A stretch of 64,000 bases of DNA from a virus. The stretch is taken from the IMG/VR virus record IMGVR_UViG_3300025158_000018. One strand, given 5' to 3'. Under the pieces are notes generated by a model. The model ran no database searches. It was not told the DNA's origin and saw only the letters and a program-made list of their open reading frames with translations. This document shows, piece after piece, positions 1 to 64,000 of the stretch. The position numbers and the translations under genes are program-made. Positions within the stretch are counted from its first letter, which is position 1. Each line of letters opens with the position of its first letter.

Positions 1-185
1 TCAAAAATATCCAGAGAATAAACAGGAAAATATTAATGAAAATGAGAGCCAGAAAGATATTGAACCACCAAAACAAGAATGACAACATTATATGGAGACG
101 AATAAAAGCGACAGCAGTAATGCTGTCGTTAGTGTATTGTATCTATCTGTTGACAAGCGGACAACTTATGTGGTAGTATTATCAC

Positions 186-356
186 ATGGAAAACGAAAAC
201 ACACCAAATCTTAACCGGATTCTCAATACCGGAGACAACCTGTTGGGTGTCGGGATGAGCGGCCTCGGCTGTTTCACGGTAATGTTTTTTCTTGTATGGC
301 CGTTTCTGGCTGTTGTTTATCTGATTGGCACTAAATTTTTCGGACTACCGGGGTAA
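186..356 (+). CDS. small hydrophobic (membrane) protein, 56 aa
   Basis: ATG..TAA ORF with TTGACA-17-TAGTAT-like promoter upstream; hydrophobic core; below the six-frame track length cutoff. Confidence 0.3.
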   Translation: MENENTPNLNRILNTGDNLLGVGMSGLGCFTVMFFLVWPFLAVVYLIGTKFFGLPG

Positions 357-362
357 TAAAAA

Positions 363-1559
363 ATGGCAACATTTGAAGTCAGAGTTGTACAAGTCACGAT
401 CCAGCCGCACAATAATGCGGATGCACTTGAAATTGCAAACATCAAAGGGTACCAGTCTATCGTCCGCAAGGGGCAATTTCAGACCGGTGACCTAGCCGTG
501 TATATCCCAGAACAATCTATCGTCCCCGAGTGGCTCCTACGCCGTCTCAACCTATGGGATGATGAGAAGGGTAAGGGTAAGCTTGCAGGATCAAATGGAG
601 ATCGTGTCAAGGCCGTGAAGCTCAGGGGAATTGTAAGCCAAGGTCTCCTATACGGTTTGGATTACCTCTATGACGGTCTGGTAGACCTTCCATATTGGGG
701 AATGACTCTCGAAGATGATTCAATACTCAAGGTAGAATTGAGTTCTGAAGTTAGCTCTGATCTTGGTATCACCAAATGGGAACCACCCATTCCTACTCAA
801 ATGGCTGGGGAAGTTTGCAATCTCCATGGTTATACCTTGAAATACGACATAGAAAACATCAAAAACCATCCGGAAGTCGTTGATTATCTTATAAAAAACG
901 ACGTAAAAGTCCAGATTACAGAAAAGCTGCATGGAACTTGGGCCTGTATTGGATTCTACCCAGAAACCATTCACCCTGAAATATTCGGTAACGGTAATGT
1001 TGTTATTACCTCGAAGGGTCTTTCTGGTAAAGGTTTAGCTTTCAAAAATGTACCAAACAACGGCTCCAATCTGTATGTTCGAGCATATCGAGATATCTTT
1101 GCCGACAACCTTGATGGAGTTGGCCTTGATTGTCTGGTTGGTCATCCGGGCGAACCAGTATTCTTTCTTGGAGAGATTTTCGGTAAGGGGGTTCAAGACC
1201 TGACGTATGGTTTCAATGAGGTTCAATATAGACTGTTCGATATCTTCGTGGGTGGTCCCCGTGGAATCGATGGTGGTAGATACCTTTCACCAATGGAAAT
1301 CGAAAATCTTACAGAACTGTTCGCGAAACTTCCGAAACTGTCTAACGTTCCTGTTCTATATGAAGGACCGTTGACCTGTGAAGTCATTGCAGAGTACACT
1401 GACGGAATGGACACTCTGAATGGTCAAAATATTCGAGAAGGGATTATTATCAAACCGCATGATGATCCGTTTCTTTCTTTTGTAGAAGTGGGTCGTCCTA
1501 TTCTGAAGTCTGTGTCTGAAGCGTATCTTCTTCGAAAGAGTGGCACGGAATATAATTGA
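363..1559 (+). CDS. RNA ligase: N-terminal tRNA-binding OB-fold (Myf/Trbp111/CsaA-like) fused to a covalent nucleotidyltransferase ligase domain (Rnl2/Rnl5-like)
   Basis: N-term VRVVQV..HNNADAL..VKAVKLRGIVSQGLL matches tRNA_bind OB-fold signature; C-term ligase motifs I KLHGT, III FFLGEIFG, IV LFDI, V EGIIIKP. Confidence 0.75.
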   Translation: MATFEVRVVQVTIQPHNNADALEIANIKGYQSIVRKGQFQTGDLAVYIPEQSIVPEWLLRRLNLWDDEKGKGKLAGSNGDRVKAVKLRGIVSQGLLYGLDYLYDGLVDLPYWGMTLEDDSILKVELSSEVSSDLGITKWEPPIPTQMAGEVCNLHGYTLKYDIENIKNHPEVVDYLIKNDVKVQITEKLHGTWACIGFYPETIHPEIFGNGNVVITSKGLSGKGLAFKNVPNNGSNLYVRAYRDIFADNLDGVGLDCLVGHPGEPVFFLGEIFGKGVQDLTYGFNEVQYRLFDIFVGGPRGIDGGRYLSPMEIENLTELFAKLPKLSNVPVLYEGPLTCEVIAEYTDGMDTLNGQNIREGIIIKPHDDPFLSFVEVGRPILKSVSEAYLLRKSGTEYN

Positions 1560-1561
1560 TT

Positions 1562-1852
1562 ATGAAAGCACCTCCTACATTCACATGCATGCATAAACAA
1601 TGGGAAATTCGTTATAAAAAAATACCAGACGAGGGGTGGTACTTTTTTGTGTATTATACCAAAAGGTCTAGCTATGGCGCATCCAAAAAAGTAGAAATTA
1701 TGAAAATTCCTTCGAGATTGGCCGTCGGGAATGTAACTCTGTTTCCCCCGTATTGGATACTCAAGGACATCGAAGATTTTCAATCTGTTGACAGATTGTA
1801 CGAATTTGTAGATAAATGTCGGAAATACGATTGCTGGTTGGACTCGAAATGA
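1562..1852 (+). CDS. hypothetical protein
   Basis: ORF between the two ligase genes; ATG 4 nt after upstream stop. Confidence 0.35.
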   Translation: MKAPPTFTCMHKQWEIRYKKIPDEGWYFFVYYTKRSSYGASKKVEIMKIPSRLAVGNVTLFPPYWILKDIEDFQSVDRLYEFVDKCRKYDCWLDSK

Positions 1853-2118
1853 ACCTCCTACCACGCTCGCCGGTCTGGGTCATTGTCGAAGCGCTCGGTG
1901 ATCATAGAACAGAGCGCTCCTTTATTCGGATTACCCAAAGCAGTGGTTATGTAAACGGTCAAACTTTTCTTGACTGCTCTAAATGGGATAGTTTAGAAAA
2001 AGCTAAGACCGCACTTAACAGCCTCAAGAAAGAAAAACTGGTGCTCTATAGAGTTGATGAAATGGAAAATGGCTCTGATCGTCTATTCTTGAAATTGACA
2101 AGAGACCCTTCTACTTGA
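1816..2118 (+). CDS. hypothetical protein
   Basis: six-frame ORF, same strand as flanking genes. Confidence 0.35.
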   Translation: MSEIRLLVGLEMNLLPRSPVWVIVEALGDHRTERSFIRITQSSGYVNGQTFLDCSKWDSLEKAKTALNSLKKEKLVLYRVDEMENGSDRLFLKLTRDPST

Positions 2119-2149
2119 CTTTAATTTTTCCCGATGGTACAATTCTCCA

Positions 2150-3301
2150 ATGAAAAATCTATATGAACAACTAAATTGTTTGGCCCACGACGAAAATTCC
2201 CCATTCTATCGCGTGACCCACGTTGGTCCGCATGATGGGGCAGAATATCATGTCTTCTCGTATCATATTGGCTCCTATCAAGATTTTTGTCAAGATGGGG
2301 CACTGGAATGTCGTGGAACCATGTTCCGAATCGAAGAAAATGGTCCGGTACTGGTGTCTCTGCCGTTTTCCAAGTTCTTCAATTATAAAGAAAATCCTTT
2401 CACTATGGATTTGAATCTGTCAGCAGAAAATGTTGATTATGTGACAACCAAAGAAGACGGTTCACTGATTTCAACGTATCTGACTGCGGATGGGCGTCTA
2501 GCCCTGAAGTCCAAAACATCATTGACTTCTTCAATGGCGGTAGAAGCAGAAGCATTGCTTAAAACTATCGAACCTGTAGTCGGTTCTGAATTGGCTCTGT
2601 GTGATGCATGTTGCCTACTCGAACTACAAGGGTTCACTGTCATTATGGAGTATGTGTCCCCAGCCAACCGTATTGTCTTGCCGTACGATGCTTCAAACCT
2701 TGTTGTGCTTGGAGTACGGAAGCGGAACACTGGTGAACTTATGTCGTTCGAGGAAATGAATCATTACCTCGGTCCTTACCTTGTCAAGAATCATGTTCCA
2801 GACATCTACGATTTTGACGAGTTCTTTTCTTCAGTTCCACGAATGAAAGGAATCGAAGGATTTGTTGTACGTTTGAAAGATGGAATTATGTTCAAAATGA
2901 AGACCGACGAATACGTGGCTTTGCATCATGCCAAGGATTCTGTTCGTTCACCACGCAGGTTGATGGAAGTGGTTCTCGAAGAAGCTTCTGATGATATCCG
3001 ACAGATGTTCGCAGATGATCCTCAAGCTTTGGCAGAAATCGACAACATGGAACGATATGTAACTCATCTTGTGGCTCATTTGACTAAACCTGTTGATGAG
3101 TTCTGGGAAGCTAATCAGCATTTGGAGCGTAAAGACTTCGCTATCAAAGCACAGCAGGAACTTGATCGTAAACAGTTCTCGATTGCAATGGGTCGATACT
3201 GTGGCAAGGAGATCGACTACAAAGCTCTTGTGAAGAAGAACCATCAAGAGTTCTTGAGAGATTATCAAACAACTCTGGTGGAGTCCACAGAACAAAACTG
3301 A
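2150..3301 (+). CDS. rnlA: RNA ligase 1 (T4 RnlA family)
   Basis: Collinear similarity to T4 Rnl1 as recalled: ALECRG.MF, KFFN..ENPFTM, motif I TKEDGSLIS, NRIVL, EGFVV. Confidence 0.9.
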   Translation: MKNLYEQLNCLAHDENSPFYRVTHVGPHDGAEYHVFSYHIGSYQDFCQDGALECRGTMFRIEENGPVLVSLPFSKFFNYKENPFTMDLNLSAENVDYVTTKEDGSLISTYLTADGRLALKSKTSLTSSMAVEAEALLKTIEPVVGSELALCDACCLLELQGFTVIMEYVSPANRIVLPYDASNLVVLGVRKRNTGELMSFEEMNHYLGPYLVKNHVPDIYDFDEFFSSVPRMKGIEGFVVRLKDGIMFKMKTDEYVALHHAKDSVRSPRRLMEVVLEEASDDIRQMFADDPQALAEIDNMERYVTHLVAHLTKPVDEFWEANQHLERKDFAIKAQQELDRKQFSIAMGRYCGKEIDYKALVKKNHQEFLRDYQTTLVESTEQN

Positions 3302-3317
3302 TTAGCGATGATAAAAA

Positions 3318-3346
3318 TAAACCCCTTCAATTGAAGGGGTTTTTGT
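3318..3346 (+). terminator. rho-independent terminator after rnlA
   Basis: hairpin aaccccttcaa/ttgaaggggtt followed by TTTTTG. Confidence 0.6.
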
Positions 3347-3377
3347 TGGGCCTTTCTTTGTAAGGCTTTTTTGTTGT

Positions 3378-3455
3378 TGGGGTGATCGACGGGACTTGAA
3401 CCCGCAAGTACCTGATTCACAGTCAGGCGTGTCTACCAATTCCACCACGACCACC
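3378..3455 (-). tRNA. tRNA-His (anticodon GTG), with extra 5' G pairing discriminator C
   Basis: hand-folded cloverleaf: 8-bp acceptor incl. G-1:C73, GTG anticodon, TTCAAGT T-loop, encoded CCA. Confidence 0.8.
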
Positions 3456-3619
3456 ATAGGTGAAGATCTATCGCGACATAAATGGCGACATGATGTCGCG
3501 ATCCGCGAAACTCTTCAAAACCCAGTTACAAAGTCTGGGGACTGCATCTCGTTCAGTCTGCTCAACTTCACGTGCTCCGTTGTTTTAAGACGCTTTGCAT
3601 CCCTTCTATATCGTTGATT

Positions 3620-3694
3620 TGGTAGCGAAGAGCGGAATCGAACCGCTGACCGAAGGGTTATGAGCCGATCCATCTACCACTGATTGTACTTCGC
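3620..3694 (-). tRNA. tRNA-Met-like (anticodon CAT), possibly degenerate
   Basis: 76-nt cloverleaf frame with CTCATAA loop, canonical T-arm and CCA, but 1-72 T.T mismatch and two mismatches in anticodon stem. Confidence 0.5.
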
Positions 3695-3740
3695 AATAGT
3701 TCAGTTTATTTATTTATTATAGAGCTTTATTTTTATTATG

Positions 3741-4370
3741 TCAAGCGTTTTTTCTTCCGAACGTTGAAGTCTGTGAATGACAGTTAGGGCACAACAATCT
3801 AAGATTTTCTAACCTGTTGTCGTTTCTAATTCCATTAATATGATCTACCTGAAAAACTATTTTTTCTTGATTCCAAGAAGTTATGCCACACCCAGAACAT
3901 TCATTTTTTACTTTCTTTTTGAACCTAGTGCGTAATGTCGCTTGAGACACGTCTGATTCCTCACAAAAAACATCTTCATCAGTCCTCGTCACGCGACCTC
4001 TTTTTCGTGCGCTCCTAGTAAAATGAGAGACATCTATTTGATAATGGTCTAATAACTTTTTTATTGACTTGTAATTTCCACCTCTGTCAGCCAACCCTAG
4101 GCCTCGTAGTACATCCCTGAGAGAATCAGATTCAAATACTATATCTTCGACCATATCTTTTCCATATTTTTTTATGGTAGAATAGCCGAACTTAAAATGA
4201 GAGACGTTTAACTTTGTATCCTCTATGAAAGAGGTTAAATAATGTTTAGCGTGAGAATTTTTAGAAGAAATTTTCAGTCTCCTTAACACCTCAGACTTTG
4301 AGTTAGATTTTTTTATAATTTCTCTTAAAGCATCTTCATTCAACATTCTCAATTCTTTAATACCGGCCAT
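3741..4370 (-). CDS. HNH homing-type endonuclease with tandem N-terminal helical DNA-binding repeats
   Basis: C-term CSGCG..QVDHINGIRNDNRLENLRLLCPNCH HNH motif; repeated ..VSHF modules N-terminal; TATAAATA 18 nt upstream. Confidence 0.7.
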   Translation of the reverse strand: MAGIKELRMLNEDALREIIKKSNSKSEVLRRLKISSKNSHAKHYLTSFIEDTKLNVSHFKFGYSTIKKYGKDMVEDIVFESDSLRDVLRGLGLADRGGNYKSIKKLLDHYQIDVSHFTRSARKRGRVTRTDEDVFCEESDVSQATLRTRFKKKVKNECSGCGITSWNQEKIVFQVDHINGIRNDNRLENLRLLCPNCHSQTSTFGRKNA

Positions 4371-4441
4371 ACTTTCAAATTTATTTACTACTATTTATAT
4401 GAAATAAATCGGTCTGTAAATAAATCAAATGGTCGGTAGTT

Positions 4442-4480
4442 AATGATAAAAATAGACCCCACGTTTTGCAGGGTCTATTA
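4442..4480 (-). terminator. hairpin terminator downstream of tRNA-Pro
   Basis: tagaccc..gggtcta stem followed by T-run on minus strand. Confidence 0.5.
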
Positions 4481-4485
4481 AATAT

Positions 4486-4561
4486 TGGTCGGGGTTGCAG
4501 GATTTGAACCTACGTCTCCGCCTCCCAAAGGCGGTGCTAAACCAAGCTCAGCTAAACCCCG
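4486..4561 (-). tRNA. tRNA-Pro (TGG)
   Basis: perfect acceptor cggggtt/aaccccg, anticodon stem ccgcc/ggcgg, loop ttTGGga, T-loop TTCAAAT, CCA. Confidence 0.85.
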
Positions 4562-4686
4562 TATATTTAAAAATTAGTGATCTACGGAACTTGTAAGGCG
4601 ATCAACCCTTACCTCTATGCGTTCCATACACGCCGCTGTCAATATTATTGTGAAGGCGTCAGACAGCGAATTAAGCTTTCACAATT

Positions 4687-4772
4687 TGGTGGGTGTAGCT
4701 GGATTCGAACCAACACGCACAAAGGCACCGGGGTTACAGTCCGGGGGGGATACCAGTTTCCCCATTACACCC
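4687..4772 (-). tRNA. tRNA-Tyr (GTA), type II with long variable arm
   Basis: acceptor gggtgta/tacaccc, loop ctGTAac, 14-nt variable arm, T-loop TTCGAAT, CCA; palindromic TATAAATA 17 nt upstream. Confidence 0.7.
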
Positions 4773-4942
4773 AAATCTTCAACTTACGATAATTGTACAG
4801 CTATTTATAGCTAATGTCAAGTCCAGAGCATACATTTGCATCTCTGTAGTAGATTTAATTAATTCTCGGAAATGTCTGGCCCTGCTACAACATCTTGAGT
4901 AATACTCATTACCCAGCCCTCCGATGAATCACGATAAATCTA

Positions 4943-5335
4943 TTACGAGCGTGTCTGGTTACAGCAATTTTGTTTGGCTTGGGTATCTCGTAGTACATTT
5001 TTTCTCCTACCACTATATTCTGGAATGTATTTTCTAAATCTAAGAGATGCCGTCATTGGAACAATGTTGTTCTCACGACAGAAGTGCCTCAAAGAAGTGT
5101 ATTTACCCGAAGTAAATTCAGTATACCACTCTCTGGTCTCTTCATCCAGACCTTCAGTTTTCAATTTTGAAAAAATTGAAGACAAATGCTCAGATTTGCA
5201 TCTCATCCTACAGAACTTGGATTGTGGGCCTAGCCAATCATCCTTCTTGCGAACAATGGGAGACCCGCAACGGATGCAAGATTTGTATCTAGCACCCATT
5301 AAGATTCTTCCACGGATTGTTTTTTCAAAACCCAC
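4943..5335 (-). CDS. hypothetical Cys-rich (zinc-finger-like) protein
   Basis: CIRCGSP..CRMRC motifs; overlaps next gene by 37 nt. Confidence 0.35.
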   Translation of the reverse strand: MGFEKTIRGRILMGARYKSCIRCGSPIVRKKDDWLGPQSKFCRMRCKSEHLSSIFSKLKTEGLDEETREWYTEFTSGKYTSLRHFCRENNIVPMTASLRFRKYIPEYSGRRKNVLRDTQAKQNCCNQTRS

Positions 5336-5883
5336 TGTTCCATGTATTCAGTCAAACAATAATCAGATTCATATCCAATGATGTCGTCTTCAACCCAATT
5401 ACGCTTTCCCCTGAGGCGGTTGATTGCTCGATACGCAATGTTCGGAGTAAGACCGGTGTCATTGGGAGTGTGAACAAAATTTTCTCTCTGCCAATACAAC
5501 ATGTCAGAGTCATCGTCCAAAATCAAATATTCATTGAACCACAGGCCATGATCCTTGTTGGTGTCAATCCATTTCGAGATTTCTTGACCCCGAACACCAG
5601 AATCTAGCACTGGAGTATAATCCAGAATAGGATACCTAAGACCCTTGTTTTGAAGGATAACAGTCAATTCCTCAATGGAAAAACACATCCTCCAAGAAGA
5701 ACTGACAACCACCTGCGCACCAGATACTTCTAGCATCTTGTTCAATATGCTGACAGAAACCGGGTTGATGGCATCCATACGTTCTTCTGATTGGATAGCG
5801 TATTGTGGGGTGTTCAACACCCCATCAATGTCAAGAAAAATGATCTTGCTGTCAATGTTTAACTTGTGTTTAGATGGATTCAT
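5299..5883 (-). CDS. HAD-superfamily phosphatase
   Basis: motif I FLDIDGVLN, motif II SSSW, motif IV LDDDSD. Confidence 0.6.
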   Translation of the reverse strand: MNPSKHKLNIDSKIIFLDIDGVLNTPQYAIQSEERMDAINPVSVSILNKMLEVSGAQVVVSSSWRMCFSIEELTVILQNKGLRYPILDYTPVLDSGVRGQEISKWIDTNKDHGLWFNEYLILDDDSDMLYWQRENFVHTPNDTGLTPNIAYRAINRLRGKRNWVEDDIIGYESDYCLTEYMEQWVLKKQSVEES

Positions 5884-5884
5884 T

Positions 5885-6235
5885 TTACCAATCCATCTTC
5901 TTGAAATTTGGAAAAGTTAATTCAGCTTCAACTGTTTCCACTTCCCCATTTTGGATTCGAGCCTTCCACATGTCCCCATTCTCTTCACCCTCACCATGGA
6001 TTTCGATACGAAGATGGGGAAATGTACGACTGAATTCAATCAACTCAGATTCCCACATATACCACATAATATCGTCCGTTTCAAAAGCCAATAACTTCTT
6101 TCCAGTACGACCAGAAAGAGTAATATCGACGGGATAGCAGCTGACTGCCTTTTTAAGCTTAAATTGAGCAAACTCTGCCTCGTCAGCGTCATTAAATCCA
6201 GTAACTGTTACTTCGTATGAGGTGTAATATCCCAC
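5885..6235 (-). CDS. hypothetical protein
   Basis: ORF abutting upstream gene. Confidence 0.45.
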   Translation of the reverse strand: MGYYTSYEVTVTGFNDADEAEFAQFKLKKAVSCYPVDITLSGRTGKKLLAFETDDIMWYMWESELIEFSRTFPHLRIEIHGEGEENGDMWKARIQNGEVETVEAELTFPNFKKMDW

Positions 6236-6343
6236 AATAACTCTCCTTAATGTTGTTATACGATCAATATACCACAGATAAACAGGTTTGTAAAGATAAA
6301 GAATTGTTGTTTGTTTGTAAATGTAAGAATTGTAAAGAAAAAT

Positions 6344-6565
6344 TTACCTTTTTTCGGCTTTTTCGAGTCTGTCATAGTAATCGGGGAATTCGTTGAGATG
6401 GTCCAGAGCAATCTCTCTAGCGACTTGTTTGTCTGTGGTATGCTCTAGCTCTACTTTAATTCCCTTGACAAGCTGAGATTCGATCTTAGACAGAGCTACG
6501 CCATGTTTTGTTGCGATATCTTTGGGTGAAGGGGTTTTAACGTCTAGGAGTTTTTCTAAAAGCAT
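6344..6565 (-). CDS. hypothetical protein
   Basis: ORF with TATAAATA late-promoter motif ~22 nt upstream (6590-6597, minus). Confidence 0.45.
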   Translation of the reverse strand: MLLEKLLDVKTPSPKDIATKHGVALSKIESQLVKGIKVELEHTTDKQVAREIALDHLNEFPDYYDRLEKAEKR

Positions 6566-6600
6566 GACAGGATAGTGTTTGTTGTATCCTATTTATAGTT

Positions 6601-6685
6601 TGGTACCCGAGGTGGGACTCGAACCCACAACCCTTAAAGGGAGCAGATTTTAAGTCTGCCGCGTATGCCGTTCCGCCACTCGGGC
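6601..6685 (-). tRNA. tRNA-Leu (TAA)
   Basis: anticodon stem gcaga/tctgc, loop ctTAAaa, long variable arm, T-loop TTCGAGT, CCA. Confidence 0.85.
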
Positions 6686-6789
6686 CATAAAACGAAAGAG
6701 TCTCAAACGCATACCTAACTCCTCATGCCGCGACACCCTCGGCGGTTTTCTCGCCGAATGAAACGGCGAAGACTGCGTTTTTTGTCAAA

Positions 6790-6993
6790 TTACTCGTTAT
6801 ACTCTGTTCCGTATTTATCAAGAAGCTTTTTGAGAAGTTCTCGTTCTTCCTGTTCTTTCAATTCTGCTTCCGCTTTTTTCCTCTCCGCTTCTTTGAGTTT
6901 ACGCGCTTCAGCCTTTCTTTTACGTTCTCCAGCCTTTCTTTTACGTTCTTCATCTTTCATCTTTCTAGCTTGAAACTCTTCATCAGTTTCCAA
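6790..6993 (-). CDS. hypothetical K/E-rich coiled-coil protein
   Basis: ORF; underlying DNA has a 24-nt tandem duplication. Confidence 0.35.
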   Translation of the reverse strand: METDEEFQARKMKDEERKRKAGERKRKAEARKLKEAERKKAEAELKEQEERELLKKLLDKYGTEYNE

Positions 6994-7249
6994 GCGTTCA
7001 TATTCTATCGTAAAAGTATAATAATATCCGTCATAATCATCAACAACGACAACAGATAGAAAAGCAGACTCCCCATAATTTTCAATCAGATCATCTATAT
7101 TTTTTCTTAATTCCGAAAGAGTATTATACTCAATCAGACTCGAACAAATGTCCTTTTTTCCTTAACGATGATCTTTTTCATTTATAGGACTCCGGTTTGA
7201 TTTAACGCTAATGTACCAAAAGAACGATATGATGTCAAGTTTTAAATTT

Positions 7250-7335
7250 GGTGCCCCCGGTAGGACTCGAACCTACACACTGTTTCCAGCAAGAGCTTTT
7301 GAGACTCCCGTGTCTACCAATTCCACCACAAGGGC
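7250..7335 (-). tRNA. tRNA-Leu (CAA)
   Basis: acceptor gcccttg/cgggggc (2 GU), loop ctCAAaa, long variable arm, T-loop TTCGAGT, CCA. Confidence 0.75.
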
Positions 7336-7604
7336 AATGTTCGTGAGTTCCGCAGCTAGTATCCCCACTAGGACTAATTTCGCTTTCAACTCTAGCACTG
7401 TCGTTTTTTACCATCAAACGATTAGGTCATGTTAAACAAGGCAACACATGAATTGCACCTTTATTCGACAGCTTTTTCTTTCTTCGAATGTACCCGGCCT
7501 AGTCCTGTACACTCAAGAGTAGCTTACACTCTTTCCAGTCTTCTGGCGACTGGTCTGCCAAATCACCACACCTAAAATATAAGTGCTGAGCTAGGTTTTT
7601 AATT

Positions 7605-7689
7605 TGGTGCCCCCGGTAGGACTCGAACCTACACGCCTCTCGGCAATAGCTTCTAAGGCTATCGTGTCTACCAATTCCACCACAGGGGC
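7605..7689 (-). tRNA. tRNA-Leu (TAG)
   Basis: anticodon stem atagc/gctat, loop ctTAGaa, long variable arm, T-loop TTCGAGT, CCA. Confidence 0.8.
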
Positions 7690-7728
7690 TTTGATTTCAA
7701 ACAATTATATCAGTATATATCACAGTTG

Positions 7729-8109
7729 TCAAGTTTTATTTCGGAATCGAAGCTCATTTAACATAGCCTCTCTCACAATCTCTCCCATGTAGAAACATTC
7801 TTCCAGACATGCTCTAATATGTTCTGAAGACATATCTTTCAACTTCACATAAGTTAAGGGTTGGTCCCCATTCTTACCGTAAGTTCCCCATGTCAATGCC
7901 TCTCTGATTACCTCGTGAGGTTCGTCAGAATAAACATTGAGGTCTATTTCATCACCGTTGGCGCTTCTTCTAGCATAATCCAAACCACCATCAACAATAT
8001 ATGTTTTACCATTGGTTGAGTCCACATACTCGATATAGTCGTGTACATGTCGGCTTTCGAGCACCATGCCATCCGGGGTTTGAATCGCGTTTCGAATAAG
8101 TGTTCTCAT
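7729..8109 (-). CDS. hypothetical protein
   Basis: ORF; 4-nt overlap with next gene. Confidence 0.45.
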   Translation of the reverse strand: MRTLIRNAIQTPDGMVLESRHVHDYIEYVDSTNGKTYIVDGGLDYARRSANGDEIDLNVYSDEPHEVIREALTWGTYGKNGDQPLTYVKLKDMSSEHIRACLEECFYMGEIVREAMLNELRFRNKT

Positions 8110-9131
8110 ATTTCCATCAGCCTTGACATGAATCCTTTCATGGGCCGCTCAGACCCAAAGAAGAAACTACGTCCCTTGTGGGAGCCTTGTCGGAGTCTGG
8201 TATATACGCTGGATAGCTTGTCTATGTTTATTCTGTTGAAAGACATGATTTCATTCCCAGAAGAATCATAAACGCCAGCAGGACCATCCGAAGATTTGAA
8301 CAAAAATCCATCTTGTTCATATTTCCTCGATTCCGACTTCAATAGAGTAAACATCTTGTCGTCATCACCTTCATTTCCCACCACCATGATAGAAGTTTCT
8401 TCTTCATGTGATTCTTTGTCTGTGCCTTGATTTTCAACCCAAGCACCATCAACCCACACAAACCCGAACCCTGCATTACGCAACGACGAAGCCAATTTCT
8501 GATTGGCCGAAATGTTATCTTTCATCGTTCTTTCGCCACGAAACGCAGTAATAATACCAACAGGTTTATTGCTGGTAAAATGATTGTAAACGCGAGACAA
8601 TTTGACCTCGTTGATCATTTCCAAATCTGGTTGTTCTTGAATTGTGGATTCTTTAAGAAATTCTAATGTCATCGCCTCGTCTCCATGACTTTCGTCCAAC
8701 CGATCATTAAGTATATCAGGTGGTTCAACAGTTTGCAAGCGATCTGATTTAATTTCCAGAATTTTCAAATCTACATACGTTCCCATTGTGTTATTGCTGG
8801 TAAAAGTATGGACCCAATTCTTCAAAATTTGTTTGGTTTTTGGTGTTAGAGACCAAAGAGTGACAGACCAGTAGTTCCTATAGTTTCTGACTCGAATCCA
8901 TCCACGCTGTAAGACCAGAGTGATAAGCTCTTCCCGAGCATTGCCCTCTTGATTGTAATTCTCCCCGTGTTTATCATACAAATTCTTAACAAACTCGGAA
9001 GAAACCCCAAATTTGGTTGGGTTTTCAATGACAGTGTGGGAATGCCTTCCGGTTTTGATGATGTCTCCTGTAGGACCTATCCAAAGACCAAGGTTTATAG
9101 GATTCATTTGTTTCAGTTCGGCAAGTTTCAT
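8106..9131 (-). CDS. hypothetical protein (341 aa)
   Basis: long ORF, no motif recognised. Confidence 0.5.
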   Translation of the reverse strand: MKLAELKQMNPINLGLWIGPTGDIIKTGRHSHTVIENPTKFGVSSEFVKNLYDKHGENYNQEGNAREELITLVLQRGWIRVRNYRNYWSVTLWSLTPKTKQILKNWVHTFTSNNTMGTYVDLKILEIKSDRLQTVEPPDILNDRLDESHGDEAMTLEFLKESTIQEQPDLEMINEVKLSRVYNHFTSNKPVGIITAFRGERTMKDNISANQKLASSLRNAGFGFVWVDGAWVENQGTDKESHEEETSIMVVGNEGDDDKMFTLLKSESRKYEQDGFLFKSSDGPAGVYDSSGNEIMSFNRINIDKLSSVYTRLRQGSHKGRSFFFGSERPMKGFMSRLMEI

Positions 9132-9192
9132 GGAAGTGATATACTCGTATTGATCAATTTATTTATACAGTCTTCCTCGGCGTTCCACCTCA

Positions 9193-9639
9193 TTAACAGT
9201 CGAACTTCTCCAAATATTCATTAATCGTTACGAATGCCGTACTGTACTTCTTCATTCTCTCGAAATCCTTTCCACGCAATCCTTTCAGCCGTGTTATGTC
9301 GGAATTATCTCTCAAGTCTTCTCGCTTTACCCTGAGCGCATCTTTATTGTGTTGCATGTCGGAGATATACTCTGAATAAGACTGACCCTCTTTGTGAGTC
9401 AACAGTCTCAGAGCATTGACAACCCTTGAACTGAAGCCTTCTCTTTCCAAGTCCTCAAAGGTCAAATCAGAATCTTCGACTGCATCGTGTAAAATAGCAA
9501 TGCACATTAGCTCTTCGTCATCTGTGCGAAGCCTCATGGCGATTCTCATTGGATGGAGAATGTATGCCTTGCCACCTTTGTCTCTTTGCCCTAGATGTGC
9601 CTGTGAGGCGAGCAGAACAGCCTTATCAAACATCATCAT
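9193..9639 (-). CDS. HD-domain hydrolase resembling RelA/SpoT-type (p)ppGpp hydrolase domain (small alarmone hydrolase-like)
   Basis: LASQAHLGQRDKGGKAYILHP .. AILHDAVED pattern typical of RSH hydrolase HD domain. Confidence 0.55.
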   Translation of the reverse strand: MMMFDKAVLLASQAHLGQRDKGGKAYILHPMRIAMRLRTDDEELMCIAILHDAVEDSDLTFEDLEREGFSSRVVNALRLLTHKEGQSYSEYISDMQHNKDALRVKREDLRDNSDITRLKGLRGKDFERMKKYSTAFVTINEYLEKFDC

Positions 9640-9808
9640 CTCCTACTGAAATGGTATAAACCCGATAGGTAATGTGCGGACCATGTTTAAGACTTTGGGC
9701 ATATTTTTCAGCCTTTATTCCATCGAAAAACGCCCTAGAATGTATATTGAGAACATCGTCGCCTTTGTACTCGTAATTGGGACAAACTATGTAGATTTCT
9801 TGTGTCAT
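9626..9808 (-). CDS. hypothetical small protein
   Basis: ORF. Confidence 0.3.
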   Translation of the reverse strand: MTQEIYIVCPNYEYKGDDVLNIHSRAFFDGIKAEKYAQSLKHGPHITYRVYTISVGDDDV

Positions 9809-9837
9809 GATATTTCTCCTTATTTACAGGTCCCCTT

Positions 9838-10126
9838 GACTTCTCCTCTTCCTTTAGGAAGAGGATTCTTGTTTCACAGTCCACTACATTGTTCTCTACA
9901 AGAACTTTAGATTTATGTCGGACTCCGCAAGCTATCCCCGTATGCCCCACGGTTCTTTTTTCTACCACTTTTAAGGCAGATGTTTTTTTACAATATTATT
10001 CAGCACTTGGTTCTCGATACTGAATATTTTATATTGTACCACTATCTAGTGTTTATGCCAAGTGGTGAAATTTTTAGAATTTGTCCCCTCCCTGAAGGAA
10101 GGGGTCTTCTTTGTTTTCTTGATAAA
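9838..10126. repeat. copy A of ~300-bp inverted repeat (partner at 49681..49986)
   Basis: reverse complement aligns at roughly 90-95% identity by eye to 49681..49986; includes hairpin cctcttcc-ttta-ggaagagg and 3' end of CDS 10074..10715. Confidence 0.75.
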
Positions 10127-10715
10127 CCATTTTGATTTTCTTCTTCAGTTCTGGAATGGTAATGCCCCGTTCGGCTCCTTTAAAGAAGAACCCGCGAAAG
10201 TCAGATTCGACAAACGATCCAATAGGTTTGACCGAATCTTCAACAACTACCCTACCATTAGCTACAGTGAACAACAGGATCGGCTTGGCGTCTTCTTCGC
10301 AGGTCTCCCCGTCAAACAGTTGGCAACGGAGATTTAGGAAAGGAAAAGCTTCAGCGATCAGTCCCCACTCGGCGGCAACAGCTTCTACATCAGGCCATTT
10401 TCCGATGTTCTTGTTGTTACAACCAATTGTACCATCCCAATCACACCAACCATTCGGACCGCCTATCCAACAACTCATGATACGTTCATTTGTCAGATAG
10501 TAGAGGTCGAGAACCTTGTAGGTTTCTCGATTCTTCTCGGATGCTTCGATCCATGAAATGCCATCATCACTTTCTTTTACAAGGGGGGAACAGACTCTGA
10601 ACTTGTTCCGAAAACTCTTGATCGTTACAACTCCATCGAAAGTTAGGAAGATTGGAATCGGTACGCAGAAGGATTTCCGCAGCCTGTTCTTCAGTAACGT
10701 TGTCACCCTGAACAA
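10074..10715 (-). CDS. hypothetical protein
   Basis: ORF; C-terminus lies inside repeat copy A. Confidence 0.5.
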   Translation of the reverse strand: MFRVTTLLKNRLRKSFCVPIPIFLTFDGVVTIKSFRNKFRVCSPLVKESDDGISWIEASEKNRETYKVLDLYYLTNERIMSCWIGGPNGWCDWDGTIGCNNKNIGKWPDVEAVAAEWGLIAEAFPFLNLRCQLFDGETCEEDAKPILLFTVANGRVVVEDSVKPIGSFVESDFRGFFFKGAERGITIPELKKKIKMVYQENKEDPFLQGGDKF

Positions 10716-10769
10716 TCATTCCGGGCCATTTGTTGGTAATCTCACGGGTATTCTTGAATGTCACGTTGT

Positions 10770-11069
10770 TCATATTTGTTCCTCATTATTCTCGAAAAAA
10801 GGCTTCTCCTTATCAATCATATCACCAATCAAAGAAATTTTTTCCTGATCAGAGTATGATTGTTCTGACAAAATTTGTTTTACGTTTTTCAGAACAGAGT
10901 TATATTGAGCCATTGTATCCTTGAGAGCAGCATTAAACAAAATCTCGGAAATCAATGAATTTAAAGTCATTCCCCTTCTGTCTGCTTCTTTCGCCAGCGT
11001 CAGAACGTCTTTGTCCTCAAGTTCAACTTCAATGTTGACATACCCGTCCGATTCATTTTGTATGCCCAT
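10770..11069 (-). CDS. ribbon-helix-helix (CopG/Arc-like) DNA-binding protein, putative
   Basis: N-terminal beta-strand plus helices VELEDKDVLTLAKEADRRGMTLNSLISEIL. Confidence 0.4.
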   Translation of the reverse strand: MGIQNESDGYVNIEVELEDKDVLTLAKEADRRGMTLNSLISEILFNAALKDTMAQYNSVLKNVKQILSEQSYSDQEKISLIGDMIDKEKPFFENNEEQI

Positions 11070-11217
11070 GTGTCTGTTCCTTTCGCATTACCTGATACTA
11101 ATTATACATTAACCCCGGAAGGTTCGTCAAGTCCTTCTACCCTATTTCCAACCACTTGCGGTGGATCATTACGGACCGTGGGCTAATACGGGCATAGTGA
11201 CGCGGGGTAAAATTTTA

Positions 11218-11400
11218 CTATGTGTTAACAAATGCTTCATGCAATACGACTGAATCCATTGAAGCAATAATTGCGCCTTTGTTGAATGCTTCGATCATTG
11301 CGTTATGAATATCGTCAAAATTCATATTGTCTTCTGAAATACCCCACTCCTTGAGTATTTCATCTACTGTCGTCACACACATTTTCATAATCTTCTCCAA
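11218..11400 (-). CDS. hypothetical small protein
   Basis: ORF. Confidence 0.3.
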   Translation of the reverse strand: MEKIMKMCVTTVDEILKEWGISEDNMNFDDIHNAMIEAFNKGAIIASMDSVVLHEAFVNT

Positions 11401-11411
11401 TGTATTTGAAA

Positions 11412-11488
11412 TGGTGGGACCGGGAGGACTCGAACCTCCAACCTGCCGATTATGAGTCGGACGCTCTAACCGATTGAGCTACGGTCCC
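11412..11488 (-). tRNA. tRNA with CAT anticodon; features favour tRNA-Ile2 (lysidine) over Met
   Basis: perfect acceptor gggaccg/cggtccc, D-arm like E. coli Ile2 as recalled, loop ctCATaa with A31-T39; TilS gene encoded at 14734..15378. Confidence 0.8.
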
Positions 11489-11608
11489 AAATCTTATCCA
11501 CCCACCCCAAATCCTGTTTTTGAATTATTCTCAAAGTAAAACATACACTCTTCCGTATGCCGGTCTTGACTTTGAGACAATGTTACTTTAGACCATCAAC
11601 ATGAGATC

Positions 11609-11636
11609 ATTATACCCTATTTATTACCCTTGTCAA
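11609..11636 (-). promoter_or_regulatory. sigma70-like promoter (TTGACA-16-TATAAT), ~115 nt upstream of tRNA 11412..11488
   Basis: minus strand ttgacaagggtaataaatagggtataat. Confidence 0.4.
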
Positions 11637-11654
11637 GAAGGAATCACTCAGCAA

Positions 11655-12062
11655 TTAATACGCTGCTAGACCCACTTTAAGTGAACCACCTGCCATCTTA
11701 GCCGCAACCTGATAAATTTGATCTAGGTTGATAAACTCCATTTGTTTACTGGTAATTGCGCAAGACCAACCAGTAAGATAACGAAAATTTTCATTACCGA
11801 CCTCTATTAAAACACAACAAGTGTCATCTGTCAAGTGCTTCTGAATAATATCTTGAATATCTACATCTACATAATCACCCAAGTCATCGTCGAAGTAATT
11901 GGCAGGAAAGTTCCCGTCTCCTGAAGAAAAAATCTTGACTTCGTTAGTTTCCTCGTCAACAACATGCAATTCAATGTCAAGAGAACCCATATCTTCAAAA
12001 AACTTATCTAGGTCTTTGACTTTGAACACATTACTACGACCCGTACCTTGCCAGTATGCCAT
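11655..12062 (-). CDS. hypothetical protein
   Basis: ORF. Confidence 0.45.
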   Translation of the reverse strand: MAYWQGTGRSNVFKVKDLDKFFEDMGSLDIELHVVDEETNEVKIFSSGDGNFPANYFDDDLGDYVDVDIQDIIQKHLTDDTCCVLIEVGNENFRYLTGWSCAITSKQMEFINLDQIYQVAAKMAGGSLKVGLAAY

Positions 12063-12096
12063 TGTTTTTCTCCTTTAAGTTGAAAATCTTCAAAGC

Positions 12097-12552
12097 TCAA
12101 TCATCCCCAGACTTGCAGAATTCGACAAATTCTGCAAGAGTTCCACTCCACTTGTTGCAAGTGATTTCCTCGACTCCCGCAACGAGAGCATTGTCTGGTT
12201 CCCGAAAATATACAGTATAGTCATAAGCTTGTGAGTCGCCCTCGTCAGTCATATACAAACCTCCGACACGATCCTTATTCTGGGCGATGAACTGGGCAAC
12301 CAAGCAGCCCGGTCCGTTCGCATGGGTTCCGAGGCGAGCATCTGAACCAATACCATGGATAATTTTGATACCAGACAAAAACTCTGCCAAAGTCACACCC
12401 ACACTATCGGGGTAACCATCATACTGCTGATAGACACTGGCAATATGGCGCACTTGGTATTCACTACGTTCTTTGAAATGAATTACACTAGGGGTTCCCA
12501 TTGTTTTCTCCTTTAATTTCGGGTTCATCCTTCTCAGTGTTGATTTCTTCAA
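12097..12552 (-). CDS. hypothetical protein
   Basis: ORF. Confidence 0.45.
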   Translation of the reverse strand: MKKSTLRRMNPKLKEKTMGTPSVIHFKERSEYQVRHIASVYQQYDGYPDSVGVTLAEFLSGIKIIHGIGSDARLGTHANGPGCLVAQFIAQNKDRVGGLYMTDEGDSQAYDYTVYFREPDNALVAGVEEITCNKWSGTLAEFVEFCKSGDD

Positions 12553-12892
12553 TCTGTTGATTCAACCATGATTCCAATAGTTCGAAACTCTTGCTACCAA
12601 CAGACTGTACATGTTCGCTGTTAACCATGTTGAGCGCACCTTCATAACCAAGCGCACCAGCAACAATAATAACGACACCTTCGCGGTCTGGTACGAATGT
12701 TTTTACCATAAGGCCACCAATCAAGAAAAATGAAAGAATGATCAGAGCACCCTTTTCCCACAAAGTTTTCATGAAAGTACGGCCCTTAAGATCACTAAAG
12801 ATAAGACTAAAAAGCAACAACGAAAGCAACGAAAACCCAGACACAGCAATCACGCCCGTTGCGACAGAACGAAAATTATCTACCATCGTCAA
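12488..12892 (-). CDS. hypothetical membrane protein
   Basis: two hydrophobic segments. Confidence 0.4.
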   Translation of the reverse strand: MTMVDNFRSVATGVIAVSGFSLLSLLLFSLIFSDLKGRTFMKTLWEKGALIILSFFLIGGLMVKTFVPDREGVVIIVAGALGYEGALNMVNSEHVQSVGSKSFELLESWLNQQIEEINTEKDEPEIKGENNGNP

Positions 12893-12967
12893 AATATATA
12901 AAGAAGAAATACTACAGAACCTGTGCTCATTTTTTATTACTCCTGTTTGGTTTGAGATTACAGTATA

Positions 12968-13414
12968 TCAGGAATTTTCCAGACTTTCAAGCTGTTTAAT
13001 CTTGAGAGCGAAAAGTTCTCGATACGATTCGGCTAAATGGTCCCATTCGGGCTTGTAATCCTCATGAATAATAGAATCCTGAGTAAAGAATTGACTGTGT
13101 GAATTATGCCATTCCCACTTGTAGTTATCCACATCAAGAACTTTTAACTGTTCCGGAACCTCACCAGTCCCCTTGTAATGTTCCAGATCGGAAAGAGTTG
13201 GCTGATAGTGAATGGCTGAAATCAGTTTGACAGCAGACGTTAGAAGGTCTGCGGTATCACGAAAAACCTTATCAGAGCAACCACAATCACCAAAAGCCCT
13301 ACGCGAATAGATACTTTCTGGCAACCATGTTGCGAGATCCAATCCTAAATTAGAAATGTCATCCATCTCCCGGACGATATCTCTCATTTGGTCGATGATG
13401 CTTAAATTAAACAT
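12968..13414 (-). CDS. hypothetical protein
   Basis: ORF. Confidence 0.45.
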   Translation of the reverse strand: MFNLSIIDQMRDIVREMDDISNLGLDLATWLPESIYSRRAFGDCGCSDKVFRDTADLLTSAVKLISAIHYQPTLSDLEHYKGTGEVPEQLKVLDVDNYKWEWHNSHSQFFTQDSIIHEDYKPEWDHLAESYRELFALKIKQLESLENS

Positions 13415-14049
13415 TACATTGTTCCTTGAATTTGACTTAGTAAAAGTTTTAATCTTCCAGATTCATCTTGAGACAATTCTTTGTTCTTTGCCCAATAGCC
13501 AACCGGAGGTTTAATGATTCCGTGTTTTTTACAATATTTACCTATGGCTGAATCTGATATACCCATAATACTAGCAAGATTTGAGGTGGATGTCAACCAA
13601 ATAAGTTCTTTCAAAACTTCAGGCTTTATACTTATTTTCCTTGAGGATTCTGCGGCACATCTTTTACTACAATATTTTTTTCTTTTTCTGGAATTTCTTT
13701 TAAATTTATTCCCACACATCTGACACACTGAGTGCTTTTCATTATCAGACATAAGTTCATATCCGTTTAGTGTAACGCCACGTTCTTCTATATGCCCTCT
13801 AGCATGCACCGAAATATCTGTTATTTCTAAATTATTGAGGCTGTTATTTTTCCTATTTCCGTCTTTGTGATGAACTACCTCTGTTGGTAGTAGATTTCTT
13901 TGAAGGCTTTCTGCAACAACATAGCGGTGATAATATAATTTTCCAGATTTGTTCGACATCGGGTGATAGGGAGCATACACCACCATGTACCCCAAATGTT
14001 TATCCTCCCAAACCCTAGTACTCTTTTCAAGTGCGATAAATTTCTTCAT
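13414..14049 (-). CDS. HNH endonuclease (HNH_3-type) with C-terminal Zn-ribbon/HTH region
   Basis: VVHHKDGNRKNNSLNNLE HNH motif; CQMCG..C..C; sits between tRNA-Arg and upstream genes. Confidence 0.7.
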   Translation of the reverse strand: MKKFIALEKSTRVWEDKHLGYMVVYAPYHPMSNKSGKLYYHRYVVAESLQRNLLPTEVVHHKDGNRKNNSLNNLEITDISVHARGHIEERGVTLNGYELMSDNEKHSVCQMCGNKFKRNSRKRKKYCSKRCAAESSRKISIKPEVLKELIWLTSTSNLASIMGISDSAIGKYCKKHGIIKPPVGYWAKNKELSQDESGRLKLLLSQIQGTM

Positions 14050-14106
14050 GAAGCCCTCTCGACTAACATACTTTTTATTTATATGTTAGTCGAGAGTTTG
14101 TAATAA

Positions 14107-14182
14107 TGGCACCCTCTACAGGACTCGAACCCATACTAAGGGAGTAGAAATCCCTTGTGCTATCCAGTTACACCAAAAGGGC
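14107..14182 (-). tRNA. tRNA-Arg (TCT)
   Basis: anticodon stem aggga/tccct, loop ttTCTac, T-loop TTCGAGT, CCA; TTGACA-17-TAGTAT promoter at 14193..14221 (minus). Confidence 0.85.
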
Positions 14183-14263
14183 TATTATTTTTATACTACC
14201 ACCAAGATCAAAACCTGTCAACTACTTAACGTTCTTCCATCAAAGAACAAAGTAGTAATCGTT

Positions 14264-14674
14264 TTAATTGTTTCTATCAACCCAATTTACAGTTGGACAA
14301 TACTTATTCTTCCAACCACTAATAGTTTCCCGGATGATTCCCGGTTCCGAATTAGTAGATTTTTCCCAAAGTTGGATACTGTACGCAAACCCCACACATG
14401 CCGCCATTGTTGTAATAATTATCCAGACAATTAACGCCCAAAGAGCGAACGTAAAGAAAATAAACGGGCCACCAAATAAAACCACCACCAACTGAATTGT
14501 TCCTAGGACGAACATTCCCGCCAATGTCCCAAATGCAATTAGACAGAAGGTTAATATGGCTAGGCGAGTCCATAGTTGGCAAAGATTGTTGATATAGTAC
14601 GGGTTGGCCGGTTCCCAGAACTCCCCATACCGATGCAAAAAAGAATAAACTTGGCTGTTCTTTGAAATGTTCAT
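14264..14674 (-). CDS. hypothetical membrane protein
   Basis: multiple hydrophobic helices. Confidence 0.45.
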   Translation of the reverse strand: MNISKNSQVYSFLHRYGEFWEPANPYYINNLCQLWTRLAILTFCLIAFGTLAGMFVLGTIQLVVVLFGGPFIFFTFALWALIVWIIITTMAACVGFAYSIQLWEKSTNSEPGIIRETISGWKNKYCPTVNWVDRNN

Positions 14675-14733
14675 TGTGTGTTCTCCTGTTAGTTTAATCG
14701 TATGGTTGATTGTGTCACGCTTTTATATTCTTG

Positions 14734-15378
14734 TCAACCACTTAACTGTATCAGTGAATTATACTGCTCTTGTACCTTCTTTGCAAGAACTTTATGAATT
14801 CCCGGATTGACTTCGAGAACCTTGGGGACAAGCTCATGACGAATCTTGTTTCGCATGAATCCAGTATTCTCGTTTGAAGGATCATTGATATAAGGAACAG
14901 AATTACGCTCTGCCCATTCCAAAATTTCTTCTTTCTTAGCCATCAACATAGGCCGAAAACAATTTCCCCGCATGTACGGAACGATCTTAGGTGTTCCGTG
15001 AAAACTGGAAAACAGCCAAGTTTCTAAAACATCATCAAGATGATGCGCCAGTAAAATAGGTTCCGGATATCCGTGTTTTTCTGCCCTGTCGAAAAATGAA
15101 TATCGACGTTCACGCCAGAAATCTTCTTTGGACCTCTTTTCGGGAACGGGATCACGAAGTTCATCAGAAATAAACCCCACGCCCAAGGATTCAGAAACAT
15201 TTTTGACGAAAGAAAAAGCGTCGTCGGCGTGTTCCGTCCCATGATGATAGTGCAACACATTGATCTTCCTACGACCGTTGATTAAAAAGTCAAGAAGGAC
15301 CATAGAATCTACCCCACCAGAAACCGCCACATTGACCCGTTCTGGGATTTCTCCCAACATTCTCATCACGGGAACCAC
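14734..15378 (-). CDS. tilS: tRNA(Ile)-lysidine synthetase, catalytic N-terminal PP-loop domain
   Basis: PP-loop VAVSGGVDSMVLL, LHYHHG, RRYSFF, LAHHLDDVLETWLF, FRPML..EIL.WA...VPYINDPSN...RNKIR collinear with E. coli TilS as recalled. Confidence 0.8.
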   Translation of the reverse strand: MVPVMRMLGEIPERVNVAVSGGVDSMVLLDFLINGRRKINVLHYHHGTEHADDAFSFVKNVSESLGVGFISDELRDPVPEKRSKEDFWRERRYSFFDRAEKHGYPEPILLAHHLDDVLETWLFSSFHGTPKIVPYMRGNCFRPMLMAKKEEILEWAERNSVPYINDPSNENTGFMRNKIRHELVPKVLEVNPGIHKVLAKKVQEQYNSLIQLSG

Positions 15379-15608
15379 TCGAACAAGATCATTCCCAGCA
15401 TGTGAAACCCCGAAAGAATGACAAAAACTACCGCGATGGTGCCCAAAATGCCAATGAGAACGCAGTATGCAAAGACGAAAAGAATTCCAATGTAGAACCG
15501 AAAAGTATCCGGGTCATCACCAAAGATAGCAATAACAATATCCACCGGCAACATGAATACAGTGATGAGGATTGAGGTCAAAGTGTAGGACACGCTGCTG
15601 TTTTCCAT
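15366..15608 (-). CDS. hypothetical membrane protein
   Basis: hydrophobic ORF. Confidence 0.4.
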   Translation of the reverse strand: MENSSVSYTLTSILITVFMLPVDIVIAIFGDDPDTFRFYIGILFVFAYCVLIGILGTIAVVFVILSGFHMLGMILFEWFP

Positions 15609-15669
15609 TTTAGTTCCTGTGAGTGAATTCTATAAGAGCATACTACCATGAAAAAATCGATATGTCAAA

Positions 15670-16245
15670 TTATAGAAGTGAACGGTTTTTGAATAGTCGT
15701 TGGAATTGTTGGAAATTTTCTTCTGTAATCATGTGAATTCTGGGGGGCTTGAACCAATAATCGAGACTGGATAGTGCAGCTTCATCATCTGCATAGTATT
15801 CTGACAGCCAGTTGTATACTGTAGAAGCGAACAAAATGCCGTGTCCCTCTTCTCGAATCTTACTCTTGCCCTTTAGGTCATAGTCAATAAAACATTCTAC
15901 CACGACATGAGCCAACTCGTGGAAGACGTATGACGGATACATCATGTTATGTTCCACCCAGATCAATCCATGTCTGGGTCCCAACGTCTTTCCCCAAGAA
16001 TAACTCATGGCAGACCGTGCTTCTGGGTATAACTGTTCGACTCTAACCCCACACTTTTGAGAGATAGAGCGAACAAGCTTAGAGGCTTCAGCTTGATTGA
16101 TCTCATACTCCCTCTTGTAGAAGGAGTCATGAAACCTAGTAAAGATGTCTTCCTGCCAGTCTATCTCTCGTGGAAACTTTGTTTTTTTCTGCGGATGGGA
16201 TTGATTCACGCTTTGTACAAACTTGAGTTGGTCAATCCACTGCAT
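15670..16245 (-). CDS. putative Zn-metallopeptidase-like protein (HExxH)
   Basis: YVFHELAHVV motif. Confidence 0.4.
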   Translation of the reverse strand: MQWIDQLKFVQSVNQSHPQKKTKFPREIDWQEDIFTRFHDSFYKREYEINQAEASKLVRSISQKCGVRVEQLYPEARSAMSYSWGKTLGPRHGLIWVEHNMMYPSYVFHELAHVVVECFIDYDLKGKSKIREEGHGILFASTVYNWLSEYYADDEAALSSLDYWFKPPRIHMITEENFQQFQRLFKNRSLL

Positions 16246-16726
16246 CTTTCGGTCGATATTCCTCTATAGTTTTCTCACAGAAGCCATACACATCCCGCGA
16301 GTACTTGATAATGGTACTGATATGTGTCCAATCATCATGCAAATGATCGATGTTCATATACGCCAACCGTGTCAGTGTCAGACAGGACCTCCACTTAAGA
16401 ACATCCACAGGATTGTCCCCGAAGATGTACTCAAGGTCCATATGAACGCTGGTGCGATACGCAGTGTCCACCGCCTTGATCATCGTGAAGATGTTCCGCC
16501 GAAAATTCTGGTTCTGTAGGAACAACATGTAGGTGTCCAGATCGATAGCGTAGTGCTTCGCCCTTTCACTGCTCCCCAATCCGGGAATGTTAGGAAAAAA
16601 ATACCAACACCAATGGGTTTCCTTTCGACCTTGAACTGAAATCTCGAATAGAGCATTGGTAAGATGTTTTTTCTGCATTCTAGTGTAATCATCTAGAAGT
16701 CTTGCTTTGTCACCATTCTGGATCAT
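16232..16726 (-). CDS. DUF1810-like protein
   Basis: HWCWYFFPNIPGLGSSERAKHYAI resembles DUF1810 signature as recalled. Confidence 0.45.
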   Translation of the reverse strand: MIQNGDKARLLDDYTRMQKKHLTNALFEISVQGRKETHWCWYFFPNIPGLGSSERAKHYAIDLDTYMLFLQNQNFRRNIFTMIKAVDTAYRTSVHMDLEYIFGDNPVDVLKWRSCLTLTRLAYMNIDHLHDDWTHISTIIKYSRDVYGFCEKTIEEYRPKDAVD

Positions 16727-17363
16727 ACGTATAACCTCGGTTGATAATTTTTTCGAAACAATCTTTTAGTGAAGTCGGAGGACAGTCCTGAGACATAGAA
16801 CTGTAACTTAGTTTACCTAGCATCCACTCGTCTTTATCACGATCCAGCATGATCAGGTAATTCACTCCGGAAGCAAATCCGTCGTTCGTATACAATGTGA
16901 TCCCAACACCTTTACGATTTTTACACCCAACCTTGTGGGTAAGTTCGTAGTTGTCGAGAAGCATATTCAACGATTTTTCGAATTCTTCAAAACTGGTATT
17001 CTTTCTTACACGAATTTCCATCCCGTATGTTTTTTGTTGATTCATGTGGTCATAATACGACACAAAGTCGTTAAAGACCGTAGAAGGTAAATTGTACTTG
17101 GCATTTGGCCACGAATTATAAACCTTTTGTGTTACTGCCGCATCGTTGTCTTTTTTCTTACACCACCACAACCAATCCAAAACATCTTTGGTGGTATGTA
17201 CGTCAGGGTCAAACATGACGTTGTGCTTGCGATCCACCAGAGCAACCACGTTACCGGGCATCCCTTCGTCCAAATACTTTTGAAATTTTTCACGCAACGC
17301 ATCCAGATTTTTCCTGTCAGAACTTTGAATCTTTCTGGATCGGGAATATTTCCCGAAATCCAT
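16710..17363 (-). CDS. hypothetical protein
   Basis: ORF. Confidence 0.5.
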   Translation of the reverse strand: MDFGKYSRSRKIQSSDRKNLDALREKFQKYLDEGMPGNVVALVDRKHNVMFDPDVHTTKDVLDWLWWCKKKDNDAAVTQKVYNSWPNAKYNLPSTVFNDFVSYYDHMNQQKTYGMEIRVRKNTSFEEFEKSLNMLLDNYELTHKVGCKNRKGVGITLYTNDGFASGVNYLIMLDRDKDEWMLGKLSYSSMSQDCPPTSLKDCFEKIINRGYTYDPEW

Positions 17364-17548
17364 TCTCGTGCTTCCTTCGCACTAGGGAATTCCGTAGCAG
17401 AATTCAACAAAAAAAACATAATTTGCGCCGTTTTTGGTTAGTCGAATGAACATGCCAAATTTTGTAAGACCATCTACTTGAATGATTGCTTTCATGTGAG
17501 TATTCTATCCTATGGAAAGGGTCTTGTCAACCCCCATGTTAGAAAATT

Positions 17549-17622
17549 TGGTACCTCGTGACAGAATCGAACTGCCGTCATCGCTGTGTAAGAGCGTGGT
17601 TCTTCCATTGAACTAACGAGGC
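17549..17622 (-). tRNA. tRNA-Val (TAC)
   Basis: acceptor gcctcgt/acgaggt, D-stem gttc/gaac, loop ctTACac, T-arm ggcag-TTCGATT-ctgtc, CCA; missed by my first pass, found by T-loop scan. Confidence 0.75.
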
Positions 17623-17629
17623 ATTGTTT

Positions 17630-17714
17630 TGGTGCCGAGGGTAGGATTTGAACCTACGGTGTGGAATACTGGGTTACAAAGCCAGTGCAATCGACCAGAC
17701 TATGCGACCTCGGC
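17630..17714 (-). tRNA. tRNA, probably Thr (TGT); unusual 10-11 nt variable region or 9-nt anticodon loop
   Basis: acceptor gccgagg/cctcggc, T-arm gtagg-TTCAAAT-cctac, CCA; anticodon arm folds as ctggc-tttgtaa-cccag (one mismatch) or actgg-9nt-ccagt; TATAAATA 13 nt upstream. Confidence 0.6.
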
Positions 17715-17904
17715 GTATAACATTTTTATTTATAGGGTGAAGTATAAACGACCTATCGCCCAGAGACTACCTAGCATAAGCAATAAGAACAATCCTGGTA
17801 CCCAATTGTCTGTTACAGATTGAATCATAGCTTTCATGTGACTTCCTTTAGTGTGTAAGCACCTATTTATTATACTCAAAAAATTAGAGCGGTCACACTA
17901 AGTT

Positions 17905-18066
17905 TCAGTCCCAATTAGTATCGTGTCTGGATTCAAATTGTTCTTCCATCTCAAGCTCAATCTGATCGATTTGATCTTCCAGAGCTTCGATTGCTTCTTC
18001 GTCACCGTCCCTACGGGCATTTGCCAATTGACGGGTGAGGGAAGCGAGACGTTGTTCAAGCTTCAT
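17905..18066 (-). CDS. hypothetical small acidic protein (53 aa)
   Basis: ATG..TGA ORF MKLEQRLASLTRQLANARRDGDEEAIEALEDQIDQIELEMEEQFESRHDTNWD; below track cutoff. Confidence 0.3.
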   Translation of the reverse strand: MKLEQRLASLTRQLANARRDGDEEAIEALEDQIDQIELEMEEQFESRHDTNWD

Positions 18067-18177
18067 GATTTTCCTTTCCTTGGTTCATATTAGTATAGTA
18101 TACACTTTTTGCCGTCATGTCAAGAGAAAAAGGGCGGGATGACCCGCCCAAATCTCTGTCTCACGACACACAGGAAC

Positions 18178-19278
18178 TTATCGTCCAGTAACGTGGGTCC
18201 AGATCAAACCATCGCGAATCTTGCGAATGGTCGATTCGTTGACGTTGTAGAGACGACCGATGGAAGCGATAGACATTTCACCATCGAGCAGCAGACGGTC
18301 AATATCGCGAACCTGATGCTTCGTCAGCTTCCCGGTGACTGCGGGGCGACTTGGGGTATTACTAGTGACAATAACGTCCTCAGCTTCTTCCTCAGCTTCT
18401 TCCCCGGTTTCTTCCCCAATGCCGCTCCAATCTTCTTCGAATTCTTCGAATGAATCATCTACGGAGTCATCATCACACCCATCCTCAAAATCTTCATCAA
18501 GTGCGCCGTAACTGTCGATGACGTAGCCAGACATCCGAAGATCGGTCATTACTTCATCGTAAGGAATTTCATCCACGACCTCATAGCGGCAAACACGCAT
18601 TTTGGCGTTATTGTAATCCATCGGAACCGCAACCACGTCACGAGGATGAACCTTAGCAACCATGATTCTGGTATCGGAACTTTTACCGAAGAATCCACCA
18701 TATTGCGGGAGATACCTCTTAGAACAAACGTGCAAACCAGAAGAACAAGTCTGATTAGAATCAGGATTGACCCTGTTGCGGTCCATGGTCGGAATCTGAC
18801 CCACGTGGTTGTCGAACTGACCACTGTAAATGTCCATATAGTCTTGACGAACGATCTTGTAAGCGAGGAAATGACCATCGGGGGTGATGGGAAGATCACA
18901 CGCTTCGATGAAGCGATACAATTCATTCACCGCACGATAGTCCGGGTTTTCCATCAAATTGTCAAGGAATCGAAGAAGGTTCTTGATTGGCAGACGTTCT
19001 TCGAACAACGCACACAAACGATCAATGATCGCATTATGCAGCGGCTCACCCTTGAAAGTCAGGGTCCGAGTCATCGGATCAAATTTGATGCGACCTTCCG
19101 AGACATTCGCTACAGTCTGCTTGAAGTTGATCAGTTGCCGGATAGCCTGTTCATCATCATTGCGGATCGCTTCAAGAACATCCTCAATACGATGGTCTGT
19201 CAGCGGAAACGTGATCGGACGACCGTCGATAAACACGGTAAGGTTCTGTCCGGTCTTGATAAAGTTGATACCACTCAT
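18178..19278 (-). CDS. rIIB: rIIB-like protein with C-terminal acidic tract and HTH
   Basis: SGLHVCSKRYL..VHPRDVVAVPMDYNNAKMRVCRYEVVDEI matches T4 rIIB C-terminal block as recalled; adjacent to rIIA. Confidence 0.8.
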   Translation of the reverse strand: MSGINFIKTGQNLTVFIDGRPITFPLTDHRIEDVLEAIRNDDEQAIRQLINFKQTVANVSEGRIKFDPMTRTLTFKGEPLHNAIIDRLCALFEERLPIKNLLRFLDNLMENPDYRAVNELYRFIEACDLPITPDGHFLAYKIVRQDYMDIYSGQFDNHVGQIPTMDRNRVNPDSNQTCSSGLHVCSKRYLPQYGGFFGKSSDTRIMVAKVHPRDVVAVPMDYNNAKMRVCRYEVVDEIPYDEVMTDLRMSGYVIDSYGALDEDFEDGCDDDSVDDSFEEFEEDWSGIGEETGEEAEEEAEDVIVTSNTPSRPAVTGKLTKHQVRDIDRLLLDGEMSIASIGRLYNVNESTIRKIRDGLIWTHVTGR

Positions 19279-19359
19279 TTCACTTCTCCTATGTAGTTGT
19301 GGAAATTACATTCTATCAGGTATCAGGGACTTGGTCAAGCCCCTTCACCACTTTTCATC

Positions 19360-21660
19360 TTACTTTTCTACCAATTCCAGAATTTTAGGTTTGAAATCAA
19401 TAGAAAAAGTCTCATCTACCATCGGATAACCCTTGCTGATGAAAATTGCCTCGACAATGTAGTTGTTTCTATTAAAATATTCCATCATAATAGTCTGCAA
19501 CGAAACTTCATTTTCGATTTTTTCCAACATTTTGGAAGGAACATAATCAATTCCAGTCATCTTATTCGCGACTTCGAAGAGTTCGTCCATGTTCTGGTAT
19601 TTTGTAGCTGAACCAACAATAGCCTCGACAATTTCCAAATCCCCATGTCTCCGCATAGGATTCATCATCGGTAATGAGTCCTGAGCTTTACGGAACGCTT
19701 CATCATCAAACCCGTAATCCTCGACCGTGCCTTTCAACCACTTTCGATCTACCATACTTCGAACCGATGCGTTGAATGAACAAACGAAGTCGATACAAAC
19801 ATTCAAGGCTTGCGCGCCCTGAATTTCTGTCAGCCGGTCACGCAGAATCCGGTGATGATCGTCGGTCAATTCCTCAATTTCACACAGGTTTTCGTTATCG
19901 TATTTCACACTTTTCGGGATCGCAATGATCTTATAGCCAGCATCCCCAAGCATAGCGGCAAGGGAAAGTTTGTTATAGACATCATCGCAATCATATACTA
20001 ATGAATTGTTATGAGTACGAAGCACTACAGTAGGTTCAGTAATGTCATTCAGATTCGCATCGAATACCGACTGGACATTGTGAGCATACAAAGAACGTTT
20101 GTGGCTAAATTGAGAAACGTAATTGGTGTCCAACCACTTTCCCAAATCAAACCACGCACGAACCTTACCACCTGTAATGCTGGTTCTGGAACGAGAAACG
20201 TTTTTGTCCAAACTGCTAACCCGCACAACCTCGAAAAACTTTTCAAAATATGCTACCAGATCATCAACAGATTGTCCGTCAGCCGGTTCAATGAAGTACA
20301 ACACGAGAGAATCATTATCATGATTATGCATACGAGACTTGTATGCAAACGCCTCATCCTTGATATAAACCCGATCTGCCCTAAACAATTCAATGCCTCC
20401 ATATCTGACAGTCTTGTTATTCTTATAGTCGTACTCGGACCAAACCAGCGGAGTTCTAACAACACTGCCCCGTTCGTCGCCGAAATCAATCTTGCCAAGG
20501 GTACAAGAGGAAACAATATTGGTATCCCACACAACCTTCAAATTACCACTCGGGTCAACGAAGAACGGCTCGTAGTTCTTTTTAAAATCAGTAATATTAG
20601 TCAACGTCCCACGCAAAAACTGTGGCATTTGATTTACAGTATCAAAGAAAGTCTTACACCCCGTAGCATAAGCACTATCTAGACGCTGAACCATTTCATC
20701 GGCAACCTTCTGTTCGGCAGAGCCAATAGCATCAAGAATGTTCTGACAGGTTTCGTCAGTATAGTGCAAACCTTCACGGCTAGGCTGAACTTCAACTGTG
20801 CCAATCGGCATGTCCAACATGGCGCTATGGCGCTCGGGGTGGTAGTACCCTCGTTCAACAGACATTTCTAACAAATGCTTAGTCATTGGAGACAAGGAAA
20901 TACCCTTGTTCTGAGCGTATTCAGTAATCATGCCTTTGTCGATGCGATATCCGACCGGACCGATCTGAACAAAAAAGCCCCGCATGACAGCATTCTGACT
21001 CTTGAAAAACTGGACAGAACCAAAATCCATCGCGACTTCCCAATCAGCCCAATCCCATTGCCTATTCGATACAGGCTTCACTGGGAAAAACCGCAGTTCA
21101 CGAATGACAGCATTGTGGAAAGAGCTGATATCCTTGCCCTGAACCGGGATGGAAACTTCCAGACCTGATTCCTCGTCCGTTTCCATTTCGGCCATCAACT
21201 TGAGATTCGGCATCCCTTCATCCTTGAAGGCAGTGTAGATGCGCTTCACGCCCTTGTGGATCGAAGTGACGGCGAAGGTATCAGTATACGCAAACGGGGT
21301 CTTAGAACCCAACCCAAAAGCCCCCACGGTGTTATTGTCTTGATCCTTGGTCGATTCAAAGAACCGGCAGTACACGCCGCTAATGTCGTCGGGAGAAATA
21401 CCGGGGCCAAAATCACGGATGACCAATTCAGAATCAATACGGTCGGGAAAAGTAAGTACGAAAGGACGCTCAGGCGTACCGACCATCAAATGAGCATCGT
21501 AAGCATTGGAGCAAATTTCACGAATAATAGCCCCAAACTTGTCCTTATAGAGGGTAGACGAAAGAGTATGAAAAGCCTTGGCATTCATTGCCATCGAAAA
21601 TTGCTGCGATCCCGCAACAGCAGAGCCAGTAGCCTTCGAACCGGCGACATTCAATTTCAT
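19360..21660 (-). CDS. rIIA: rIIA-like protein with N-terminal GHKL (HATPase_c) ATPase domain
   Basis: N-box EICSNAYDAH, G1 RDFGPGIS, G2 GAFGLGSKT; size and adjacency to rIIB. Confidence 0.8.
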   Translation of the reverse strand: MKLNVAGSKATGSAVAGSQQFSMAMNAKAFHTLSSTLYKDKFGAIIREICSNAYDAHLMVGTPERPFVLTFPDRIDSELVIRDFGPGISPDDISGVYCRFFESTKDQDNNTVGAFGLGSKTPFAYTDTFAVTSIHKGVKRIYTAFKDEGMPNLKLMAEMETDEESGLEVSIPVQGKDISSFHNAVIRELRFFPVKPVSNRQWDWADWEVAMDFGSVQFFKSQNAVMRGFFVQIGPVGYRIDKGMITEYAQNKGISLSPMTKHLLEMSVERGYYHPERHSAMLDMPIGTVEVQPSREGLHYTDETCQNILDAIGSAEQKVADEMVQRLDSAYATGCKTFFDTVNQMPQFLRGTLTNITDFKKNYEPFFVDPSGNLKVVWDTNIVSSCTLGKIDFGDERGSVVRTPLVWSEYDYKNNKTVRYGGIELFRADRVYIKDEAFAYKSRMHNHDNDSLVLYFIEPADGQSVDDLVAYFEKFFEVVRVSSLDKNVSRSRTSITGGKVRAWFDLGKWLDTNYVSQFSHKRSLYAHNVQSVFDANLNDITEPTVVLRTHNNSLVYDCDDVYNKLSLAAMLGDAGYKIIAIPKSVKYDNENLCEIEELTDDHHRILRDRLTEIQGAQALNVCIDFVCSFNASVRSMVDRKWLKGTVEDYGFDDEAFRKAQDSLPMMNPMRRHGDLEIVEAIVGSATKYQNMDELFEVANKMTGIDYVPSKMLEKIENEVSLQTIMMEYFNRNNYIVEAIFISKGYPMVDETFSIDFKPKILELVEK

Positions 21661-21863
21661 GTATGTATTCTCCTGTGTGTGAGTGATTTGACAAGAGACA
21701 TGTTAGCGCAGAAACACCCGCATGTCAAGCAGAATGTAAAACTAATTCAAACAAAATGCAGGATGGTCAAAGACGAACCACCTCTTGACAAGAGAGGGTG
21801 AGTGTGTTAAATGGGAGAAAAAAGGGGGCTATTGTAAGAACACACCCCAAAAGTTTTACCAAA

Positions 21864-22385
21864 CTACTGTCGCTTGCTCTCCTCATTCATACAAATATCC
21901 ATCACCCTCTCCATCCCTTCAAGGTAGGACATAGAATGGTCTTCTTCGTCCATAACCTGAAGGAATTCAGAAAGGAATTGATAAATGATCCGGGGCCTGT
22001 TCTCGCTCATATCAATGTACTTGGACAAAAGCTTCATGTCCTCGGTTTCTTCTGTTTCCAATCCACGAATGTTATCCGCGTCCTGATGCTTGTCCCACCA
22101 GTTCGCTAGTCTGCGAGCTACAGGATTTCGACCATTGTAAATGACCCGATCCTTCATGGATTCATTCATGTGATTGCACAATGAACACAAGAATGCCGTC
22201 ATCTCGTCGAGGAGTTCCGTCTCACCGTACTGTTTATCAGCAACAGCAGTGTACTTAGAAATCTTTACAGGATCATACCATCCTTCTAACTCTTTGGTAT
22301 CGACCACATACTTGATCAGAGTAGCAACCTCTTTACTGTTTTCCTCAGCTTCAATGGGGTCCATATAACTTGCATCACATGGCAT
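21864..22385 (-). CDS. hypothetical protein
   Basis: ORF. Confidence 0.45.
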   Translation of the reverse strand: MPCDASYMDPIEAEENSKEVATLIKYVVDTKELEGWYDPVKISKYTAVADKQYGETELLDEMTAFLCSLCNHMNESMKDRVIYNGRNPVARRLANWWDKHQDADNIRGLETEETEDMKLLSKYIDMSENRPRIIYQFLSEFLQVMDEEDHSMSYLEGMERVMDICMNEESKRQ

Positions 22386-22386
22386 A

Positions 22387-22755
22387 TCAATTCTCCTTTA
22401 AATTAGAATCATACCATAGACAATGTGTTTTTGTCAAACGCTTCCGGTCCCTGTGTCGTCGAACCGCATCGTTGTGCATGTCCAGAATTCTCTGCGCCCT
22501 AGAACCGTAGGGAAGAAAAGGCTTCTCCCCACGGTTTACCCTAACACGCTGACGAAAGAACTCTGAGGCCAGCAGATTGAACAAAGCCCAATCACCCGAG
22601 TCAACGAACGCGAAGAACTCGATGCCATACCGCTCACCCCTCGATCCTTCAACCCAGATAATTCTAGTGAATCTTAGGGGCGGATGCATCGTCATCTTGT
22701 TCACTCTCGTGTTGTTCATCTTCCCAATCAGCTTGGCATTCCTGAATATATTCAT
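22387..22755 (-). CDS. hypothetical protein
   Basis: ORF. Confidence 0.4.
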   Translation of the reverse strand: MNIFRNAKLIGKMNNTRVNKMTMHPPLRFTRIIWVEGSRGERYGIEFFAFVDSGDWALFNLLASEFFRQRVRVNRGEKPFLPYGSRAQRILDMHNDAVRRHRDRKRLTKTHCLWYDSNLKEN

Positions 22756-23359
22756 TCAAATAGGGAAAAGCGTCGAAGATTTTGGCCGGAATAATACCCT
22801 CATAAAACTTGATTGGACCCAATTCATCGTAAAGATCAAAATCATCCGGTGAACCTTCTTCACATTCACCATTATCATAAAAACCCCAAGATTGAATACC
22901 TTCCTCAAACCAGACTGCTTCTACTTCAAAACCCATCTCGTGGAGTTTTTCAAAAATCGGAATGGGTGCAGACCAAGCTGTGTCAAAGCTAAGAATCAAT
23001 TCACCATCAGAAAGAGTCACTTCTCCCACACTGTAAGCATCCCACTTGGTACCCCACCGGGAACAATTAAATTCATACCACGTAGGATAACCATGTTTCT
23101 CAATATTTGCAAGTTCGCGTTCTTCTTGAACTTTTTGCTTGTCCGGATCTCCATACCATACCCGCTGTATCATAAGATCATCGGGGCATGGAATAAGATA
23201 ATGGAATAGACTGGTTTCTCGCCCTTCGTCTTCCATGATATCAGCCATGGTTTTAAGAACCTCTTGATCACTTCCACGGATGATCAGACGGTTGGTTACA
23301 TGATTTGGCATACATTTCTCCTTTGTTGAAATTGTATCAGTCGTTCGGGACAATGTCAA
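22664..23359 (-). CDS. hypothetical protein (possible DUF1281-like, WGTKWDAY motif)
   Basis: ORF; motif recollection only. Confidence 0.45.
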   Translation of the reverse strand: MTLSRTTDTISTKEKCMPNHVTNRLIIRGSDQEVLKTMADIMEDEGRETSLFHYLIPCPDDLMIQRVWYGDPDKQKVQEERELANIEKHGYPTWYEFNCSRWGTKWDAYSVGEVTLSDGELILSFDTAWSAPIPIFEKLHEMGFEVEAVWFEEGIQSWGFYDNGECEEGSPDDFDLYDELGPIKFYEGIIPAKIFDAFPYLNEYIQECQADWEDEQHESEQDDDASAPKIH

Positions 23360-23573
23360 GGCAACGAGAAGCCCTGTCTGCGAACTCTTCCAGAATTCGA
23401 GCTACAATATCTTCTGAAGGACGAAAGAATTCAGAAGCCTCTAACAGGACCTGAGACCGAATCGCTCTAACTTCATCTTCATCTATTTCGGTTGTTTTCT
23501 CAACCATTGTGTTTCTCCTTGAGTGAAGACCCCCATGAGACAATCTCAGGGGACCATATGTTTATTGCAACGC

Positions 23574-24134
23574 TTACCAGCTTGCGCGGTATACGTAGTA
23601 CCACCCGGAATATTCTTTCTCGTGAGCTTTGGCTTCTGCCTCATCCCACTCGATCAGTCTACTCAACTCTTCATGCATTCGAACTACAGTTCGATAGTAC
23701 CATAGCTCAAATTCAGTACTACCGAAAAAGTACGCATTTGAAGGTGGAAGCTTTTCCCCAATAGCATTAATCAGATTCTCAGAAAGTTCTGGGATATACT
23801 TTTCATCATCCCCGTATCCCTCCGGAAACATCGACGCCACCTCACCACAAAAATCTCGAAGCTTTTTAAGATCATCGATACTTACCTCGATATCTTGGCA
23901 TTCATCTGTACCATATGCACAATTGTCAATAAACCAATTGTGGATTTGAATAGAATTACGCCAATACATTACATTGAATAGTACCTCAACCGATTTGACG
24001 GACGGCATAGACGCATGACACAGATGCCCTTGAACACTTTCTACTAGTGCCCTGTAAAGCGCGTTGTGTTCTTCAGTATTATGGTCTAAACCACTTACAT
24101 ATTTTCGGGCTTCCAAATACATATCAAGACCCAT
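23574..24134 (-). CDS. hypothetical protein
   Basis: ORF. Confidence 0.45.
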   Translation of the reverse strand: MGLDMYLEARKYVSGLDHNTEEHNALYRALVESVQGHLCHASMPSVKSVEVLFNVMYWRNSIQIHNWFIDNCAYGTDECQDIEVSIDDLKKLRDFCGEVASMFPEGYGDDEKYIPELSENLINAIGEKLPPSNAYFFGSTEFELWYYRTVVRMHEELSRLIEWDEAEAKAHEKEYSGWYYVYRASW

Positions 24135-24203
24135 TACTATTCTCCTTCAGTTAAATAATTATGCTTCCAATAAAGACTATGATTACTCATAATCCCACAA
24201 ATA

Positions 24204-24512
24204 TCAAACAGCCTTACAAATGTTTTCCCAGTGTCTAAGAATGTTAGCAAGTTCTTCTACACGATTCGGGCGATTTTCGAATCGTTTCGATTCTTCAATC
24301 AATGCTTCCTGTAAGTTTGTGTAGTCACATGAGAATTTTGCAACAGCTTCCATATTACTGTAATGTGTGGTAAGGACAACAGTAAGAGCCGCAACAGGGC
24401 TTACGCAAACCGCAAATGGAACTATATCAAAGTCGGCAACCAACATGGAACCTATCAAGACCATAACTGCCAAGACCAAAACATAAACAATAACGAAAAT
24501 TCCAACAGTCAT
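24204..24512 (-). CDS. hypothetical membrane protein
   Basis: hydrophobic N-terminal two-thirds. Confidence 0.4.
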   Translation of the reverse strand: MTVGIFVIVYVLVLAVMVLIGSMLVADFDIVPFAVCVSPVAALTVVLTTHYSNMEAVAKFSCDYTNLQEALIEESKRFENRPNRVEELANILRHWENICKAV

Positions 24513-24574
24513 TCAATTTCTCTTATGTATGAATGATTAATGATCCACCATGATAACACAGTGGATCATCTAAG

Positions 24575-25321
24575 TCAAACAACGTCTGGCCAACCTCGCT
24601 CAAAATCATTCCAAAAAATCTCCATAAGCATAACCGCAGCACCCTTACGACCAGAATCCGCCAATTGATAGTCTTCACTCCAAAGTTGTTCAAATTGTGA
24701 AAGAACATCATCACTCATACGTCGCTTGTAAAAATTCAACAATGCACCCAGCGCAGACTCGAAATTTTGCCGGAACTCAGACAAATCGTCAGAATGATAG
24801 ATGTTATTAAAAAGTTCCTTGTGTCGAGTATTTGACCGATAATTGTCCAATACTGAACCAGCCATTTCTTGAAATGACTCACACGACTCCAACTCACCAT
24901 GAGAGGCCAATAGTCTTACTATCGGGTCAGACTCTAAATTCAAGTTAATGCTGATTGCACCACCATTAACAAAAGTCAAAAAATATCGAAACATCGAAGA
25001 ATTTTTACTTTGAAGATCGAATTCGTATGCAATTGCACTAAAATGATTTAACATCACCGATAACCCAATCGTGCTATCAGTAAAAGGTGCGCTTACATCA
25101 ATCACCGAATGGGTCTTACAATATTTAAACAAATTTTTCCACGCTACTGAAACTTCCTTAACGATAGGCAATTCCTCAACCCGCCCAACCATAACATAAA
25201 AATCAATATCCCCCAAAACTATCCCCAACAGCGGCAACATTGTTACCACCATAAAGTTGTCTGAACAAAATTTCTCCATTGCCATCCCTGATTTCCAAAG
25301 TCTTACCACCAGATAGGTCAA
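24575..25321 (-). CDS. hypothetical protein
   Basis: ORF; last gene of the leftward block. Confidence 0.45.
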   Translation of the reverse strand: MTYLVVRLWKSGMAMEKFCSDNFMVVTMLPLLGIVLGDIDFYVMVGRVEELPIVKEVSVAWKNLFKYCKTHSVIDVSAPFTDSTIGLSVMLNHFSAIAYEFDLQSKNSSMFRYFLTFVNGGAISINLNLESDPIVRLLASHGELESCESFQEMAGSVLDNYRSNTRHKELFNNIYHSDDLSEFRQNFESALGALLNFYKRRMSDDVLSQFEQLWSEDYQLADSGRKGAAVMLMEIFWNDFERGWPDVV

Positions 25322-25403
25322 TGTCGTGCTTCATCAACACGTTTCCCTCTCCATCACGAACTTCGAAAATACTATCCTTGTGACGATCCATACGATTTTT
25401 CAT

Positions 25404-26445
25404 TTCTGTTATCCTCGGTTCTTCTCAACTAATTTCGAGCCGCTGTGTGAATGAATGAGCCACCATACTATCACAGGGTCTCAACCATGTCAACTTCCCG
25501 TAGACGATGAGCGAAACCACCACCCACAAGAAAATAGTATTACAGACATATCAAAAATGTAAAGCATACTTTACATTCTCCCTATAAAGAAAACAATGAG
25601 ACACACTTTCACCCATTTAGCATAACTCTAACCCATTGTCAAGAAAAATTGTATCATCCCATTTCACCCATTTACCACATTTTTTAATAGTTGTCAACCC
25701 TTGCAAATCATCAATATTCATGCTATGATAGTGGTATGAAACTGTATCCAAAAAAGGAAATAAGAATGATTCTCGATTCTACTTGACAACCATTCGCATT
25801 CTCATGTAGCATGAGAACACAATTGATAATCATTCCCATTCGCAAAAGTGAATGAGAATCGTTCGCATTTACACAGATGAGAATGAGAATCATTCGTATT
25901 ACCATTCTCATCAGCATTCAAAGCCCACTTTTCAAGGCTAAAAAATGCTTGACAAGGATCATAACATTTGATAAAATCATTAAGCCTATAGGCAAAATTA
26001 TAATACTTTAGGAAACTCTAATGTAACATTCCCATAAAAATCAAAGACTTACATGAGATAGGGGTCTGGAAAATTTTTCGAAATGTATGCAGAGTTCGGT
26101 CCATGCAATTAGTGTTTAAACATTGATCACTTTACACCATTGAAAAAGTTGTTATTTTTCATATGTTTATGTAGTGTTCTTAGAAGTGCTGGAAATACTG
26201 TGTTCTAAGTATTTTCATATGTTCTACGGGCAGAATGTAAAGTATACTTTACAAAGTAGTATAATAGCTGTTCACCAAATGTGGTAGAAAGTGGAATATT
26301 GTGGTATTATGTGGTAAAAAATGGAAAACCCCTAACGCACGCGTTAGCCCTTAATGGTATCGTGTTGTATAAAAGACACTTAACGGTTTAGTTAATAGTT
26401 CACTTAACTGAATATTACGAGGTTCACTTAACAGGAGTTTAGTTT
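25404..26445. promoter_or_regulatory. 1-kb AT-rich non-coding hub between divergent gene blocks: palindromes, iterons, sigma70-like promoters; candidate early-promoter cluster and/or replication origin
   Basis: TGTAAAG-N4-CTTTACA palindromes at ~25559 and ~26237; TGTGGTA x3 at 10-bp spacing 26280-26316 with inverted copy at ~25665; GAGAATCATTCG-type repeats 25765-25900; TCACTTAAC x3 26378-26432; TTGACA-17-TAAAAT at 25948-25976. Confidence 0.5.
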
Positions 26446-26805
26446 TTGACTAATAAGGTTTTACTTCCATTGATTCGAAGGACTTCATCGGATGATGATT
26501 TGAATAATCCATTTATTATATCGATTTCGTTTGATCATTTCATGGATTGTTTGGATGCTATTATATCGCGTGGGACTGAATGTATGTTTTGTATTCAGCA
26601 TTCATTACGAAGTATGGAATACAGTGAGAAGGATGAATGGTTAATTCTTCGAATGGACTTTGAAGATATGGCGTCGGAAGTTGATAAGACGTTTCGTGTG
26701 ATTTGTAGGGAACATGAAGACGGGATGTTGCGTAAGGTTGATCGGTGTTCACTGACGAATTATGTGAGCCGACAAGATTTTGTGAAGATGTATTTCGTAG
26801 TATGA
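26446..26805 (+). CDS. small DCL-motif paralog family protein (member F)
   Basis: FDHFMDCLDAIISRG aligns with VVDCLDAIFS of 30007..30525. Confidence 0.5.
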   Translation: MTNKVLLPLIRRTSSDDDLNNPFIISISFDHFMDCLDAIISRGTECMFCIQHSLRSMEYSEKDEWLILRMDFEDMASEVDKTFRVICREHEDGMLRKVDRCSLTNYVSRQDFVKMYFVV

Positions 26806-27077
26806 TTGATATTGGTAATTTTATGAAAGAGATGGAACAGGTTGTCTGTATACGAGAACGGGAACGGGAACGTATTATTTCTGATTTAGAAGATTGTATA
26901 GATTGTGTACACAGTCACGGGACGTTTGATAGTCTCGGGAACTTTTTACGTAGTACTAGGTTTTCATTTTTGCTAAGCGATTCTGTTGTTGTTTTTGAGA
27001 AATATTCTATATCTCCTCTTACTTACACTTTGAGCGGTCAGCGTATAGGGGGGGATTTACAAATTTATTTTAGATGA
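26745..27077 (+). CDS. hypothetical protein
   Basis: ORF overlapping previous by 61 nt in another frame. Confidence 0.35.
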   Translation: MFTDELCEPTRFCEDVFRSMIDIGNFMKEMEQVVCIRERERERIISDLEDCIDCVHSHGTFDSLGNFLRSTRFSFLLSDSVVVFEKYSISPLTYTLSGQRIGGDLQIYFR

Positions 27078-27232
27078 CACGACTGGGTCATTTTCTTTTT
27101 CTATAATTAGGCCCAATGGTGCCATTCATGGTAATACTGAAATAATTGAGAATTTGTTTTTTTGAATGATATAAAAAATCAACTGAGTTTATTGGTATTG
27201 GAGTTAAAGAAAAGGTATCCGGGGTATTGGTG

Positions 27233-27742
27233 ATGAAACATGAAACCCATTGTAACTGGGAAATTCTTGAACCTTCAAAGGTATGGGGGATGTACTATCA
27301 ATGCTCCGAGTGTGATAAAATTTTACGTCTGTTCGATCCTAGCGTTAATCCGGATGGTTTAACAAAATTGTGTATTGTCCGAGAAATAGAAGTTATAAAA
27401 GAGAAAATACTTGACATTTACGATTGCCTGAAGTATGCTGTTCTAATTGAAAGCAACCCTTATTCGATTAGTCAAATAAATGTTGGTGGGGAAGATATAA
27501 AAACAGACGTTTATTTGGGAAAAAATGTTTTAGAAATATACACAGTACTTAATTCAAGAATCACGATACTGCTGTGGAAGTTTGAGTGGGACGAGAATGG
27601 TTTATTTGTTGTGACCGGGGACGCCAAAGAACCGAGACAACAATTAACACAAAAATACATCACTCGTGTTGGGGATAATTTGGAAAATTGTCTAGACGAT
27701 ATTCAAAGAGAGTTGCGGGATAACGTAAAGGGTTATTGGTAA
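27233..27742 (+). CDS. small DCL-motif paralog family protein (member A), ends GYW
   Basis: ILDIYDCLKYAVL; C-terminal ..KGYW; ATG at 27233 (track start 27227 is TTG). Confidence 0.55.
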   Translation: MKHETHCNWEILEPSKVWGMYYQCSECDKILRLFDPSVNPDGLTKLCIVREIEVIKEKILDIYDCLKYAVLIESNPYSISQINVGGEDIKTDVYLGKNVLEIYTVLNSRITILLWKFEWDENGLFVVTGDAKEPRQQLTQKYITRVGDNLENCLDDIQRELRDNVKGYW

Positions 27743-27763
27743 AAAGGAAAATACGGAAAAATT

Positions 27764-28216
27764 ATGAAAAATATTTCGAGTCACATTATGGGTATATCGG
27801 CATGTGTTCTGCTACTGGCAACATACATGGTGGTAGACAACACATTTATTCATATAATCGTAACAATATCTACGATTTATTTGTTATTCAATTCTGTTTT
27901 TGGTTCTATTGGTTTGTGGATCATGTATAAAAGCATCTCAAAATATAATTTGGAATTGTTAGACGATAACAGTTTCAAAGCTAATTTTGATGGTGGTGCA
28001 TCTATTGAAATAAACACAGATTTGGCTAATGATTTTTGGGGTTCAGTCTCATACGGTTTTCTGGTATTATCGACCTCTTGGTGGCTTTTTTCTGCTGGGT
28101 GGACCGTAGAATCATTGTGTATGATCGCGTTCAATATAATTTTTTGGATTATGTTGAAGACAATGTATGAATACTCTAAAAGCATTTTAAAACATCTCAA
28201 GGAGTCAAAAAGATGA
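27764..28216 (+). CDS. hypothetical multi-pass membrane protein
   Basis: four hydrophobic helices. Confidence 0.5.
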   Translation: MKNISSHIMGISACVLLLATYMVVDNTFIHIIVTISTIYLLFNSVFGSIGLWIMYKSISKYNLELLDDNSFKANFDGGASIEINTDLANDFWGSVSYGFLVLSTSWWLFSAGWTVESLCMIAFNIIFWIMLKTMYEYSKSILKHLKESKR

Positions 28217-28620
28217 AAAACAGCCGTGATATTTCTGGAGTTAGAAAAGATTATCTTCTTCGTCTGATTAGATCACTTCGAAGGAACATTGAAGCAGACC
28301 CGGAAGTGATTCAAACAAAAGAAGAGTGTGGTGAAGATGCCATTATAGTTGGATGGATGTCGGATGCGATTGCCCTGTGTAATGTTGTGGAGAGGGAAGT
28401 TATTCTCAACGATAACGTCCCTAGTATTACACAAGAGGATTTTAGGTCACAATTTGCTGATCCATATGAAAAGGAATTGATTGAACTTTTAGGTCACATA
28501 GATACCTTGTTGCGTATAGCATCAGACAAATCTGGTATTGTCACTCCAGAAGAACAAAAATGCATCGAAGAGGCACAAATTTTATTGTGGAGCTATGATT
28601 ATGATGATTATGAAAAATGA
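28213..28620 (+). CDS. hypothetical protein
   Basis: ORF, 4-nt overlap with neighbours. Confidence 0.45.
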   Translation: MKNSRDISGVRKDYLLRLIRSLRRNIEADPEVIQTKEECGEDAIIVGWMSDAIALCNVVEREVILNDNVPSITQEDFRSQFADPYEKELIELLGHIDTLLRIASDKSGIVTPEEQKCIEEAQILLWSYDYDDYEK

Positions 28621-28644
28621 AATCACTGGTCCCGAACGGAGTAT

Positions 28645-29118
28645 TTGGTTATGGGACTAAGAGCTTATGGAATGATTTCCAACACAAAAGAAATTGGTGG
28701 CCGTGAGATATCGGTGGTAAAATCTTGCAACAGTTTTTTTATTCAGCAAGAAGGATTGAAGGGAACGCTGCTTCTTCCTTCTGCCTTGGATGAACAACTT
28801 GAACTTGTAGCTTATCTGGAAGATGAAATATATAACCATCAAACCAACAACAACATTAACAAGACGGCTACCGGTGCCTCGATTGAGTCGAGTATCATGT
28901 ACCTCACCACCGACCGAAAATTTAAATATTTTTGTGGATATTCGGCCCAGAATGATGTTTACCGTTTAATATTGACAACACATTTTGGTTCAACCTCCAA
29001 GGAAGAAAACAGTGTTAGAATTATAACATTTTCTGCTGGTGAAATTGAAAACTTTTTAGAGTTTCTCAAAGAATCATTTTCTGAATTGTCTAGGTTCAGA
29101 GACGAGGACTTGCTATGA
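28645..29118 (+). CDS. hypothetical protein
   Basis: ORF. Confidence 0.45.
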   Translation: MVMGLRAYGMISNTKEIGGREISVVKSCNSFFIQQEGLKGTLLLPSALDEQLELVAYLEDEIYNHQTNNNINKTATGASIESSIMYLTTDRKFKYFCGYSAQNDVYRLILTTHFGSTSKEENSVRIITFSAGEIENFLEFLKESFSELSRFRDEDLL

Positions 29119-29600
29119 AAAAAGATAAATTCAAAGAACACCAATACGAAATGGACACACACAAACTTCTAACAAGGTTTGAAGATATTATGGATTGTTT
29201 GTCTTCTCATCATATTGAATATTATCAATATAGCGACTTTTCGAGGACCATTTTAGGGGGTGTGTTCGGAGAATTGATTGTTGTTGATGGGCGTATACTT
29301 AAAACAAGAACCAACGACTCGGTATACGACGTAGAAAAATTATGTGAATATAGTATTGTAGAAGATGATATGATCATAATTAAACATCAACACGAAAATT
29401 TGGAAACCAATCGTAAATCCCAAAATCAATATTATGTTTTAAAAGAAGGTGCAATTGAAGGTGAAGCCGTAATCGTGTCTGCGGGTGACTATTATTCATC
29501 TGTTCCGGTCATTTCGTCATCCATGGCTACCTATTTTTGGTCAGAGTTAAATGTGATAGAACGGGCATTGAAGAAAGATTTCCCGGAATATTGGAAATGA
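29115..29600 (+). CDS. small DCL-motif paralog family protein (member B), ends EYWK
   Basis: FEDIMDCLSSHH; C-terminal DFPEYWK. Confidence 0.55.
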   Translation: MKKDKFKEHQYEMDTHKLLTRFEDIMDCLSSHHIEYYQYSDFSRTILGGVFGELIVVDGRILKTRTNDSVYDVEKLCEYSIVEDDMIIIKHQHENLETNRKSQNQYYVLKEGAIEGEAVIVSAGDYYSSVPVISSSMATYFWSELNVIERALKKDFPEYWK

Positions 29601-30007
29601 CAGAAGAAGAAAATAAAAAATTGAATATAGAGTTGTGCGAACTATTCCAAGACATTTGGGATTGTCTTAGAACTTCTAATAAATTTGATGAACTCTATTA
29701 TTTAATTGAGTCTACCAGAAATCCCGTGTACCAACTTAGAGAAGAACATCTTGACATTTCGACCGATTACGTTTATAGGATAACAATAATTGATGAAAAC
29801 ATTATACACTTTGTAATATCTATGGCTAGTGGATACATGAGTTTTACGGTAGACCAAGAACTAGAAACTGCCCAACAGACAGTGAACGATCCGGATAGAA
29901 ACACGGATTTTAAATTTTCTGAAGGATTACGTATGAATGAACATGATATTTGTGTTTTAGAAAACGTTTTAGATTGGTGTGAAAAAATCAACCCGGATTA
30001 TTGGTAA
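29597..30007 (+). CDS. small DCL-motif paralog family protein (member C), ends DYW
   Basis: FQDIWDCLRTSN; C-term NPDYW; ATGA start/stop overlap with member B. Confidence 0.55.
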   Translation: MTEEENKKLNIELCELFQDIWDCLRTSNKFDELYYLIESTRNPVYQLREEHLDISTDYVYRITIIDENIIHFVISMASGYMSFTVDQELETAQQTVNDPDRNTDFKFSEGLRMNEHDICVLENVLDWCEKINPDYW

Positions 30008-30525
30008 TGAATATTATAAACAGAATAAAATCTATGATGAATTTTCGCACCCGAGACGAGCCTAAAAACGAAGAACTTGGGAACGAAATCGAGTTTGTTG
30101 GAATAAGTAATGTTATTGGAAAGGACCAGATTCGGTTTATAATTTTTTATGAATTCGGGCATGTGGTTGATTGTTTAGATGCTATTTTTTCCAACAATAT
30201 GGAACAACAGGTTTGCAAAAATATTTCAAGGTCAGATTTGTGTATTACTGAATTGGGTGTGGGGGATTATGTAGATGAATACGGGGATACATGGGTTAAT
30301 GTGTTATTAATAACACCAACACATTTCTCACATAAAAAACCTCTTTTCCATGAATTTTTGTTCGCGTTTCGAGAGACTGACAATATAGACTTAAAAGATT
30401 CCATAACAGTCAAGCTTATGCATAAAACTAAAACTGATCTCAATGTGACAGAATGGCAAGATCTTGTTGAAAGAACTTTTATTCAAATAATTCAGGTTGG
30501 TAAAAAAATTGAAGGATATTGGTAA
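30007..30525 (+). CDS. small DCL-motif paralog family protein (member D), ends GYW
   Basis: FGHVVDCLDAIFSNN; C-term KIEGYW; TAATG overlap with member C. Confidence 0.55.
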   Translation: MNIINRIKSMMNFRTRDEPKNEELGNEIEFVGISNVIGKDQIRFIIFYEFGHVVDCLDAIFSNNMEQQVCKNISRSDLCITELGVGDYVDEYGDTWVNVLLITPTHFSHKKPLFHEFLFAFRETDNIDLKDSITVKLMHKTKTDLNVTEWQDLVERTFIQIIQVGKKIEGYW

Positions 30526-30926
30526 TCATGCTGCCCCATAATAACGACAATCGTTTTTTTGATGACATAAAAAGACTTTGTTCAGGTGTTAGTAACTGTA
30601 CAGTTCATACAGATTGTCTATCGCTTTACACCAAAGTCCATATTAAATTTACAATGGACGTAGATTTTATTTCTGATTGCGTGTATTGTTTTCTCAATTC
30701 TACACATGGAAGACTTTTTATGGAAGAACACGAATTTGAATTCGATTCTAATGAAGAGTGTTTTAGCAAAAATTGTCATTATGCGATGAATGAAATGGAA
30801 ATAGCTTCGGAAATTTTATGTCTCTTTAGTAGCATAGAAAATGCAATCCAGAAGGACAAATCTTATTTCTCAGAAGAAGAAAGACCTGACGTATTAGAAA
30901 AACTGAAAAAATCACTAAGAGGATAA
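30519..30926 (+). CDS. small Cys-rich protein, probable divergent member of DCL family (member E)
   Basis: VHTDCLSLY, FISDCVYCF. Confidence 0.45.
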   Translation: MVIMLPHNNDNRFFDDIKRLCSGVSNCTVHTDCLSLYTKVHIKFTMDVDFISDCVYCFLNSTHGRLFMEEHEFEFDSNEECFSKNCHYAMNEMEIASEILCLFSSIENAIQKDKSYFSEEERPDVLEKLKKSLRG

Positions 30927-30929
30927 AAA

Positions 30930-31469
30930 ATGACAACATATGCAATGATTGATATAGAAACAACAGATACGAGCGCGAGGACATGCATCCTCAGTATAGG
31001 TATTGTGTTTTTTGACAATGAAGAAATAACCAAACAATTGTATATACTACCGGAACTCCAACCGCAGATTGATGCGGGAAGGCGTTTAAGTGTATCTACA
31101 CTGAATTTCTGGATGACACAAAGCTCAGAGGCCAAGAGAGACGTTTTTAGTCAAGAGTCACGCGTTAGTATAGATTATGCAATAGAACAGCTTAGGAGAC
31201 TCGACAAGGCCGACATCATCCTCTCACACGACTTGGACTTGGACTTGGCAGCAATCATAGACTTTTACAATCAGTTTGCTGAAGATAATACAATCCCACT
31301 ATTTCATTATCGAAAGAAAAGATGTTTTAGAACCATTGGGCGAATCTATGACCCACGGTGCAAGTATCAACCGGAACGAACCGTGTATCACAACGCCTTA
31401 GACGACGCACTTGTACAAGCCAAACATTTCATGAGACTTCGTGAAGAGTTTGACATAAACATAGAATAA
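30930..31469 (+). CDS. DEDDh-family 3'-5' exonuclease (DnaQ-like)
   Basis: Exo I MIDIETTD, Exo III YHNALDDA. Confidence 0.75.
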   Translation: MTTYAMIDIETTDTSARTCILSIGIVFFDNEEITKQLYILPELQPQIDAGRRLSVSTLNFWMTQSSEAKRDVFSQESRVSIDYAIEQLRRLDKADIILSHDLDLDLAAIIDFYNQFAEDNTIPLFHYRKKRCFRTIGRIYDPRCKYQPERTVYHNALDDALVQAKHFMRLREEFDINIE

Positions 31470-31486
31470 CGAAAGAGAATCAAACT

Positions 31487-31807
31487 ATGAATATATTTTA
31501 CGTTGACGATCCGATATCGTCTTTTTTACAACATTGTTCCAACAACAGAAACCCAATACCGGGGGTGCAGGTCAATACAACCCCAAGAATGATAATGTTT
31601 AGCTACGTGGATGGCAACAAAGAAAATAGATCTTTTACCTTCCATACTGAAGAAAAATCATTCTCTGTTCGTTCAAATGGTCACTTCATAGGAAAATTTT
31701 CCTATGAAGGCGACAAGATCTTGGCGGATTGGTCTAATCGATTGACAAAATCTGAAAAACGTGTCATGATGGAAAATATCCAAGAGTTCTTTAGGAAGAT
31801 ACAATGA
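31487..31807 (+). CDS. hypothetical protein
   Basis: ORF. Confidence 0.45.
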   Translation: MNIFYVDDPISSFLQHCSNNRNPIPGVQVNTTPRMIMFSYVDGNKENRSFTFHTEEKSFSVRSNGHFIGKFSYEGDKILADWSNRLTKSEKRVMMENIQEFFRKIQ

Positions 31808-32337
31808 ACCTAGAAGACAACAAATGGTTGTACCGTCATCTTAAATTAGCTGAAGAAATTTCGGGATGGTCAAAAGACCAATCCACGAAGGTGGGGGCCT
31901 TGATAGTGACTCCGGAAGGTAAACCCGTTTCATGGGGATACAATGGAATTCCTATGGGCGTCAATGAATCTGATTCGAATGGCTCTTTGAATAGAAACTA
32001 TGCCCCCACGAAATACCATTATTATGCTCATGCGGAAAGAAATGCTCTTGATTTGAGTAGAAGTTCTGTTCAAGACTGTTGGCTATTCACGACACACCCA
32101 CCATGTTCTGACTGTGCTAGAGGTATCATCCAAACTGGAATATCTACCGTGGTGGTTAATGTAAAAGGGCTACATGATTTTCTATCTAGGAGAAGTTCGG
32201 ATTGGTGTGAATCGGCGTTTCATTCGGTTACAATGTTTGGGGAAGCCGGTGTTGGTGTCGTTTACTTTGACATGATTAAAGGTATTAGAGTAGAACCAGA
32301 AGCAATAACAATAACAAAGGAGCAGGTATGTTTGTAA
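31804..32337 (+). CDS. cd: dCMP (deoxycytidylate) deaminase
   Basis: zinc motifs HAERNAL and PCSDCA. Confidence 0.85.
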   Translation: MNLEDNKWLYRHLKLAEEISGWSKDQSTKVGALIVTPEGKPVSWGYNGIPMGVNESDSNGSLNRNYAPTKYHYYAHAERNALDLSRSSVQDCWLFTTHPPCSDCARGIIQTGISTVVVNVKGLHDFLSRRSSDWCESAFHSVTMFGEAGVGVVYFDMIKGIRVEPEAITITKEQVCL

Positions 32338-32729
32338 AACACATAGAAGAACAAAATTTCATTGATGCTGGGTTTTCAATAAACCCCCTATCTAGAGAAA
32401 CCTTCTCTAAGCAGATAATAGACTCTGACACGATATCGACATATGTCCAAGTATGGATAGATGTCAATACCTATCGGTTCAAAGCCGTTACTGATAAGGA
32501 AGGTACTGTAGAATATGGTAGTATCCGAAACAAAGAAGACCTTGCTGAAGTCAATCGAAGATTTTTCGAAGATCATAAAAAAGAGTTTCTTGTTCGTCAG
32601 CTGATACCATTGGTGGACGAAAAAATCCAAATGGACAGTATTCAAAGAGCAATTCTGTTGAACATCATAGAAATGTTTGACGATGGACAAGTTGACGATC
32701 TGATTAAAACCCATTTTGGAGATGTATGA
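32328..32729 (+). CDS. hypothetical protein
   Basis: ORF. Confidence 0.45.
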   Translation: MFVKHIEEQNFIDAGFSINPLSRETFSKQIIDSDTISTYVQVWIDVNTYRFKAVTDKEGTVEYGSIRNKEDLAEVNRRFFEDHKKEFLVRQLIPLVDEKIQMDSIQRAILLNIIEMFDDGQVDDLIKTHFGDV

Positions 32730-33337
32730 TGAAAAAACCCACTTCTCATATTATTTTAACAAACAACGTCTCCGAAATTATTTCCCTGTCTAGGAACATG
32801 AAACGTGAAAGTGGTGGGATGAAATTTTCTACCGTTAAAGGAAACAAACGCACTCTTTCTCTTGAAGATATTTTTACCAAGAGGGAAATTCATTTGAAAT
32901 GTTTGAAAACCGACACGACGCCACCGCTAAAATATATATGCACGTTTGAAAAAGCGTTTGATCTGGGTCCCCTAGTTCAATATTTTTCTTGGAATGACCA
33001 AACTAAATCTAGTCTATATCTGGGAGATTTTGATTTCCCCCAGCTTATAGACATTCTAAAAGTAATGGACAATCGGGATAAGCTTAATCTTTGTTTAATA
33101 GTTTCCGAGAACATAAACACAAAAAGTATTGGTTTTTTGATTGAATCAGAAAACCAAAACATAGGCATCATTATAGATTATTCCAGAGATTCCAATGGAG
33201 TGACACCATTTAAGATATTCGGAATTAGCAGCACTTCAGACGGTGTATTAGAGCTTTTTTACACGAGTCCACAGGAAGGACAGGAAGGTTTCAAATTGGC
33301 GATATCTCTAATAGAAAAATATTCGGTGAAAGCTTGA
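32726..33337 (+). CDS. hypothetical protein
   Basis: ORF. Confidence 0.45.
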   Translation: MMKKPTSHIILTNNVSEIISLSRNMKRESGGMKFSTVKGNKRTLSLEDIFTKREIHLKCLKTDTTPPLKYICTFEKAFDLGPLVQYFSWNDQTKSSLYLGDFDFPQLIDILKVMDNRDKLNLCLIVSENINTKSIGFLIESENQNIGIIIDYSRDSNGVTPFKIFGISSTSDGVLELFYTSPQEGQEGFKLAISLIEKYSVKA

Positions 33338-33531
33338 TGAGTGATTCAGTCGTAATAGAGTGTATCAAAGAAAAGATCGCAGAAGAGAAAAAAGCCAATC
33401 CAATGCTTCTCGATAAATTTACAGACACAGTGGAATTTGAGATGGGACTCAAGATAGGAATGGAGGCCATCTACGAATACCTGTCAAATCGCTACGAATT
33501 CGTAGAGAAGAAAGCTGTTGAAGATAAATAG
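33334..33531 (+). CDS. hypothetical protein
   Basis: ORF. Confidence 0.35.
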   Translation: MMSDSVVIECIKEKIAEEKKANPMLLDKFTDTVEFEMGLKIGMEAIYEYLSNRYEFVEKKAVEDK

Positions 33532-33553
33532 TAATAGCATTCAAAAAATAACC

Positions 33554-33868
33554 ATGAAAATATTCCTATTTGTTCTTCTGTTTTTAGTGGCCGGGTGTAC
33601 ACCCCCCACAACAAATGATATACTAGATAATCAATGGACTTGTAAACACTTGTACGATAGAGAACGTACATACATTTTCGATGCTAATAACATAAAAAAA
33701 ATTCAACCACAACAATGCTCTGCTATCATCATGAGAGACGGAGCATGCCCTGTTTACATTCGAATCGTCCTAGACTCTGGTGAAACTATCTGGTTTACTG
33801 AAGCCGAATGGGAAAATTATACTTGTAATTTCGAAGGGGAAAACCATGAAACTAGAAAAGATATTTGA
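33554..33868 (+). CDS. putative lipoprotein
   Basis: signal peptide MKIFLFVLLFLVAGC with lipobox Cys. Confidence 0.5.
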   Translation: MKIFLFVLLFLVAGCTPPTTNDILDNQWTCKHLYDRERTYIFDANNIKKIQPQQCSAIIMRDGACPVYIRIVLDSGETIWFTEAEWENYTCNFEGENHETRKDI

Positions 33869-34124
33869 AGAAATACACTCCAATGAAGCAGAAACGGTCC
33901 GCAAAGCATCTGCACCGGGTAAATTGGGTGGTTTTATAACCAGTGCGCAAGCCGCCAAGCTGTTGGGCGTGGAAATGTCCAGAATCCGTCAACTAGTCGG
34001 AGAAGGCAAGTTGAAGTCATACAAACCGGAGGCCGGTCGTAGAGACCATATACTCAAGCGCTCGGAAGTAGAAAAACTCAGAGGTAAGAAAAAAGACAAA
34101 GGCGGAAGACCAGAAGGGTCTTGA
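33846..34124 (+). CDS. HTH DNA-binding protein
   Basis: AAKLLGVEMSRIRQLVGEGKL helix-turn-helix; basic C-terminus. Confidence 0.45.
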   Translation: MKLEKIFEEIHSNEAETVRKASAPGKLGGFITSAQAAKLLGVEMSRIRQLVGEGKLKSYKPEAGRRDHILKRSEVEKLRGKKKDKGGRPEGS

Positions 34125-34173
34125 CCCATAACGCCCAAGCTTTTATAATTAAAATCTTACATGAGGAAAAACT

Positions 34174-34464
34174 ATGAACCAAAACATTGTAGCAGAAATT
34201 TACACTAAACCATCTTGCCCCTACTGTGTCAAAGCAAAAAAAGTTCTGGAGCGACATGGAATTGAGGTTGAAGAACGAATCGTTGGACAAGATGCTACCA
34301 AAGAAGACATTCAAGCAATTGTAGACCGCTTGGGGGTTGATGCTACCGTTAAAACTGTACCACAAATATTCTTCCACACCACCACTAATGCTGGTAGTAT
34401 AGAATATATTGGTGGCTGTGACGATCTTATTAAATACCTTGGGGGCGATGGGCGCTCCCAATAA
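34174..34464 (+). CDS. nrdC: glutaredoxin (NrdC/NrdH-like)
   Basis: CPYC active site, Y.K..CPYC.KAK..L pattern, TVPQIF. Confidence 0.85.
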   Translation: MNQNIVAEIYTKPSCPYCVKAKKVLERHGIEVEERIVGQDATKEDIQAIVDRLGVDATVKTVPQIFFHTTTNAGSIEYIGGCDDLIKYLGGDGRSQ

Positions 34465-34488
34465 TCCAACACAATAAGGAGATTTATA

Positions 34489-34656
34489 ATGGAAGACCAA
34501 ACAGTACAAGTGATGCTTATACTAGCTGGACTCGCCGTTCTAGTTTGGGCTGTTTTGAAATGGCGAAAAAGAGACGACGATGACAACAACGGAGGAGGGG
34601 GAAACCCACCTAGACCACCGGGTGGTGGTGGAACACCTCCACAGCAGATGAAATAA
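34489..34656 (+). CDS. small membrane protein with G/P-rich tail (55 aa)
   Basis: perfect AAGGAG RBS 8 nt upstream of ATG; TM helix; weak hairpin+T-run after stop. Confidence 0.5.
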   Translation: MEDQTVQVMLILAGLAVLVWAVLKWRKRDDDDNNGGGGNPPRPPGGGGTPPQQMK

Positions 34657-34739
34657 ACATCTAAAAATATAAAACCCTCGCCCTGCGGGGGTTTTTCATT
34701 TGACAGTACAAGAAGTTTCTGCTATCATATTCTCTCAGA

Positions 34740-35291
34740 ATGAGGAAATTTAGAATGAAATTTTTCAAATTTTTAACTGCCCAATTTGGACTAGCAGAAG
34801 CAGATTTAGATTATTATCTAATGCAACTTTTTATGGTACCGATGATACACATTTTTGCTATTATCCCGTGGTTGTTTGGTCCCACCATAGGGCAAAGTTT
34901 TCCTACTACACCTATTATCTTAGTCTTTTCGGGCGCAATAGTATCTTTTTCTTTGGCCGCAATTGATAATATAATAGAGCTTATCTCGGATTATCTAACT
35001 AGATCCCGTAGCACAATCAGAAAATTCTTTGCGAAAAATTTTGTTCCAGATCATTTGTTAGAATATTATAGAGAACCGGTTCTACCTCCGGGATATTTTT
35101 TTCCAAGACCCATGCCTTTTGTTGCGTTAATGTCTTTTTGGGCATCAACGATGGGCTTGATAGGGGCAATTCTACACTTTCCATGGATAACATTGGGAAC
35201 AATACTAGTATTGTTACTAGTAACAATCGGATTTATAATTCTCAGAAAAAAATTCGACGAATACTATAACAAGATTGGGGACAAAAAATGA
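34740..35291 (+). CDS. hypothetical multi-pass membrane protein
   Basis: hydrophobic helices. Confidence 0.5.
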   Translation: MRKFRMKFFKFLTAQFGLAEADLDYYLMQLFMVPMIHIFAIIPWLFGPTIGQSFPTTPIILVFSGAIVSFSLAAIDNIIELISDYLTRSRSTIRKFFAKNFVPDHLLEYYREPVLPPGYFFPRPMPFVALMSFWASTMGLIGAILHFPWITLGTILVLLLVTIGFIILRKKFDEYYNKIGDKK

Positions 35292-35713
35292 TCAAAGAAA
35301 TTATCTTAGCCGGAAATGTAATCGCATCTTCCGCAGAAAATTTAGTTGAATTAAATGGTTATTGGGAGAATTCGCAACACGCAGTATCAATCAATATTAC
35401 CAACACCAGCGGTGAAATTATATGGTATACAACCGGATTTACTGTCGGAGAAGATGTTTGGTACAATGGGGAACTTTATTACTCTGAATATATCAGCGCC
35501 TATTGTGCCGATCTAACTCCCGGAAACACCATTCTACCAACTGTACTGTACCCCGTTCCACCTCTAGGAACCATCTGTATGGATGTTATTGATGAAACTT
35601 TGATCATTGGTTACTCTGTTGAAATGAGGGATTTTGGGAATTGCTTGTTCATGACTTGGAATTCGCATATCCCCCGGAAATGCGGCGGTAATATGGACAT
35701 GTTTAGAAAATGA
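35288..35713 (+). CDS. hypothetical protein
   Basis: ORF. Confidence 0.45.
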   Translation: MIKEIILAGNVIASSAENLVELNGYWENSQHAVSINITNTSGEIIWYTTGFTVGEDVWYNGELYYSEYISAYCADLTPGNTILPTVLYPVPPLGTICMDVIDETLIIGYSVEMRDFGNCLFMTWNSHIPRKCGGNMDMFRK

Positions 35714-36183
35714 AATTGATTAAAGGTGATTTATTGAAAAATACCAGTGGACTTCTATTGCATGGAGTCAACTGTCAACAAAAAATGAATTCTGGGATAG
35801 CAAAAGCAATAAGAGCAAAATGGCCTATAGTGTTTCAAGAATACTACAAGTTGGGAAAAGGAAAGCACTTGCTTGGAACTTTTCAACCAGTCGTCATTAG
35901 TAATTATCTGGTTATTGGAAATTGTTTTACTCAGGAATTTTATGGTCACACTGGTGGGCCATACGCTGACCTTGGGGCCATACGTAAGTCCTTGACAACT
36001 GCCGCAGAGTGGGCTAAAATTGAAGACATGGAACTGAAGATGCCGAAAATTGGAGCCGGTCTGGGCGGATTGGATTGGGTTGATGTAGCTATGGTAGTGG
36101 AAGAAGTAGAAGAATCGGTGGGCATAGAAATTAGTGTTTATCAAATTTCCCCCGGTACACAAAAAGCTGTGCTTTTTCGTTAG
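35710..36183 (+). CDS. macrodomain protein, TARG1/OARD1/DarG-like
   Basis: GDLL..LLHGVNCQQKMNSGIAKAIRAKWP and KIGAGLGGLDWVDV match TARG1-type macrodomain pattern as recalled. Confidence 0.65.
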   Translation: MKLIKGDLLKNTSGLLLHGVNCQQKMNSGIAKAIRAKWPIVFQEYYKLGKGKHLLGTFQPVVISNYLVIGNCFTQEFYGHTGGPYADLGAIRKSLTTAAEWAKIEDMELKMPKIGAGLGGLDWVDVAMVVEEVEESVGIEISVYQISPGTQKAVLFR

Positions 36184-36229
36184 TATTTGAATTCTATAAA
36201 TAGTATTCAGAACAGCTATACAAATTATC

Positions 36230-36424
36230 ATGACAAAGAAAACACTAACTGATTCGACAAACGACTTACGCTACAAGGTTATCGGAGAAAACGGCAGAGT
36301 TCTGACCGTTGAATCTTCTAAACTCATGGCAGACGTATTTGTAAGTAATCTTACAGAGGACCAAAAAAGTAAATGTATTATAGTTCCTGTCATGGAAGAC
36401 AACCGAGAAGTTTTATTGGGTTAA
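36230..36424 (+). CDS. hypothetical small protein
   Basis: ORF. Confidence 0.35.
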   Translation: MTKKTLTDSTNDLRYKVIGENGRVLTVESSKLMADVFVSNLTEDQKSKCIIVPVMEDNREVLLG

Positions 36425-36687
36425 ACTGGAGACGAGTCTCCCATCAAATTCAAATCAATTTGAGCCAACGCTTCACTAGCAGTGGCAAACAAATTTTCTG
36501 GTAACACAAAATCGGTTTTTTCTTCATTTTCGTATTTAACTACATATTCCCCAATAGAAGCGGGGATGGAAGATGTTAGATAAGTTTCAAACGTATATTG
36601 AAGGACCAATACCTTTTTCACACAATCATTGTTAATGACTGCATATGCTGTATCTCCGGGAACAAAATCATAGGTGTGAGTAGCCAT
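36421..36687 (-). CDS. hypothetical protein
   Basis: ORF. Confidence 0.4.
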   Translation of the reverse strand: MATHTYDFVPGDTAYAVINNDCVKKVLVLQYTFETYLTSSIPASIGEYVVKYENEEKTDFVLPENLFATASEALAQIDLNLMGDSSPV

Positions 36688-36780
36688 TGTTAGTTACTTT
36701 CTTGTTTATTATATTTAGCTTGCCCGTGTAACGAAAAAGGATGTTCCTCTTGTCCTAAAGATGTTAACAGAGTCTAACAT

Positions 36781-37116
36781 TTAATCATCGGGTGTGTTTT
36801 TTGTCTTCCATGCCCAACAGGACCAATATCCCGGTGTCGTTTTATCTTTTTTTTCACTACACTTGTGTCTTGCCATAAACGATTTTCGTCTTTCAGGATT
36901 GTGTTTCTTTATAGAAAGGTTGGGATCACCGAAGTTTACTTTAACAACATTGCCCCTATCATTCTTGACATAGACCGAAAATTTCTTGGGACCATCACCA
37001 TTTCGAAATGGCTTGTTGAGCGTTACCTTTTTACCTTGGTATTCGGCGCTTTCTTCTATTAAATCAAGGCTATCGTCTTGTCCACGCTCTTGTAGAAAAT
37101 TTAAAAAAGACATCAT
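36781..37116 (-). CDS. hypothetical basic protein
   Basis: ORF. Confidence 0.4.
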   Translation of the reverse strand: MMSFLNFLQERGQDDSLDLIEESAEYQGKKVTLNKPFRNGDGPKKFSVYVKNDRGNVVKVNFGDPNLSIKKHNPERRKSFMARHKCSEKKDKTTPGYWSCWAWKTKNTPDD

Positions 37117-37344
37117 TGTTTTCCAGCATTTCTGTTTTTATTTATCCAGATAGATATATAAACTAGAAAGATCAATTAGGAGCAAAAAATGCTTGAAGAC
37201 TTAGCTAAAAACATATCCGATCTTATAGAGAATCTTGAAACTCTAAACGAAGAGATTATAAACGATTCTTCCAAAGAAGACCTTATATACGAACTTGAGA
37301 GCATCATAAAAAATATTGAGAATTATCTCAATGACGACGACTGA

Positions 37345-38190
37345 TCACATTATAAAGATACTACCCTCGTAATTGTCTAACATCTTTTGAAGTTCTGATT
37401 TGTAATAGTACCCAATGGCATCCAAGGCGCTTTCCGCTTCACTATATTCTACGTCTCCTTGAGCGCAATAATTCCTTCGGCCCGATTTTACACATCTTGG
37501 AAGCTCTTTGAATTTTATGTTTCCAGTGATCATGTATTGAGCACCTAATTCATTGAAAACTTCGAACCAGTCTCTAATCTTTCTGTCTCTGGCCGACTTA
37601 AATGTACCCACCTCTTGAAAAAAATTCTTCATGAATAACTGGAAATTCCTTCCAGTATTATAAGTTGTTTCATATCGAACATCACGGTCACCATGGTCTA
37701 TGACACCATACAACTTTGTGATGTATGAAAAGTAGCGTAGTAATTCATCAGCAGGTTTGGTGTATTCTTTTTGGAAGCCGACGCCCCCTTTTCTAGCAAA
37801 AGCATGCATCATCCTGTGTGCAATAATCCAAGGAGTCATATGAAATCTCTGGTCTGCCGAGTTATTGGTCATAACAACGGTGATGTCGTTTGAGCCATGG
37901 ACCTTTTGGACAGTAGAGGCTACTTCATCCCCCAGATATTTCCTGACTTCCTCTATATCGACTTTTCCGTGTTCTGTGATTCTGCCACCCTGTGGGGTGT
38001 TGACAAACACGAGGTTGATGTTTTGTTTGGTTTTTCCAAATTTTTTCTTGATGTTTTCAATTGACGCTGGATGTGTTATAATATTTCTATCTCGTTCATG
38101 GCGAAACGAAGAATTTTTGGAGAAATTGCCGACATGTTCGATATCCCGTATAGGGGCTTCTTTCAATACATCTAATATTTTCATAACCAA
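37345..38190 (-). CDS. hypothetical protein (281 aa)
   Basis: ORF. Confidence 0.5.
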   Translation of the reverse strand: MVMKILDVLKEAPIRDIEHVGNFSKNSSFRHERDRNIITHPASIENIKKKFGKTKQNINLVFVNTPQGGRITEHGKVDIEEVRKYLGDEVASTVQKVHGSNDITVVMTNNSADQRFHMTPWIIAHRMMHAFARKGGVGFQKEYTKPADELLRYFSYITKLYGVIDHGDRDVRYETTYNTGRNFQLFMKNFFQEVGTFKSARDRKIRDWFEVFNELGAQYMITGNIKFKELPRCVKSGRRNYCAQGDVEYSEAESALDAIGYYYKSELQKMLDNYEGSIFIM

Positions 38191-38297
38191 GTATATTTGT
38201 ATTTCTAATATTTACTGAAATAAATAGAATTATATCAAAATTCGCAATTGGCCCGAAACCAATAATAAACAATTTAGAGAGAATATGGAAAATTGAA

Positions 38298-39485
38298 ATG
38301 AAGATAATTAAGCTATTCGAGGCGAAAGAACCAGACCTTTCATCCATCATCGGCCCGGATGTTAAAAAATTAGGTCGTATATTCAAAAATAATGGATACG
38401 AAATACGAATCGTAGGTGGTGCTGTGCGTGATGCTTTACTCGGAAAAACCCCCAAAGACATCGACCTAGCAACAACCGCTACCCCGGAAGAGATGGAAAA
38501 GATTGGGCGTGTAAACAACCTTAGAGTTGTTGATACCGGATCAGAACATGGAACATTAACTTTTGTTATAAATGATGAACCTTATGAAATAACCACTTTA
38601 AGAATTGACAAAGATACTGACGGTAGACATGCTGAAGTGGAATGGACTCGCGATTTTAAGGAAGACGCCAGAAGAAGGGATTTGACCTATAACGCTATGT
38701 CGGTGGATATGGACGGAAAACTTCATGATTACTTTGGTGGCCATGAAGACTTGAAGAACAAGCAAACCCGCTTTGTCGGCGACCCAGATGAAAGAATTCA
38801 AGAAGATTATCTCCGGATTCTTCGTTATTTCAGATTCTTGGCCAAACAAGAAGGACGAGCGTCAGACGAACAAACTTTACAATCTATTTCAAGAAATGTT
38901 GGAGGATTACGTAAAATATCGGCGGAAAGAATTTGGTCAGAGTTAAGTAAAATGGTAATACAACCAAATATGAAACAAGCATTCAAAGAAATGAAAAAAT
39001 GTGGCGTCCTAGGGGCCATTTCTATGCCAACAAGCAGTTCAGCAATACGGCACGGAGCCGAAGCTGCAAAACTGCCTGAGATTCGCCCAGAGGCGGTCAT
39101 AGCCACAATGTTGGACGCAACACCGTCGGAGACAATGAATTTCGTGTCGAGAATGAAAATGTCTAGACCAGAAGCCAATTTGATAAACTACATAGTGGCG
39201 CGGGAAAACGTAAAAGGTGTTTCTTTTCTTGATGAAATCTTTTTCAATGGAATTAAACCCGAAACTGTTCGTCAATATGGGTTGGCAGTTGGTGACAGTT
39301 CTGCTGTATCAGCGGCAAAAGCAGCAGAAAATGCTCCACCATTCCCCGTTTCTGGTGGAGATTTATTGAAACGGGGTTTTACACCCGGACCAGAATTAGG
39401 TAAAATGATCAATTCACTCAAAAAACAATGGGTGGACAGTGGATTCAAACTGAACAAAGAACAACTTTTAGGAAAATTGAAATGA
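38298..39485 (+). CDS. cca: tRNA nucleotidyltransferase (CCA-adding enzyme), class II head domain
   Basis: GGAVRD, DIDLAT, RRDLTYNAM motifs. Confidence 0.85.
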   Translation: MKIIKLFEAKEPDLSSIIGPDVKKLGRIFKNNGYEIRIVGGAVRDALLGKTPKDIDLATTATPEEMEKIGRVNNLRVVDTGSEHGTLTFVINDEPYEITTLRIDKDTDGRHAEVEWTRDFKEDARRRDLTYNAMSVDMDGKLHDYFGGHEDLKNKQTRFVGDPDERIQEDYLRILRYFRFLAKQEGRASDEQTLQSISRNVGGLRKISAERIWSELSKMVIQPNMKQAFKEMKKCGVLGAISMPTSSSAIRHGAEAAKLPEIRPEAVIATMLDATPSETMNFVSRMKMSRPEANLINYIVARENVKGVSFLDEIFFNGIKPETVRQYGLAVGDSSAVSAAKAAENAPPFPVSGGDLLKRGFTPGPELGKMINSLKKQWVDSGFKLNKEQLLGKLK

Positions 39486-40012
39486 TTTTAAAAGAAATAT
39501 TTTTACAAGAATCAGTAAACGCTACTGATAAGTACACCATAGCAGTAGATATGGACGGGGTTTTGGCCGATTTCTCTGCGGGGGCCAGAGAAATGTTGGG
39601 TTTAGACAAAGATACTACACCTTCTAAAAAATTTTGGTCTACCTTGAGTAGATATGATAAAGAAGTTAAGCCATTTTTTCTCAATTTGCCCGTTATGGAT
39701 GATGCTTTTGAGTTGATGAGATTCGTCCATTCAAACTTTAAAAATTATTATATATTGACCGCTTCCGGGTATACTCCAAAAGACGGGGCGGAACAAAAGA
39801 AAGAGTGGGTTAAAAAAGTGTTTGGTCCGCAAATTAGAGTGGAAGTGGTAAAGAAATCTTCAGACAAGGCCAACTACGCCACAAACAACAGTATTTTAAT
39901 TGATGACAGGATGCATTCCATAGGCCCATGGAGAGATGCTGGCGGAATAGGTATTGTTCACGTTACAGCACAGCAATCTATTACAGAACTAAAATCTTTT
40001 TTGGGCCGTTAA
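39482..40012 (+). CDS. 5'(3')-deoxyribonucleotidase (NT5C-like HAD)
   Basis: AVDMDGVLADF motif; ATGA overlap with cca stop. Confidence 0.7.
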   Translation: MILKEIFLQESVNATDKYTIAVDMDGVLADFSAGAREMLGLDKDTTPSKKFWSTLSRYDKEVKPFFLNLPVMDDAFELMRFVHSNFKNYYILTASGYTPKDGAEQKKEWVKKVFGPQIRVEVVKKSSDKANYATNNSILIDDRMHSIGPWRDAGGIGIVHVTAQQSITELKSFLGR

Positions 40013-40827
40013 TCTAAAAGTTCGACCGGGGCATCAACCATACTAAAGTCGGACGGTATGTGTTTGCCCCAAGCTTTTTTTCCGGCCAAATCTATTATCC
40101 CGACGATTTTGTTAGAACCCCTGAATCCTACATTTGATGGAATAGAAAAAGTTTTAGAAATCTTGTCACTTTCTGTTCCAACATATTTCCTGACTATATT
40201 TTTAAAAATCTTTCTGAGACCGTCTTGTTCGTCTCTTATATCCGTACTGCCCGTAATACGTCCATCAACCAATTTACTAGCAAGAGATTTTATGTGAAGG
40301 GTAGAACGTTTGATAATGTTTTCAACCGTTACCGGATTTAAGTTATAAAACTCTTTCAAGTTTTTAGAAAGAGTTTTTGTGGTTTCTTTAGTTATTGTTT
40401 CAACCATTTGATCAATTTCTTCAAACATTTCGTCAGAGTCGTCATGGTTGTATTTGTCTAGGATATGTAAAACTTCGCCATAAATCTTACTGTCGATTTT
40501 ATCTAATATCTGAAATAAATCATCTTCGTCTAAATAAGAAGATTTCGGCTGAACCTCGGCAATTATTATTGCGGGCTCACTACTATCTATCCAACGAGCA
40601 AAATTTTTTGCTTTTCCAAAATTGGTAGTAAAATACACCCCCTCGTGTGGCTCATAGCCAAACCCGAAATCGGTGTTCATCTCATCATCACCCAAGCCCC
40701 CGCCCCTGTAGTTCATTATCAACCCATTTTTGATAATAGAGCGGAGATTCTTTTTACTGGTAGCATGATACGCTATAACCTTTTCTTTGGAAAATTTGGC
40801 CTTTTCCAAAACTATTCCTATTTTCAA
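40009..40827 (-). CDS. PARP-like (ARTD-clade, H-Y-E type) ADP-ribosyltransferase fold protein, putative
   Basis: AYHATSKKNLRSIIKNGL (PARP LWHGSRTTNFAGILSQGL), GVYFTTNFGKAKNFA (PARP GIYFADMVSKSANY), hydrophobic AIIIAEV strand, candidate catalytic E in YGEVLHI; recollection-based. Confidence 0.4.
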   Translation of the reverse strand: MKIGIVLEKAKFSKEKVIAYHATSKKNLRSIIKNGLIMNYRGGGLGDDEMNTDFGFGYEPHEGVYFTTNFGKAKNFARWIDSSEPAIIIAEVQPKSSYLDEDDLFQILDKIDSKIYGEVLHILDKYNHDDSDEMFEEIDQMVETITKETTKTLSKNLKEFYNLNPVTVENIIKRSTLHIKSLASKLVDGRITGSTDIRDEQDGLRKIFKNIVRKYVGTESDKISKTFSIPSNVGFRGSNKIVGIIDLAGKKAWGKHIPSDFSMVDAPVELLD

Positions 40828-40830
40828 AGA

Positions 40831-41313
40831 TTATTGTCCCATTGCTAATCGAGGTCTAGTTTCCATTCTACGTTGAGTCTGAATGGTGTTAGGATCTCTG
40901 TTATCGCTCGGTTCTTCATCTTCCACTTCTCTAGTTAGCTGCATCATCAACTTGTTCATCACCACTCGTATTTGATTCATCGCAGTAATAACTATTCTTC
41001 GGTGTTTCTTTTTGTCGCTTGGATTTTTTAGTTTATTTGTTAAACCAAACGCCCACTTAGCCGTATTAAATCTACGCTGGGCTTCGTCGAAAATTTCTCC
41101 CACTGACATGTTTGGGCCAAAATCTGTAATGCCCTCACTTATAGCTTCTACCGCATCTTCACTAATCTGGATGTCATGTTCAGATACCAATGCACAAAAC
41201 TCTTCAAACAAGTTATTATATTCTTCTTGGAAACTGCACAATTGTTCTTCGAATCTGTTCTCTTCTAGGATATTTTTTAAAAAGCTCATTACCCATTCTC
41301 CTTGTTGGGACAT
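40831..41313 (-). CDS. hypothetical protein
   Basis: ORF. Confidence 0.45.
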   Translation of the reverse strand: MSQQGEWVMSFLKNILEENRFEEQLCSFQEEYNNLFEEFCALVSEHDIQISEDAVEAISEGITDFGPNMSVGEIFDEAQRRFNTAKWAFGLTNKLKNPSDKKKHRRIVITAMNQIRVVMNKLMMQLTREVEDEEPSDNRDPNTIQTQRRMETRPRLAMGQ

Positions 41314-41344
41314 TACAAGAACTATTTATAGAATATTCAGATAC

Positions 41345-41380
41345 ACAAAAAAAATCAAAGACCCATTGTGGGTCTTTGAT
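41345..41380 (-). terminator. rho-independent terminator (minus strand)
   Basis: 11-bp stem tcaaagaccca/tgggtctttga followed by T8 on minus strand. Confidence 0.65.
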
Positions 41381-41482
41381 TTCGGGTTTGACAGCCTAAC
41401 AGCTTCACTGTGCGTTCACACTTCGGGTCTTTCAAGGTCACTGGGTTGCTGTCTGCTACTATTGACCTTTTTTCGCACCCGA

Positions 41483-42394
41483 TTACTGGGACTGTGGGGG
41501 ATTGTATACTCTCATATTGCCTCCCGGCGTATACAGGGCTTCAACCGGCATGAATGTGAAATTTCCATCCAACCCAGCCTGTTCCGCAAACGCTTGCTGA
41601 ACTTCCAATCTTCGGAATTCGAGTGGGGCGGGGCTTATACCTTCAGCAATAGTTCGATTCTCATCTCGAATTGTCTTTGCACGAGTCATACGAGTCTGAT
41701 ACTCCGCTTCCGCCAACCTACGGTCGTTTTCTTTACGAAGAAGGTCTATTTCGTTCTGGGCTCGCTCTCTCTGGATATCAAGCTCCCGTTCTTTAGCGAC
41801 TTCGATTGCGCGGGTCACGACATCCGGGAACGCAATGTTATTAATGATCACGTTTTCCAAAGAGAGGGGTGTTCCTCTCAACGCTGGACCTATCTCGGCC
41901 CCGAGTTCATCAGAAATAAGAGCGTAATTCTGATAAACCTCTTCGGAACTATAGCGATTAAGAACCACACGTGCCTTGTTCTGCACGATCATCTGTGCGT
42001 AGGTACGATAGGCTGTGTCAAGACCAAGATATGGATTATCGCGCTCAACCTTGATGTCATTGAACATCGCATTTATAATTTGGGGCTCGTTGCGCAGTCT
42101 GGCGCGAAAGCGAACATCGAAATCCAGTTCCAACCGGTCAGACAAAATGACAGTCATACTTTCGGTGAAAGTTTGAGTAGACATATCCAAAAGGACAAGT
42201 GTCTGGAACATATATACCGCCTTGCGTCCCGGTGGCAAAACTTCATCCTGATATCCCTGTGCTGTCAAAATCTTTCCTGATGCGCGGGTGGAATTCTCTC
42301 GTAGCTGCACCCACTCATTAGTAAAGCTCCAAGGGATATTACAACTGCTACTAATAGTTTTCTCATGGTTGATCGTCTCCTTTGTTAGTACCAT
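41483..42394 (-). CDS. SPFH/band-7 (HflC/stomatin-like) domain protein
   Basis: band-7-like core plus coiled-coil ..RERAQNEIDLLRKENDRRLAEAEYQTR. Confidence 0.5.
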   Translation of the reverse strand: MVLTKETINHEKTISSSCNIPWSFTNEWVQLRENSTRASGKILTAQGYQDEVLPPGRKAVYMFQTLVLLDMSTQTFTESMTVILSDRLELDFDVRFRARLRNEPQIINAMFNDIKVERDNPYLGLDTAYRTYAQMIVQNKARVVLNRYSSEEVYQNYALISDELGAEIGPALRGTPLSLENVIINNIAFPDVVTRAIEVAKERELDIQRERAQNEIDLLRKENDRRLAEAEYQTRMTRAKTIRDENRTIAEGISPAPLEFRRLEVQQAFAEQAGLDGNFTFMPVEALYTPGGNMRVYNPPQSQ

Positions 42395-42761
42395 CTTCTT
42401 GAGATTTTTTCAATTCTTCGTATTGATTTTCGACCTGTTCTTGAATAGTCTGGTTTTCTTCCCGAAGTTCTTTCAGTCTAGACTCTATCGCTTCTCTTGT
42501 CAAGTTATTCTCAATTCGAACTCGATGTTCCTCTGTTATTTCATTAAACTCGGTCTTCATAGAATCCCTTGCGGCCCCATCATTCAATTCTTGACGAACC
42601 GGCATAACAACAAACCAGAGGACTACGAGTACTACTGAAATTACAATTCTCTTAATAGATCGCCAGTCAGATATAAATTCATACGGCTCTTCTTCTCTAC
42701 TACTGATAGCCATATTTCTTTTAATAGAACTTCGAACCCACAGACCCAATAAAAACAACAC
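42363..42761 (-). CDS. membrane protein with coiled-coil, possible SPFH partner
   Basis: TM helix VISVVLVVLWFVVM plus coiled-coil. Confidence 0.4.
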   Translation of the reverse strand: MLFLLGLWVRSSIKRNMAISSREEEPYEFISDWRSIKRIVISVVLVVLWFVVMPVRQELNDGAARDSMKTEFNEITEEHRVRIENNLTREAIESRLKELREENQTIQEQVENQYEELKKSQEDGTNKGDDQP

Positions 42762-42821
42762 ACCTAGGAAAAATAATAGTTCCTAAACCCGATGTATCAA
42801 GTACCCACATGTATTTCTCCT

Positions 42822-43253
42822 TTAGTCAGTAAATACTTCGTTTTCTTTCTTGATCCTTTCCAAAATTCGACCAAGATGATTTTCCCCCTTCCCGCTTTCT
42901 ATATCAACCCCCCAAAAAGTATCTCCCCAACTGTTTCCTTCCACGATTGGCTCGTCTATTTGTGACAGTCTTTCGGCAAGTTCTGTATCAGAAAACTTGA
43001 TCTTGTTAAGATCATACATTATTTGTAGACTGATGTCAATCCAATCCGGGCGGACGTATTTACTGTACTTTCGAGATAGGCGTTTGGCCTTTCCCGGAGT
43101 ATTTGAATTAATTATCTTTTGCCGAATAGATGGGTCAGTAAACTTCAAAGCTTGGTAAGCATGCTCTGAGGTAAGATAGGTTACACCCTGAAATGTTATA
43201 GGATGCATATAAAAATTACTTAAAAAATCATATTTTCCCCTAAATTGCATCAT
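42822..43253 (-). CDS. NADAR (YbiA/DUF1768) domain protein
   Basis: FRGKYDFLSNFYMHPITFQGVTYLTSEHAYQALKF signature. Confidence 0.75.
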   Translation of the reverse strand: MMQFRGKYDFLSNFYMHPITFQGVTYLTSEHAYQALKFTDPSIRQKIINSNTPGKAKRLSRKYSKYVRPDWIDISLQIMYDLNKIKFSDTELAERLSQIDEPIVEGNSWGDTFWGVDIESGKGENHLGRILERIKKENEVFTD

Positions 43254-44002
43254 TCCATTAACTCCACAGTGATTTTACCGGTTGATAAAAAACTACCAGT
43301 GTCTATGTAACGAACGTTTCCAATATTGGTAACTTTTTCAACTATAGTGTGTCCGACGTAAATCCGGTCAACATTTAGAATTTTTTTAAGATCGGCTTGT
43401 AAATAGCTTCTGGAAGTAAAACGGCTTCTGCCCCAATACAAATTGTCCGCTAAATCTTTGCTCATCTGGTCTTCTGTCATTTTATACAATAACGACCAAT
43501 CGGTGAATTTGATTGGAAGCTCTGCATGTAGCACCCCAAATTTCTTACCATTTTTATGGTTTACCTCAATAATAGACGGAAGCTTTTCTATTATTTTTTT
43601 AAATCTAAGGTATGCTCCCCCATTGTCAATAATGGACCCACCGTTTTGCATAAAAATATGAAAATATGTTTTCAACTGAACGACATCATCAGTAGCAGGG
43701 TCGTAATCTTCCATCCAATACTTATGAGCAGCAAGCCACATTATTTCGTGATTTCCTAAAACGGGAAAAAACCATTCTTCTTCCATCAGTTTTAGACAAG
43801 AAAGGCTATCTGGTCCACGGTCCACAAGGTCTCCTACAGAAAAAACTCTGTCTACATTAGGATCGAATCTGTTGTCATAAAGAAGATTTTTGAAATCTTC
43901 ATAGCATCCGTGTAGATCGGATACTACGAAGTCTCTTCCTTCGGGGTTTGGTCCGTATGATTTAAAAAATTTCATTGATGTATTATAACTGGAACTATTC
44001 AA
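43250..44002 (-). CDS. calcineurin-like metallophosphoesterase (PP-lambda / ApaH-like)
   Basis: DLHG, GDLVDRG, GNHE motifs. Confidence 0.8.
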   Translation of the reverse strand: MNSSSYNTSMKFFKSYGPNPEGRDFVVSDLHGCYEDFKNLLYDNRFDPNVDRVFSVGDLVDRGPDSLSCLKLMEEEWFFPVLGNHEIMWLAAHKYWMEDYDPATDDVVQLKTYFHIFMQNGGSIIDNGGAYLRFKKIIEKLPSIIEVNHKNGKKFGVLHAELPIKFTDWSLLYKMTEDQMSKDLADNLYWGRSRFTSRSYLQADLKKILNVDRIYVGHTIVEKVTNIGNVRYIDTGSFLSTGKITVELME

Positions 44003-44034
44003 AAAGTCAAAAAATTTTACGGTTTAAAAACTTA

Positions 44035-45804
44035 TCAAACCAAACGTCTTAAAGTTCTTTGATCTGGTGGTTGACCGGTAATATTAAAGAGAATTTGTCC
44101 ATTTTCAACGCTGCCGGTACCGATTGAATTTATTTCAAAGTCAGATTTTATAGCAAACTGTCCACCATCTACCGAATATATTTTCAAATCATCTAATGGG
44201 CCTGACAACATCCGCCATAGTTTGTTTCCTTCGGTATCGTGCAAAAGCCAATACAATATGGCATGGCCTTTTGAGTCTACAGAAATTGTCATTCCTTCGT
44301 TGTTACCAATTCCATAGTATCCGTTCATTGAATGTTCCGAAGCTTGTGATATTCTCTGTAACGGCACGGCTATTGGGCCATATCCTTCTATTTCCCCCCG
44401 CATTATGCCGGTAGTGTCATTGTGCCAATAAACCATGATTTCCCCCAATTCCGATATTTCTCCCTCGGGGTTAGCAGTAACAATCGTACCCTTGGCGACA
44501 GTCCCTTCTACATCACAAACAGCCCAAAACCACTGGTGTTGGCTATGCTCCCGATCTTTCCACGTTAGCCAGTGCAAAACCACGCGATTGTCGTCGGTGA
44601 ACCCAACATGCACCCCTTGCACCGACCATTGTTTGTTGCCCCACTGTCCGGCCAAGTTTTTAGTTATTGGCGATGAATCCCCAATCCACCATATAGGTTC
44701 TGTTATCGTTGGTGTGGGTGCGGTACTGGTTTTATTAAAGACCCGCACTTTTGCGGAATATTTGTTAAGTTTTTCTACTCGCACCACAATGTCATCGAAT
44801 TCGTATTGCGTTTCAGTTTCAATATACCGCAACAGCCTAGTAATTACCCACCGCTTGGTACCCTCGAACCACGGTACATGGACGGCAACAACTCCATTGT
44901 AGAAACTAACACATACTGATTTGTTCGTGCTGTCTCCTGTGTTGCACATAACAGCTTTATTCTCGCCGGTGCGTAAGGACAAAGGATTTCTGGAACCTTG
45001 GACCAACCACGTTTCAACAGACTCTCCGGATTCAAGCCCAATGATGTTGTTGTCTTCTATCAACCCGGCTTCGATTAAGTGTGGGGTATTAAAATCATAT
45101 ACGACCCCCGGTAGTCGGTCGAGCCCCATCCACGTGGAATTTTCTGCATATTCGCGTTGTCCTTGGCCAGAATGACTAACTCCTAATAAGGAATGTCCTA
45201 GGGTTTCGTGTATATGCGTACTTTTTTTGTACACACACCACGACTTAGACCAGCTTTTCGGACCATTTAAATCGGCACGACCACACAAGCTAGAATTAGA
45301 AATACCGGAAGATGTTATACACCCGTAATGCGTGTCGCCGAGTCTTTTATTGGGATACGCCTGATCTGACATATACCGAAGCATAGGCCAATCTACACCA
45401 AAGTAGCCATCACTGGTTATAATCGTTGGAAAGTTTACCGGATATACCTCAATATCCACTCGACCCCCAGCTATTCTGAGGTATTCATTCTTGATATCTT
45501 TTGCAGTGCGTTTGACATAATCGTCGCTTTCAAGATCTGGAAAAACTTCCGGCGACACCCCGTACCCAAATGTCAGTCCGACTCGTCGAACATCATGCTC
45601 TGGTAGTGCGGTCAAATCATATTGCCAATCTTCCAAATTTAAGAGACCAGCAGATTCAGAAAAAAGAGCCTCTATCGTTTTACCCATAGGGGGATTTTTG
45701 GCCATAGAATGTGGTGTTAGTTCTAGTCCCAGTGGATATTCATCAGTTATGATGATAGGAACATGACGGTCGTTTAACGTTATATGTCCGCGCAATACTA
45801 GCAT
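44035..45804 (-). CDS. large paralog 2 (589 aa) with conserved HETLGHSLLGVSHSG metal-binding-like motif
   Basis: global similarity to 45878..47638, incl. shared C-terminus PD.R.LRRL. Confidence 0.5.
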   Translation of the reverse strand: MLVLRGHITLNDRHVPIIITDEYPLGLELTPHSMAKNPPMGKTIEALFSESAGLLNLEDWQYDLTALPEHDVRRVGLTFGYGVSPEVFPDLESDDYVKRTAKDIKNEYLRIAGGRVDIEVYPVNFPTIITSDGYFGVDWPMLRYMSDQAYPNKRLGDTHYGCITSSGISNSSLCGRADLNGPKSWSKSWCVYKKSTHIHETLGHSLLGVSHSGQGQREYAENSTWMGLDRLPGVVYDFNTPHLIEAGLIEDNNIIGLESGESVETWLVQGSRNPLSLRTGENKAVMCNTGDSTNKSVCVSFYNGVVAVHVPWFEGTKRWVITRLLRYIETETQYEFDDIVVRVEKLNKYSAKVRVFNKTSTAPTPTITEPIWWIGDSSPITKNLAGQWGNKQWSVQGVHVGFTDDNRVVLHWLTWKDREHSQHQWFWAVCDVEGTVAKGTIVTANPEGEISELGEIMVYWHNDTTGIMRGEIEGYGPIAVPLQRISQASEHSMNGYYGIGNNEGMTISVDSKGHAILYWLLHDTEGNKLWRMLSGPLDDLKIYSVDGGQFAIKSDFEINSIGTGSVENGQILFNITGQPPDQRTLRRLV

Positions 45805-45877
45805 TTTTCTTTCCTTTTATCATTTAATTTCTAATTGTATCTAATTTTCTTTTCACTTGATGGTTCATACCAAATAA

Positions 45878-47638
45878 TTAGGCTAGTCTTCGTAAACTAC
45901 GTTCATCAGGTTCCTTTCCGTCTAGATTAAAAGTTACCGTGTTGTTTGACACAGTCGCAGTACCGATTTTCTCTACAGTAAAATCGGACTTCACAGAAAA
46001 CTGACCACCTTCAACTTTATAAATGTCTAATTCACCACCATTTCCTTGCAGCATGTGCCATAATTTGTCGTTATTGTTGTGTCCTAACCAATAACATAAC
46101 ATGCGTCCGTTAGAACCGGTCGATATAGTTAGACCCTCGCCATTACCTATTCCATAATATCCTGCGATGTATGATGGATTAGCAGCAAACACACGAGTAA
46201 ACGGCATGGCGAATCTCAGTCCATGATTGAATGTTCCTCTTGCAATTCCTTGTTCTTCAGAATACCAAAAAACTTCTATATCTCCCACTTCTTCCGGTCT
46301 TCCATACTTATCAGCCGTTATTAACGTACCTTGGGCTAATCTTCCGTCGTTGGAAATATCGCATACTGCCCAATACCAAGCATGTGAATCAATTTCGTAT
46401 CTGTCCCATGTTAACCAATGTAAAACCAATTTCCCACTATCATTAAATCCGACATGCACCCCCTGCACAGACCATTTTCTGTTCCCCCACTGTCCCCTTG
46501 CCCAATCCCCTATTTGCGGAGAAGTGGCTGGGTCGGGTCTCCCCCTTTCGGGGATTCTTGCGGTTTCGGGTTCAGTCGTGGTTTGGTTGAACACTTGTAC
46601 TCTTGCACAATCGTTTTTCAATTCTAGTACTCTGACCCTGACCCCAGAAAATGTTCCCTCCAAATTCGCAGCCCTAAAAGTTCGTAAAAGTCCAGATCGT
46701 AGAAAATTAGTGGTCATCCTGTGTCCGGGCTCATGGACACGCACAGTTCCATTAAAAAAAGAAACCATCAAGCGGCGAGTGAGTCCAGTGTTGGCCACAT
46801 GACATAAAATCGCCTTGTTTTCTCCCAATTTTAAGCTGAGAGGGTCGTCGGAGCCCTGCACCAAATAAGTATCTATTGATTCTCCCGGAACCAAGTATCT
46901 TACGTTGTTTTCTTCTATCAAACCCCCATGGTACAAATGTGGAGTATTAAAATCAGCAAATATTCTATCACCGCCGTTTCCCATTATAGTATCACCCTCA
47001 CCGTATGGGTTTCCACCGTTCCCAGTGCCGGAATGTTCTACCGCCATGATAGAATGACCCACGGTCTCATGAAAATGCGTATTTTTTGCTCCAACACAAG
47101 TAGATTTGCTCCACGAAAGCGTTCCCCCCAAATCTGCTCGACCACACACCCCTACGGTGCTGGACGATGTTTGTGAAATGGCACACAGGTGTGTAAAACT
47201 AGGGGCGTCCGGATTGGCCAAACGGCAGGCAGCGCCTAGGTCTGACCACTTAACGGTATAAAAGTCTGAGGCCGCGCCCACGTAAGATGCCGGATACGCA
47301 TGTACCTCCCAGCGATCCCTCCCCACACGGCGGGCTTCATTTTCTAATTGTTTCGCCCAACGCGTTGCAGCCTCTACTGCATTAGAATTATTGTCTTCTT
47401 CAGTTGAAACCCCAAATCCAACTGCAATGTGTATTTGCCTGATCTCGTAATCCGGCAAATCCGTTAGATCATACTGCCAATCCAGAACCACTCCGTCGAT
47501 TATGAGAGCTTCAATGGTTTTTCCCAATTCGGGCAAAGGCTCTACTGGCTCTATAGATATTTGTTGTCCATTGATCGTGTGAAACTGAAAGTTTCCGGAT
47601 TCAGTGTCTACTAAAACTTTTCCTCTGTAGGCATTCAT
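45878..47638 (-). CDS. large paralog 1 (586 aa) with HETVGHSIMAVEHSG motif
   Basis: paralog of 44035..45804; TATAAATA late motif ~25 nt upstream. Confidence 0.5.
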   Translation of the reverse strand: MNAYRGKVLVDTESGNFQFHTINGQQISIEPVEPLPELGKTIEALIIDGVVLDWQYDLTDLPDYEIRQIHIAVGFGVSTEEDNNSNAVEAATRWAKQLENEARRVGRDRWEVHAYPASYVGAASDFYTVKWSDLGAACRLANPDAPSFTHLCAISQTSSSTVGVCGRADLGGTLSWSKSTCVGAKNTHFHETVGHSIMAVEHSGTGNGGNPYGEGDTIMGNGGDRIFADFNTPHLYHGGLIEENNVRYLVPGESIDTYLVQGSDDPLSLKLGENKAILCHVANTGLTRRLMVSFFNGTVRVHEPGHRMTTNFLRSGLLRTFRAANLEGTFSGVRVRVLELKNDCARVQVFNQTTTEPETARIPERGRPDPATSPQIGDWARGQWGNRKWSVQGVHVGFNDSGKLVLHWLTWDRYEIDSHAWYWAVCDISNDGRLAQGTLITADKYGRPEEVGDIEVFWYSEEQGIARGTFNHGLRFAMPFTRVFAANPSYIAGYYGIGNGEGLTISTGSNGRMLCYWLGHNNNDKLWHMLQGNGGELDIYKVEGGQFSVKSDFTVEKIGTATVSNNTVTFNLDGKEPDERSLRRLA

Positions 47639-47990
47639 ACTATTATCTGTATACTCTGTTCGTTATTTATAGGGATTGTAAATTCGTTTGTGTAGACGCC
47701 CATTGATCCTCAGGTAATAAGGAGAGCATCAATGGAAGCAATCATGAAGAACGAGAAAGTCAAGAAGTTGGTGGCCGATCCGCGACTGGAAAGCCGCACT
47801 GAATCAACTTATCATCCAGTTCGATGACCGGATTACCCGTCATCTTTGAGAGGGTGGTTACACAGAAAAATTTACAGGCTCTTTTTATATGATTAAACTT
47901 CATGTTGATATACCAACCATCGTAAAAGTTTAAGAAACGTTTTCTGTACAGATGACATACCTACTACATCAACGCGACCACAAACACTTA

Positions 47991-49652
47991 TTATTCTGTC
48001 AAGACTTCAATAGTACACAACTCTATAGAGTCCCCGACACCTTCTACTAAGAGAGTTGCGGGTTCCAAGCTGGAAACCCCGTCGAATACTCCAGAAGTAT
48101 TGTCTAGCTCGTATAGTACAGGGATGCCATCATTTGGAATATTCACAGTATCTGTAATTGAACCTGCGTTGGTAGTAATAGTAATATCTACTTGTATCGG
48201 ATTGATTGGTCCAGCGTAGGCGAGTGTAAACCTTATTCCGTGAACCGGGGTTAAAGTTGAACCGTATGTTAGGGCAACACCCGATCCGAACAAAGGATCA
48301 TCGATTCTCCAGCAACCGCCACCCAACGATGTTACATTGGCCCCATCAAATTCGGGAGACCAATCCGTGGACGTATCGGTCCACGATAAGGCAGCAGAAG
48401 CTGTTGGGCTCGGTGTTGGGCTCGGGCTGGACAACAAGCTGTCATCCACCCGTATAACTAATTTTTCCTCTAACATAGCATAAACGTGTGTGTCCTTCGG
48501 AAGAATACATTCTGGGTTTCCGTCATAGCCACCATTGAAAAAATAACCGTACATATTTAAAGTGTCTACTCCGGAAACATACGAGAAGGTACTCAAACTC
48601 TCTATGACTTCCCCAAATTCATCCAACACGATGTCACCGAAACTACCGTCAACATAAATTCGAGTGCGGTTAGGTGTTTTATTTAGATCTGTTTCACCCG
48701 GTGGTATGTATTCAGAATACAAAATATTATGGAACTCTGAACCCTCTGATAAGTCGATATCAATTTCTCTTGAATATTTGAAGGCCGTCCTGAATTGAAT
48801 TGAACCTTTCTGATATTCAGGCAAGGCAAGATCAGTAAAATCAAACTCTGAGCCCGCTCTGGTGGTTATAGTAGTGTTAGTTCCATCAAATGTTGAACTT
48901 TCTATTTCGTAAATACCCGTGTTGGGCTCGCTGTTCCGGAAATAAATATCTATACCCTGCAAATCATTTGTTGAAACGCTTTTGAATGAGTGGAACTCTA
49001 CAGTGGTTTGGTCGGCGTCAGCGTCATATGCCGCAGATCGAACTACGTACTTTCCATTGAAGTCACTTTCGGTCCCGGTTATCTGGAACTCGTTTTTGTT
49101 TGAAATAAAATTCTCGTGGTTTCCTTCCAAAATCAAAAATTTTTCTTCGTTAGAAATGACCTCGAACGGCAACATATTGACTACCAACATGATAGCATGG
49201 TTTGAAAGTATGGTAGAAGCATCACCCGAAACTACTACCTCGTTGTTTGAAGGGATGCTTAATATTTTAAATCTTGTGTCATCAGTATGGTTACCCTCTA
49301 CTTCAAACCATTCCTCTTTTGCATTTTGGGCGATGATTAATTCAGAAGCGACAAGGTCTGAGTTATCAAACACCACACCGTATCCACCGTTACAATCGAA
49401 TAAATCACAACAGTCAATAGCATCATAACCACAATTATCGTCGTAATCTAGGCCAAAACCCGTCTGTTTGCAAAGTGGCTCGTTGACAATAACCACACGT
49501 TTATTGACCCGTTCTATGAAATTTGCATCCATAGCCTCGAAGAAGCTATATTTTTCTACAACTTCTAAAAGTTTTGTATGGTAGGGCTTTGCTTCCCTAA
49601 AATATTCTAAAAAAGAATCAATGGCCTTGGAAGAAGAAGAATTTAATACCAT
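47991..49652 (-). CDS. hypothetical large protein (553 aa), Cys-rich N-terminal segment
   Basis: long ORF. Confidence 0.5.
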   Translation of the reverse strand: MVLNSSSSKAIDSFLEYFREAKPYHTKLLEVVEKYSFFEAMDANFIERVNKRVVIVNEPLCKQTGFGLDYDDNCGYDAIDCCDLFDCNGGYGVVFDNSDLVASELIIAQNAKEEWFEVEGNHTDDTRFKILSIPSNNEVVVSGDASTILSNHAIMLVVNMLPFEVISNEEKFLILEGNHENFISNKNEFQITGTESDFNGKYVVRSAAYDADADQTTVEFHSFKSVSTNDLQGIDIYFRNSEPNTGIYEIESSTFDGTNTTITTRAGSEFDFTDLALPEYQKGSIQFRTAFKYSREIDIDLSEGSEFHNILYSEYIPPGETDLNKTPNRTRIYVDGSFGDIVLDEFGEVIESLSTFSYVSGVDTLNMYGYFFNGGYDGNPECILPKDTHVYAMLEEKLVIRVDDSLLSSPSPTPSPTASAALSWTDTSTDWSPEFDGANVTSLGGGCWRIDDPLFGSGVALTYGSTLTPVHGIRFTLAYAGPINPIQVDITITTNAGSITDTVNIPNDGIPVLYELDNTSGVFDGVSSLEPATLLVEGVGDSIELCTIEVLTE

Positions 49653-49680
49653 GAATAACGAATTATTTTATATGGGTTAT

Positions 49681-49986
49681 TTATCAAGAAAGCAAAGAAG
49701 ACCCCCTTCCTTCAGGGAGGGGACAAACTCTAAGAACATTTAGCAAAAAACATTCACCACTTGACATTTTCACTAAATGCGATTACAATATTTCAGTATC
49801 GAGAACCAAGTGCTGAATAATATTGTAAATATCTACCTTAAAAGTGGTAGAAAAAGAACCGTAGGGCATACGGGAATAGCTTGTGGAGTCCGACATAAAT
49901 CTAAAGTTCTTGTAGAGAACAATGTAGTGGACTATGAAACAAGAATCCTCTTCCTAAAGGAAGAGGGGAAGCCAAAAACCCAAAAC
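49681..49986. repeat. copy B of ~300-bp inverted repeat (partner 9838..10126)
   Basis: aligns to reverse complement of copy A; carries frameshifted relic of the C-terminal codons of CDS 10074..10715. Confidence 0.75.
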
Positions 49987-50035
49987 AAAACAACATCGAA
50001 GAAAAGTGAAAGGGTGGCCTCAGCCACCCCATTTT

Positions 50036-50386
50036 TCATCTACAGCGGTACCTGTAATTTCCCGCGTATCGGGGATCATAATATCTATAACAGTCCCGGA
50101 ATCTGGGGGACAAAACGTCTCCATAATAAATACGTTCGTGCTCACACAGTCCACTTTGGCTCATCAACATGTAGCCGGGACGACATTGACCACTTCTTGC
50201 TTCTTCCAACGTTGGGACATACCGAGGGGCTGGTCCATGGCGAACCTCGTAATATACGGGACCGTTCCTTACGGTCACAGTTTCCCTAACGTAAACCCCA
50301 GAACCATAATAACCATCGGTATAGGCAATGCATCCTGTCATTAAAACAGAAAAGAAAAGAACAAAACCTATTTTAAAATGTTTCAT
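50036..50386 (-). CDS. putative lipoprotein
   Basis: MKHFKIGFVLFFSVLMTGC signal/lipobox; Y/R-rich mature part. Confidence 0.5.
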   Translation of the reverse strand: MKHFKIGFVLFFSVLMTGCIAYTDGYYGSGVYVRETVTVRNGPVYYEVRHGPAPRYVPTLEEARSGQCRPGYMLMSQSGLCEHERIYYGDVLSPRFRDCYRYYDPRYAGNYRYRCR

Positions 50387-50822
50387 TTTAACTCCTTTTG
50401 GAAAATTGAATCCAATCTGAAAGGGTATCATACCTCATTTTGGAGTCTTTGTCAAATACAGTTCCATCGTCATTCAAACTAATGTTGTAATTTCTTGAAA
50501 ACGTAAGGGGGTCGTCGGTTGTTCTGTATTCGGCGAAAACGTCAGAAATCCCTCTAGATCGAAGGGTCTGTATTTTTCTGGTTAGACGATAATTAAACTT
50601 TTGCGATTCTTTCATCAAACTTTTTGATGATTTCCAACATTGCAGCTTCGCTGTAATTTCCCTCTCGTCTCATTTGTTCTGCAAGATCGACGAGAGCACG
50701 AATGTCCGTCTCTTTGGATCGCATACTCGCGTTAGTTCCTATTTCATCAAGAGTCTTTTGGTATTTTTGTCTCAATGAGGACTCCACTAATTAAAAACCA
50801 TCTAAAGCATATTTATGTATTC

Positions 50823-51938
50823 TCAAACAAAATTTTTAAAAAACTTTGCCTCGTCTCCAATTTTTTTAGAATTTTGTATGTGATAACAAGTGAACAGCTT
50901 TCCGTATTTAACTATCGCTTCAGTTACATCTTTGCAATTATCAAGGGCTTTGGGTGCGCTAAAGCCCCAGCCTAGCTCCACCCCATGCTCCAACAGAGAG
51001 TTACTGTCCCCATTTCGGTCAGGAACAATTATCTTGGGCTTATCTATGGAATTAAGAACATCACGTTGTGTGGTATGGAGCTTGTTTGTTATCGTTGCAA
51101 CACCATTTAAATGATACGCGTCAAAGAACCCTTCAACCACATAAATTTGTTCGTGCGAAGGAGACAGGCGGTCCAATCCATATAAAGTTGTTGATATCTC
51201 TCCGATATTAATATATTTTCGTTTACTTTTTCCTGTCAAGTCTCTTCCTTGAAGCAATAAAAGTTTTTCTTTATAATAAATGGGAATTACCAGTCGATTG
51301 ACCATAATCTTAGCGTTTATTTTATCTTGTTGATGTTTGGATTCGGTTTTTCCACTGCTGACAAAAAACGGATAATCATCGGGCGACATACCTTTTTCCT
51401 TTAACAGTGACGTACACTTTTTCCCTATTGGGGCTTCGAGGACGCTGACCAAAGGAACCAGATAATCTGGAAATTCCATGGTGGATTGCGTCATAGATTG
51501 CAACGCTTTTTCACGACTCTGTTCCTCTTTAGACTTTATCTTGGGTACAAAATGTTTACCTTTTGAATTTCTAAGTCTGTAAAGAATCTTTCCATATTCT
51601 CTACTTTGTATCCCGAAAGCCTCGAAAATAACCTTCATGTTTTTAGACATAAAGATGTCGTTTTCTGGGGTAAATGCTCCCCCTATGCCACAATTGAAAC
51701 AATTGTAATAGCAGTCTTCTCCGTCGAATTTCCAACCCCCTCTAGGTCCTTGTGTTCGGGAACCGTCTCCGCATACTTGGCAGTATACTTTGTTCCATCC
51801 CACCACATCAATTTCTTCATATGACACCACAGCGTCAACAATATCTCGAATTGAGATATTGCTTAAAACGTTTTCGTCTTCAAGCTTTTTTCGTCTTTCA
51901 GCAATTTGCTGTTTTATTTCCCGTAGAGTCTTGGCCAT
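50823..51938 (-). CDS. DNA primase (gp61-like: Zn-ribbon + TOPRIM)
   Basis: CQVCGDG..CFNCG zinc ribbon; TOPRIM VVEGFFDA and PDRNGD. Confidence 0.6.
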   Translation of the reverse strand: MAKTLREIKQQIAERRKKLEDENVLSNISIRDIVDAVVSYEEIDVVGWNKVYCQVCGDGSRTQGPRGGWKFDGEDCYYNCFNCGIGGAFTPENDIFMSKNMKVIFEAFGIQSREYGKILYRLRNSKGKHFVPKIKSKEEQSREKALQSMTQSTMEFPDYLVPLVSVLEAPIGKKCTSLLKEKGMSPDDYPFFVSSGKTESKHQQDKINAKIMVNRLVIPIYYKEKLLLLQGRDLTGKSKRKYINIGEISTTLYGLDRLSPSHEQIYVVEGFFDAYHLNGVATITNKLHTTQRDVLNSIDKPKIIVPDRNGDSNSLLEHGVELGWGFSAPKALDNCKDVTEAIVKYGKLFTCYHIQNSKKIGDEAKFFKNFV

Positions 51939-52338
51939 TTGATCATTATATTGATATGAGACGGTATTTGCAATACTACTGGCAACAATTAAAATAGAGA
52001 AGGGGACAAGTTAGCTTGTCCCCTTCTGAGCTTTGGTTATACGGATATTGCTCTAACCCGCATTCGATCAAGCTGCTAGGGCGAAGCCGTTAGCGTTGCT
52101 GTCGAAGTCAGCGTCATTTGCTGCATTTATTTTACTATCATTTTTGCGTCTTTGTTGACGATTCTCCTCGATTCCTAATAACGCCCGGTCGATTTCCAGT
52201 TTCGCCCCCTCCAAAAGCGTCCACCATTTCCCGGATTTACCGGGTTTCTGACGCATTACCCAACTCGTCTAAGGCTTTTTTGTTTGCTACGCCGGGAGGA
52301 TGCCCTATCCTTCCTCTGTTGGCACTTGTAGACGCTTT

Positions 52339-52390
52339 TGGAGACGGCGGGAGTCGAACCCGCGTGTCGTTCGCTTTCAGTCTCGTCTCA
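52339..52390 (-). ncRNA. tRNA-like minihelix RNA (acceptor + T-arm only), candidate
   Basis: 6-bp acceptor gagacg/cgtctc contiguous with T-arm gcggg-TTCGACT-cccgc; only 20 nt where D and anticodon arms belong; TATAAATA plus TATAAT 23 nt upstream. Confidence 0.35.
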
Positions 52391-52428
52391 ACGAATGCTT
52401 ATTATTATACCTATTTATATCCAACCCG

Positions 52429-53133
52429 TCAAGTATCTTCGGACAATTTTATTTTAGTCTTTTTCTTAGTAGTTTTTTTTCTTCCACTGGATACCAATTT
52501 ACCATCCAAGGGGGTTTTGGGAGTAATGTCTTCTGTCTCAAGTAAAGAATTCTTCTCTCCAGCTTCTAAACGAGCAATAAGCTGGTCGGAATCCATCCAG
52601 ATATCTCGACCATCAACTACATGGTCGATCTCTTCTTCTGTAAGAATTTTCTCATAAAACTTTCTCATTATTTTTTCCACATAGCCGTTTACATGCTCTA
52701 CTCTCGTTCTAATTTCATGCCCCTTTCCGATTGCAAAACCGCCAGAATAGTTGTGTATCATAAAAGAACAATTCGGATTGATGATATACTCTTCCCCAGA
52801 TAAAAAAATCAAAGTCGCTGCAGAATGGGCATCTCCGTCTAAAGAAGTAATCACTTTGGCTCTAGATGCGACCATAGAGTTCACAATCTGTATTGCCATT
52901 CTAAGAGAACCGCCTTCACTGTTGATGTAAATTACTATAGTATCCTCTTCATTAGCGGTTTTTAACACATTGAGTAGGTCTGAATACTTGTTAATATCAT
53001 CCTCTATCTCTCCAGACAGATAAAAGTGGTGAACATTTAATTGCAAGCTTTGTACGTAATGCTTAATTTTTGGTGGATCAATCCTAAAAGAAGAACCATC
53101 CTCGAATCTTTCGTCAATTGCTTTATTTGACAT
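52429..53133 (-). CDS. ClpP-family (S14) serine protease homolog
   Basis: INSEGGSL and MIHNYSGG blocks; basic C-terminal tail. Confidence 0.65.
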   Translation of the reverse strand: MSNKAIDERFEDGSSFRIDPPKIKHYVQSLQLNVHHFYLSGEIEDDINKYSDLLNVLKTANEEDTIVIYINSEGGSLRMAIQIVNSMVASRAKVITSLDGDAHSAATLIFLSGEEYIINPNCSFMIHNYSGGFAIGKGHEIRTRVEHVNGYVEKIMRKFYEKILTEEEIDHVVDGRDIWMDSDQLIARLEAGEKNSLLETEDITPKTPLDGKLVSSGRKKTTKKKTKIKLSEDT

Positions 53134-53185
53134 GCATTGTTTCCTTTATTAAAAGAATCGTTTGTTCTATTTAGAACACGCGCTA

Positions 53186-55066
53186 TCAGATAACATCAAA
53201 ATCAGCAACATCGACCACAGGAATACCCAATTCTTTAGCTTTCTTCACTTTAGAGCTAGAAGACTTAACGCTTTTGGTAAGAACCATAGTTGTATTCTTA
53301 GAAACAGAAGTCGTGACCTTTCCACCGCGCTCCTCGATTTTTTCTTTCAATTCGTTATCCCTAAATCCTGTCATCACTATAGTTTGACCACCCATACTTT
53401 GCTCGGTCACCGACTTTTTTGTGAAAGTTATGTAGTCCTTGGTTCTATCCAAAAATATATTGAAGCGGCTTAATCCATCATAGATGCTTTCACATGTAGA
53501 ATTAAACCCTTCTAGTTTCTCGATATCTTCGAATGTAGCGTTTTTGAACTCTTCTAGGGTCATTTGTCCCAAAACCTTCTTCGCTTTTCGAACCCCGAAC
53601 CCTCTTCCAAAATAAGGGAGTGATCCCATTACCACTTCAGGTTTTACACTAGAGAGAATAGTATGTAAACTCAGAAACGCCTTTTTCCCATTTTCTCCCA
53701 ACGCTTGTCTCCACTCTTCATCCCATAACTCTATAATTGATACTACCAAATCGTCGAAGATTTTTTCACTCCATCCTTGATGTTCTATTAATTTTTCAAT
53801 AGAAGTTTCTTGTACGTTATCAACACCGAGAGTCTTAAAAAAGTGAACGGTCTCCATCAAAGTACGCTGGGAAGAGATTTCTTCCTTAGAGACAGCTTCA
53901 ACCCCGTTTTCATCCCAACTCCACGTGCCTTTGGGTGGCATGTCGGGGTGAACGGGTCTCGTTACCCCCATCACATACGGGATAACACTACCGGCGCGAG
54001 TGATTTTAATTTTGGCACCACTACCAATCCCATTGTCACGAATAAATCTTGCGTTGTGCCCCGTGGCGTAGGTTATAGTGGCCCCGTCTAACTCAACTTC
54101 TTCAAACTTGATTCTAGGTTTAAAAAAGTTAGACTTAGAAAGTTTCCAGATAACTTCTTTTACCTCTACTTCTTCAAACAGTGTTTGTACCTTAAACTTC
54201 ACAGAGTGTTCCGGGTTCAATGAATCTGAATCAGAGGTTTCCTTGAAATTAGAATAGTCATTGACTGTTACCACTACTCCGTCTAGTTCATACACGCCGG
54301 TTCTCTTGAATTCGGCCAACGTGTTTGCAAGTTTTTCGTCGGTCAGGTCACATCCTTTCATTTTCTCGTGACGAGCCACAGTGAAATCCATCTGCTTCAA
54401 ATGGTTTACGGTTTCTTCTTTCGTAAATACGTTACTAACTCCGGAAACATCGATAATCTCGTAGGCGACAAGATCAACATCTTGCACCATTTCCAGATTA
54501 GTTTCGTTTCTATTAAGAAAACCTGCAACTAAGTTTCTAGGATTCTTGTACTTTCTTTTATATTTGGCGTCAAATACCGAACGGCGCATTATTATTTCCG
54601 CCCGAACCGCCAGATAGTCACAACCGACGGTTTTGGGAATATCGACGATAGCTACAATATGACGAGTAACGTCATGGCCCAGAACACCATCACCCCGCGT
54701 GAACGCTTTGGACAGTTCGGCCTTGCCCCTCCCGTTGCTTTCGTACACCAAAAGAATGCTGGCCCCATCGAGCTTTTCTGTGACTACAACATCATTTTGA
54801 ATACAATCATACTTTTCAGCCCACTTTAACGCTTCACCCTCATAGACCTGATTTAAACTTCCCATAGAGTATGGGAGATGTACTTTCTCCAACGATGTTT
54901 CTTTAACGTGGGGGGCTTTTTTGAAATACTCATGTTCTGGAGAAATTTCCTCGGCTCTCCTACGAAGTGCGTCGTATTGGTCATCGGGGATCAGGGGTGA
55001 ACCCTTATAGTAAGCCTCGTCGAATTTTTGTAAATCTTGAATCGTTTTCTCGATATCGATAGTCAT
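53186..55066 (-). CDS. ligA: NAD+-dependent DNA ligase (LigA)
   Basis: N-terminal Ia YY..SP.I.D..YD, adenylation TEKLDGAS, C-terminal BRCT. Confidence 0.85.
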   Translation of the reverse strand: MTIDIEKTIQDLQKFDEAYYKGSPLIPDDQYDALRRRAEEISPEHEYFKKAPHVKETSLEKVHLPYSMGSLNQVYEGEALKWAEKYDCIQNDVVVTEKLDGASILLVYESNGRGKAELSKAFTRGDGVLGHDVTRHIVAIVDIPKTVGCDYLAVRAEIIMRRSVFDAKYKRKYKNPRNLVAGFLNRNETNLEMVQDVDLVAYEIIDVSGVSNVFTKEETVNHLKQMDFTVARHEKMKGCDLTDEKLANTLAEFKRTGVYELDGVVVTVNDYSNFKETSDSDSLNPEHSVKFKVQTLFEEVEVKEVIWKLSKSNFFKPRIKFEEVELDGATITYATGHNARFIRDNGIGSGAKIKITRAGSVIPYVMGVTRPVHPDMPPKGTWSWDENGVEAVSKEEISSQRTLMETVHFFKTLGVDNVQETSIEKLIEHQGWSEKIFDDLVVSIIELWDEEWRQALGENGKKAFLSLHTILSSVKPEVVMGSLPYFGRGFGVRKAKKVLGQMTLEEFKNATFEDIEKLEGFNSTCESIYDGLSRFNIFLDRTKDYITFTKKSVTEQSMGGQTIVMTGFRDNELKEKIEERGGKVTTSVSKNTTMVLTKSVKSSSSKVKKAKELGIPVVDVADFDVI

Positions 55067-55122
55067 TGTTAACCCTCAAGTAGATACGATATTATACAAC
55101 ATATCTACGTTAGAGTCAACGA

Positions 55123-55660
55123 TTATGAGCGCTTTTCTACCCAATTTGGATCAAGATCTTGCATATATTCTTTCGAAATTTTTAGTACAGTTCCGCCATA
55201 TTTGTTCGTCAACTTATCTAGATTTTCTTCGGACAAGTCGTCACCCACATTATAGGACAAAGTTACATGAGGGATGTACTCTGGAAAATCGTAAGTAGCG
55301 CCATGATCTAATGTGGTCTGGTGTTTATCTCTCAAGTAGTCTGAATCGAGGGCCGCTACCAAGCAGCGACCACCGTCTTTCGTATTAAAAATTTTAAATC
55401 CCTTGATTTTTTGCTTCTTTTGGTTCTTCGAGTTCTTCATCAGGCTGATAACCTTTAATGTCTGTTACACTATGGGCTATCGTAGAATGAAAATCTTCTG
55501 GGTTTGTTGGGTTCGGTATTTTGTCCCCGTCGATTATTTTTTTGATTTGTTCAACGGTTTCTGGGGTGAAATTTACCCCTACGTATTTCCCCACAGATAC
55601 ACCTAATTCTGAATCAGAACTAACTGGTCTCTTCGGATACTTCAATTCTCTCAATATCAT
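55123..55660 (-). pseudogene. 2H-phosphoesterase (LigT/ThpR-like) split by a +1 frameshift at an A6 run
   Basis: upstream ORF carries FHSTIAHS (H-x-T-x #1); downstream ORF in +1 frame carries PHVTLSY (H-x-T-x #2); frames meet at gcaaaaaatcaagg ~55395-55410; removing one A fuses them into ~170 aa. Confidence 0.5.
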
Positions 55661-55994
55661 TTGATTTCCTCGTATCTTTCATATGTTCGAGGTATTTATC
55701 AACCAATTCTCCGAGTATCTTTTTTATGTTAGTTTCTGATTCACTATGATGGATAATAGCTGATCGTTGTTCTCCATCATGATCAAACTTCATATACATC
55801 GAGCTGTGACAAGACACAGACACGTACCACTCTCCCCTACATAATGCAAACGATACAGTTAAATCTTCGTCGCCTAGTTTTTTAGCAAAATCCTCTAGGA
55901 TGTTATAAACGCTTTTAGTTTTCAATTTTATTCTCCCTGATCTCGATTTAAAATATACAATTCCACCATATGGGGGGTGCCATCTAACCCCCAT
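55620..55994 (-). CDS. hypothetical protein
   Basis: ORF; overlaps frd by 66 nt. Confidence 0.35.
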   Translation of the reverse strand: MGVRWHPPYGGIVYFKSRSGRIKLKTKSVYNILEDFAKKLGDEDLTVSFALCRGEWYVSVSCHSSMYMKFDHDGEQRSAIIHHSESETNIKKILGELVDKYLEHMKDTRKSNDIERIEVSEETS

Positions 55995-56494
55995 CCTGTT
56001 ACAACAGAAGCCTTTTCTGTATATGGTGTCATGTTAATGTGAACATCACAATCGTATGATCCCTTTACTCGCGTAACAACAATCTCGTCAAGAATATCGA
56101 AGAAAAGATCATACACACTCTTACCACCAATAACACAAACTTTGTCGAATTGGTGCAGTGGGGTGTAAGTAGAAGTAGAAGTAAGACGTATGATATCTTT
56201 TAATAAAACCCCATCCGACATGAAGTGAACTCCGGTGAAATTGCAATTATTTATGAGTTCATCGGGTCTTCGAGTCAAAACTATGCAAGTCCTTCCGGAC
56301 AAAAACGGTCCATCCTTGCTTTTTTTATGTAAACAGATATCGTTAAATGTGGTACTGCCCATTATGCACAAAGAATTCTTTGTGTATTCTCTAAAGTGTT
56401 TAAAGTCTTCTGGGATGTGCCAAGCCATTCTTCCATCTTTACCTATACCGTTTTCTTCATCTACGGCTACTATAGCCGCTATTCTTGGTTTCAT
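55928..56494 (-). CDS. frd: dihydrofolate reductase
   Basis: IAAIVAVDEENGIGKDGRMAWH, MGSTTF, VIGG. Confidence 0.85.
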   Translation of the reverse strand: MKPRIAAIVAVDEENGIGKDGRMAWHIPEDFKHFREYTKNSLCIMGSTTFNDICLHKKSKDGPFLSGRTCIVLTRRPDELINNCNFTGVHFMSDGVLLKDIIRLTSTSTYTPLHQFDKVCVIGGKSVYDLFFDILDEIVVTRVKGSYDCDVHINMTPYTEKASVVTGWGLDGTPHMVELYILNRDQGE

Positions 56495-56495
56495 A

Positions 56496-56753
56496 TTAGT
56501 TCTCTTCGTCCCTTGGTGTGCTTATCATGTACGTGTCTTGTGGAGAAACCCATCTATTGAACTCATCCCCAATGTTATACACTTCGCATATCTTTGGCTT
56601 GAGTTCAATCATAATAGAGCCTTTAGCATTTCGTGCTTCTCTTCCGGTGATTATAAATTCTTTACCGTCATAAACGCAATAGTCGTGGGGTTTGTTCATG
56701 TTTCCAAAGATACCTGTCGGGGTATGTATAAATATTCTCGAATAGCGATGCAA
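56496..56753 (-). CDS. hypothetical protein
   Basis: ORF directly upstream of frd. Confidence 0.4.
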   Translation of the reverse strand: MHRYSRIFIHTPTGIFGNMNKPHDYCVYDGKEFIITGREARNAKGSIMIELKPKICEVYNIGDEFNRWVSPQDTYMISTPRDEEN

Positions 56754-56865
56754 AAAACCACCGTATGGTAATTGCAGAAAAATCTTTTATTCAACTTTTC
56801 TACGAGGAATTCATCCTCAATCCTTTTTTTGACTCTAACCCATACCATCAGGAGATATCACAACG

Positions 56866-57603
56866 ATGAAAAAGTCTAAGAAAAAGAGCCTACATGTAGT
56901 TCAACACGACAACCTAGCTCGCCAAGAATATAACAACAACTGCAAATCACTCTCGTTCCACGACTTGAAGGCCATTAAACCCCTAACAACACCACAAAAA
57001 CAGATGATGGAATCTTATTTTTCCGGAAACTCTATCTTTGCATCCGGTTCTGCCGGGACGGGAAAAAGCTTGGTGGCGTTATATCTAGCATTGAACGATT
57101 TGTTGGACCGGGACCAACCTATTGAACACGTCAAGATAATTAGAAGTGTTGTACCGACCAGAGAAGTTGGATATTTGCCGGGTTCGATAGATGAAAAAAT
57201 TTCTGTATATGAAACCCCATATAGAGAATTGTTCTCGTTCTTGTTTGACATGCCAACGTCATACGACAAATTCAAGGAGAGTGGTAAAGTAGAATTCATG
57301 CCAACAAGTTTCTTGCGAGGACAAACGTGGGACAACTCTGTTATTGTTGTTGACGAAGTCCAAAACCTCAATTTCCACGAAGTCAATACTGTTATGACAC
57401 GAGTTGGTAGAAATAGTAAAATAATTCTGGTCGGCGACTCCAATCAATCTGATTTGTTCAAATCCAATAGGGATATATCATGTATTGAACGTCTAGACAA
57501 GGTTCTTTCTAATAACAACTTCTTTGACACCATATACTTCCAGAGACAAGACATAGTTCGAAGTGATTTTGTTAGAGCTTGGATTGAATGCATTGAAGAT
57601 TGA
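56866..57603 (+). CDS. phoH: PhoH-like ATPase
   Basis: Walker A GSAGTGKS, Walker B VVDEVQN, GD.NQ.D. Confidence 0.85.
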   Translation: MKKSKKKSLHVVQHDNLARQEYNNNCKSLSFHDLKAIKPLTTPQKQMMESYFSGNSIFASGSAGTGKSLVALYLALNDLLDRDQPIEHVKIIRSVVPTREVGYLPGSIDEKISVYETPYRELFSFLFDMPTSYDKFKESGKVEFMPTSFLRGQTWDNSVIVVDEVQNLNFHEVNTVMTRVGRNSKIILVGDSNQSDLFKSNRDISCIERLDKVLSNNNFFDTIYFQRQDIVRSDFVRAWIECIED

Positions 57604-57660
57604 CAAGTAGTCACAAAGTCTTGATAATGTCTCCTTAGTCTACAACTAAGGAGATTTATT
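57600..57660 (+). promoter_or_regulatory. sigma70-like promoter (TTGACA-17-GATAAT) plus 8-bp hairpin sequestering the mazG RBS
   Basis: ttgacaagtagtcacaaagtcttgataat; hairpin ctccttag-tctacaa-ctaaggag contains AAGGAG RBS 8 nt before ATG 57662. Confidence 0.4.
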
Positions 57661-57661
57661 T

Positions 57662-58246
57662 ATGGATTGGAAAGAATACATTGAGCAAGCAAAAATAACC
57701 GAATCACATATTGAAGAACTAAACATCAGTGCGGATTTTCTCGTAGCTGCGCTGACACTAAATCATATCAGTGCGGAAATACTGGATTGTGTAAAGAAAT
57801 TGGCATTTTACAACAACCCTAAAAAACTAGAAGAAAACATCAAAAATTTGTTGGTTCAATTGGAGTTAGAGCTATACACTCTTAAACATTATGAGTCAAC
57901 TCCTAGGTCCGCCTTATATGGAGAGGATGCAGTTAAGCCCGATGTTAATACTAGAATAGCACACTGTCTAATCGGGATGATCACAGAAGCCGGTGAGTTA
58001 TCAGAGGCTTTCGCAAAAGCAATTCATACCGGAGAGTTTGATGTGGTTAATCTTAAAGAAGAATTTTTTGACTCTGATTGGTATAAAGCTATTGGGTCTG
58101 ACGAAATGGGTATAGATTGGGGGGAGGGGTGGCAGAACAACATTGACAAACTGCGCTCCCGTTACAAGGGTTCTTACAGTGACGACGCCACAGCCAATAG
58201 AGATTTGAATGCCGAAAGACAAATCCTAGAAGGAAACAAACCATGA
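57662..58246 (+). CDS. mazG: MazG-like nucleoside triphosphate pyrophosphohydrolase
   Basis: AHCLIGMITEAGELSEAF, D..WY pattern. Confidence 0.7.
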   Translation: MDWKEYIEQAKITESHIEELNISADFLVAALTLNHISAEILDCVKKLAFYNNPKKLEENIKNLLVQLELELYTLKHYESTPRSALYGEDAVKPDVNTRIAHCLIGMITEAGELSEAFAKAIHTGEFDVVNLKEEFFDSDWYKAIGSDEMGIDWGEGWQNNIDKLRSRYKGSYSDDATANRDLNAERQILEGNKP

Positions 58247-58647
58247 ATGAGGCTCTTTTAATGCAAAAAATCCAAAATCCGGAAAGTAGGGTAAAATATT
58301 TAGAAGAAAAAATCAAACCCAACCGCCCGGTAGATAAATTTGGTAACAGAATGAGTTCTTACAATTTATCTAATACTGCTAAAATTTTAAAGATGACTTC
58401 GTGAGGTGATGAAATGAATAAAAACGAATACGAAACACTTAGCTACGATCCGGGAACCGGCAAATGGGAACCTGCTATCCCAGAGCCTTATTACTACGGT
58501 ATTTTTCCGTGGCTTTGGAAAAGAATCACGGGTTGGCGTGATGACTATGGGAGAAAAGCACAACTTTACTGGGACTGGTGGTGGTAAATAGTAGTTGACA
58601 CAATTCCTACGGTCTGTTAGAATACACACTCAAACAGGAGAATTACT

Positions 58648-58956
58648 ATGCAACACAATAGAATCAGAGACTTTTCTTTTTTGGAAAATCTAGTAGAGAA
58701 TAAGAAACACGCAGTAATCGACATAAGAAGTCCAGAAGACTATCGTTATGGAACTGTTCTAGAGGCCCCCAACGCCCCGCTGAGAGCTTTTCTTCGAGTT
58801 CTGGTAAAGGTACTCAAGAATACCAAGAAAGTAGTTCTTATTGCTTCTGAGAACGACACTGAGACGCTTGATGCATGTATTCGATATGCGACGCAAGCAG
58901 GTGGAATAGACTTGAATCTGAGCTATTTCTTTTACGAAGACGCACCGAAAGATTAA
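58648..58956 (+). CDS. hypothetical protein (weak rhodanese-like resemblance)
   Basis: ORF; AVIDIRSPEDYRYG. Confidence 0.35.
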   Translation: MQHNRIRDFSFLENLVENKKHAVIDIRSPEDYRYGTVLEAPNAPLRAFLRVLVKVLKNTKKVVLIASENDTETLDACIRYATQAGGIDLNLSYFFYEDAPKD

Positions 58957-58987
58957 GAAAAAGCCCCTTTCGGGGCTTTTCTTTTTA
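58957..58987. terminator. bidirectional rho-independent terminator
   Basis: aaaagcccc-tttc-ggggctttt flanked by T/A runs. Confidence 0.7.
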
Positions 58988-59332
58988 ATCTTCTTTATAA
59001 CCGGTTACTATCGTTGCCAACGGTGCGTTTAGCTTTACAGACAGAATTCCAATCAATCTACCCCACCTTGTTTTGTAACCTTCACTTTGGCCGATGACCT
59101 TGTTGTTCTTTGCCCTAAGCGTGAAGCGAAATTCTCCGGATTTGTCTCTAAATTTGACGAATGCTCCCTTTCTATCCGAATTAAACCTAACAGACTCAAT
59201 TCCTTTTTTAACAGATGCAGTAGATTTGTATAATTCCGAGAGCAATATCACTTTCCCGTTTCTAGCTTTCAACACGAAATATTCTTGACCATCTTTACTT
59301 CTTCTTATATCAAATTCTGGTTTTCTCAACAT
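58985..59332 (-). CDS. YegP/DUF1508 tandem-repeat protein
   Basis: two repeats GQEYFVLKARNGKVILLSELYKS and GEFRFTLRAKNNKVIGQSEGYKT; TATAAATA ~30 nt upstream. Confidence 0.6.
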   Translation of the reverse strand: MLRKPEFDIRRSKDGQEYFVLKARNGKVILLSELYKSTASVKKGIESVRFNSDRKGAFVKFRDKSGEFRFTLRAKNNKVIGQSEGYKTRWGRLIGILSVKLNAPLATIVTGYKED

Positions 59333-59387
59333 AACCTAACTAAACCTCGTGTTTACAAATAGTATTTATAGCTGATTTTGAAAAAAT

Positions 59388-59412
59388 GAAAGCCCCGCCT
59401 TGCGGGGCTTTC
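59388..59412 (-). terminator. rho-independent terminator after HNH gene
   Basis: gaaagccccgc-cttg-gcggggctttc with T-run on minus strand. Confidence 0.65.
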
Positions 59413-59530
59413 TAATTAAACCGGGTGATCAATCCCGGTCGCCTACGGCCTCGGAGGTTTCATAGGTCTTGCATCTGGATCACTACAAACGGAAGGTACC
59501 ATGTTCGTAGGAGAGCCAGTAAACTCAGTT

Positions 59531-60157
59531 CTAGTGTAAGAAGTAACCGTTTTCGATCATTTCATGGATACGACTATTCTTCGACACACCCTTGATCAAA
59601 TATTCCATCTGATCCGCTAGGATTCGGCGGTTCTGGAGAATAAGATGCTCGTTGTAATTTGGCACATATGGAACGTATACCAATGGCATTTTTGCTTCTC
59701 CGGGTGTTCTGTCGGCTTTCTTATGGTTACACTTCTTACAAGCAGTAACCAAGTTGGTCCAACTGTCTTCTCCACCCCGAGACTTAGGCACAACATGGTC
59801 ACGAGTTAAATCCGATCTAGGAAACAACTCTGAACAATAGCCACAAACATTACGGTCACGAATGAACAATGTCTTGTTGGTCAAAGGTGGTGTTCCTGAT
59901 CTCCACTTAGAAGGACTCATTTTAGCATCAACTGCTACAATAGTATCCATAACCAGTCTGGAACGCTGTCCCGTAACCGCATTAGTACCACCACGAAGAG
60001 TAACCTCGTGCTGTCCCAAACTCCACAATACTTTGTTCTTAGCGTAAAAGTATGCAGACTTTTCATAGTTGATCCAGCCCACGGGCTCACCACCCGCATT
60101 CAATTGTAGGATCAATGGTAACTGTTCAACGTTCAAAGCTTCAGTGTTCATATTCAA
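59531..60157 (-). CDS. HNH endonuclease
   Basis: CGYC..RDHVVPKSRGGEDSWTNLVTACKKCNHKK. Confidence 0.7.
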   Translation of the reverse strand: MNMNTEALNVEQLPLILQLNAGGEPVGWINYEKSAYFYAKNKVLWSLGQHEVTLRGGTNAVTGQRSRLVMDTIVAVDAKMSPSKWRSGTPPLTNKTLFIRDRNVCGYCSELFPRSDLTRDHVVPKSRGGEDSWTNLVTACKKCNHKKADRTPGEAKMPLVYVPYVPNYNEHLILQNRRILADQMEYLIKGVSKNSRIHEMIENGYFLH

Positions 60158-60663
60158 TTTCCTTTTATTACTTTATCAAAGCCTTCTTCTCTTGTCGGAT
60201 AAATGAAGCTATCCCTCATACTACTAAGTACATGTGGTGGGATGCTCTTCCCGGTTTCCTCTGCTCTTTTTGCCAAGCGTCTTTCAAGCTCCGCATCCTC
60301 TACATCAAAAACCACCGCCACTTTATAATATCTATCTGGAATCCCTTTAAGCTTCTTCTTTCTGCCTGTGGGCGCAACGTTGGTCTGATCCCAGACGATA
60401 TCTTTTCCACTCTCGATAGCCTTATTCAATTCTACATTCAAGTTTCTACTTGCATGCTTTATCTGCGACTGGAAAATTTCGTGATATGTCTTACCCATTT
60501 CGGAGGCTTTATCCTCAATATAATTGTCAGTACTAAGAATGACCGCATCTGGAGTGTTTTGTTTGATCCATGTACTTTTTCCAGCAGCGGGGAGCCCCAC
60601 CAACATAAACAAAATCGGTTGGTCACTGTAGTTCTCGTAAATTTGTCGCAGTTTCATTTCCAA
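60154..60663 (-). CDS. P-loop polynucleotide kinase-like protein (T4 Pnk kinase-domain-like, no phosphatase domain)
   Basis: Walker A LVGLPAAGKST, DQTN, basic lid RRLAKRAEETGKSIP. Confidence 0.6.
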   Translation of the reverse strand: MEMKLRQIYENYSDQPILFMLVGLPAAGKSTWIKQNTPDAVILSTDNYIEDKASEMGKTYHEIFQSQIKHASRNLNVELNKAIESGKDIVWDQTNVAPTGRKKKLKGIPDRYYKVAVVFDVEDAELERRLAKRAEETGKSIPPHVLSSMRDSFIYPTREEGFDKVIKGN

Positions 60664-60667
60664 TTCC

Positions 60668-60700
60668 TCAAATTAAAAGGGGAGCCGTATAGCTCCCCTC
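60668..60700 (-). terminator. rho-independent terminator after sHSP gene
   Basis: aggggagc-cgtat-agctcccct followed by TTTTAATTT on minus strand. Confidence 0.6.
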
Positions 60701-60716
60701 TAAGTTACACGAGAAA

Positions 60717-61223
60717 TTACCTAATGTCAAGTAATTTCGTTCGTTCTTCTTCGGGGATTTCTCGCCTGATACTAATCACTAGAAGGCCATCTCGCATTTC
60801 ACACGATTTTACCACAGAATACTGGGGGATGCTGAACGCCAATTTGAAGCCCCGCTTTCCAATACCCCTCTTCACGTATCTGTTTTTTGTGACTTCTGCG
60901 TCCTCTTTTTCCCCACCCTCGGTCTCACCGAACTTAGACCGAATCGTAAGTTTCTGATCTTTAAGGAATTCTACCTCTAGATCATCCTTACTGAATCCGG
61001 CTAGGGCAACTTCGATTCTGTAATCCCCGGTATTTTCACCATATTCGATATTATATGGAGGATAGCTTTGGCCGGAAAAAGGCTGATGGTCCCATAAATC
61101 ACTGATAAATCTCAGATTATTTGGATAATCTCTTGTGAAGCCATTGATCAGTTCTTGAAACGTCGAATCAATTGCGCTTCTTCTGGTTGCCAATTCATTT
61201 CGTCTGGTTGCTAATTTTGTCAT
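60717..61223 (-). CDS. small heat-shock protein (Hsp20/alpha-crystallin)
   Basis: YRIEVALAGFSKDDLEVEF..KLTIRSK; start taken at internal Met. Confidence 0.7.
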   Translation of the reverse strand: MTKLATRRNELATRRSAIDSTFQELINGFTRDYPNNLRFISDLWDHQPFSGQSYPPYNIEYGENTGDYRIEVALAGFSKDDLEVEFLKDQKLTIRSKFGETEGGEKEDAEVTKNRYVKRGIGKRGFKLAFSIPQYSVVKSCEMRDGLLVISIRREIPEEERTKLLDIR

Positions 61224-61330
61224 AATATTTCTCCTTTTTATAAGCAAGAATGTATAAAAGTGACCGACCTCACCATTGAGCATCGGTCACTCTTATTTAT
61301 AACAACTTAATTATTTTGTGTCAAGTCCTT

Positions 61331-62761
61331 TTACCAATTTGTTCGGGCGTTGGTGCGGACCTCTTCAAACGTCATATCCCGTACCAATTTTCCATTCAGG
61401 AATACCTCTTCCAGTAGTTCTATGTCTGTCGGAAGTTTCTCTTCCTCTCTAATGGTGATGGGTAGTCGGACACCGGATCGCTTAACTAATATAACCCGAC
61501 CCGCCTTAGAAGCCTTAGTGGGGTCAGTCTCAGTAGTTTTACATACTTCTCGAATTTCTCCATCAACTTCCACATACGAGCCCTTCATAGCAAAACGTAA
61601 CGTATCTCTCGTCAAATCTTGAAGCAAATATCCACCACACCCAAATGTAATATTATCTGCACTGAAGCCTGAGACCTTCATGGTCTTCAAAATATTTTCG
61701 ACTTCGGAGAGATTCACACCATCACCTTGAATGATTCTGACCGCTGGATTCAAAACTTTAAAACCCTTGTCATTTATAGTGTAGCCGTAAGAATCGGAAA
61801 GCTTGTTCAACGCAAGCATAACCATTTCTGTGGGATTTCCACTGTCTGGACGAATCACCACAGTACCACCCTTTTCTTCTATCTTTTCCCGAAGCTCTGC
61901 CCAAATATTAAGAGCGTTTTCGAACGAATAAGTGTCGCTAACTACAGAAACCATCTTACCCTCGCCACCGTATACATCAATGGCGCGCTCAAAAAACTTC
62001 TTCTCGTTGCCCGGACCTTCTGCAATAGTAACCGTGTGCTCCGTCGCCGGAATTGAAAACCCTGTTACAACCGGAGAATTATAGTACTCCATACAGGCGA
62101 GAATCCCAACAATATTGTCAGTTGCCATGAAATTGACCAAGTGTGCTGCACCAGCAATCTCACTCGACTGCTTAGAAGATGCCCCACGTGCCCCAAAATC
62201 AACAAACTTGAAGTCGATGAGGTCGGGGTCACCAGTTTCTTCCAAGTAACTGGAAATCAATTCCCGGAAACGATATGAGCGCGTTGCGACCGTAGTTCCG
62301 TACCACACGCCACGAAGCAAAGAGGTTTCCACATAGGAAGTGACCCACGCACAATTCTCATCGGTGTTCTCGACAACAACCATCACATTTCCTTCTGGTA
62401 CGTGCATTCCTTCTGGAACTGCGCGAATACTTAAAGGCAAAAACCCGTCACATTCGTTGACTATGTATTCCCAACCTTTCCGGTTGAATGGAAGACCGTG
62501 TGCTGTGATAACGGCTTCGGCCTGATTAACCATTTCCATCGTAACGGGCTTCATTAATGAGGTTTTGATTAAATGTTGAAGACCGAAGAATACTGAAGTG
62601 TCATACTCTCCACCCTTTCGAGCTTCAATATAAGAATACTGTCGGGTGGTTCCGGGTGCCATGAACCCAAAGTGGCTGGTCTTGTACGAGTCGCAATTCA
62701 ATATAGGATTGTTGCTTAATTTGTTCATGTTAAACTCCTTAATCATGTTTTTATAAAGCAA
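61331..62761 (-). CDS. nadV: nicotinamide phosphoribosyltransferase (NadV/NAMPT)
   Basis: N-terminal NCDSYKTSHF, size 476 aa, DFGARG, GDG family blocks. Confidence 0.8.
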   Translation of the reverse strand: MLYKNMIKEFNMNKLSNNPILNCDSYKTSHFGFMAPGTTRQYSYIEARKGGEYDTSVFFGLQHLIKTSLMKPVTMEMVNQAEAVITAHGLPFNRKGWEYIVNECDGFLPLSIRAVPEGMHVPEGNVMVVVENTDENCAWVTSYVETSLLRGVWYGTTVATRSYRFRELISSYLEETGDPDLIDFKFVDFGARGASSKQSSEIAGAAHLVNFMATDNIVGILACMEYYNSPVVTGFSIPATEHTVTIAEGPGNEKKFFERAIDVYGGEGKMVSVVSDTYSFENALNIWAELREKIEEKGGTVVIRPDSGNPTEMVMLALNKLSDSYGYTINDKGFKVLNPAVRIIQGDGVNLSEVENILKTMKVSGFSADNITFGCGGYLLQDLTRDTLRFAMKGSYVEVDGEIREVCKTTETDPTKASKAGRVILVKRSGVRLPITIREEEKLPTDIELLEEVFLNGKLVRDMTFEEVRTNARTNW

Positions 62762-62787
62762 AAGATTCTATGCCCATCATAAAATCT

Positions 62788-63513
62788 TTATTTCCAATAA
62801 TAATTGGAAAATTTTTTGGATGAAGATAACGCAACCCTGTAGTATAATTTGTGAACATTAATACCGAGTTGTCTGGATGCTTCTCGTAGTGATGGATATT
62901 CTTTACCATCTATAATCACTTTTTTTGACTTTCCATTTTTTTCGTTCATTTGTTTTCCTTTATGAGATTCACTCATTTTTTTTCTAGCTTCTTCTGTCGT
63001 TTTTCTTCCAACGAGGGCATCTCGTATTTTTTTCTTATGTTCTGGTGTTCTATTAAGGGCCATTGTTTTTAACCTTTTTCGTTCATGGGGTGTTTGACAT
63101 TTGGCTATAGCTATCCTAGACATTTTCTTTTTTGTTTCTTTTGTATGTTTTCTACCATGCCAATGATGGTTTTCACCCAACAGTAATCCCCCATCCCCAT
63201 ATAATATATTTTTTACCTTTTCATACATTTTACTGTTGGTTACTCTCTCTTCATGATATTTACTTTTAGCTCTCATAGGCATGAATGCTTGAAGTACTTT
63301 CGTGTAATTTTCTACATTATTTTTATGAATATCTATCAACAAGCGGTGACATATATAGTGTTCTCTTGCTGTTAAATAAACTAAATTTTCATTTACATCC
63401 AAACCTCCCAAACACTTTGGAATTATATGATGTTTTTCATAGTACGTGTTAACATCCAGTTTTCTTTCTAAAGCTTTATCAATAATTGAATCATAAACAT
63501 TTTTATAGTTCAT
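62788..63513 (-). mobile_element. free-standing HNH homing endonuclease with NUMOD3 repeats and C-terminal HTH, between nadV and the Nudix gene
   Basis: HHIIPKCLGG..NLVYLTAREH HNH; three HTKETKKKMS / TPEHKKKIRDA / TEEARKKMSESHKGK repeats; IIDGKEYPSLREASRQLGI. Confidence 0.7.
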
Positions 63514-63589
63514 GCGAAATACCTAATCATTTCTATCAGGTATTTATATTAGATACCTATCCGTGTTTAGATTTATATTAGTACTGGTC

Positions 63590-64000
63590 TCACTCCATTG
63601 AATCAATGAAATAATTTGCAATGTCATAATGGTCTTCAAACATTTGGTTCCTCATTACCTTAAATTCACTAATTGGGAACCACCATGCGGCACCACCCTT
63701 GACTTCACTAGCATCAGAGGCCCCAACGACCTTGGGCAGTTTATGGCCGTCGTTCAATGAAAAGCAATAAGCCATTGTAACTGTTCTACCACGCTTGGTA
63801 TGAACCCTGCCACGCAAAGAACGATCAGGGTGATCGAAGAACTTTGAATCGACCATACTCCCTCTAAGAACCTTTTCTGGAACCTTTAGAGAGGTCTCTT
63901 CCTTAAGCTCTCTGATCGCCGCGTCGAATGTTGTCTCGGTAGAGTTTACGTGGCCACCCGGAAGTGCCCAAAGCCCCTTACCGGGCCTCTCAGCCCGTCT
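63590..64000 (-). CDS. Nudix hydrolase, 5'-truncated by window edge
   Basis: Nudix box GGHVNSTETTFDAAIRELKEETSL in the frame extending past the listed ORF to the window end. Confidence 0.7.
   Translation of the reverse strand, partial: RRAERPGKGLWALPGGHVNSTETTFDAAIRELKEETSLKVPEKVLRGSMVDSKFFDHPDRSLRGRVHTKRGRTVTMAYCFSLNDGHKLPKVVGASDASEVKGGAAWWFPISEFKVMRNQMFEDHYDIANYFIDSME

What the first reader, a model, noticed from the sequence alone, without database searches (positions are those of the whole stretch)
26446..30926. Operon of at least six small paralogous proteins sharing a DCL motif and a C-terminal Y-W
Members F, A, B, C, D and E are each 120-175 aa and share a [F/I]-x-D-[I/V]-x-D-C-L block. 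Four of them end in GYW, EYW or DYW. Genes are tightly packed with ATGA/TAATG overlaps directly downstream of the regulatory hub. I do not recognise the family. Tandem diversified small proteins in an early region are typical of host-takeover or anti-defence arsenals.
Basis: seen in the sequence. Interest (0 to 1): 0.6.

Follow-up and report, generated by a model that had tools for sequence, protein, structure and literature searches.

The report
Fast-evolving orphan phage paralog family
An uncultured giant phage carries six tandem copies (one decayed) of a small acidic protein with no detectable relatives outside its own small clade; they diverge far more than neighbouring genes, as host-manipulation or counter-defence genes do, but their function is untested.

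Summary
The core observation is real. Six adjacent + strand genes (F, F2, A, B, C, D) share an N-terminal helix block, hydrophobic-x-x-[IVF]-x-D-C-[LIV]. In leave-one-paralog-out HMM tests each ranks first of about 185 ORFs. A, B, C and D end in G/E/D-Y-W; only one other of 306 ORFs does.

- E's "HTDCL" is not conserved in its orthologues, and E cannot be told from background.
- The overlooked F2 is a member, but decayed. Its frame runs through five stops to "...LKKRYPGYW" just before A.
- Three apparently unrelated genes (a membrane protein, X1, X2) interrupt the array.
- There are two subtypes: D/F and A/B/C/F2.

The family has no match in Pfam, PHROGs, PADLOC, PDB, GenBank phages, IMG/VR or GTDB genomes. 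An exhaustive search of 1.84 billion proteins gave one real homologue. Two related metagenomic phages carry C-D-E orthologues at 26-49% identity, next to an exonuclease at 66-88%. One of them has a broken B.

AlphaFold models were low confidence (pLDDT 44 and 52) and fold searches were uninformative.

Best reading: a lineage-specific, birth-and-death family of cytoplasmic acidic proteins in an early-looking operon, probably host-interaction or anti-defence binders. Function is inferred from context only. This is a new family of a familiar kind, of moderate interest.

The parts
25404..26445 (.). Divergent intergenic control region between the leftward cluster and the family operon. It holds two copies of an 18-bp palindrome and sigma-70-like promoters.
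   Evidence: The sequence was read. The palindrome TGTAAAGYATACTTTACA occurs only at 25558-25575 and 26236-26253 in the window. The best promoter match is TTGACA-17-TAAAAT with TG at 25949-25977 (+). A TATAAT at 26260-26265 lies just after the right palindrome.
26446..26805 (+). F: 119-aa family member of the D subtype, with block FIISISFDHFMDCLDAIIS. It is C-terminally shorter than D and does not end in YW.
   Evidence: An AGGAG lies 8 nt before the TTG start. phmmer D-F gives E 1e-4 and hhalign F-D gives P 6e-6 over 77 columns. It ranks first in the N-block leave-one-out test at 16.4 bits. An out-of-frame 'YD*YW*' DNA remnant at 26803-26817 resembles D's 'EGYW*' end (repeat D13).
26802..27236 (+). 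F2: decayed family member of the B/C subtype. The open part is 26802-27077 (91 aa, block DLEDCIDCV). The same frame then passes five stops (27075, 27108, 27132, 27138, 27147) to '...LELKKRYPGYW' followed by TGATGA, which overlaps A's ATG.
   Evidence: The frame was read. hhalign gives F2-C P 1e-3 and F2-B P 4e-3, and the F2 tail against B's C-terminus P 9e-4. It ranks first in the N-block leave-one-out test. A DNA repeat links 27173-27200 to C's 3' end at 29982-30009 at 82% (repeat D3).
27233..27742 (+). A: 169-aa member with block KILDIYDCL, ending in GYW. It has an N-terminal extension with HC-x16-CxxC, a possible zinc knuckle.
   Evidence: It ranks first in the N-block leave-one-out test at 6.3 bits. 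hhalign A-C gives P 6e-3 over 43 columns.
27764..28216 (+). M: 150-aa hydrophobic (membrane) protein that interrupts the array. It shows no family features.
   Evidence: The translation is and GRAVY is +0.54. No family block was found. The partial ORF at the 5' end of L004, immediately before X1, is probably its orthologue, judged by position only.
28213..28620 (+). X1: 135-aa acidic protein with no demonstrable family membership. It has an orthologue in L004 at 51% identity.
   Evidence: hhalign X1-E gives only P 0.036.
28651..29118 (+). X2: 155-aa acidic protein with no demonstrable family membership. It is absent between X1 and B in L004.
29115..29600 (+). B: 161-aa member with block RFEDIMDCL, ending in EYWK.
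   Evidence: It ranks first in the N-block leave-one-out test at 15.6 bits. hhalign B-C gives P 3e-4. Its L004 orthologue is broken by a frameshift and a TAG stop.
29597..30007 (+). C: 136-aa member with block LFQDIWDCL, ending in DYW. It is the most acidic member in the window (pI 4.25).
   Evidence: Orthologues in L004 and L005 are 49% and 40% identical. The termini are conserved and the centre is variable. The AF2 model has pLDDT 52 and reads helix-helix, four strands, C-terminal helix.
30007..30525 (+). D: 172-aa member of the D subtype with block FGHVVDCLDAI, ending in GYW.
   Evidence: The only real homologue in 1.84 billion representatives is P0006 (E 2.5e-8, 30% identity, VVDCIDAI...EDYW). 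The L005 orthologue is 26% identical. The AF2 model has pLDDT 44.
30528..30926 (+). E: 132-aa acidic protein. It is conserved in synteny in L004 and L005, but family membership is unproven. Its conserved blocks are MD-x-D-x-[IM]-SD[CA] and EDK[ST]YF, followed by a tail of 18-20 residues.
   Evidence: Alignment A6, block tests and hhalign.
30930..31469 (+). Context: an Rv2179c-like 3'-5' exoribonuclease, the next gene of the same tightly packed unit. It served as the slow-evolving comparator.
   Evidence: Pfam PF16473, E 1.5e-24. It is 88% and 66% identical to the L004 and L005 orthologues.

Best explanation
WHAT IT IS (shown)
- The window comes from a large phage. Contigs reach 257 kb, it encodes an rIIA-like protein, tRNAs and a tmRNA, and it has no close cultured relative.
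- Right after a divergent promoter/operator region, a long and tightly coupled + strand operon begins with a lineage-specific family of small (119-172 aa), acidic proteins with no evident signal peptide or membrane segment.
- There are six copies: F, F2 (decayed), A, B, C and D.
- They fall into two subtypes: D/F and A/B/C/F2.
- All six share an N-terminal amphipathic helix carrying an invariant Asp-Cys (h-x-x-[IVF]-x-D-C-[LIV]).
- The full-length copies end in an invariant Tyr-Trp, preceded by a C-terminal helix in the two low-confidence models.
- Between orthologues of C, the N-terminal and C-terminal parts are conserved and the strand-rich centre is highly variable.

HOW IT PROBABLY WORKS (inferred, not shown)
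- The conserved terminal helices, the D-C block and the YW form a common scaffold.
- The variable centre is the specificity surface.
- The paralogues are expressed early from host-type promoters. Each binds and neutralises a different host protein or defence component.
- The family evolves by duplication, rapid divergence and loss, as in an arms race.
For: - Family reality:
  - Motif counts.
  - The leave-one-group-out N-block test, where every member ranks first of about 185 ORFs.
  - The five best of 91 hhalign pairs are all within the family.
  - F-D P 6e-6.
- Protein-level conservation, not DNA-level: synonymous variation occurs at the conserved codons (Tyr TAT/TAC, Pro CCG/CCA/CCT, five different Leu codons), and the contexts after the stop codon differ.
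- Coding status: C and D have intact orthologues in two other phages.
- Greater divergence than the neighbours: C 49/40% and D 33/26% identity against exonuclease 88/66%, p106 68/56% and dCMP deaminase 74/70%.
- Conserved termini and variable centre: in C, 15 of the first 30 positions, 5 of the middle 79 and 14 of the last 27 are invariant.
- Turnover:
  - F2 is decayed in the window.
  - B is broken in L004.
  - X2 is absent in L004.
  - L005 has different genes upstream of C.
- Early-type context:
  - An 11/12 sigma-70 match with extended -10.
  - A paired palindromic operator.
  - ATGA/TAATG coupling.
  - Downstream nucleotide-metabolism genes.
- All members are acidic, pI 4.1-5.1, against a median of 6.2 for ORFs of at least 150 aa.
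- Orphan status.
Against: - There is no direct evidence of function, timing or target.
- Promoter-like sites are not enriched over shuffles in the region as a whole (33 found against 33.6 expected), so 'early' rests on a few good matches and on position.
- High divergence and pseudogenes are equally expected for dispensable genes under relaxed constraint.
- Synonymous sites are saturated at these distances, so positive selection could not be tested.
- The AF2 models are low confidence (pLDDT 44 and 52). The scaffold/variable-surface picture therefore rests on conservation patterns and predicted secondary structure only.
- Apart from D-F, full-length homology between members is weak.
- An invariant Asp-Cys could point to chemistry (metal or catalysis) rather than scaffolding.
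Confidence: 0.45

Rival explanations
1. Dispensable ORFan expansion under relaxed constraint. The copies arose by tandem duplication and are drifting and decaying. They have no specialised host-directed role and at most a redundant, minor one.
For: - One copy is decayed in the window (F2) and another is broken in L004 (B).
- F is C-terminally truncated relative to D.
- Orthologue identity is very low.
- The family is confined to three rare metagenomic phages.
Against: - C, D and E are kept intact and syntenic in three phages whose shared exonuclease is only about 66% identical.
- The D-C block and terminal YW stay invariant despite 26-49% overall identity, with synonymous changes at those codons. 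That indicates purifying selection on a functional core.
Confidence: 0.17
2. Phage-internal adaptors or regulators. The conserved termini (the D-C helix plus C-terminal YW) dock onto one common partner, such as a phage or host enzyme complex, RNA polymerase, a protease or a chaperone. The variable centres recruit different clients or tune activity.
For: - The conserved positions concentrate at the two termini, as expected for a shared docking site.
- An invariant aromatic C-terminus is typical of peptide-in-groove docking motifs (general knowledge, not tested here).
- The genes are co-transcribed with nucleotide-metabolism genes.
Against: - No partner was identified.
- Nothing distinguishes a docking site from a folding core with the present low-confidence models.
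Confidence: 0.18
3. Small enzymes or ligand binders that use the invariant Asp-Cys and the terminal Tyr-Trp. Candidates are thiol-dependent modification, metal binding, or a nucleotide-signal 'sponge' that stacks ligands on the aromatic residues.
For: - Asp and Cys are invariant in all 11 block sequences, and YW in all 10 full-length ends.
- An invariant single Cys is unusual for a purely structural helix (general knowledge).
Against: - No conserved His or second Cys exists across the family (alignments A7 and A9).
- There is no Pfam or PDB sequence match.
- Keeping several strongly diverged paralogues is hard to explain if the ligand is the same.
Confidence: 0.1
4. Packaged (internal or ejected) virion proteins, like the paralogous inner-body or internal proteins of giant and T4-like phages. 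They would be delivered with the DNA.
For: - Giant phages are known to carry tandem paralogous families of internal head proteins (general knowledge).
- The proteins here are small and acidic.
Against: - The genes lie in an early-looking operon with nucleotide-metabolism genes. No structural or assembly domain was detected nearby, although many large ORFs in the window are unannotated.
- There is no match to any structural domain.
Confidence: 0.05

Closest known systems
Host-takeover module of Bacillus phage SPO1 (24 small early genes, e.g. gp44 and gp46)
   Same: - It is a cluster of smaller-than-average genes at the start of early transcription units with strong host-type promoters, and its products bind host proteins (PMC8892312).
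- Here the genes are also small, sit behind sigma-70-like promoters and are tightly coupled.
   Different: - To my knowledge the SPO1 module genes are mostly unrelated to each other. Here six genes are paralogues of one family.
- There is no sequence similarity.
- Expression timing here is inferred, not measured.
Plastic or hyperplastic accessory regions of T4-like and jumbo phages (lineage-specific ORFan arrays near rII and early genes)
   Same: - The phage encodes an rIIA-like protein.
- The arrays consist of small ORFans with high turnover between related genomes.
   Different: - This comparison rests on general knowledge of T4-superfamily genome architecture.
- No homologous ORFs exist in any GenBank phage.
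Tandem polyimmunity arrays (SUKH/SMI1-KNR4 and other Imm families)
   Same: - They are tandem, strongly diversified small cytoplasmic alpha+beta proteins that act by binding.
- The predicted helix, beta-meander, helix layout is loosely similar.
   Different: - No Pfam SUKH or Imm model matches, even at E <= 1.
- No associated toxin gene is present.
- The fold could not be established.
Plant-type DYW deaminase domain (PF14432)
   Same: Protein C is 136 aa and ends in D-Y-W.
   Different: - There is no HxE...CxxC zinc-deaminase signature and no Pfam hit.
- The other members end in GYW or EYW.
- The resemblance is a coincidence of the last three residues.

Membership tests
DCL...YW paralogue family (defined here) | N-terminal helix block h-x-x-[IVF]-x-D-C-[LIV], recognisable by an HMM built without the tested paralogue | tested here: met
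   F, F2, A, B, C and D each rank first of about 185 non-training ORFs, at 6.3-16.4 bits against a background of at most 2.7.
DCL...YW paralogue family (defined here) | C-terminus ends in [GED]-Y-W (with or without one more residue) | tested here: met
   - A, B, C and D end this way.
- So do the orthologues in L004 and L005.
- So does the conceptual end of decayed F2.
- F does not: it is truncated.
DCL...YW paralogue family: membership of E (and of X1 and X2) | The same two blocks, at significance | tested here: not met
   - E's HTDCL is not conserved in its orthologues.
- E ranks 13th at 0.5 bits for the N block and is unranked for the C block.
- The best hhalign P values are 0.05 (F-E) and 0.036 (X1-E).
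- A distant relationship is not excluded.
DYW cytidine-deaminase domain (PF14432) | Zinc-binding HxE...CxxC deaminase signature and a match to the Pfam model | tested here: not met
   No Pfam hit at E <= 1. There is no conserved His or second Cys in alignments A7 and A9.
SUKH / SMI1-KNR4 and related immunity proteins | Match to the Pfam SUKH or Imm models | tested here: not met
   No hit at E <= 1 for any of the 10 proteins.
SUKH / SMI1-KNR4 and related immunity proteins | The SUKH alpha+beta fold | tested here: inconclusive
   The AF2 models are low confidence, pLDDT 44 and 52. Fold searches found nothing significant.
SPO1-type host-takeover module (a functional class) | Small genes behind strong host-type early promoters | tested here: inconclusive
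   - Gene sizes are 119-172 aa.
- One 11/12 sigma-70 match with TG lies at 25949-25977, and a TATAAT at 26260.
- The overall count of promoter-like sites equals the shuffled expectation.
SPO1-type host-takeover module (a functional class) | Transcribed in the first minutes of infection, with products that act on host targets | not testable with these tools
   This needs a cultured phage-host pair, RNA-seq and interaction assays.
Known phage protein families and defence-related families (PHROGs, PADLOC) | A significant profile match | tested here: not met
   The best E-values are 0.03-0.3, all to families of unknown function or to spurious Cas hits.
DNA-mimic anti-restriction proteins (Ocr, ArdA, Arn) | A strongly acidic surface together with the mimic fold | tested here: inconclusive
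   - pI is 4.1-5.1.

The most novel reading that the evidence does not exclude
The DCL...YW proteins are a previously undescribed class of phage counter-defence or host-takeover effectors. They are built on a fixed two-helix scaffold (the Asp-Cys helix plus a C-terminal helix capped by Tyr-Trp) with a hypervariable beta-rich centre. In effect this is a phage-encoded, duplicating 'binder library' whose members each disable a different host factor or immune system.
Probability: 0.3. Interest if true: 0.6.

Novelty: new member of a known kind. Interest (0 to 1): 0.35.

Why it matters
If the inferred role is right, the family would add a new fold or scaffold to the catalogue of phage anti-defence and host-takeover proteins. 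It would also offer a natural series of diverged paralogues, plus three-phage orthologue sets, for mapping specificity determinants.

As it stands, it is a well-delimited ORFan family in an uncultured giant phage. It is useful as an annotation: family definition, subtypes, a pseudogene and corrected membership. It is also a candidate for screens. It does not overturn or open any long-standing question, because lineage-specific paralogue arrays are common in large phages.

Tried and rejected
SEARCHES THAT FOUND NOTHING BEYOND THE PHAGE ITSELF
- Megablast of the region and tblastn of all ten concatenated proteins against GenBank phages found no match. The L004 and L005 orthologues also found none.
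- IMG/VR scans found none, whether with D, the exonuclease, or the exonuclease and C alignments.
- GTDB genome scans found none.
- Word-indexed searches with C and with the 7-paralogue profile returned only the phage's own proteins.

- A concatenated B-C-D-E-exo-p106 three-phage profile returned nothing at all, not even self hits. I treat this as a technical failure.
- afdb50 was unavailable.

CHECKS THAT GAVE NO USABLE INFORMATION
- Strain variation: L001-L003 are 100% identical to the window, and the apparent indel in L001 is a run of N. Within-species dN/dS was therefore not possible.

IDEAS TESTED AND REJECTED
- The terminal YW is a DNA-level translational-coupling cassette (TATTGGTAATG). 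Rejected because:
  - Tyr, Pro, Asp and Gly codons vary synonymously.
  - Several YW stops are followed by spacers rather than overlaps.
- The motif is a chance coincidence.
- The family is a DYW deaminase.
- The C-terminal helix block is shared across subtypes. Leave-one-out recovers only the F2 tail, so apart from YW it is subtype-specific.
- X1 and X2 are members.

Full report
**Context**

The window belongs to a large phage with no close cultured relative.
- It encodes an rIIA-like protein (29-41% identity to the best phage hits).
- It also encodes an NAD-dependent ligase, NAMPT, a CCA-adding enzyme and an Rv2179c-like exoribonuclease, and a dCMP deaminase.
- It carries 11 tRNAs and a permuted tmRNA.
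- Protein C occurs on 36 contigs, the longest 256,834 bp.
- Three fetched loci are 100% identical to the window. An apparent indel in L001 is only a run of N.
- Megablast against GenBank phages finds nothing.
- The nearest cultured-phage exonuclease is only about 32% identical.

**Anatomy**

Genes left of about 25400 run on the - strand. From 26446 a long + strand unit begins. The gene order, with ATG-trimmed coordinates, is:

| Gene | Coordinates | Note |
|---|---|---|
| F | 26446-26805 | TTG start, AGGAG 8 nt upstream |
| F2 | 26802-27077 | |
| A | 27233-27742 | |
| M | 27764-28216 | hydrophobic |
| X1 | 28213-28620 | |
| X2 | 28651-29118 | |
| B | 29115-29600 | |
| C | 29597-30007 | |
| D | 30007-30525 | |
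| E | 30528-30926 | |
| exoribonuclease | 30930-31469 | |
| p106 | 31487-31807 | |
| dCMP deaminase | 31804-32337 | and onwards |

- The junctions are ATGA (F/F2, M/X1, X2/B, B/C) or TAATG (C/D), or gaps of 2-30 nt. The exception is the 155-nt F2-A 'gap'.
- The operon therefore does not stop at E. The family forms the 5' part of a longer unit.
- The upstream intergenic region holds an 11/12 sigma-70 match with an extended -10 at 25949-25977.
- It also holds an 18-bp perfect palindrome found only twice in the window, at 25558-25575 and 26236-26253. The right copy sits just before a TATAAT at 26260.
- The overall count of promoter-like sites is no higher than in shuffles.

Yes for six genes.
- DCL occurs in 7 of 306 ORFs, and 6 of those are in the cluster.
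- A terminal YW (with or without one more residue) occurs in A, B, C, D and in only one other ORF.
- Pairwise BLAST and whole-protein leave-one-out HMMs are weak except D-F (E about 1e-4).
- Adding orthologues improved this. In an all-against-all hhalign of 14 gene groups, the five best of 91 pairs are all within the family:
  - F-D, P 6e-6 over 77 columns
  - B-C, 3e-4
  - F2-C, 1e-3
  - F2-B, 4e-3
  - A-C, 6e-3
- I built an HMM of the 21-residue N-terminal block while leaving out each paralogue group in turn. It ranks the omitted member first of about 185 non-training ORFs every time, at 6.3-16.4 bits against a background of at most 2.7.
- The family splits into a D subtype (D and F: F-x-x-[VLF]-x-DC-[LIV]-DAI) and a B/C subtype (A, B, C, F2: [LF]-x-DI-x-DCL).

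1. E does not qualify. The flagged HTDCL aligns to 'MMK--L' in the L005 orthologue.
   - E's conserved blocks are MD-x-D-x-[IM]-SD[CA] and EDK[ST]YF, followed by a tail of 18-20 residues.
   - E is indistinguishable from background in the block tests and in hhalign.
   - It may be a very distant relative, but that is unproven. The same holds for X1 and X2.
2. F2 is a member, but decayed.
   - After its stop at 27075 the same frame runs through four more stops (27108, 27132, 27138, 27147) to '...EFVFLNDIKNQLSLLVLELKKRYPGYW', followed by TGATGA, which overlaps A's ATG.
   - This tail matches B's C-terminus (hhalign P 9e-4).
   - A 28-nt stretch of the tail is 82% identical to C's 3' end (repeat D3).
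   - The 155-nt 'intergenic gap' is therefore the dead 3' half of a paralogue.
3. F is shorter than D at the C-terminus. An out-of-frame 'YD*YW*' lies at its end and resembles D's 'EGYW*' DNA. This suggests a truncated derivative.

**Relatives elsewhere**

- Pfam, PHROGs, PADLOC and PDB sequence searches gave nothing.
- An exhaustive phmmer of D against 1.84 billion representatives gave one real homologue. This is P0006, 30% identical, with VVDCIDAI and ending in EDYW.
- P0006 lies on a 4.2-kb contig, L004, with the order X1, broken B, C, D, E, exo, p106, deaminase.
- A metagenome scan with the exonuclease gave L005, a more distant phage, with C, D, E, exo and so on, but different (MORN-like) ORFs upstream.
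- Nothing further turned up in IMG/VR, GTDB genomes or GenBank phages.

**Evolutionary pattern**

Identity of the window to L004 and L005:

| Gene | vs L004 | vs L005 |
|---|---|---|
| C | 49% | 40% |
| D | 33% | 26% |
| E | 36% | 31% |
| X1 | 51% | - |
| exoribonuclease | 88% | 66% |
| p106 | 68% | 56% |
| dCMP deaminase | 74% | 70% |

- Within C, invariant positions are 15 of the first 30, 5 of the central 79 and 14 of the last 27.
- The conserved D-C and Y-W are kept with synonymous codon changes (Tyr TAT/TAC, Pro CCG/CCA/CCT, five Leu codons).
- The contexts after the stop codon differ (overlap, 2-nt, 7-nt and 21-nt spacers).
- The conservation is therefore at protein level, not a DNA cassette for translational coupling.
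- Gene content turns over:
  - F2 is decayed in the window.
  - B carries a frameshift plus a TAG stop in L004.
  - X2 is absent in L004.
  - The 5' side of the cluster is replaced in L005.

**Physical properties and structure**

- All members and orthologues are acidic, pI 4.1-5.1, against a window median of 6.2. I saw no hydrophobic N-terminal or internal segment on reading the translations; no dedicated predictor was run.
Both models were low confidence.
  - D: pLDDT 44, with a strand, a helix carrying DCL, three strands and a long C-terminal helix.
  - C: pLDDT 52 and pTM 0.44, with helices at 3-27 (DCL at 22-24) and 30-39, strands at 59-66, 69-76, 79-86 and 103-107, and a helix at 115-131.
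- Fold searches with the C model gave nothing significant.
  - BFVD: best E 0.02.
  - PDB Foldseek: best E 0.2.
- The fold is therefore unassigned.

**Interpretation**

*Shown:*
- This is a real, lineage-restricted paralogue family with two subtypes, a conserved N-terminal D-C helix and a C-terminal YW.
- It diverges far more than neighbouring genes and undergoes gene birth and death.
- It sits at the head of an operon behind host-type promoter and operator elements.

*Inferred:*
- The conserved termini form a common scaffold or a common docking site.
- The variable centre provides specificity.
- The products act early on host targets, in counter-defence or host takeover.

I put about 0.45 on this functional reading. 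The rivals are:
- relaxed-constraint ORFans (0.17);
- adaptors docking onto one shared partner (0.18);
- small enzymes or ligand binders using the D-C and YW residues (0.10);
- packaged internal proteins (0.05).

**Comparison with known systems**

- The nearest functional analogue is the SPO1 host-takeover module: small early genes behind strong promoters, with products such as Gp44 and Gp46 that inhibit host proteins (PMC8892312). Here, in contrast, the genes are paralogues and share no sequence with that module.
- The plastic accessory regions of T4-like and jumbo phages are a second analogue (general knowledge).
- The 'DYW' ending of C is coincidental. There is no deaminase signature.
- SUKH-type polyimmunity arrays resemble the arrangement, but no model matches.

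**Verdict**

- This is a new family of a familiar kind.
- Interest is moderate to low (0.35).

Noticed in passing
window 25558-25575 and 26236-26253: An 18-bp perfect palindrome, TGTAAAG(C/T)ATACTTTACA, occurs exactly twice in 64 kb, and no shuffle reaches that count. The two copies lie within the divergent intergenic region, one towards each end. The right copy lies just upstream of a perfect TATAAT at 26260-26265. It looks like a paired operator controlling both divergent gene clusters.
   Followed up: partly
window 25750-25912: Iterated and inverted GAGAATGAGAATCATTCG-type repeats lie inside the same intergenic region. They are reminiscent of Fur-box arrays (GATAATGATAATCATTATC). They appear as repeats D4, I2, I14 and I15.
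   Followed up: no
window 26376-26432: Three copies of CACTTAAC, spaced about 24 nt apart, lie immediately upstream of F's ribosome-binding site. The motif is not enriched elsewhere in the window.
   Followed up: partly
window 51977-52429 (-): A phage-encoded permuted (two-piece type) tmRNA with tag peptide AANDADFDSNANGFALAA (ARAGORN; Rfam RF04321 at 60.9 bits). Eleven tRNA genes lie at 3378-17714. The tmRNA could help assign the host, since permuted tmRNAs are typical of certain bacterial groups.
   Followed up: no
window 27233-27330 (N-terminus of A): Protein A has a roughly 50-residue N-terminal extension containing H-C-x16-C-x-x-C. This may be a small zinc-binding knuckle fused to the family domain.
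   Followed up: no
L004 860-1233: The B orthologue in the related phage contig is interrupted by a frameshift after DIMDCLRSN and by an in-frame TAG. It is either a pseudogene or an assembly error in a low-coverage 4.2-kb contig.
   Followed up: partly
L005 1-530: Upstream of the C orthologue, the more distant phage carries MORN-like repeats (YW-x-NGKLHNE-x-G-x-A) with in-frame stops, in place of M, X1, X2 and B.
   Followed up: no
window 23500-36000 versus L001-L003: Contigs from three different public samples (two ENA, one JGI) are 100.000% identical to the window over 9.5-12.4 kb, and protein C is indexed in 91 data blocks. The phage therefore seems widespread but essentially clonal in public data.
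   Followed up: partly
window 35710-36183 (+) and 22664-23359 (-): A macro-domain protein (PF01661, E 2.5e-5) lies downstream in the same + strand unit. A protein with an Api92-like ferredoxin-like domain (PF18406, marginal hit) lies in the leftward cluster. Macro domains in phages are often linked to countering ADP-ribosylation.
   Followed up: no

What the first reader, a model, noticed from the sequence alone, without database searches (positions are those of the whole stretch)
35710..36183. TARG1/DarG-type macrodomain in a phage
The sequence pattern matches the TARG1/OARD1 subclass. This is the same subclass as the DarG antitoxin macrodomain, which removes ADP-ribose from DNA. A phage copy would be a plausible counter to DarT-type defence, or an eraser for phage-made ADP-ribosylation.
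Basis: partly seen in the sequence, partly recalled or inferred. Interest (0 to 1): 0.55.

Follow-up and report, generated by a model that had tools for sequence, protein, structure and literature searches.

The report
Glutamine-type DarG-class phage macrodomain
A jumbo-phage gene encodes a small ADP-ribose-removing enzyme of the same structural class as the bacterial DarG antitoxin, most likely used to strip a defensive ADP-ribose tag off phage DNA; phage enzymes of this kind were described in 2025-2026, so it is an ordinary new member.

Summary
The ORF at 35710-36183 (+, 157 aa) is a real, conserved stand-alone macrodomain. The AF2 model has pLDDT 91, and its best structural and profile matches are BT1257, SCO6735, DarG, TARG1 and Poa1p. 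MacroD/YmdB/Af1521 types score about 17 bits against about 99.

The TARG1 catalytic dyad is absent. Lys84 aligns to Gln75, which is invariant in 120/120 homologs, and Asp125 aligns to Gly119. This does not refute the DarT idea. SCO6735 has Gln85, and Q85A/E mutants are dead, yet it cleaves thymidine-linked ADP-ribose on DNA and rescues DarT toxicity. T4 Tk.4 ("AdfM") was shown genetically to counter DarTG2 and carries the same H-G-x-N / T-Q / G-A-G-x-G signature as this protein.

A sister subtype (non-T-Q, Arg-bearing loop) sits in Adps-macro-Namat NAD+ operons, which is the gene arrangement published for the ADPR-1''-phosphate phosphatase Adpp. The query does not belong to that subtype.

Most likely function: an AdfM-like DNA ADP-ribosyl-thymine glycohydrolase (about 0.5). 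The main rival is a soluble ADPR-derivative phosphatase or hydrolase. This is a new member of a known kind, of low to moderate interest.

The parts
35710..36183 (+). Macrodomain gene, 157 aa: a stand-alone ALC1/TARG1/DarG-class macrodomain of the glutamine type. Residues 147-157 form a low-confidence C-terminal tail that homologs lack.
   Evidence: ORF. Pfam Macro. PHROG 335. AF2 pLDDT 91, with residues 149-157 below 50. Foldseek. Homologs end at about residue 147.
35761..35772 (+). Codons for H18-G19-V20-N21. N21 is equivalent to DarG N22, phiKZ AdfM N23 and SCO6735 N27 (distal-ribose contact). H18 is equivalent to SCO6735 H24 and TARG1 H32.
   Evidence: N21 is present in 117/117 aligned homologs, H18 in 109/120 and G19 in 113/120. 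Alignment to reference proteins. The roles of these residues are taken from PMC13309987 and PMC9411070.
35920..35934 (+). Codons for N71-C72-F73-T74-Q75. Q75 occupies the position of the catalytic Lys of TARG1 (K84), DarG (K80) and phiKZ AdfM (K78), and of the essential Gln85 of SCO6735.
   Evidence: Q75 and N71 are present in 120/120 homologs and T74 in 115/120. Alignments. SCO6735 Q85A and Q85E are inactive.
36043..36078 (+). Codons for P112-K-I-G-A-G-L-G-G-L-D-W123, the glycine-rich diphosphate/distal-ribose loop. G119 takes the place of TARG1 Asp125. There is no Arg in the loop, unlike the NARP1-embedded subtype (G-C-D-R-G/A-G).
   Evidence: G115, G119 and G120 are invariant. Loop signatures compared with gene neighbourhood.
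34740..35713 (+). Two upstream ORFs of unknown function (34740-35291, 183 aa, hydrophobic; 35288-35713, 141 aa). Each overlaps the next gene by 4 nt (ATGA), so they are probably co-transcribed with the macrodomain gene. They are not conserved next to the gene in a 74%-identical relative.
   Evidence: ORF list. No Pfam or PHROG hit. Terminator-like site at 34680-34692 followed by a promoter-like site at 34700-34728, though site counts are not above the shuffled controls. Both ORFs are absent in L004 and present in L006-L008.

Best explanation
The gene encodes a catalytically competent, stand-alone macrodomain of the ALC1/TARG1/DarG class. It belongs to the glutamine-type branch, with the signature H-G-x-N ... 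N-x-x-T-Q ... P-K-I-G-A-G-L-G-G-x-x-W.

Proposed mechanism:
1. The protein binds the ADP-ribose moiety in the canonical cleft. N21 and the two Gly-rich loops hold the distal ribose and the diphosphate.
2. Like SCO6735, it uses the invariant Gln75 to position the substrate or transition state, together with an activated water, in place of the Lys(/Asp) chemistry of TARG1 and DarG.
3. It cleaves the N-glycosidic bond between ADP-ribose and a pyrimidine base (thymine in ssDNA, possibly also uracil) and releases free ADP-ribose.

Proposed role: it is made from an early or middle transcription unit of an XacN1-like jumbo phage. It erases the ADP-ribosyl-thymidine marks that host DarT2-type toxins place on replicating phage DNA. 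It would thus act as an orphan 'antitoxin-like' counter-defence of the AdfM type, alongside a NADAR (AdfN-like, guanine-ADPr eraser) encoded 7 kb away.

Shown here: the fold, the class, the residue pattern, the conservation, and the relatedness to the proteins that have been tested experimentally.

Inferred: the substrate (ADPr-thymine on DNA), the Gln/water mechanism, the timing of expression and the anti-DarT role.
For: Fold and class:
- AF2 pLDDT is 91.
- The Foldseek top hits are BT1257, Poa1p, TARG1, DarG and SCO6735.
- Family profile against the PDB: BT1257 99 bits, SCO6735 85, DarG 82/70, TARG1 66.
- NCBIfam and PADLOC DarG models match the macro part only, at 46.7 and 50.5 bits.

Active-site pattern:
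- N21, N71 and Q75 are invariant, as is the G-x-G-x-G-G loop. Gln is present in 120/120 homologs. This argues for an enzyme under purifying selection rather than a decayed domain.

Precedents of the Gln type:
- SCO6735 (Gln85) hydrolyses thymidine-ADPr DNA and U-ADPr RNA and rescues DarT toxicity. Q85A and Q85E are dead.
- T4 Tk.4 'AdfM' is the single HIDEN-SEQ hit needed against DarTG2. Its sequence is HGCN / NLYTQ / PRIGAGIGKGNW, the same signature as the query.
- The query, Tk.4 and phiKZ gp104 AdfM all fall in PHROG 335.

Subtype assignment:
- HMMs were built from IMG/VR relatives, excluding all test sequences. With them, the query prefers the T-Q subtype by +41 bits, Tk.4 by +39.5 and SCO6735 by +22. 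NARP1-embedded macros prefer the other subtype by 18-21 bits.
- T-Q-type genes are rarely next to NAD+ salvage genes: 4/53 viral loci and 3/30 genome loci. The other subtype reaches 10/17 and 15/30 (Fisher 3e-5 and 1.5e-3).

Genomic setting:
- The same phage carries a NADAR (E=6e-24). T4 likewise pairs AdfN with AdfM.
Against: - No biochemical or genetic test exists for this protein or for any close relative. The closest tested proteins are only about 24-28% identical.
- The SCO6735 residues implicated in DNA binding are not conserved. K34 aligns to S28 and K89 to G79.
- The phylogeny inside the Gln clade is unresolved. Query plus Tk.4 exclude the NARP1 group in only 15/100 bootstraps.
- A sister subtype of the same clade has a proven different activity, ADPR-1''-P phosphatase (Adpp). 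Many macrodomains show that activity in vitro.
- Iyer et al. argue from context that phage macrodomains mostly target soluble ADPr derivatives.
- The window is rich in RNA-repair genes and holds an ART/Tpt1-like ORF. That setting would also fit an RNA-repair by-product role.
- The host, and whether it has DarT, are unknown.
- The T4 Tk.4 evidence is genetic only and comes from a preprint.
Confidence: 0.5

Rival explanations
1. Soluble-metabolite enzyme. The protein would be an ADP-ribose-1''-phosphate phosphatase (Poa1p/Adpp-like) that converts ADPR-1''-P to ADPR. The ADPR-1''-P could come from RES-type NADase defences (aRES). It could also come from Tpt1/KptA-type 2'-phosphotransferase plus cyclic phosphodiesterase activity during phage RNA repair. 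The enzyme would detoxify this product and/or feed NAD+ reconstitution.
For: - Poa1p is among the best sequence and structure matches.
- The Adpp macrodomain of Vibrio phage Gary is a proven ADPR-1''-P phosphatase within NARP1-AP.
- Relatives of the query in the same Gln clade sit in Adps(Prs)-macro-Namat(NAMPT) / NadE / PncA clusters.
- The window has three RNA ligase-type genes, a HAD_SAK_2 gene, a CCA-adding enzyme, NAMPT and an ART/Tpt1-like ORF.
- Iyer et al. 2022 favour soluble substrates for phage macrodomains.
Against: - The query lacks the signature of the NAD-operon subtype (H-Q/V, [SGA]-Q, Arg in the G-C-x-R-G-G loop). It scores 41 bits better on the T-Q subtype HMM.
- No Adps/Prs, NadE or PncA gene is found in the window, and NAMPT lies 25 kb away with unrelated neighbours.
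- No canonical Tpt1/KptA or 2H gene appears among the strong Pfam hits of 65 window ORFs.
- T-Q-type genes are seldom next to NAD genes.
Confidence: 0.2
2. Eraser of, or self-protection against, the phage's own ADP-ribosyltransferase. The macrodomain, and perhaps the NADAR, would reverse or limit modification made by a phage ART such as ORF 40009-40827(-).
For: - The ORF 40009-40827(-) has a weak PARP-catalytic Pfam hit (E=7e-5).
- It has an invariant His21 and Tyr65.
- All ten top Foldseek hits are ART folds (Tpt1/KptA, PARP13/16), with E=0.05-0.5.
- It lies 3.8 kb from the macrodomain gene and 2 kb from the NADAR.
Against: - The ART assignment is weak: model pLDDT is 66 and no hit is below E=1e-3.
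- The third catalytic position varies between E and Q.
- The genes are on opposite strands and are not adjacent.
- The macrodomain family is widespread in phages without this ORF, which has only 7 homologs in 5.8 billion proteins.
Confidence: 0.07
3. Hydrolase for another ADP-ribose conjugate used in immunity. Candidates are uracil-linked ADP-ribose on RNA, protein Asp/Glu-ADPr, or an ADPR-derived signalling molecule. The protein would counter a defence other than DarT2.
For: - TARG1, DarG and SCO6735 also reverse U-ADPr on RNA.
- SCO6735 and TARG1 act on protein Glu-ADPr.
- Phage macrodomains are predicted to be versatile.
- The DNA-binding lysines of SCO6735 are not conserved in the query.
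Against: - No bacterial defence is yet known to make U-ADPr.
- SCO6735 is inactive on 2'-OH RNA-ADPr.
- The only in vivo phenotype known for a T-Q-type phage macrodomain is against DarTG2.
Confidence: 0.15
4. Non-catalytic ADP-ribose binder (reader or sponge), or a stoichiometric DarT inhibitor. The loss of the Lys/Asp dyad would reflect a loss of hydrolase activity.
For: - The TARG1 catalytic dyad is absent.
- Catalytically dead SCO6735 Q85A still inhibits DarT through interaction.
Against: - Gln75, N21 and the Gly loops are invariant across 120 diverse homologs.
- The Gln-type enzyme SCO6735 is the most active DNA-ADPr hydrolase of its class.
Confidence: 0.04

Closest known systems
T4 Tk.4 = AdfM (anti-DarT factor Macrodomain; bioRxiv 10.1101/2025.11.20.689424)
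   Same: Phage-encoded, stand-alone and about 155 aa. Same PHROG 335. Same Gln-type signature: H-G-x-N, S-G, N-x-x-T-Q-x-x-x-G and P-[KR]-I-G-A-G-[LI]-G. Both prefer the T-Q subtype HMM by about 40 bits. Both phages also carry a NADAR.
   Different: Only about 24% identical. The tree does not resolve them as sisters. Tk.4 lacks the 4-residue extension after the Gln and has G-K-G-N-W rather than G-G-L-D-W. Tk.4 has a genetic phenotype against DarTG2, whereas the query is untested.
Streptomyces coelicolor SCO6735 (PDB 5E3B) and Bacteroides BT1257 (2FG1/2AFC)
   Same: These are the best profile matches (85 and 99 bits). Gln stands at the catalytic-Lys position, there is no Asp, and the His and Asn of the first loop are conserved. 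The loop after the Gln is extended. SCO6735 hydrolyses T-ADPr DNA and U-ADPr RNA.
   Different: They are bacterial chromosomal proteins with G-Q rather than T-Q. Their DNA-contacting K34 and K89 align to S28 and G79 in the query. Identity is 22-28%.
PhiKZ gp104 = AdfM (Cell Rep 2026, PMC13309987) and bacterial DarG2 macrodomains (PDB 5M31/5M3E/5M3I)
   Same: Same fold and class, same PHROG, and a conserved Asn (N23/N22, aligned to N21). They are phage or antitoxin erasers of DarT2 marks on DNA.
   Different: They are Lys-type (K78/K80) with the P-T-K and G-x-[GA]-N-G-G motifs. The PADLOC DarG model scores gp104 at 133 bits and the query at 50.5. DarG has an additional C-terminal DarT-binding domain and sits in an operon with DarT. 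PhiKZ gp104 is imported into a phage nucleus, which XacN1-like phages are not known to build (the last point rests on my own knowledge).
Adpp, the NARP1-associated macrodomain ADPR-1''-P phosphatase (Vibrio phage Gary; bioRxiv 10.64898/2026.01.28.702374), and yeast Poa1p (6LFQ)
   Same: Same class, and Poa1p is a top structural match. Macros embedded in Adps-macro-Namat operons belong to the same Gln clade.
   Different: The operon-embedded subtype has H-[QV], [SGA]-Q and an Arg in the second loop. The query is not in a NAD+ operon and fits the other subtype HMM. The phage Gary sequence itself could not be retrieved. The comparison therefore uses Vibrio phages RYC and 1.063.O, which have the same gene order.
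Human TARG1/OARD1 (4J5R)
   Same: Same fold (TM about 0.76-0.85), the I/F-T-x motif and the P-[RK]-I-G-x-G-L loop. TARG1 also removes T-ADPr and U-ADPr.
   Different: The Lys84/Asp125 dyad is replaced by Gln75/Gly119.

Membership tests
Macrodomain superfamily (Pfam PF01661) | Sequence match above the curated threshold, and the three-layer alpha/beta/alpha macro fold with an ADP-ribose cleft. | tested here: met
   24.6 bits against a cut-off of 22. AF2 pLDDT 91. Foldseek prob 1.0 to many ADP-ribose-bound macrodomains.
ALC1-like / TARG1-like class (TARG1, DarG, SCO6735, Poa1p) | Closer in sequence and structure to TARG1, DarG, SCO6735 and Poa1p than to MacroD, PARG or macroH2A types. | tested here: met
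   Profile against the PDB gives 66-99 bits for class members and about 17-22 bits for Af1521, MacroD, macroH2A and ALC1. The structural top 20 are all class members.
TARG1/OARD1 proper | Catalytic Lys84-Asp125 dyad. | tested here: not met
   K84 aligns to Q75 and D125 to G119. The TARG1 sequence was verified.
DarG antitoxin (type II TA, NCBIfam NF048014) | Full-length two-domain protein (macro plus C-terminal DarT-binding domain, about 330-360 aa) that reaches the equivalog cut-off. | tested here: not met
   The protein is 157 aa. It scores 46.7 bits against a cut-off of 250 and matches profile positions 2-149 of 338 only. The PADLOC DarG match covers 3-145 of 329. All 120 homologs are 114-200 aa.
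DarG antitoxin | Encoded next to a DarT (DUF4433) toxin gene. | tested here: not met
   No DarT-like Pfam hit in the flanking ORFs or among the strong hits of 65 window ORFs.
DarG antitoxin / phiKZ-type AdfM | Catalytic Lys (K80/K78) in a P-T-K motif. | tested here: not met
   Q75 stands in an F-T-Q motif.
DarG / AdfM / SCO6735 (DNA ADPr-thymine hydrolases) | Conserved Asn in the first loop (DarG N22, AdfM N23, SCO6735 N27). | tested here: met
   N21 is present in 117/117 aligned homologs.
Gln-type DNA-ADPr hydrolases (SCO6735; T4 Tk.4/AdfM) | Gln at the catalytic-Lys position (essential Gln85 in SCO6735). | tested here: met
   Q75 is present in 120/120 homologs. Tk.4, SCO6735 and BT1257 all have Gln there.
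Gln-type DNA-ADPr hydrolases (SCO6735) | Basic residues K34 and K89 that position the DNA. | tested here: not met
   They align to S28 (Ser in 106/120) and G79 (Gly in 115/120). T4 Tk.4 also has S and G at these positions.
AdfM (functional definition) | Removes DarT2-made ADP-ribose from DNA and protects the phage from DarTG2. | not testable with these tools
   Requires an enzymatic assay or a phage/toxin rescue assay.
Adpp / NARP1-AP macrodomain | Encoded within or next to an Adps-Namat (NARP1) operon. | tested here: not met
   No Prs/Adps, NadE or PncA homolog is found in the window. NAMPT lies at 61331-62761 with unrelated neighbours.
Adpp / NARP1-AP macrodomain | Sequence signature of the operon-embedded subtype: H-[QV]-x-N, [SGA]-Q and G-C-x-R-[GA]-G. 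This signature was derived here, not taken from a publication. | tested here: not met
   The query reads HGVN / FTQ / GAGLGG. Its subtype HMM difference is +41 bits toward the T-Q type.
MacroD / YmdB / Af1521 deacetylase class | Best match to MacroD-type profiles or structures. | tested here: not met
   About 17 bits, E=0.03-0.05, against 99 bits for BT1257. These types are absent from the top structural hits.

The most novel reading that the evidence does not exclude
The T-Q-type stand-alone macrodomains of large phages may not primarily be DarT2 erasers. They have a Ser and a Gly in place of the SCO6735 DNA-binding lysines, and 120/120 carry the invariant Gln. They might instead reverse a base-linked ADP-ribosylation that is not yet characterised, for example uracil-ADPr on RNA or tRNA. 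In this phage the macrodomain would then work in one module with the neighbouring ART/Tpt1-like protein, the NADAR-phosphoesterase pair and the CCA-adding enzyme. That module would be an ADP-ribose-dependent RNA repair or RNA-protection pathway.
Probability: 0.1. Interest if true: 0.6.

Novelty: new member of a known kind. Interest (0 to 1): 0.25.

Why it matters
If the main reading is right, this XacN1-like jumbo phage carries both known enzymatic answers to DNA ADP-ribosylation: a macrodomain for thymine-ADPr and a NADAR for guanine-ADPr. That would extend the AdfM/AdfN pairing seen in T4 to an unrelated jumbo-phage lineage found in many metagenomes. It would support the view that DarT-type defences are a broad selective pressure.

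A small practical by-product came from the comparison. Gln-type phage macrodomains split into two subtypes that can be told apart by sequence. One has T-Q with G-x-G-L-G-G. The other has [SGA]-Q with an Arg-bearing loop and is linked to NAD+ operons. This split could help annotate the roughly 800 phage records now labelled 'phosphatase' or 'Appr-1-p processing', separating likely AdfM-like from likely Adpp-like enzymes, once a few members of each subtype are tested.

Tried and rejected
- **MacroD/YmdB class:** rejected on profile and fold scores.
- **True DarG:** rejected. There is no C-terminal domain and no DarT neighbour, and the score is far below the equivalog cut-off.
- **DNA-level relatives among isolated phages:** none found by megablast. 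Only protein-level relatives exist, with XacN1 best at 49.6%.
- **AdfB (ICP1 Gp145):** considered as a precedent. The passages of the paper that I read describe an antitoxin mimic acting by direct interaction with DarT and do not call it a macrodomain, so I did not use it.
- **NJ tree with bootstrap:** it separates Gln types from Lys types (82/100). It does not resolve relations inside the Gln clade, so it cannot by itself assign the query to the AdfM(T4) or the Adpp lineage.
- **Promoter and terminator scan:** site counts equal those of shuffled controls. The operon picture therefore rests on the ATGA overlaps only.
- **Adpp of Vibrio phage Gary:** the sequence could not be retrieved. No accession is given in the text, and the phage is not in the top 60 tblastn rows. 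I used Vibrio phages RYC and 1.063.O, which have the same Adps-macro-Namat order, as proxies.
- **ART-like ORF 40009-40827:** the structure model is too poor (pLDDT 66) for a firm call.
- **Active-site geometry:** model coordinates are not exposed to scripts, so geometry, electrostatics and docking could not be examined.
- **Bacterial genome scan:** it found only stand-alone relatives, many in the same NAD+ clusters, and no recurrent DarT-like neighbour.
Full report
**1. The observation**

The interval 35710-36183 is exactly one + strand ORF of 157 codons plus a stop. Its ATG overlaps the TGA of the upstream ORF (35288-35713), which in turn overlaps the ORF before it (34740-35291) in the same ATGA fashion. 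The three genes therefore look like one transcription unit. A terminator-like hairpin (34680-34692) and a promoter-like site (34700-34728) precede them, but such sites are no more frequent here than in shuffled sequence.

The product is a macrodomain:
- Pfam Macro scores 24.6 bits against a cut-off of 22.
- PHROG 335 gives E=8e-35.
- 175 homologs were found, all stand-alone and about 150 aa.
- The identical protein occurs in 81 blocks of the metagenome collection, on contigs of up to 0.2-1 Mb.
- An AlphaFold2 model built on a 77-sequence alignment has pLDDT 91.2. Only the last nine residues, a tail that homologs lack, are disordered.

**2. Which macrodomain class**

Foldseek against the PDB returns BT1257, Poa1p, TARG1, DarG (M. 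tuberculosis and T. aquaticus), SCO6735 and TTHA0132 as the top hits (prob 1.0, TM 0.71-0.85). A profile of the family searched against all PDB sequences gives BT1257 99 bits, SCO6735 85, DarG 82 and 70, TARG1 66 and Poa1p 66. Af1521 and MacroD types reach only about 17 bits.

The protein is not DarG itself. It covers only the macro half of the DarG models (46.7 bits against a cut-off of 250; positions 3-145 of 329). No homolog carries the C-terminal DarT-binding domain, and no DarT-like gene is nearby.

**3. The catalytic residues**

I aligned the query with verified reference sequences. The TARG1 sequence was confirmed identical to PDB 2LGR. The DarG, SCO6735 and BT1257 sequences were taken from the PDB alignments.

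- TARG1 Lys84, DarG Lys80 and phiKZ gp104 Lys78 align to Gln75.
- TARG1 Asp125 aligns to Gly119.
- Gln75 and Asn71 are present in 120/120 homologs.
- Asn21 is present in 117/117 aligned homologs, and the G115-x-G117-x-G119-G120 loop is essentially invariant.

The literature shows that it is not a valid criterion. DarG itself lacks the Asp. SCO6735 has Gln85 at the Lys position and no Asp, yet it is the most efficient thymidine-ADPr DNA hydrolase of the class. It rescues DarT toxicity in E. coli and Streptomyces and is inactivated by Q85A and Q85E. Its authors propose a water-mediated mechanism in which the Gln positions the substrate (PMC9411070). SCO6735 also reverses uracil-ADPr on RNA (PMC13036486).

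**4. Phage precedents**

Two phage macrodomains have recently been named AdfM.

- PhiKZ gp104 is a Lys-type, DarG-like protein (N23, K78). It removes DarT2-made ADP-ribose from DNA and is needed against DarTG2 (PMC13309987; sequence).
- T4 Tk.4 was the single transposon-sequencing hit required on a DarTG2 host. A clean deletion sensitises T4 (bioRxiv 10.1101/2025.11.20.689424).

I retrieved Tk.4. It is a Gln type with HGCN / NLYTQ / PRIGAGIGKGNW. The query reads HGVN / NCFTQ / PKIGAGLGGLDW. The query, Tk.4, gp104, T. aquaticus DarG and SCO6735 all match PHROG 335 best.

Macrodomains occur in about 56% of jumbo phages (PMC9503650). By tblastn, 791 phage records hold a relative of the query. The presence of such a gene in a phage is therefore ordinary, and the anti-DarT idea is already published.

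**5. A competing known function, and a subtype split**

Osterman et al. (bioRxiv 10.64898/2026.01.28.702374) showed that a Poa1p-like macrodomain, Adpp, in the Adps-macro-Namat operon of Vibrio phage Gary dephosphorylates ADPR-1''-P. This lets NARP1 overcome the aRES defence.

I fetched 80 IMG/VR loci with relatives of the query, clustered their neighbours and annotated the recurrent ones. The most frequent neighbours are NAMPT/Namat-like, Prs/Adps-like, NadE, PncA, NADAR, glutaredoxin, RNR and ThyA. The NAD+ genes cluster with one sequence subtype: H-[QV]-x-N, [SGA]-Q, and usually G-C-x-R-[GA]-G in the second loop. Two isolated Vibrio phages with the gene order Adps-macro-Namat have exactly this signature.

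The query, XacN1 ORF167 and T4 Tk.4 have the other signature: H-G-x-N, T-Q and G-[AC]-G-[LI]-G.
- T-Q-type genes have NAD+ neighbours in 4/53 viral loci and 3/30 genome loci.
- The other subtype has them in 10/17 and 15/30.
- Fisher tests give 3e-5 and 1.5e-3. The loci are not phylogenetically independent.

Subtype HMMs were trained without any of the test sequences. The query prefers the T-Q model by 41 bits, Tk.4 by 39.5 and SCO6735 by 22. The operon-embedded macros prefer the other model by 18-21 bits.

An NJ tree separates Gln types from Lys types (82/100 bootstraps) but does not resolve the order inside the Gln clade. The subtype assignment therefore rests on signatures, HMM scores and gene context, not on a resolved phylogeny.

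**6. Genomic setting**

The window is a jumbo-phage segment. It holds 11 tRNAs, a tmRNA, a CCA-adding enzyme, RNA ligases, NAMPT, an NAD-dependent ligase, PhoH and DHFR. It has the same local order as Xanthomonas phage XacN1: HTH protein, glutaredoxin, macrodomain, 5'-nucleotidase. This order also appears in a 74%-identical relative on a 247-kb contig.

The macrodomain gene lies at the end of a block of small + strand genes that runs from about 26.4 kb to 36.4 kb. In the same neighbourhood there are:
- a NADAR gene (42822-43253, E=6e-24), overlapping a metallophosphoesterase gene;
- a 272-aa ORF (40009-40827) with a weak PARP-catalytic hit, an invariant His and Tyr, and only ART-fold proteins among its weak Foldseek hits.

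NAMPT (61331-62761) has no Adps, NadE or PncA partner in the window.

**7. Interpretation**

The best-supported reading is an AdfM-like enzyme. It would be a Gln-type macrodomain that binds ADP-ribose through N21 and the glycine loops, uses Gln75 and water in the manner of SCO6735, and removes ADP-ribose from thymine in phage ssDNA modified by DarT2-type toxins. The NADAR in the same region would then be the guanine-ADPr counterpart, as in T4 (AdfN, PMC11825919). The NADAR is only distantly similar to gp30.3.

I put this at about 0.5, for these reasons:
- nothing closer than about 25% identity has been tested;
- the DNA-contacting lysines of SCO6735 are not conserved (also true of Tk.4);
- a sister subtype has a different proven substrate;
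- the RNA-repair-rich context and the ART/Tpt1-like ORF leave room for a role in clearing ADPR-1''-P or other ADPr derivatives.

Rivals and their weights are listed separately.

**8. Novelty and verdict**

The protein is a new member of a known kind. The family (PHROG 335) is large, the class is well studied, and both candidate functions (AdfM and Adpp) are in the 2025-2026 literature. Interest is low to moderate. The only modest additions here are two: the Gln state is invariant in this lineage, and a simple sequence signature separates NAD+-operon macros from the rest.

Noticed in passing
window 40009-40827 (-): A 272-aa ORF with a weak PARP-catalytic Pfam hit (E=7e-5), an invariant His21 and Tyr65, and E/Q at position 91. 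Only 7 homologs exist in the 5.8-billion-protein database. The AF2 model is poor (pLDDT 66), but its ten best Foldseek PDB hits are all ADP-ribosyltransferase folds (Tpt1/KptA, PARP13, PARP16; E=0.05-0.5). It may be a novel phage ART.
   Followed up: partly
window 42822-43253 (-) and 43250-44002 (-): A NADAR-domain gene (E=6e-24; weak Phage_30_3 hit) overlaps by 4 nt a calcineurin-like metallophosphoesterase gene. The NADAR is only about 24% identical over 62 aa to T4 AdfN (gp30.3). It is a candidate guanine-ADPr eraser paired with the macrodomain.
   Followed up: partly
window 55123-55660 (-): The Acb1-like (anti-CBASS 2H phosphodiesterase) gene is split into two overlapping ORFs in different frames: 55394-55660 and 55123-55440. 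Phmmer against T4 57B gives 3e-6 and 1e-14. This could be a frameshift, a pseudogene or an assembly error.
   Followed up: partly
window 3378-17714 (-) and 51977-52429 (-): Eleven tRNA genes (His, Met x2, Pro, Tyr, Leu x3, Arg, Val, Thr) are interspersed with small ORFs. There is also a phage-encoded tmRNA with the tag AANDADFDSNANGFALAA.
   Followed up: no
window 363-1559 (+), 38298-39485 (+), 30930-31469 (+): An RNA-maintenance gene set:
- an RNA ligase with a PHA02142 OB domain;
- a CCA-adding tRNA nucleotidyltransferase;
- an Rv2179c-like 3'-5' exoribonuclease;
- a T4 Rnl1-like ligase and a HAD_SAK_2 'Swiss army knife' RNA-repair domain elsewhere in the window, neither mapped to an ORF.
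   Followed up: partly
window 61331-62761 (-), 53186-55066 (-): NAMPT (NAPRTase plus NAMPT_N) is flanked by a NUMOD3 homing-endonuclease-like gene and an Hsp20 gene, with no Adps, NMNAT, NadE or PncA in the window. An NAD-dependent DNA ligase with a BRCT domain is also present. The phage both consumes NAD+ and invests in its supply.
   Followed up: partly
window ~25300-27200: The coding strand switches here, from - strand genes up to 25321 to + strand genes from 26446. GC drops to 0.35 and the GC skew changes sign. This may be a divergent early promoter region or a replication-related boundary.
   Followed up: no
loci L009-L088 (IMG/VR), L089, L090, L092-L171: Gln-type phage macrodomains fall into two signature subtypes.
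- One has [SGA]-Q, H-[QV] and usually an Arg in the G-C-x-R-G-G loop. It is embedded in PncA-Prs(Adps)-NAMPT(Namat)-macro-NadE clusters.
- The T-Q subtype is instead found near glutaredoxin, RNR and ThyA.
The Arg could be the 1''-phosphate ligand of Adpp-type enzymes, which is speculation.
   Followed up: yes
L004 6820-7203 and 1926-3854: In the 74%-identical relative (a 247-kb contig), a TnpB/Cas12f-like TNB-domain ORF is inserted between the HTH and glutaredoxin genes. An intein-containing gene lies upstream. Both are absent from the window.
   Followed up: no

Follow-up and report, generated by a model that had tools for sequence, protein, structure and literature searches.

ADP-ribosylation is a central currency of the conflict between phages and their hosts, as illustrated by T4 Alt and Mod, DarT, CmdT and AcrIF11, and to our knowledge the phage-side writers of this modification that have been characterised are few. 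ADP-ribosyltransferases (ARTs) of the R-S-E type, among them T4 Alt/Mod, cholera toxin and the C3-type toxins, carry an arginine in strand 1, an S-T-S motif in strand 2 and [QE]-x-E before strand 5. The catalytic glutamate of PARPs and diphtheria toxin is located at the start of strand 5 (E988 of PARP1); mono-ART PARPs without this glutamate are of the H-Y-I/L/Y type (PARP10, PARP15 and PARP16), and some PARP-fold proteins that lack it are inactive. The NAD lobe of Tpt1/KptA belongs to the H-H-h ART clade, and the substrate of Tpt1 is an RNA 2'-phosphate and not a protein. Phage ARTs, including H-Y-[EDQ] types and the "PARTs" of jumbo phages, have been catalogued computationally (PMC5512222; PMC7824862; PMC9503650), so that a phage ART is, as a kind, already known.

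The present analysis concerns a gene in a 64,000-nucleotide stretch of viral DNA (IMG/VR record IMGVR_UViG_3300025158_000018), referred to as the window throughout. Judged from its sequence, the window belongs to a distant T4-like jumbo phage; its Rnl1 is about 41% identical to the Rnl1s of T4-like phages and its NAMPT shares 53% identity with the enzyme of Ralstonia phage RsoM2USA, and no nucleotide-level match of the window to cultured phages was found. The original prediction had placed at 40009-40827 a candidate PARP-like (H-Y-E) ADP-ribosyltransferase and had cast it as the writer that would partner the window's macro, NADAR and Nudix genes. The ORF is real, with 272 residues on the minus strand, and the same predicted protein is carried by at least 31 contigs from metagenomes, of up to 256,834 bp, as called by independent gene callers. 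Its TTG start, which follows the stop of the upstream gene after 4 nt, is supported by the homologues of the protein, since they begin at the same position ('MKIQ.ILEKAKF'). The gene and the elements of its product are the following:

40009..40827, minus strand: complete ART-family ORF of 272 aa with a TTG start, a standalone member of the family
40720..40779, minus strand: strand 1 and helix 1, residues 17-36, putative NAD-binding motif AYH21ATS..NL.SII..GL (conservation, profile alignment)
40765-40767, minus strand: codon of H21
40597..40641, minus strand: strand 2 and helix 2, residues 63-77, G-V-Y65-F-T....A73...A77 (inside the Pfam PARP match)
40552..40575, minus strand: strand 3, residues 85-92, PAIIIAEV (DSSP of the model)
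40522..40530, minus strand: D100-E101-D102 (GAC GAA GAT), after strand 3 and a two-residue bridge, at the start of the insertion (conservation, DSSP)
40183..40527, minus strand: helical insertion, residues 101-215, about 115 aa in five to six helices (DSSP)
40066..40152, minus strand: strands 4-6, residues 226-254, with the loop [IV]-G-[FY]-x-G-x-N239-[KR]240-I241 (DSSP, conservation)
40105-40113, minus strand: N239-K240-I241

The product is very probably an NAD-using enzyme of the ADP-ribosyltransferase fold, and the fold itself can be assigned with high confidence. The only relevant Pfam match of the protein is the PARP catalytic domain (PF00644), which aligns residues 11-117 to profile positions 44-142 of 199 with an E value of 7.3e-5; the score, 22.8 bits, falls short of the 26.7 bits set for gathering, a threshold that a few relatives just reach (27.5-27.6 bits). 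A seven-sequence profile searched against 1.84 billion cluster representatives retrieved 751 relatives at E<=1e-3 and 308 at E<=1e-10, and among 89 full-length relatives the Pfam PARP model was matched independently by 41 and Tpt1/KptA by six. Against PDB sequences the family profile detected Tpt1 (E 1e-5), DarT1 (4e-3) and PARP16 (0.03), always via the motif of strand 1 and helix 1. The AlphaFold2 model, built with the 89-sequence alignment, reached a pLDDT of 94 and a pTM of 0.88, and its best PDB matches in Foldseek were the ART domains of PARP1 and PARP13. The split beta-sheet core with the order b1-a1-b2-a2-b3...b4-b5-b6, the likeness to solved ARTs and the residues at the NAD-contact positions (H or R in strand 1 and Y, S or H in strand 2, here H21 and Y65) are those of the ART superfamily; both AlphaFold2 and Foldseek returned the fold on which the original prediction depended.

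Secondary structure was assigned on the model by DSSP, and conservation was counted over 156 copies of the domain, among them those arranged in tandem and those embedded in giant proteins. A helix at residues 3-14 precedes strand 1 (17-24, with H21), helix 1 (25-34) and a long loop; strand 2 (64-67, with Y65), helix 2 (70-80) and strand 3 (85-92) are followed by a two-residue bridge (98-99), by the five to six helices over residues 101-215 and by strands 4 (226-229), 5 (240-246) and 6 (251-254). The first two signature elements proposed for the N-terminus are present, namely Y20-H21-A22-T23-S24, N27-L28, S30-I31-I32 and G35-L36 within residues 20-36, and G63-V64-Y65-F66-T67 with K72-A73-K74-N75-F76 within residues 63-76. 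Their agreement exceeds chance, to judge from the E value of the Pfam PARP match, its recurrence in 41 of 89 relatives and the PDB profile matches. H21 and G35 occur in 156/156 copies and T23 in 148/156, and this motif aligns with 'YHGT..L.SIL..GL' of Tpt1 (9ld4/8tfi), DarT1 (8baq) and PARP16. Y65 is present in every one of the 156 copies and G63 in 150, and hhalign placed strand 2 on 'GIYFA' of PARP1 and 'YVHLS' of KptA (both references being hand-entered sequences).

The third element had been described as a hydrophobic strand preceding the acidic residue. The hydrophobic strand A86-V92 is real; it is not the strand before the catalytic glutamate, it is strand 3, because the DSSP strand order puts it there and the Pfam PARP match ends at it, at profile position 142 of 199. 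By hhalign this strand fell on 'LILLGEVAL' of PARP1 (low confidence) and on 'PVILTV' of KptA, again with hand-entered references, and E91 within it is not conserved (K in 35, Q in 31 and E in 7 of the 89 relatives). Nor are all the elements contained in the first 100 residues, as had been proposed, since the fold is completed by residues 226-254, after the insertion of about 115 residues.

The position that corresponds by topology to the catalytic glutamate is N239-K/R240-I241, where no Glu is found in any of the 156 copies and a single Asp occurs, at 239. The equivalence of position 240 was established by topology and by hand comparison with 'N-E-Y-I-V-Y' of PARP1 and 'S-V-E-Y-I' of diphtheria toxin and is not a residue-level one, because the sequence alignments never reached strands 4-6; when the family profile was compared by hhalign with hand-entered sequences of PARP1 and KptA, strands 1-3 alone aligned with confidence, whether the insertion was included or not, and the insertion-deleted profile searched against the PDB again matched the first motif alone. 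Position 239 is mostly Asn (N140/T10/S4, one D and one P among the 156 copies) and position 240 is always basic (K95/R58/H3), while I241 is present in 156/156 copies and G237 in 153/156. The equivalent of PARP1 Y907, the second aromatic residue, which stacks on nicotinamide from helix 2, taken as position 76 from a hand alignment of 'YFADMVSKSANY' to 'YFTTNFGKAKNF', is not conserved (I39, A24, S11 and F5 among the 89 relatives). Since K, R or H stands at position 240 and Ile at 241, and the Y907 equivalent varies, the family would be classified by its sequence as H-Y-x and not as H-Y-E. The H-Y-E, PARP-like label was consequently abandoned, position 240 being acidic in none of 156 copies and the second Tyr not being conserved. 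We know of no PARP with a basic residue at the Glu position, and with the canonical Glu missing the activity of the family is not to be assumed.

A later acidic residue does exist, in the form of the conserved D100-E101-D102 that follows strand 3, although it does not occupy the canonical ART position. D100 and D102 are found in 156/156 copies and E101 in 155/156, so that this acidic run is conserved as strongly as H21 and Y65, and it is a candidate for a non-canonical catalytic or acceptor-binding motif. The insertion that begins here (query residues 103-221 in the comparison) measures 97-149 aa in the 89 relatives, with almost no conserved columns and a net charge of -2 +/- 5, that is, inconsistent and slightly acidic on average; such a charge gives no clue to the substrate. 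Foldseek found a weak, non-significant resemblance of the insertion to four-helix bundles. The family signature can be written as H...Y...D-E-D...[FY]-x-G-x-N-[KR]-I, in members that are only 22-49% identical in sequence.

Among the described ART systems, the NAD lobe of Tpt1/KptA is the closest to the b1-b3 core of the family (hhalign probability 94.7%, E 6e-8, hand-entered reference), whereas PARP1 reaches an hhalign probability of 16-19% to the same core (also a hand-entered reference). PF01885 and the NCBIfam Tpt1 models match the 'YHGT' motif alone, with E values of 0.003-0.07. Tpt1/KptA possesses an N-terminal RNA lobe, whereas the family has only 16 residues before strand 1; the Arg-His-Arg-Arg tetrad of Tpt1 is lacking, the His of strand 2 ('VHLS') is replaced by the invariant Tyr ('GVYFT'), and the helical insertion of about 115 residues, the invariant D-E-D and K/R240 further distinguish the family. 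That the nearest structural and profile relative is an RNA-acting and not a protein-acting enzyme counts against the mechanism favored below. PARPs have no counterpart of the insertion or of the D-E-D motif, and their helical regulatory domain is missing in the family. Of the catalytic domains of diphtheria toxin and exotoxin A, that of diphtheria toxin differs by Glu148 at strand 5, by its second Tyr and by a much shorter insertion, and the 272-aa protein shows neither the Pfam match nor the ARTT-loop catalytic Glu of DarT (DUF4433).

T4 Alt, ModA and ModB are also phage ART-fold enzymes that modify host macromolecules, and as such they provide a functional analogy for the explanation preferred here; they are R-S-E enzymes, whereas the family is H-Y-x, and no sequence similarity was detected between them. 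The R-S-E signature is absent, with H21, Y65 and G-x-N-[KR] at its positions, and the invariant strand-1 His and strand-2 Tyr agree with the proposal of a class unlike that of the T4 enzymes. The further idea of a different class for phages is right relative to T4, although not as a novelty, H-Y-[EDQ] ARTs of phages having been catalogued before. ART-PolyVal/Tox-ART-HYD2 (PF18760) shares with the family the superfamily, the niche and the His of strand 1, and the two modules co-occur in the giant polyvalent proteins P0105, P0134 and P0122. However, PF18760 matched neither the 272-aa protein nor the family module inside polyvalent proteins, and the hhalign probability between ART-PolyVal and the family is 14-16%; strand 5 of ART-PolyVal carries Asp (PMC5512222), where the family has K/R, and the insertions occur at different places.

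The family includes about 750 metagenomic clusters (at 50% identity) and is essentially confined to uncultured large phages. Standalone proteins have about 250-340 aa; tandem duplicates of the module occur, for example in P0049, P0057, P0062 and P0076, and no degenerate copies were seen even in tandem arrays. It also forms the C-terminus of giant polyvalent proteins that bear ART-PolyVal (H-Y-D) copies and GNAT and, variously, cREC, InPase, Nudix or SprT (P0105 has 4,167 aa), and polyvalent proteins have been described as injected multi-effector proteins (PMC5512222). In P0068, encoded on a 435-kb contig, the module is fused to a HAD_SAK_2 RNA-repair phosphatase, a single case among about 150 sequences, and one 584-aa member lies directly upstream of a T4-type portal gene. 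Among cultured phages, tblastn with four members over 50,697 genomes detected the family only in the Stenotrophomonas jumbo phages CM1 and RAS14, with WAX21574.1 as the RAS14/CM1 homologue, and tblastn with one member found none in 72,556 plasmids. A pattern-limited scan of the 185,579 species-representative genomes of GTDB yielded only fragments of the N-terminal motif; in IMG/VR the locus scan with pattern A4 recovered 11 loci, and the scan with pattern A1 recovered zero relatives in IMG/VR or GTDB. No family of Pfam or NCBIfam reaches its curated threshold for these proteins and the PHROGs matches are unknown-function families only. As judged against the Pfam/NCBIfam models and the characterised members, the family appears to be new, with a distinctive insertion and unusual invariant motifs.

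The window genes that bear on the proposed writer role are:

42822-43253, minus strand: NADAR, four genes upstream of the ART gene and on the same strand
35710-36183, plus strand: Macro (E 2.5e-5)
63896-63955: Nudix box, in a gene that runs off the window end
39428-40012: HAD, window neighbour of the ART gene
40831-41313: 160-aa ORF, window neighbour of the ART gene

The macro, NADAR and Nudix genes are thus all present, as originally noted, although their linkage to the ART is not conserved across the compared loci. The window NADAR matches Phage_30_3 weakly, and the Nudix gene, of which the Nudix box forms the C-terminus, lies beside NAMPT, with a homing endonuclease between them; in a related locus, L001, NAMPT adjoins a CTP_transf_like+NUDIX gene, and the Nudix-containing gene and NAMPT are an NAD-salvage pair. 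The ART of L001 (44% identical) is placed between homologues of the window genes 47991-49652 and 33518-33868, and the homologues of the HAD and of the 160-aa ORF stay together there without an ART between them; no NADAR adjoins the L001 ART, the NADAR segment being absent from that locus. L001 and RAS14 have no NADAR or macro gene next to the ART, and synteny with NADAR or macro is preserved neither in these two nor in L011 or the IMG/VR loci. Except in near-identical phages, L011 (42% identical), RAS14 and the IMG/VR loci have no neighbour family in common with the window or among themselves, and an all-against-all BLAST of the neighbours in the fetched loci found no conserved partner gene. 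The NADARs of T4-like phages of the gp30.3 type were shown experimentally to erase the marks of host DarT1 from phage DNA (PMC11825919), and the macro, NADAR and Nudix domains of phages have been argued to serve mainly to counter host ADPr-based immunity (PMC9503650).

Because the Nudix domain belongs to NAD salvage, the L001 locus is rearranged, common neighbours are lacking and NADARs act against DarT1, a writer-eraser link is not supported, and the ART is unlikely to be the writer for these three genes. The proximity of macro, NADAR and Nudix genes to a phage ART is not in itself enough to define a writer-eraser system. The window HAD was considered as a Rosetta-stone link to the HAD_SAK_2 of P0068 and rejected, because the two share the generic DxDG motif alone. 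The ART gene of the window is free-standing, in an auxiliary-gene region. Its neighbours are genes of nucleotide and RNA metabolism and not virion genes, a setting that also counts against the favored mechanism.

That mechanism, which we regard as probable, is one in which the family consists of NAD+-dependent mono-ADP-ribosyl transferases with a non-canonical active site that serve large phages as effectors; we infer both the transfer and the roles of the residues. Strand 1 and helix 1, through H21 and the backbone of G/A22-T23, and strand 2 and helix 2, through Y65, would bind NAD+ in the manner known from Tpt1, PARPs and diphtheria toxin, and the enzyme would then cleave the nicotinamide-ribose bond and move a single ADP-ribose to a host, possibly a phage, macromolecule. 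It would not be a polymerase, because the strand-5 glutamate that PARPs need for chain elongation is absent. Target choice would most likely fall to the helices inserted between strands 3 and 4, which evolve fast, and D100-E101-D102 together with the basic residue 240 may replace the canonical Glu, as catalytic or acceptor-positioning elements. The biological role would most likely be that of a host takeover or counter-defence effector, which other phages would deploy as the same module in virion-delivered polyvalent proteins or beside the portal gene.

Other readings of the same observations have to be weighed. Several features point to a phosphate- or nucleic-acid-directed transferase like Tpt1/KptA or DarT: the core resembles Tpt1, a basic residue occupies the acceptor site, the module is associated with HAD_SAK_2 and cREC, and the neighbouring genes serve RNA metabolism. 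In such an enzyme a terminal or 2'-phosphate or a base of RNA or DNA would attack NAD+ and residue 240 would position the anionic acceptor, in the service of RNA end-healing or repair or of the modification of host or phage nucleic acid. We consider this unlikely, since the protein has a 14-residue helix before strand 1 and no N-terminal RNA-binding lobe, the Arg-His-Arg-Arg tetrad is absent and strand 2 offers Tyr for His. An invariant acidic D-E-D would be odd at a phosphate-binding site, and the slightly acidic average of the insertion goes in the same direction. The genomic associations are also weaker than they look, with a window HAD that has no specific relationship to the HAD_SAK_2 domain in P0068, a fusion seen once in about 150 sequences and a placement of the ART next to HAD and CCA genes that is not conserved in L001. 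Moreover, repair of the T4 type by Pnkp and Rnl1 leaves no 2'-phosphate to be removed. It is still less probable that the enzyme is an NAD+ glycohydrolase or a small-molecule ADP-ribosyl transferase, directed for example against host NAD-derived immune signals and lacking a macromolecular target. The ART fold, with its NAD-binding His and Tyr intact, is one that NADases use as well, the Glu that activates macromolecular transfer is absent, and the phage has NAMPT with its Nudix-containing partner, macro and NADAR, which act on ADP-ribose derivatives; many phage macro, NADAR and Nudix domains have been argued to target soluble ADPr signals (PMC9503650). The large hypervariable insertion, however, fits the recognition of a macromolecular target better, as does the repeated position of the module by ART-PolyVal and GNAT in multi-effector polyvalent proteins, a phage with its own NAD+-salvage genes would hardly be expected to waste NAD+, and ARTs of the NADase type are significantly under-represented in viruses (PMC9503650).

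The reading from which the analysis departed, a canonical PARP-like H-Y-E writer combined with macro, NADAR and Nudix erasers in one phage module, now appears very improbable and its H-Y-E part is largely refuted. It draws on the H and Y motifs, on the weak Pfam PARP match and on a NADAR, a Macro and a Nudix box that are really in the window, but the topological strand-5 position has no acidic residue in 156 copies, the second Tyr of PARPs is not conserved and the PARP score does not reach the gathering threshold; NADAR/macro synteny is missing elsewhere, the Nudix box is part of a NAMPT-linked NAD-salvage gene and NADARs of T4-like phages erase DarT1 marks (PMC11825919). Hardly more credible is a catalytically dead ART-fold pseudoenzyme or decoy that would only bind NAD+, ADP-ribose or a host protein. 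The loss of the canonical Glu could be read in this sense, and inactive PARP-fold proteins exist, PARP13 being among the structural matches; yet invariant H21, Y65 and G35, a near-invariant D-E-D and a basic residue 240, maintained at 22-49% identity, form the pattern of an active site, and no degenerate copies occur, even in tandem arrays.

Beyond the mono-ADP-ribosyl transferase preferred here, a more specific proposal, possible although rather doubtful, is that the catalytic acid has moved from strand 5 to D-E-D and that the Lys/Arg at the old Glu site steers ADP-ribose onto an anionic acceptor. If this were true, the family would embody an active-site arrangement new to the ART superfamily, with an acceptor such as a protein carboxylate, a nucleotide or the phosphate of a nucleic acid, and large phages and their polyvalent proteins would deliver an ADP-ribosylation chemistry specific to phages. 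The signature H...Y...D-E-D...N-[KR]-I and the insertion depart from the three textbook ART triads, so that work on one member could uncover a catalytic residue in a new place or an acceptor specificity not seen before. The family is large and repeatedly built into injected polyvalent proteins, without a studied member or a curated model, and characterising one member would also give a function to a recurrent module of those proteins. An experimental entry point is offered by the cultured Stenotrophomonas jumbo phages CM1 and RAS14, whose homologues are annotated as 'hypothetical protein'.

The genes around that for the ADP-ribosyltransferase (ART) protein include a NADAR and a phosphoesterase gene, which overlap by 4 nt:

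42822-43253, (-), NADAR gene (E 6e-24 in Pfam; Phage_30_3 matches weakly)
43250-44002, (-), calcineurin-like metallophosphoesterase gene

The NADAR protein is likely an anti-DarT1 factor of the AdfN type (compare PMC11825919), and a calcineurin-like phosphoesterase was found again 9-12 genes away from the ART gene in three further loci that carry members of the family (L014, L015 and L016). Genes of NAD+ salvage are located at the end of the window:

61331-62761, (-), NAMPT
62788-63513, (-), NUMOD3/I-TevI-like endonuclease
63590-64000, (-), Nudix-containing C-terminus of a gene that continues past the window end

In the related contig L001 NAMPT directly adjoins a CTP_transf_like+NUDIX gene, and in the window (61331-64000) the salvage pair is apparently interrupted by the homing endonuclease.

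The 435-kb contig L006 encodes, besides P0068, in which the ART domain is fused to HAD_SAK_2, a second and weaker member located about 2 kb (four genes) downstream of the fusion:

L006 13390-14097, (+), second ART-family member, 235 aa (E 6e-11)

Comparison of the AlphaFold2 model of the ART protein with BFVD gave weak structural matches to Gp251, Gp53, Gp336 and Gp610 of Bacillus phage G, all uncharacterised, and matched 237 columns on R9TEX3, an uncharacterised protein of Vibrio phage nt-1 (368 aa). R9TEX3 may be a remote full-length analogue of the ART protein in KVP40-like phages.

Three large ORFs are also encoded in the window:

44035-45804, (-), paralogous protein of 589 aa
45878-47638, (-), paralogous protein of 586 aa
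47991-49652, third large ORF, 553 aa

The first two are side by side and share 43% identity, and neither gave a significant match in the Pfam search; a shorter homologue of the third (396 aa) adjoins the ART gene in L001. The phage carries in addition genes of the membrane-quality-control type:

41483-42394, (-), SPFH/Band 7 protein, 303 aa
52429-53133, (-), ClpP-like protease with a weak NfeD N-terminal match

Two other genes have possible roles in anti-restriction or DNA topology:

8106-9131, (-), ORF whose product has a domain resembling S-adenosylmethionine lyase (E 9e-8)
19360-21660, (-), HATPase_c-type (GHKL) protein, 766 aa

A large translation and RNA-repair repertoire is formed by the tRNA cluster (His, Met x2, Pro, Tyr, Leu x3, Arg, Val and Thr), a CCA-adding enzyme and two RNA ligases:

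363-1559, Rnl2-like/PHA02142 ligase
2150-3301, T4-type RNA ligase 1
3378-17714, (-), cluster of 11 tRNA genes
38298-39485, CCA-adding enzyme

A tmRNA was identified by both ARAGORN and Rfam:

51977-52429, (-), phage-encoded permuted (two-piece) tmRNA

ARAGORN reported it as 'tmRNA*' with the tag AANDADFDSNANGFALAA, and RF04321 (tmRNA_permuted) matched 52068-52396 at 60.9 bits, above its gathering threshold of 47. Permuted tmRNAs are typically carried by a few bacterial lineages, e.g., Alphaproteobacteria, and this gene may therefore provide a hint to the phage host.
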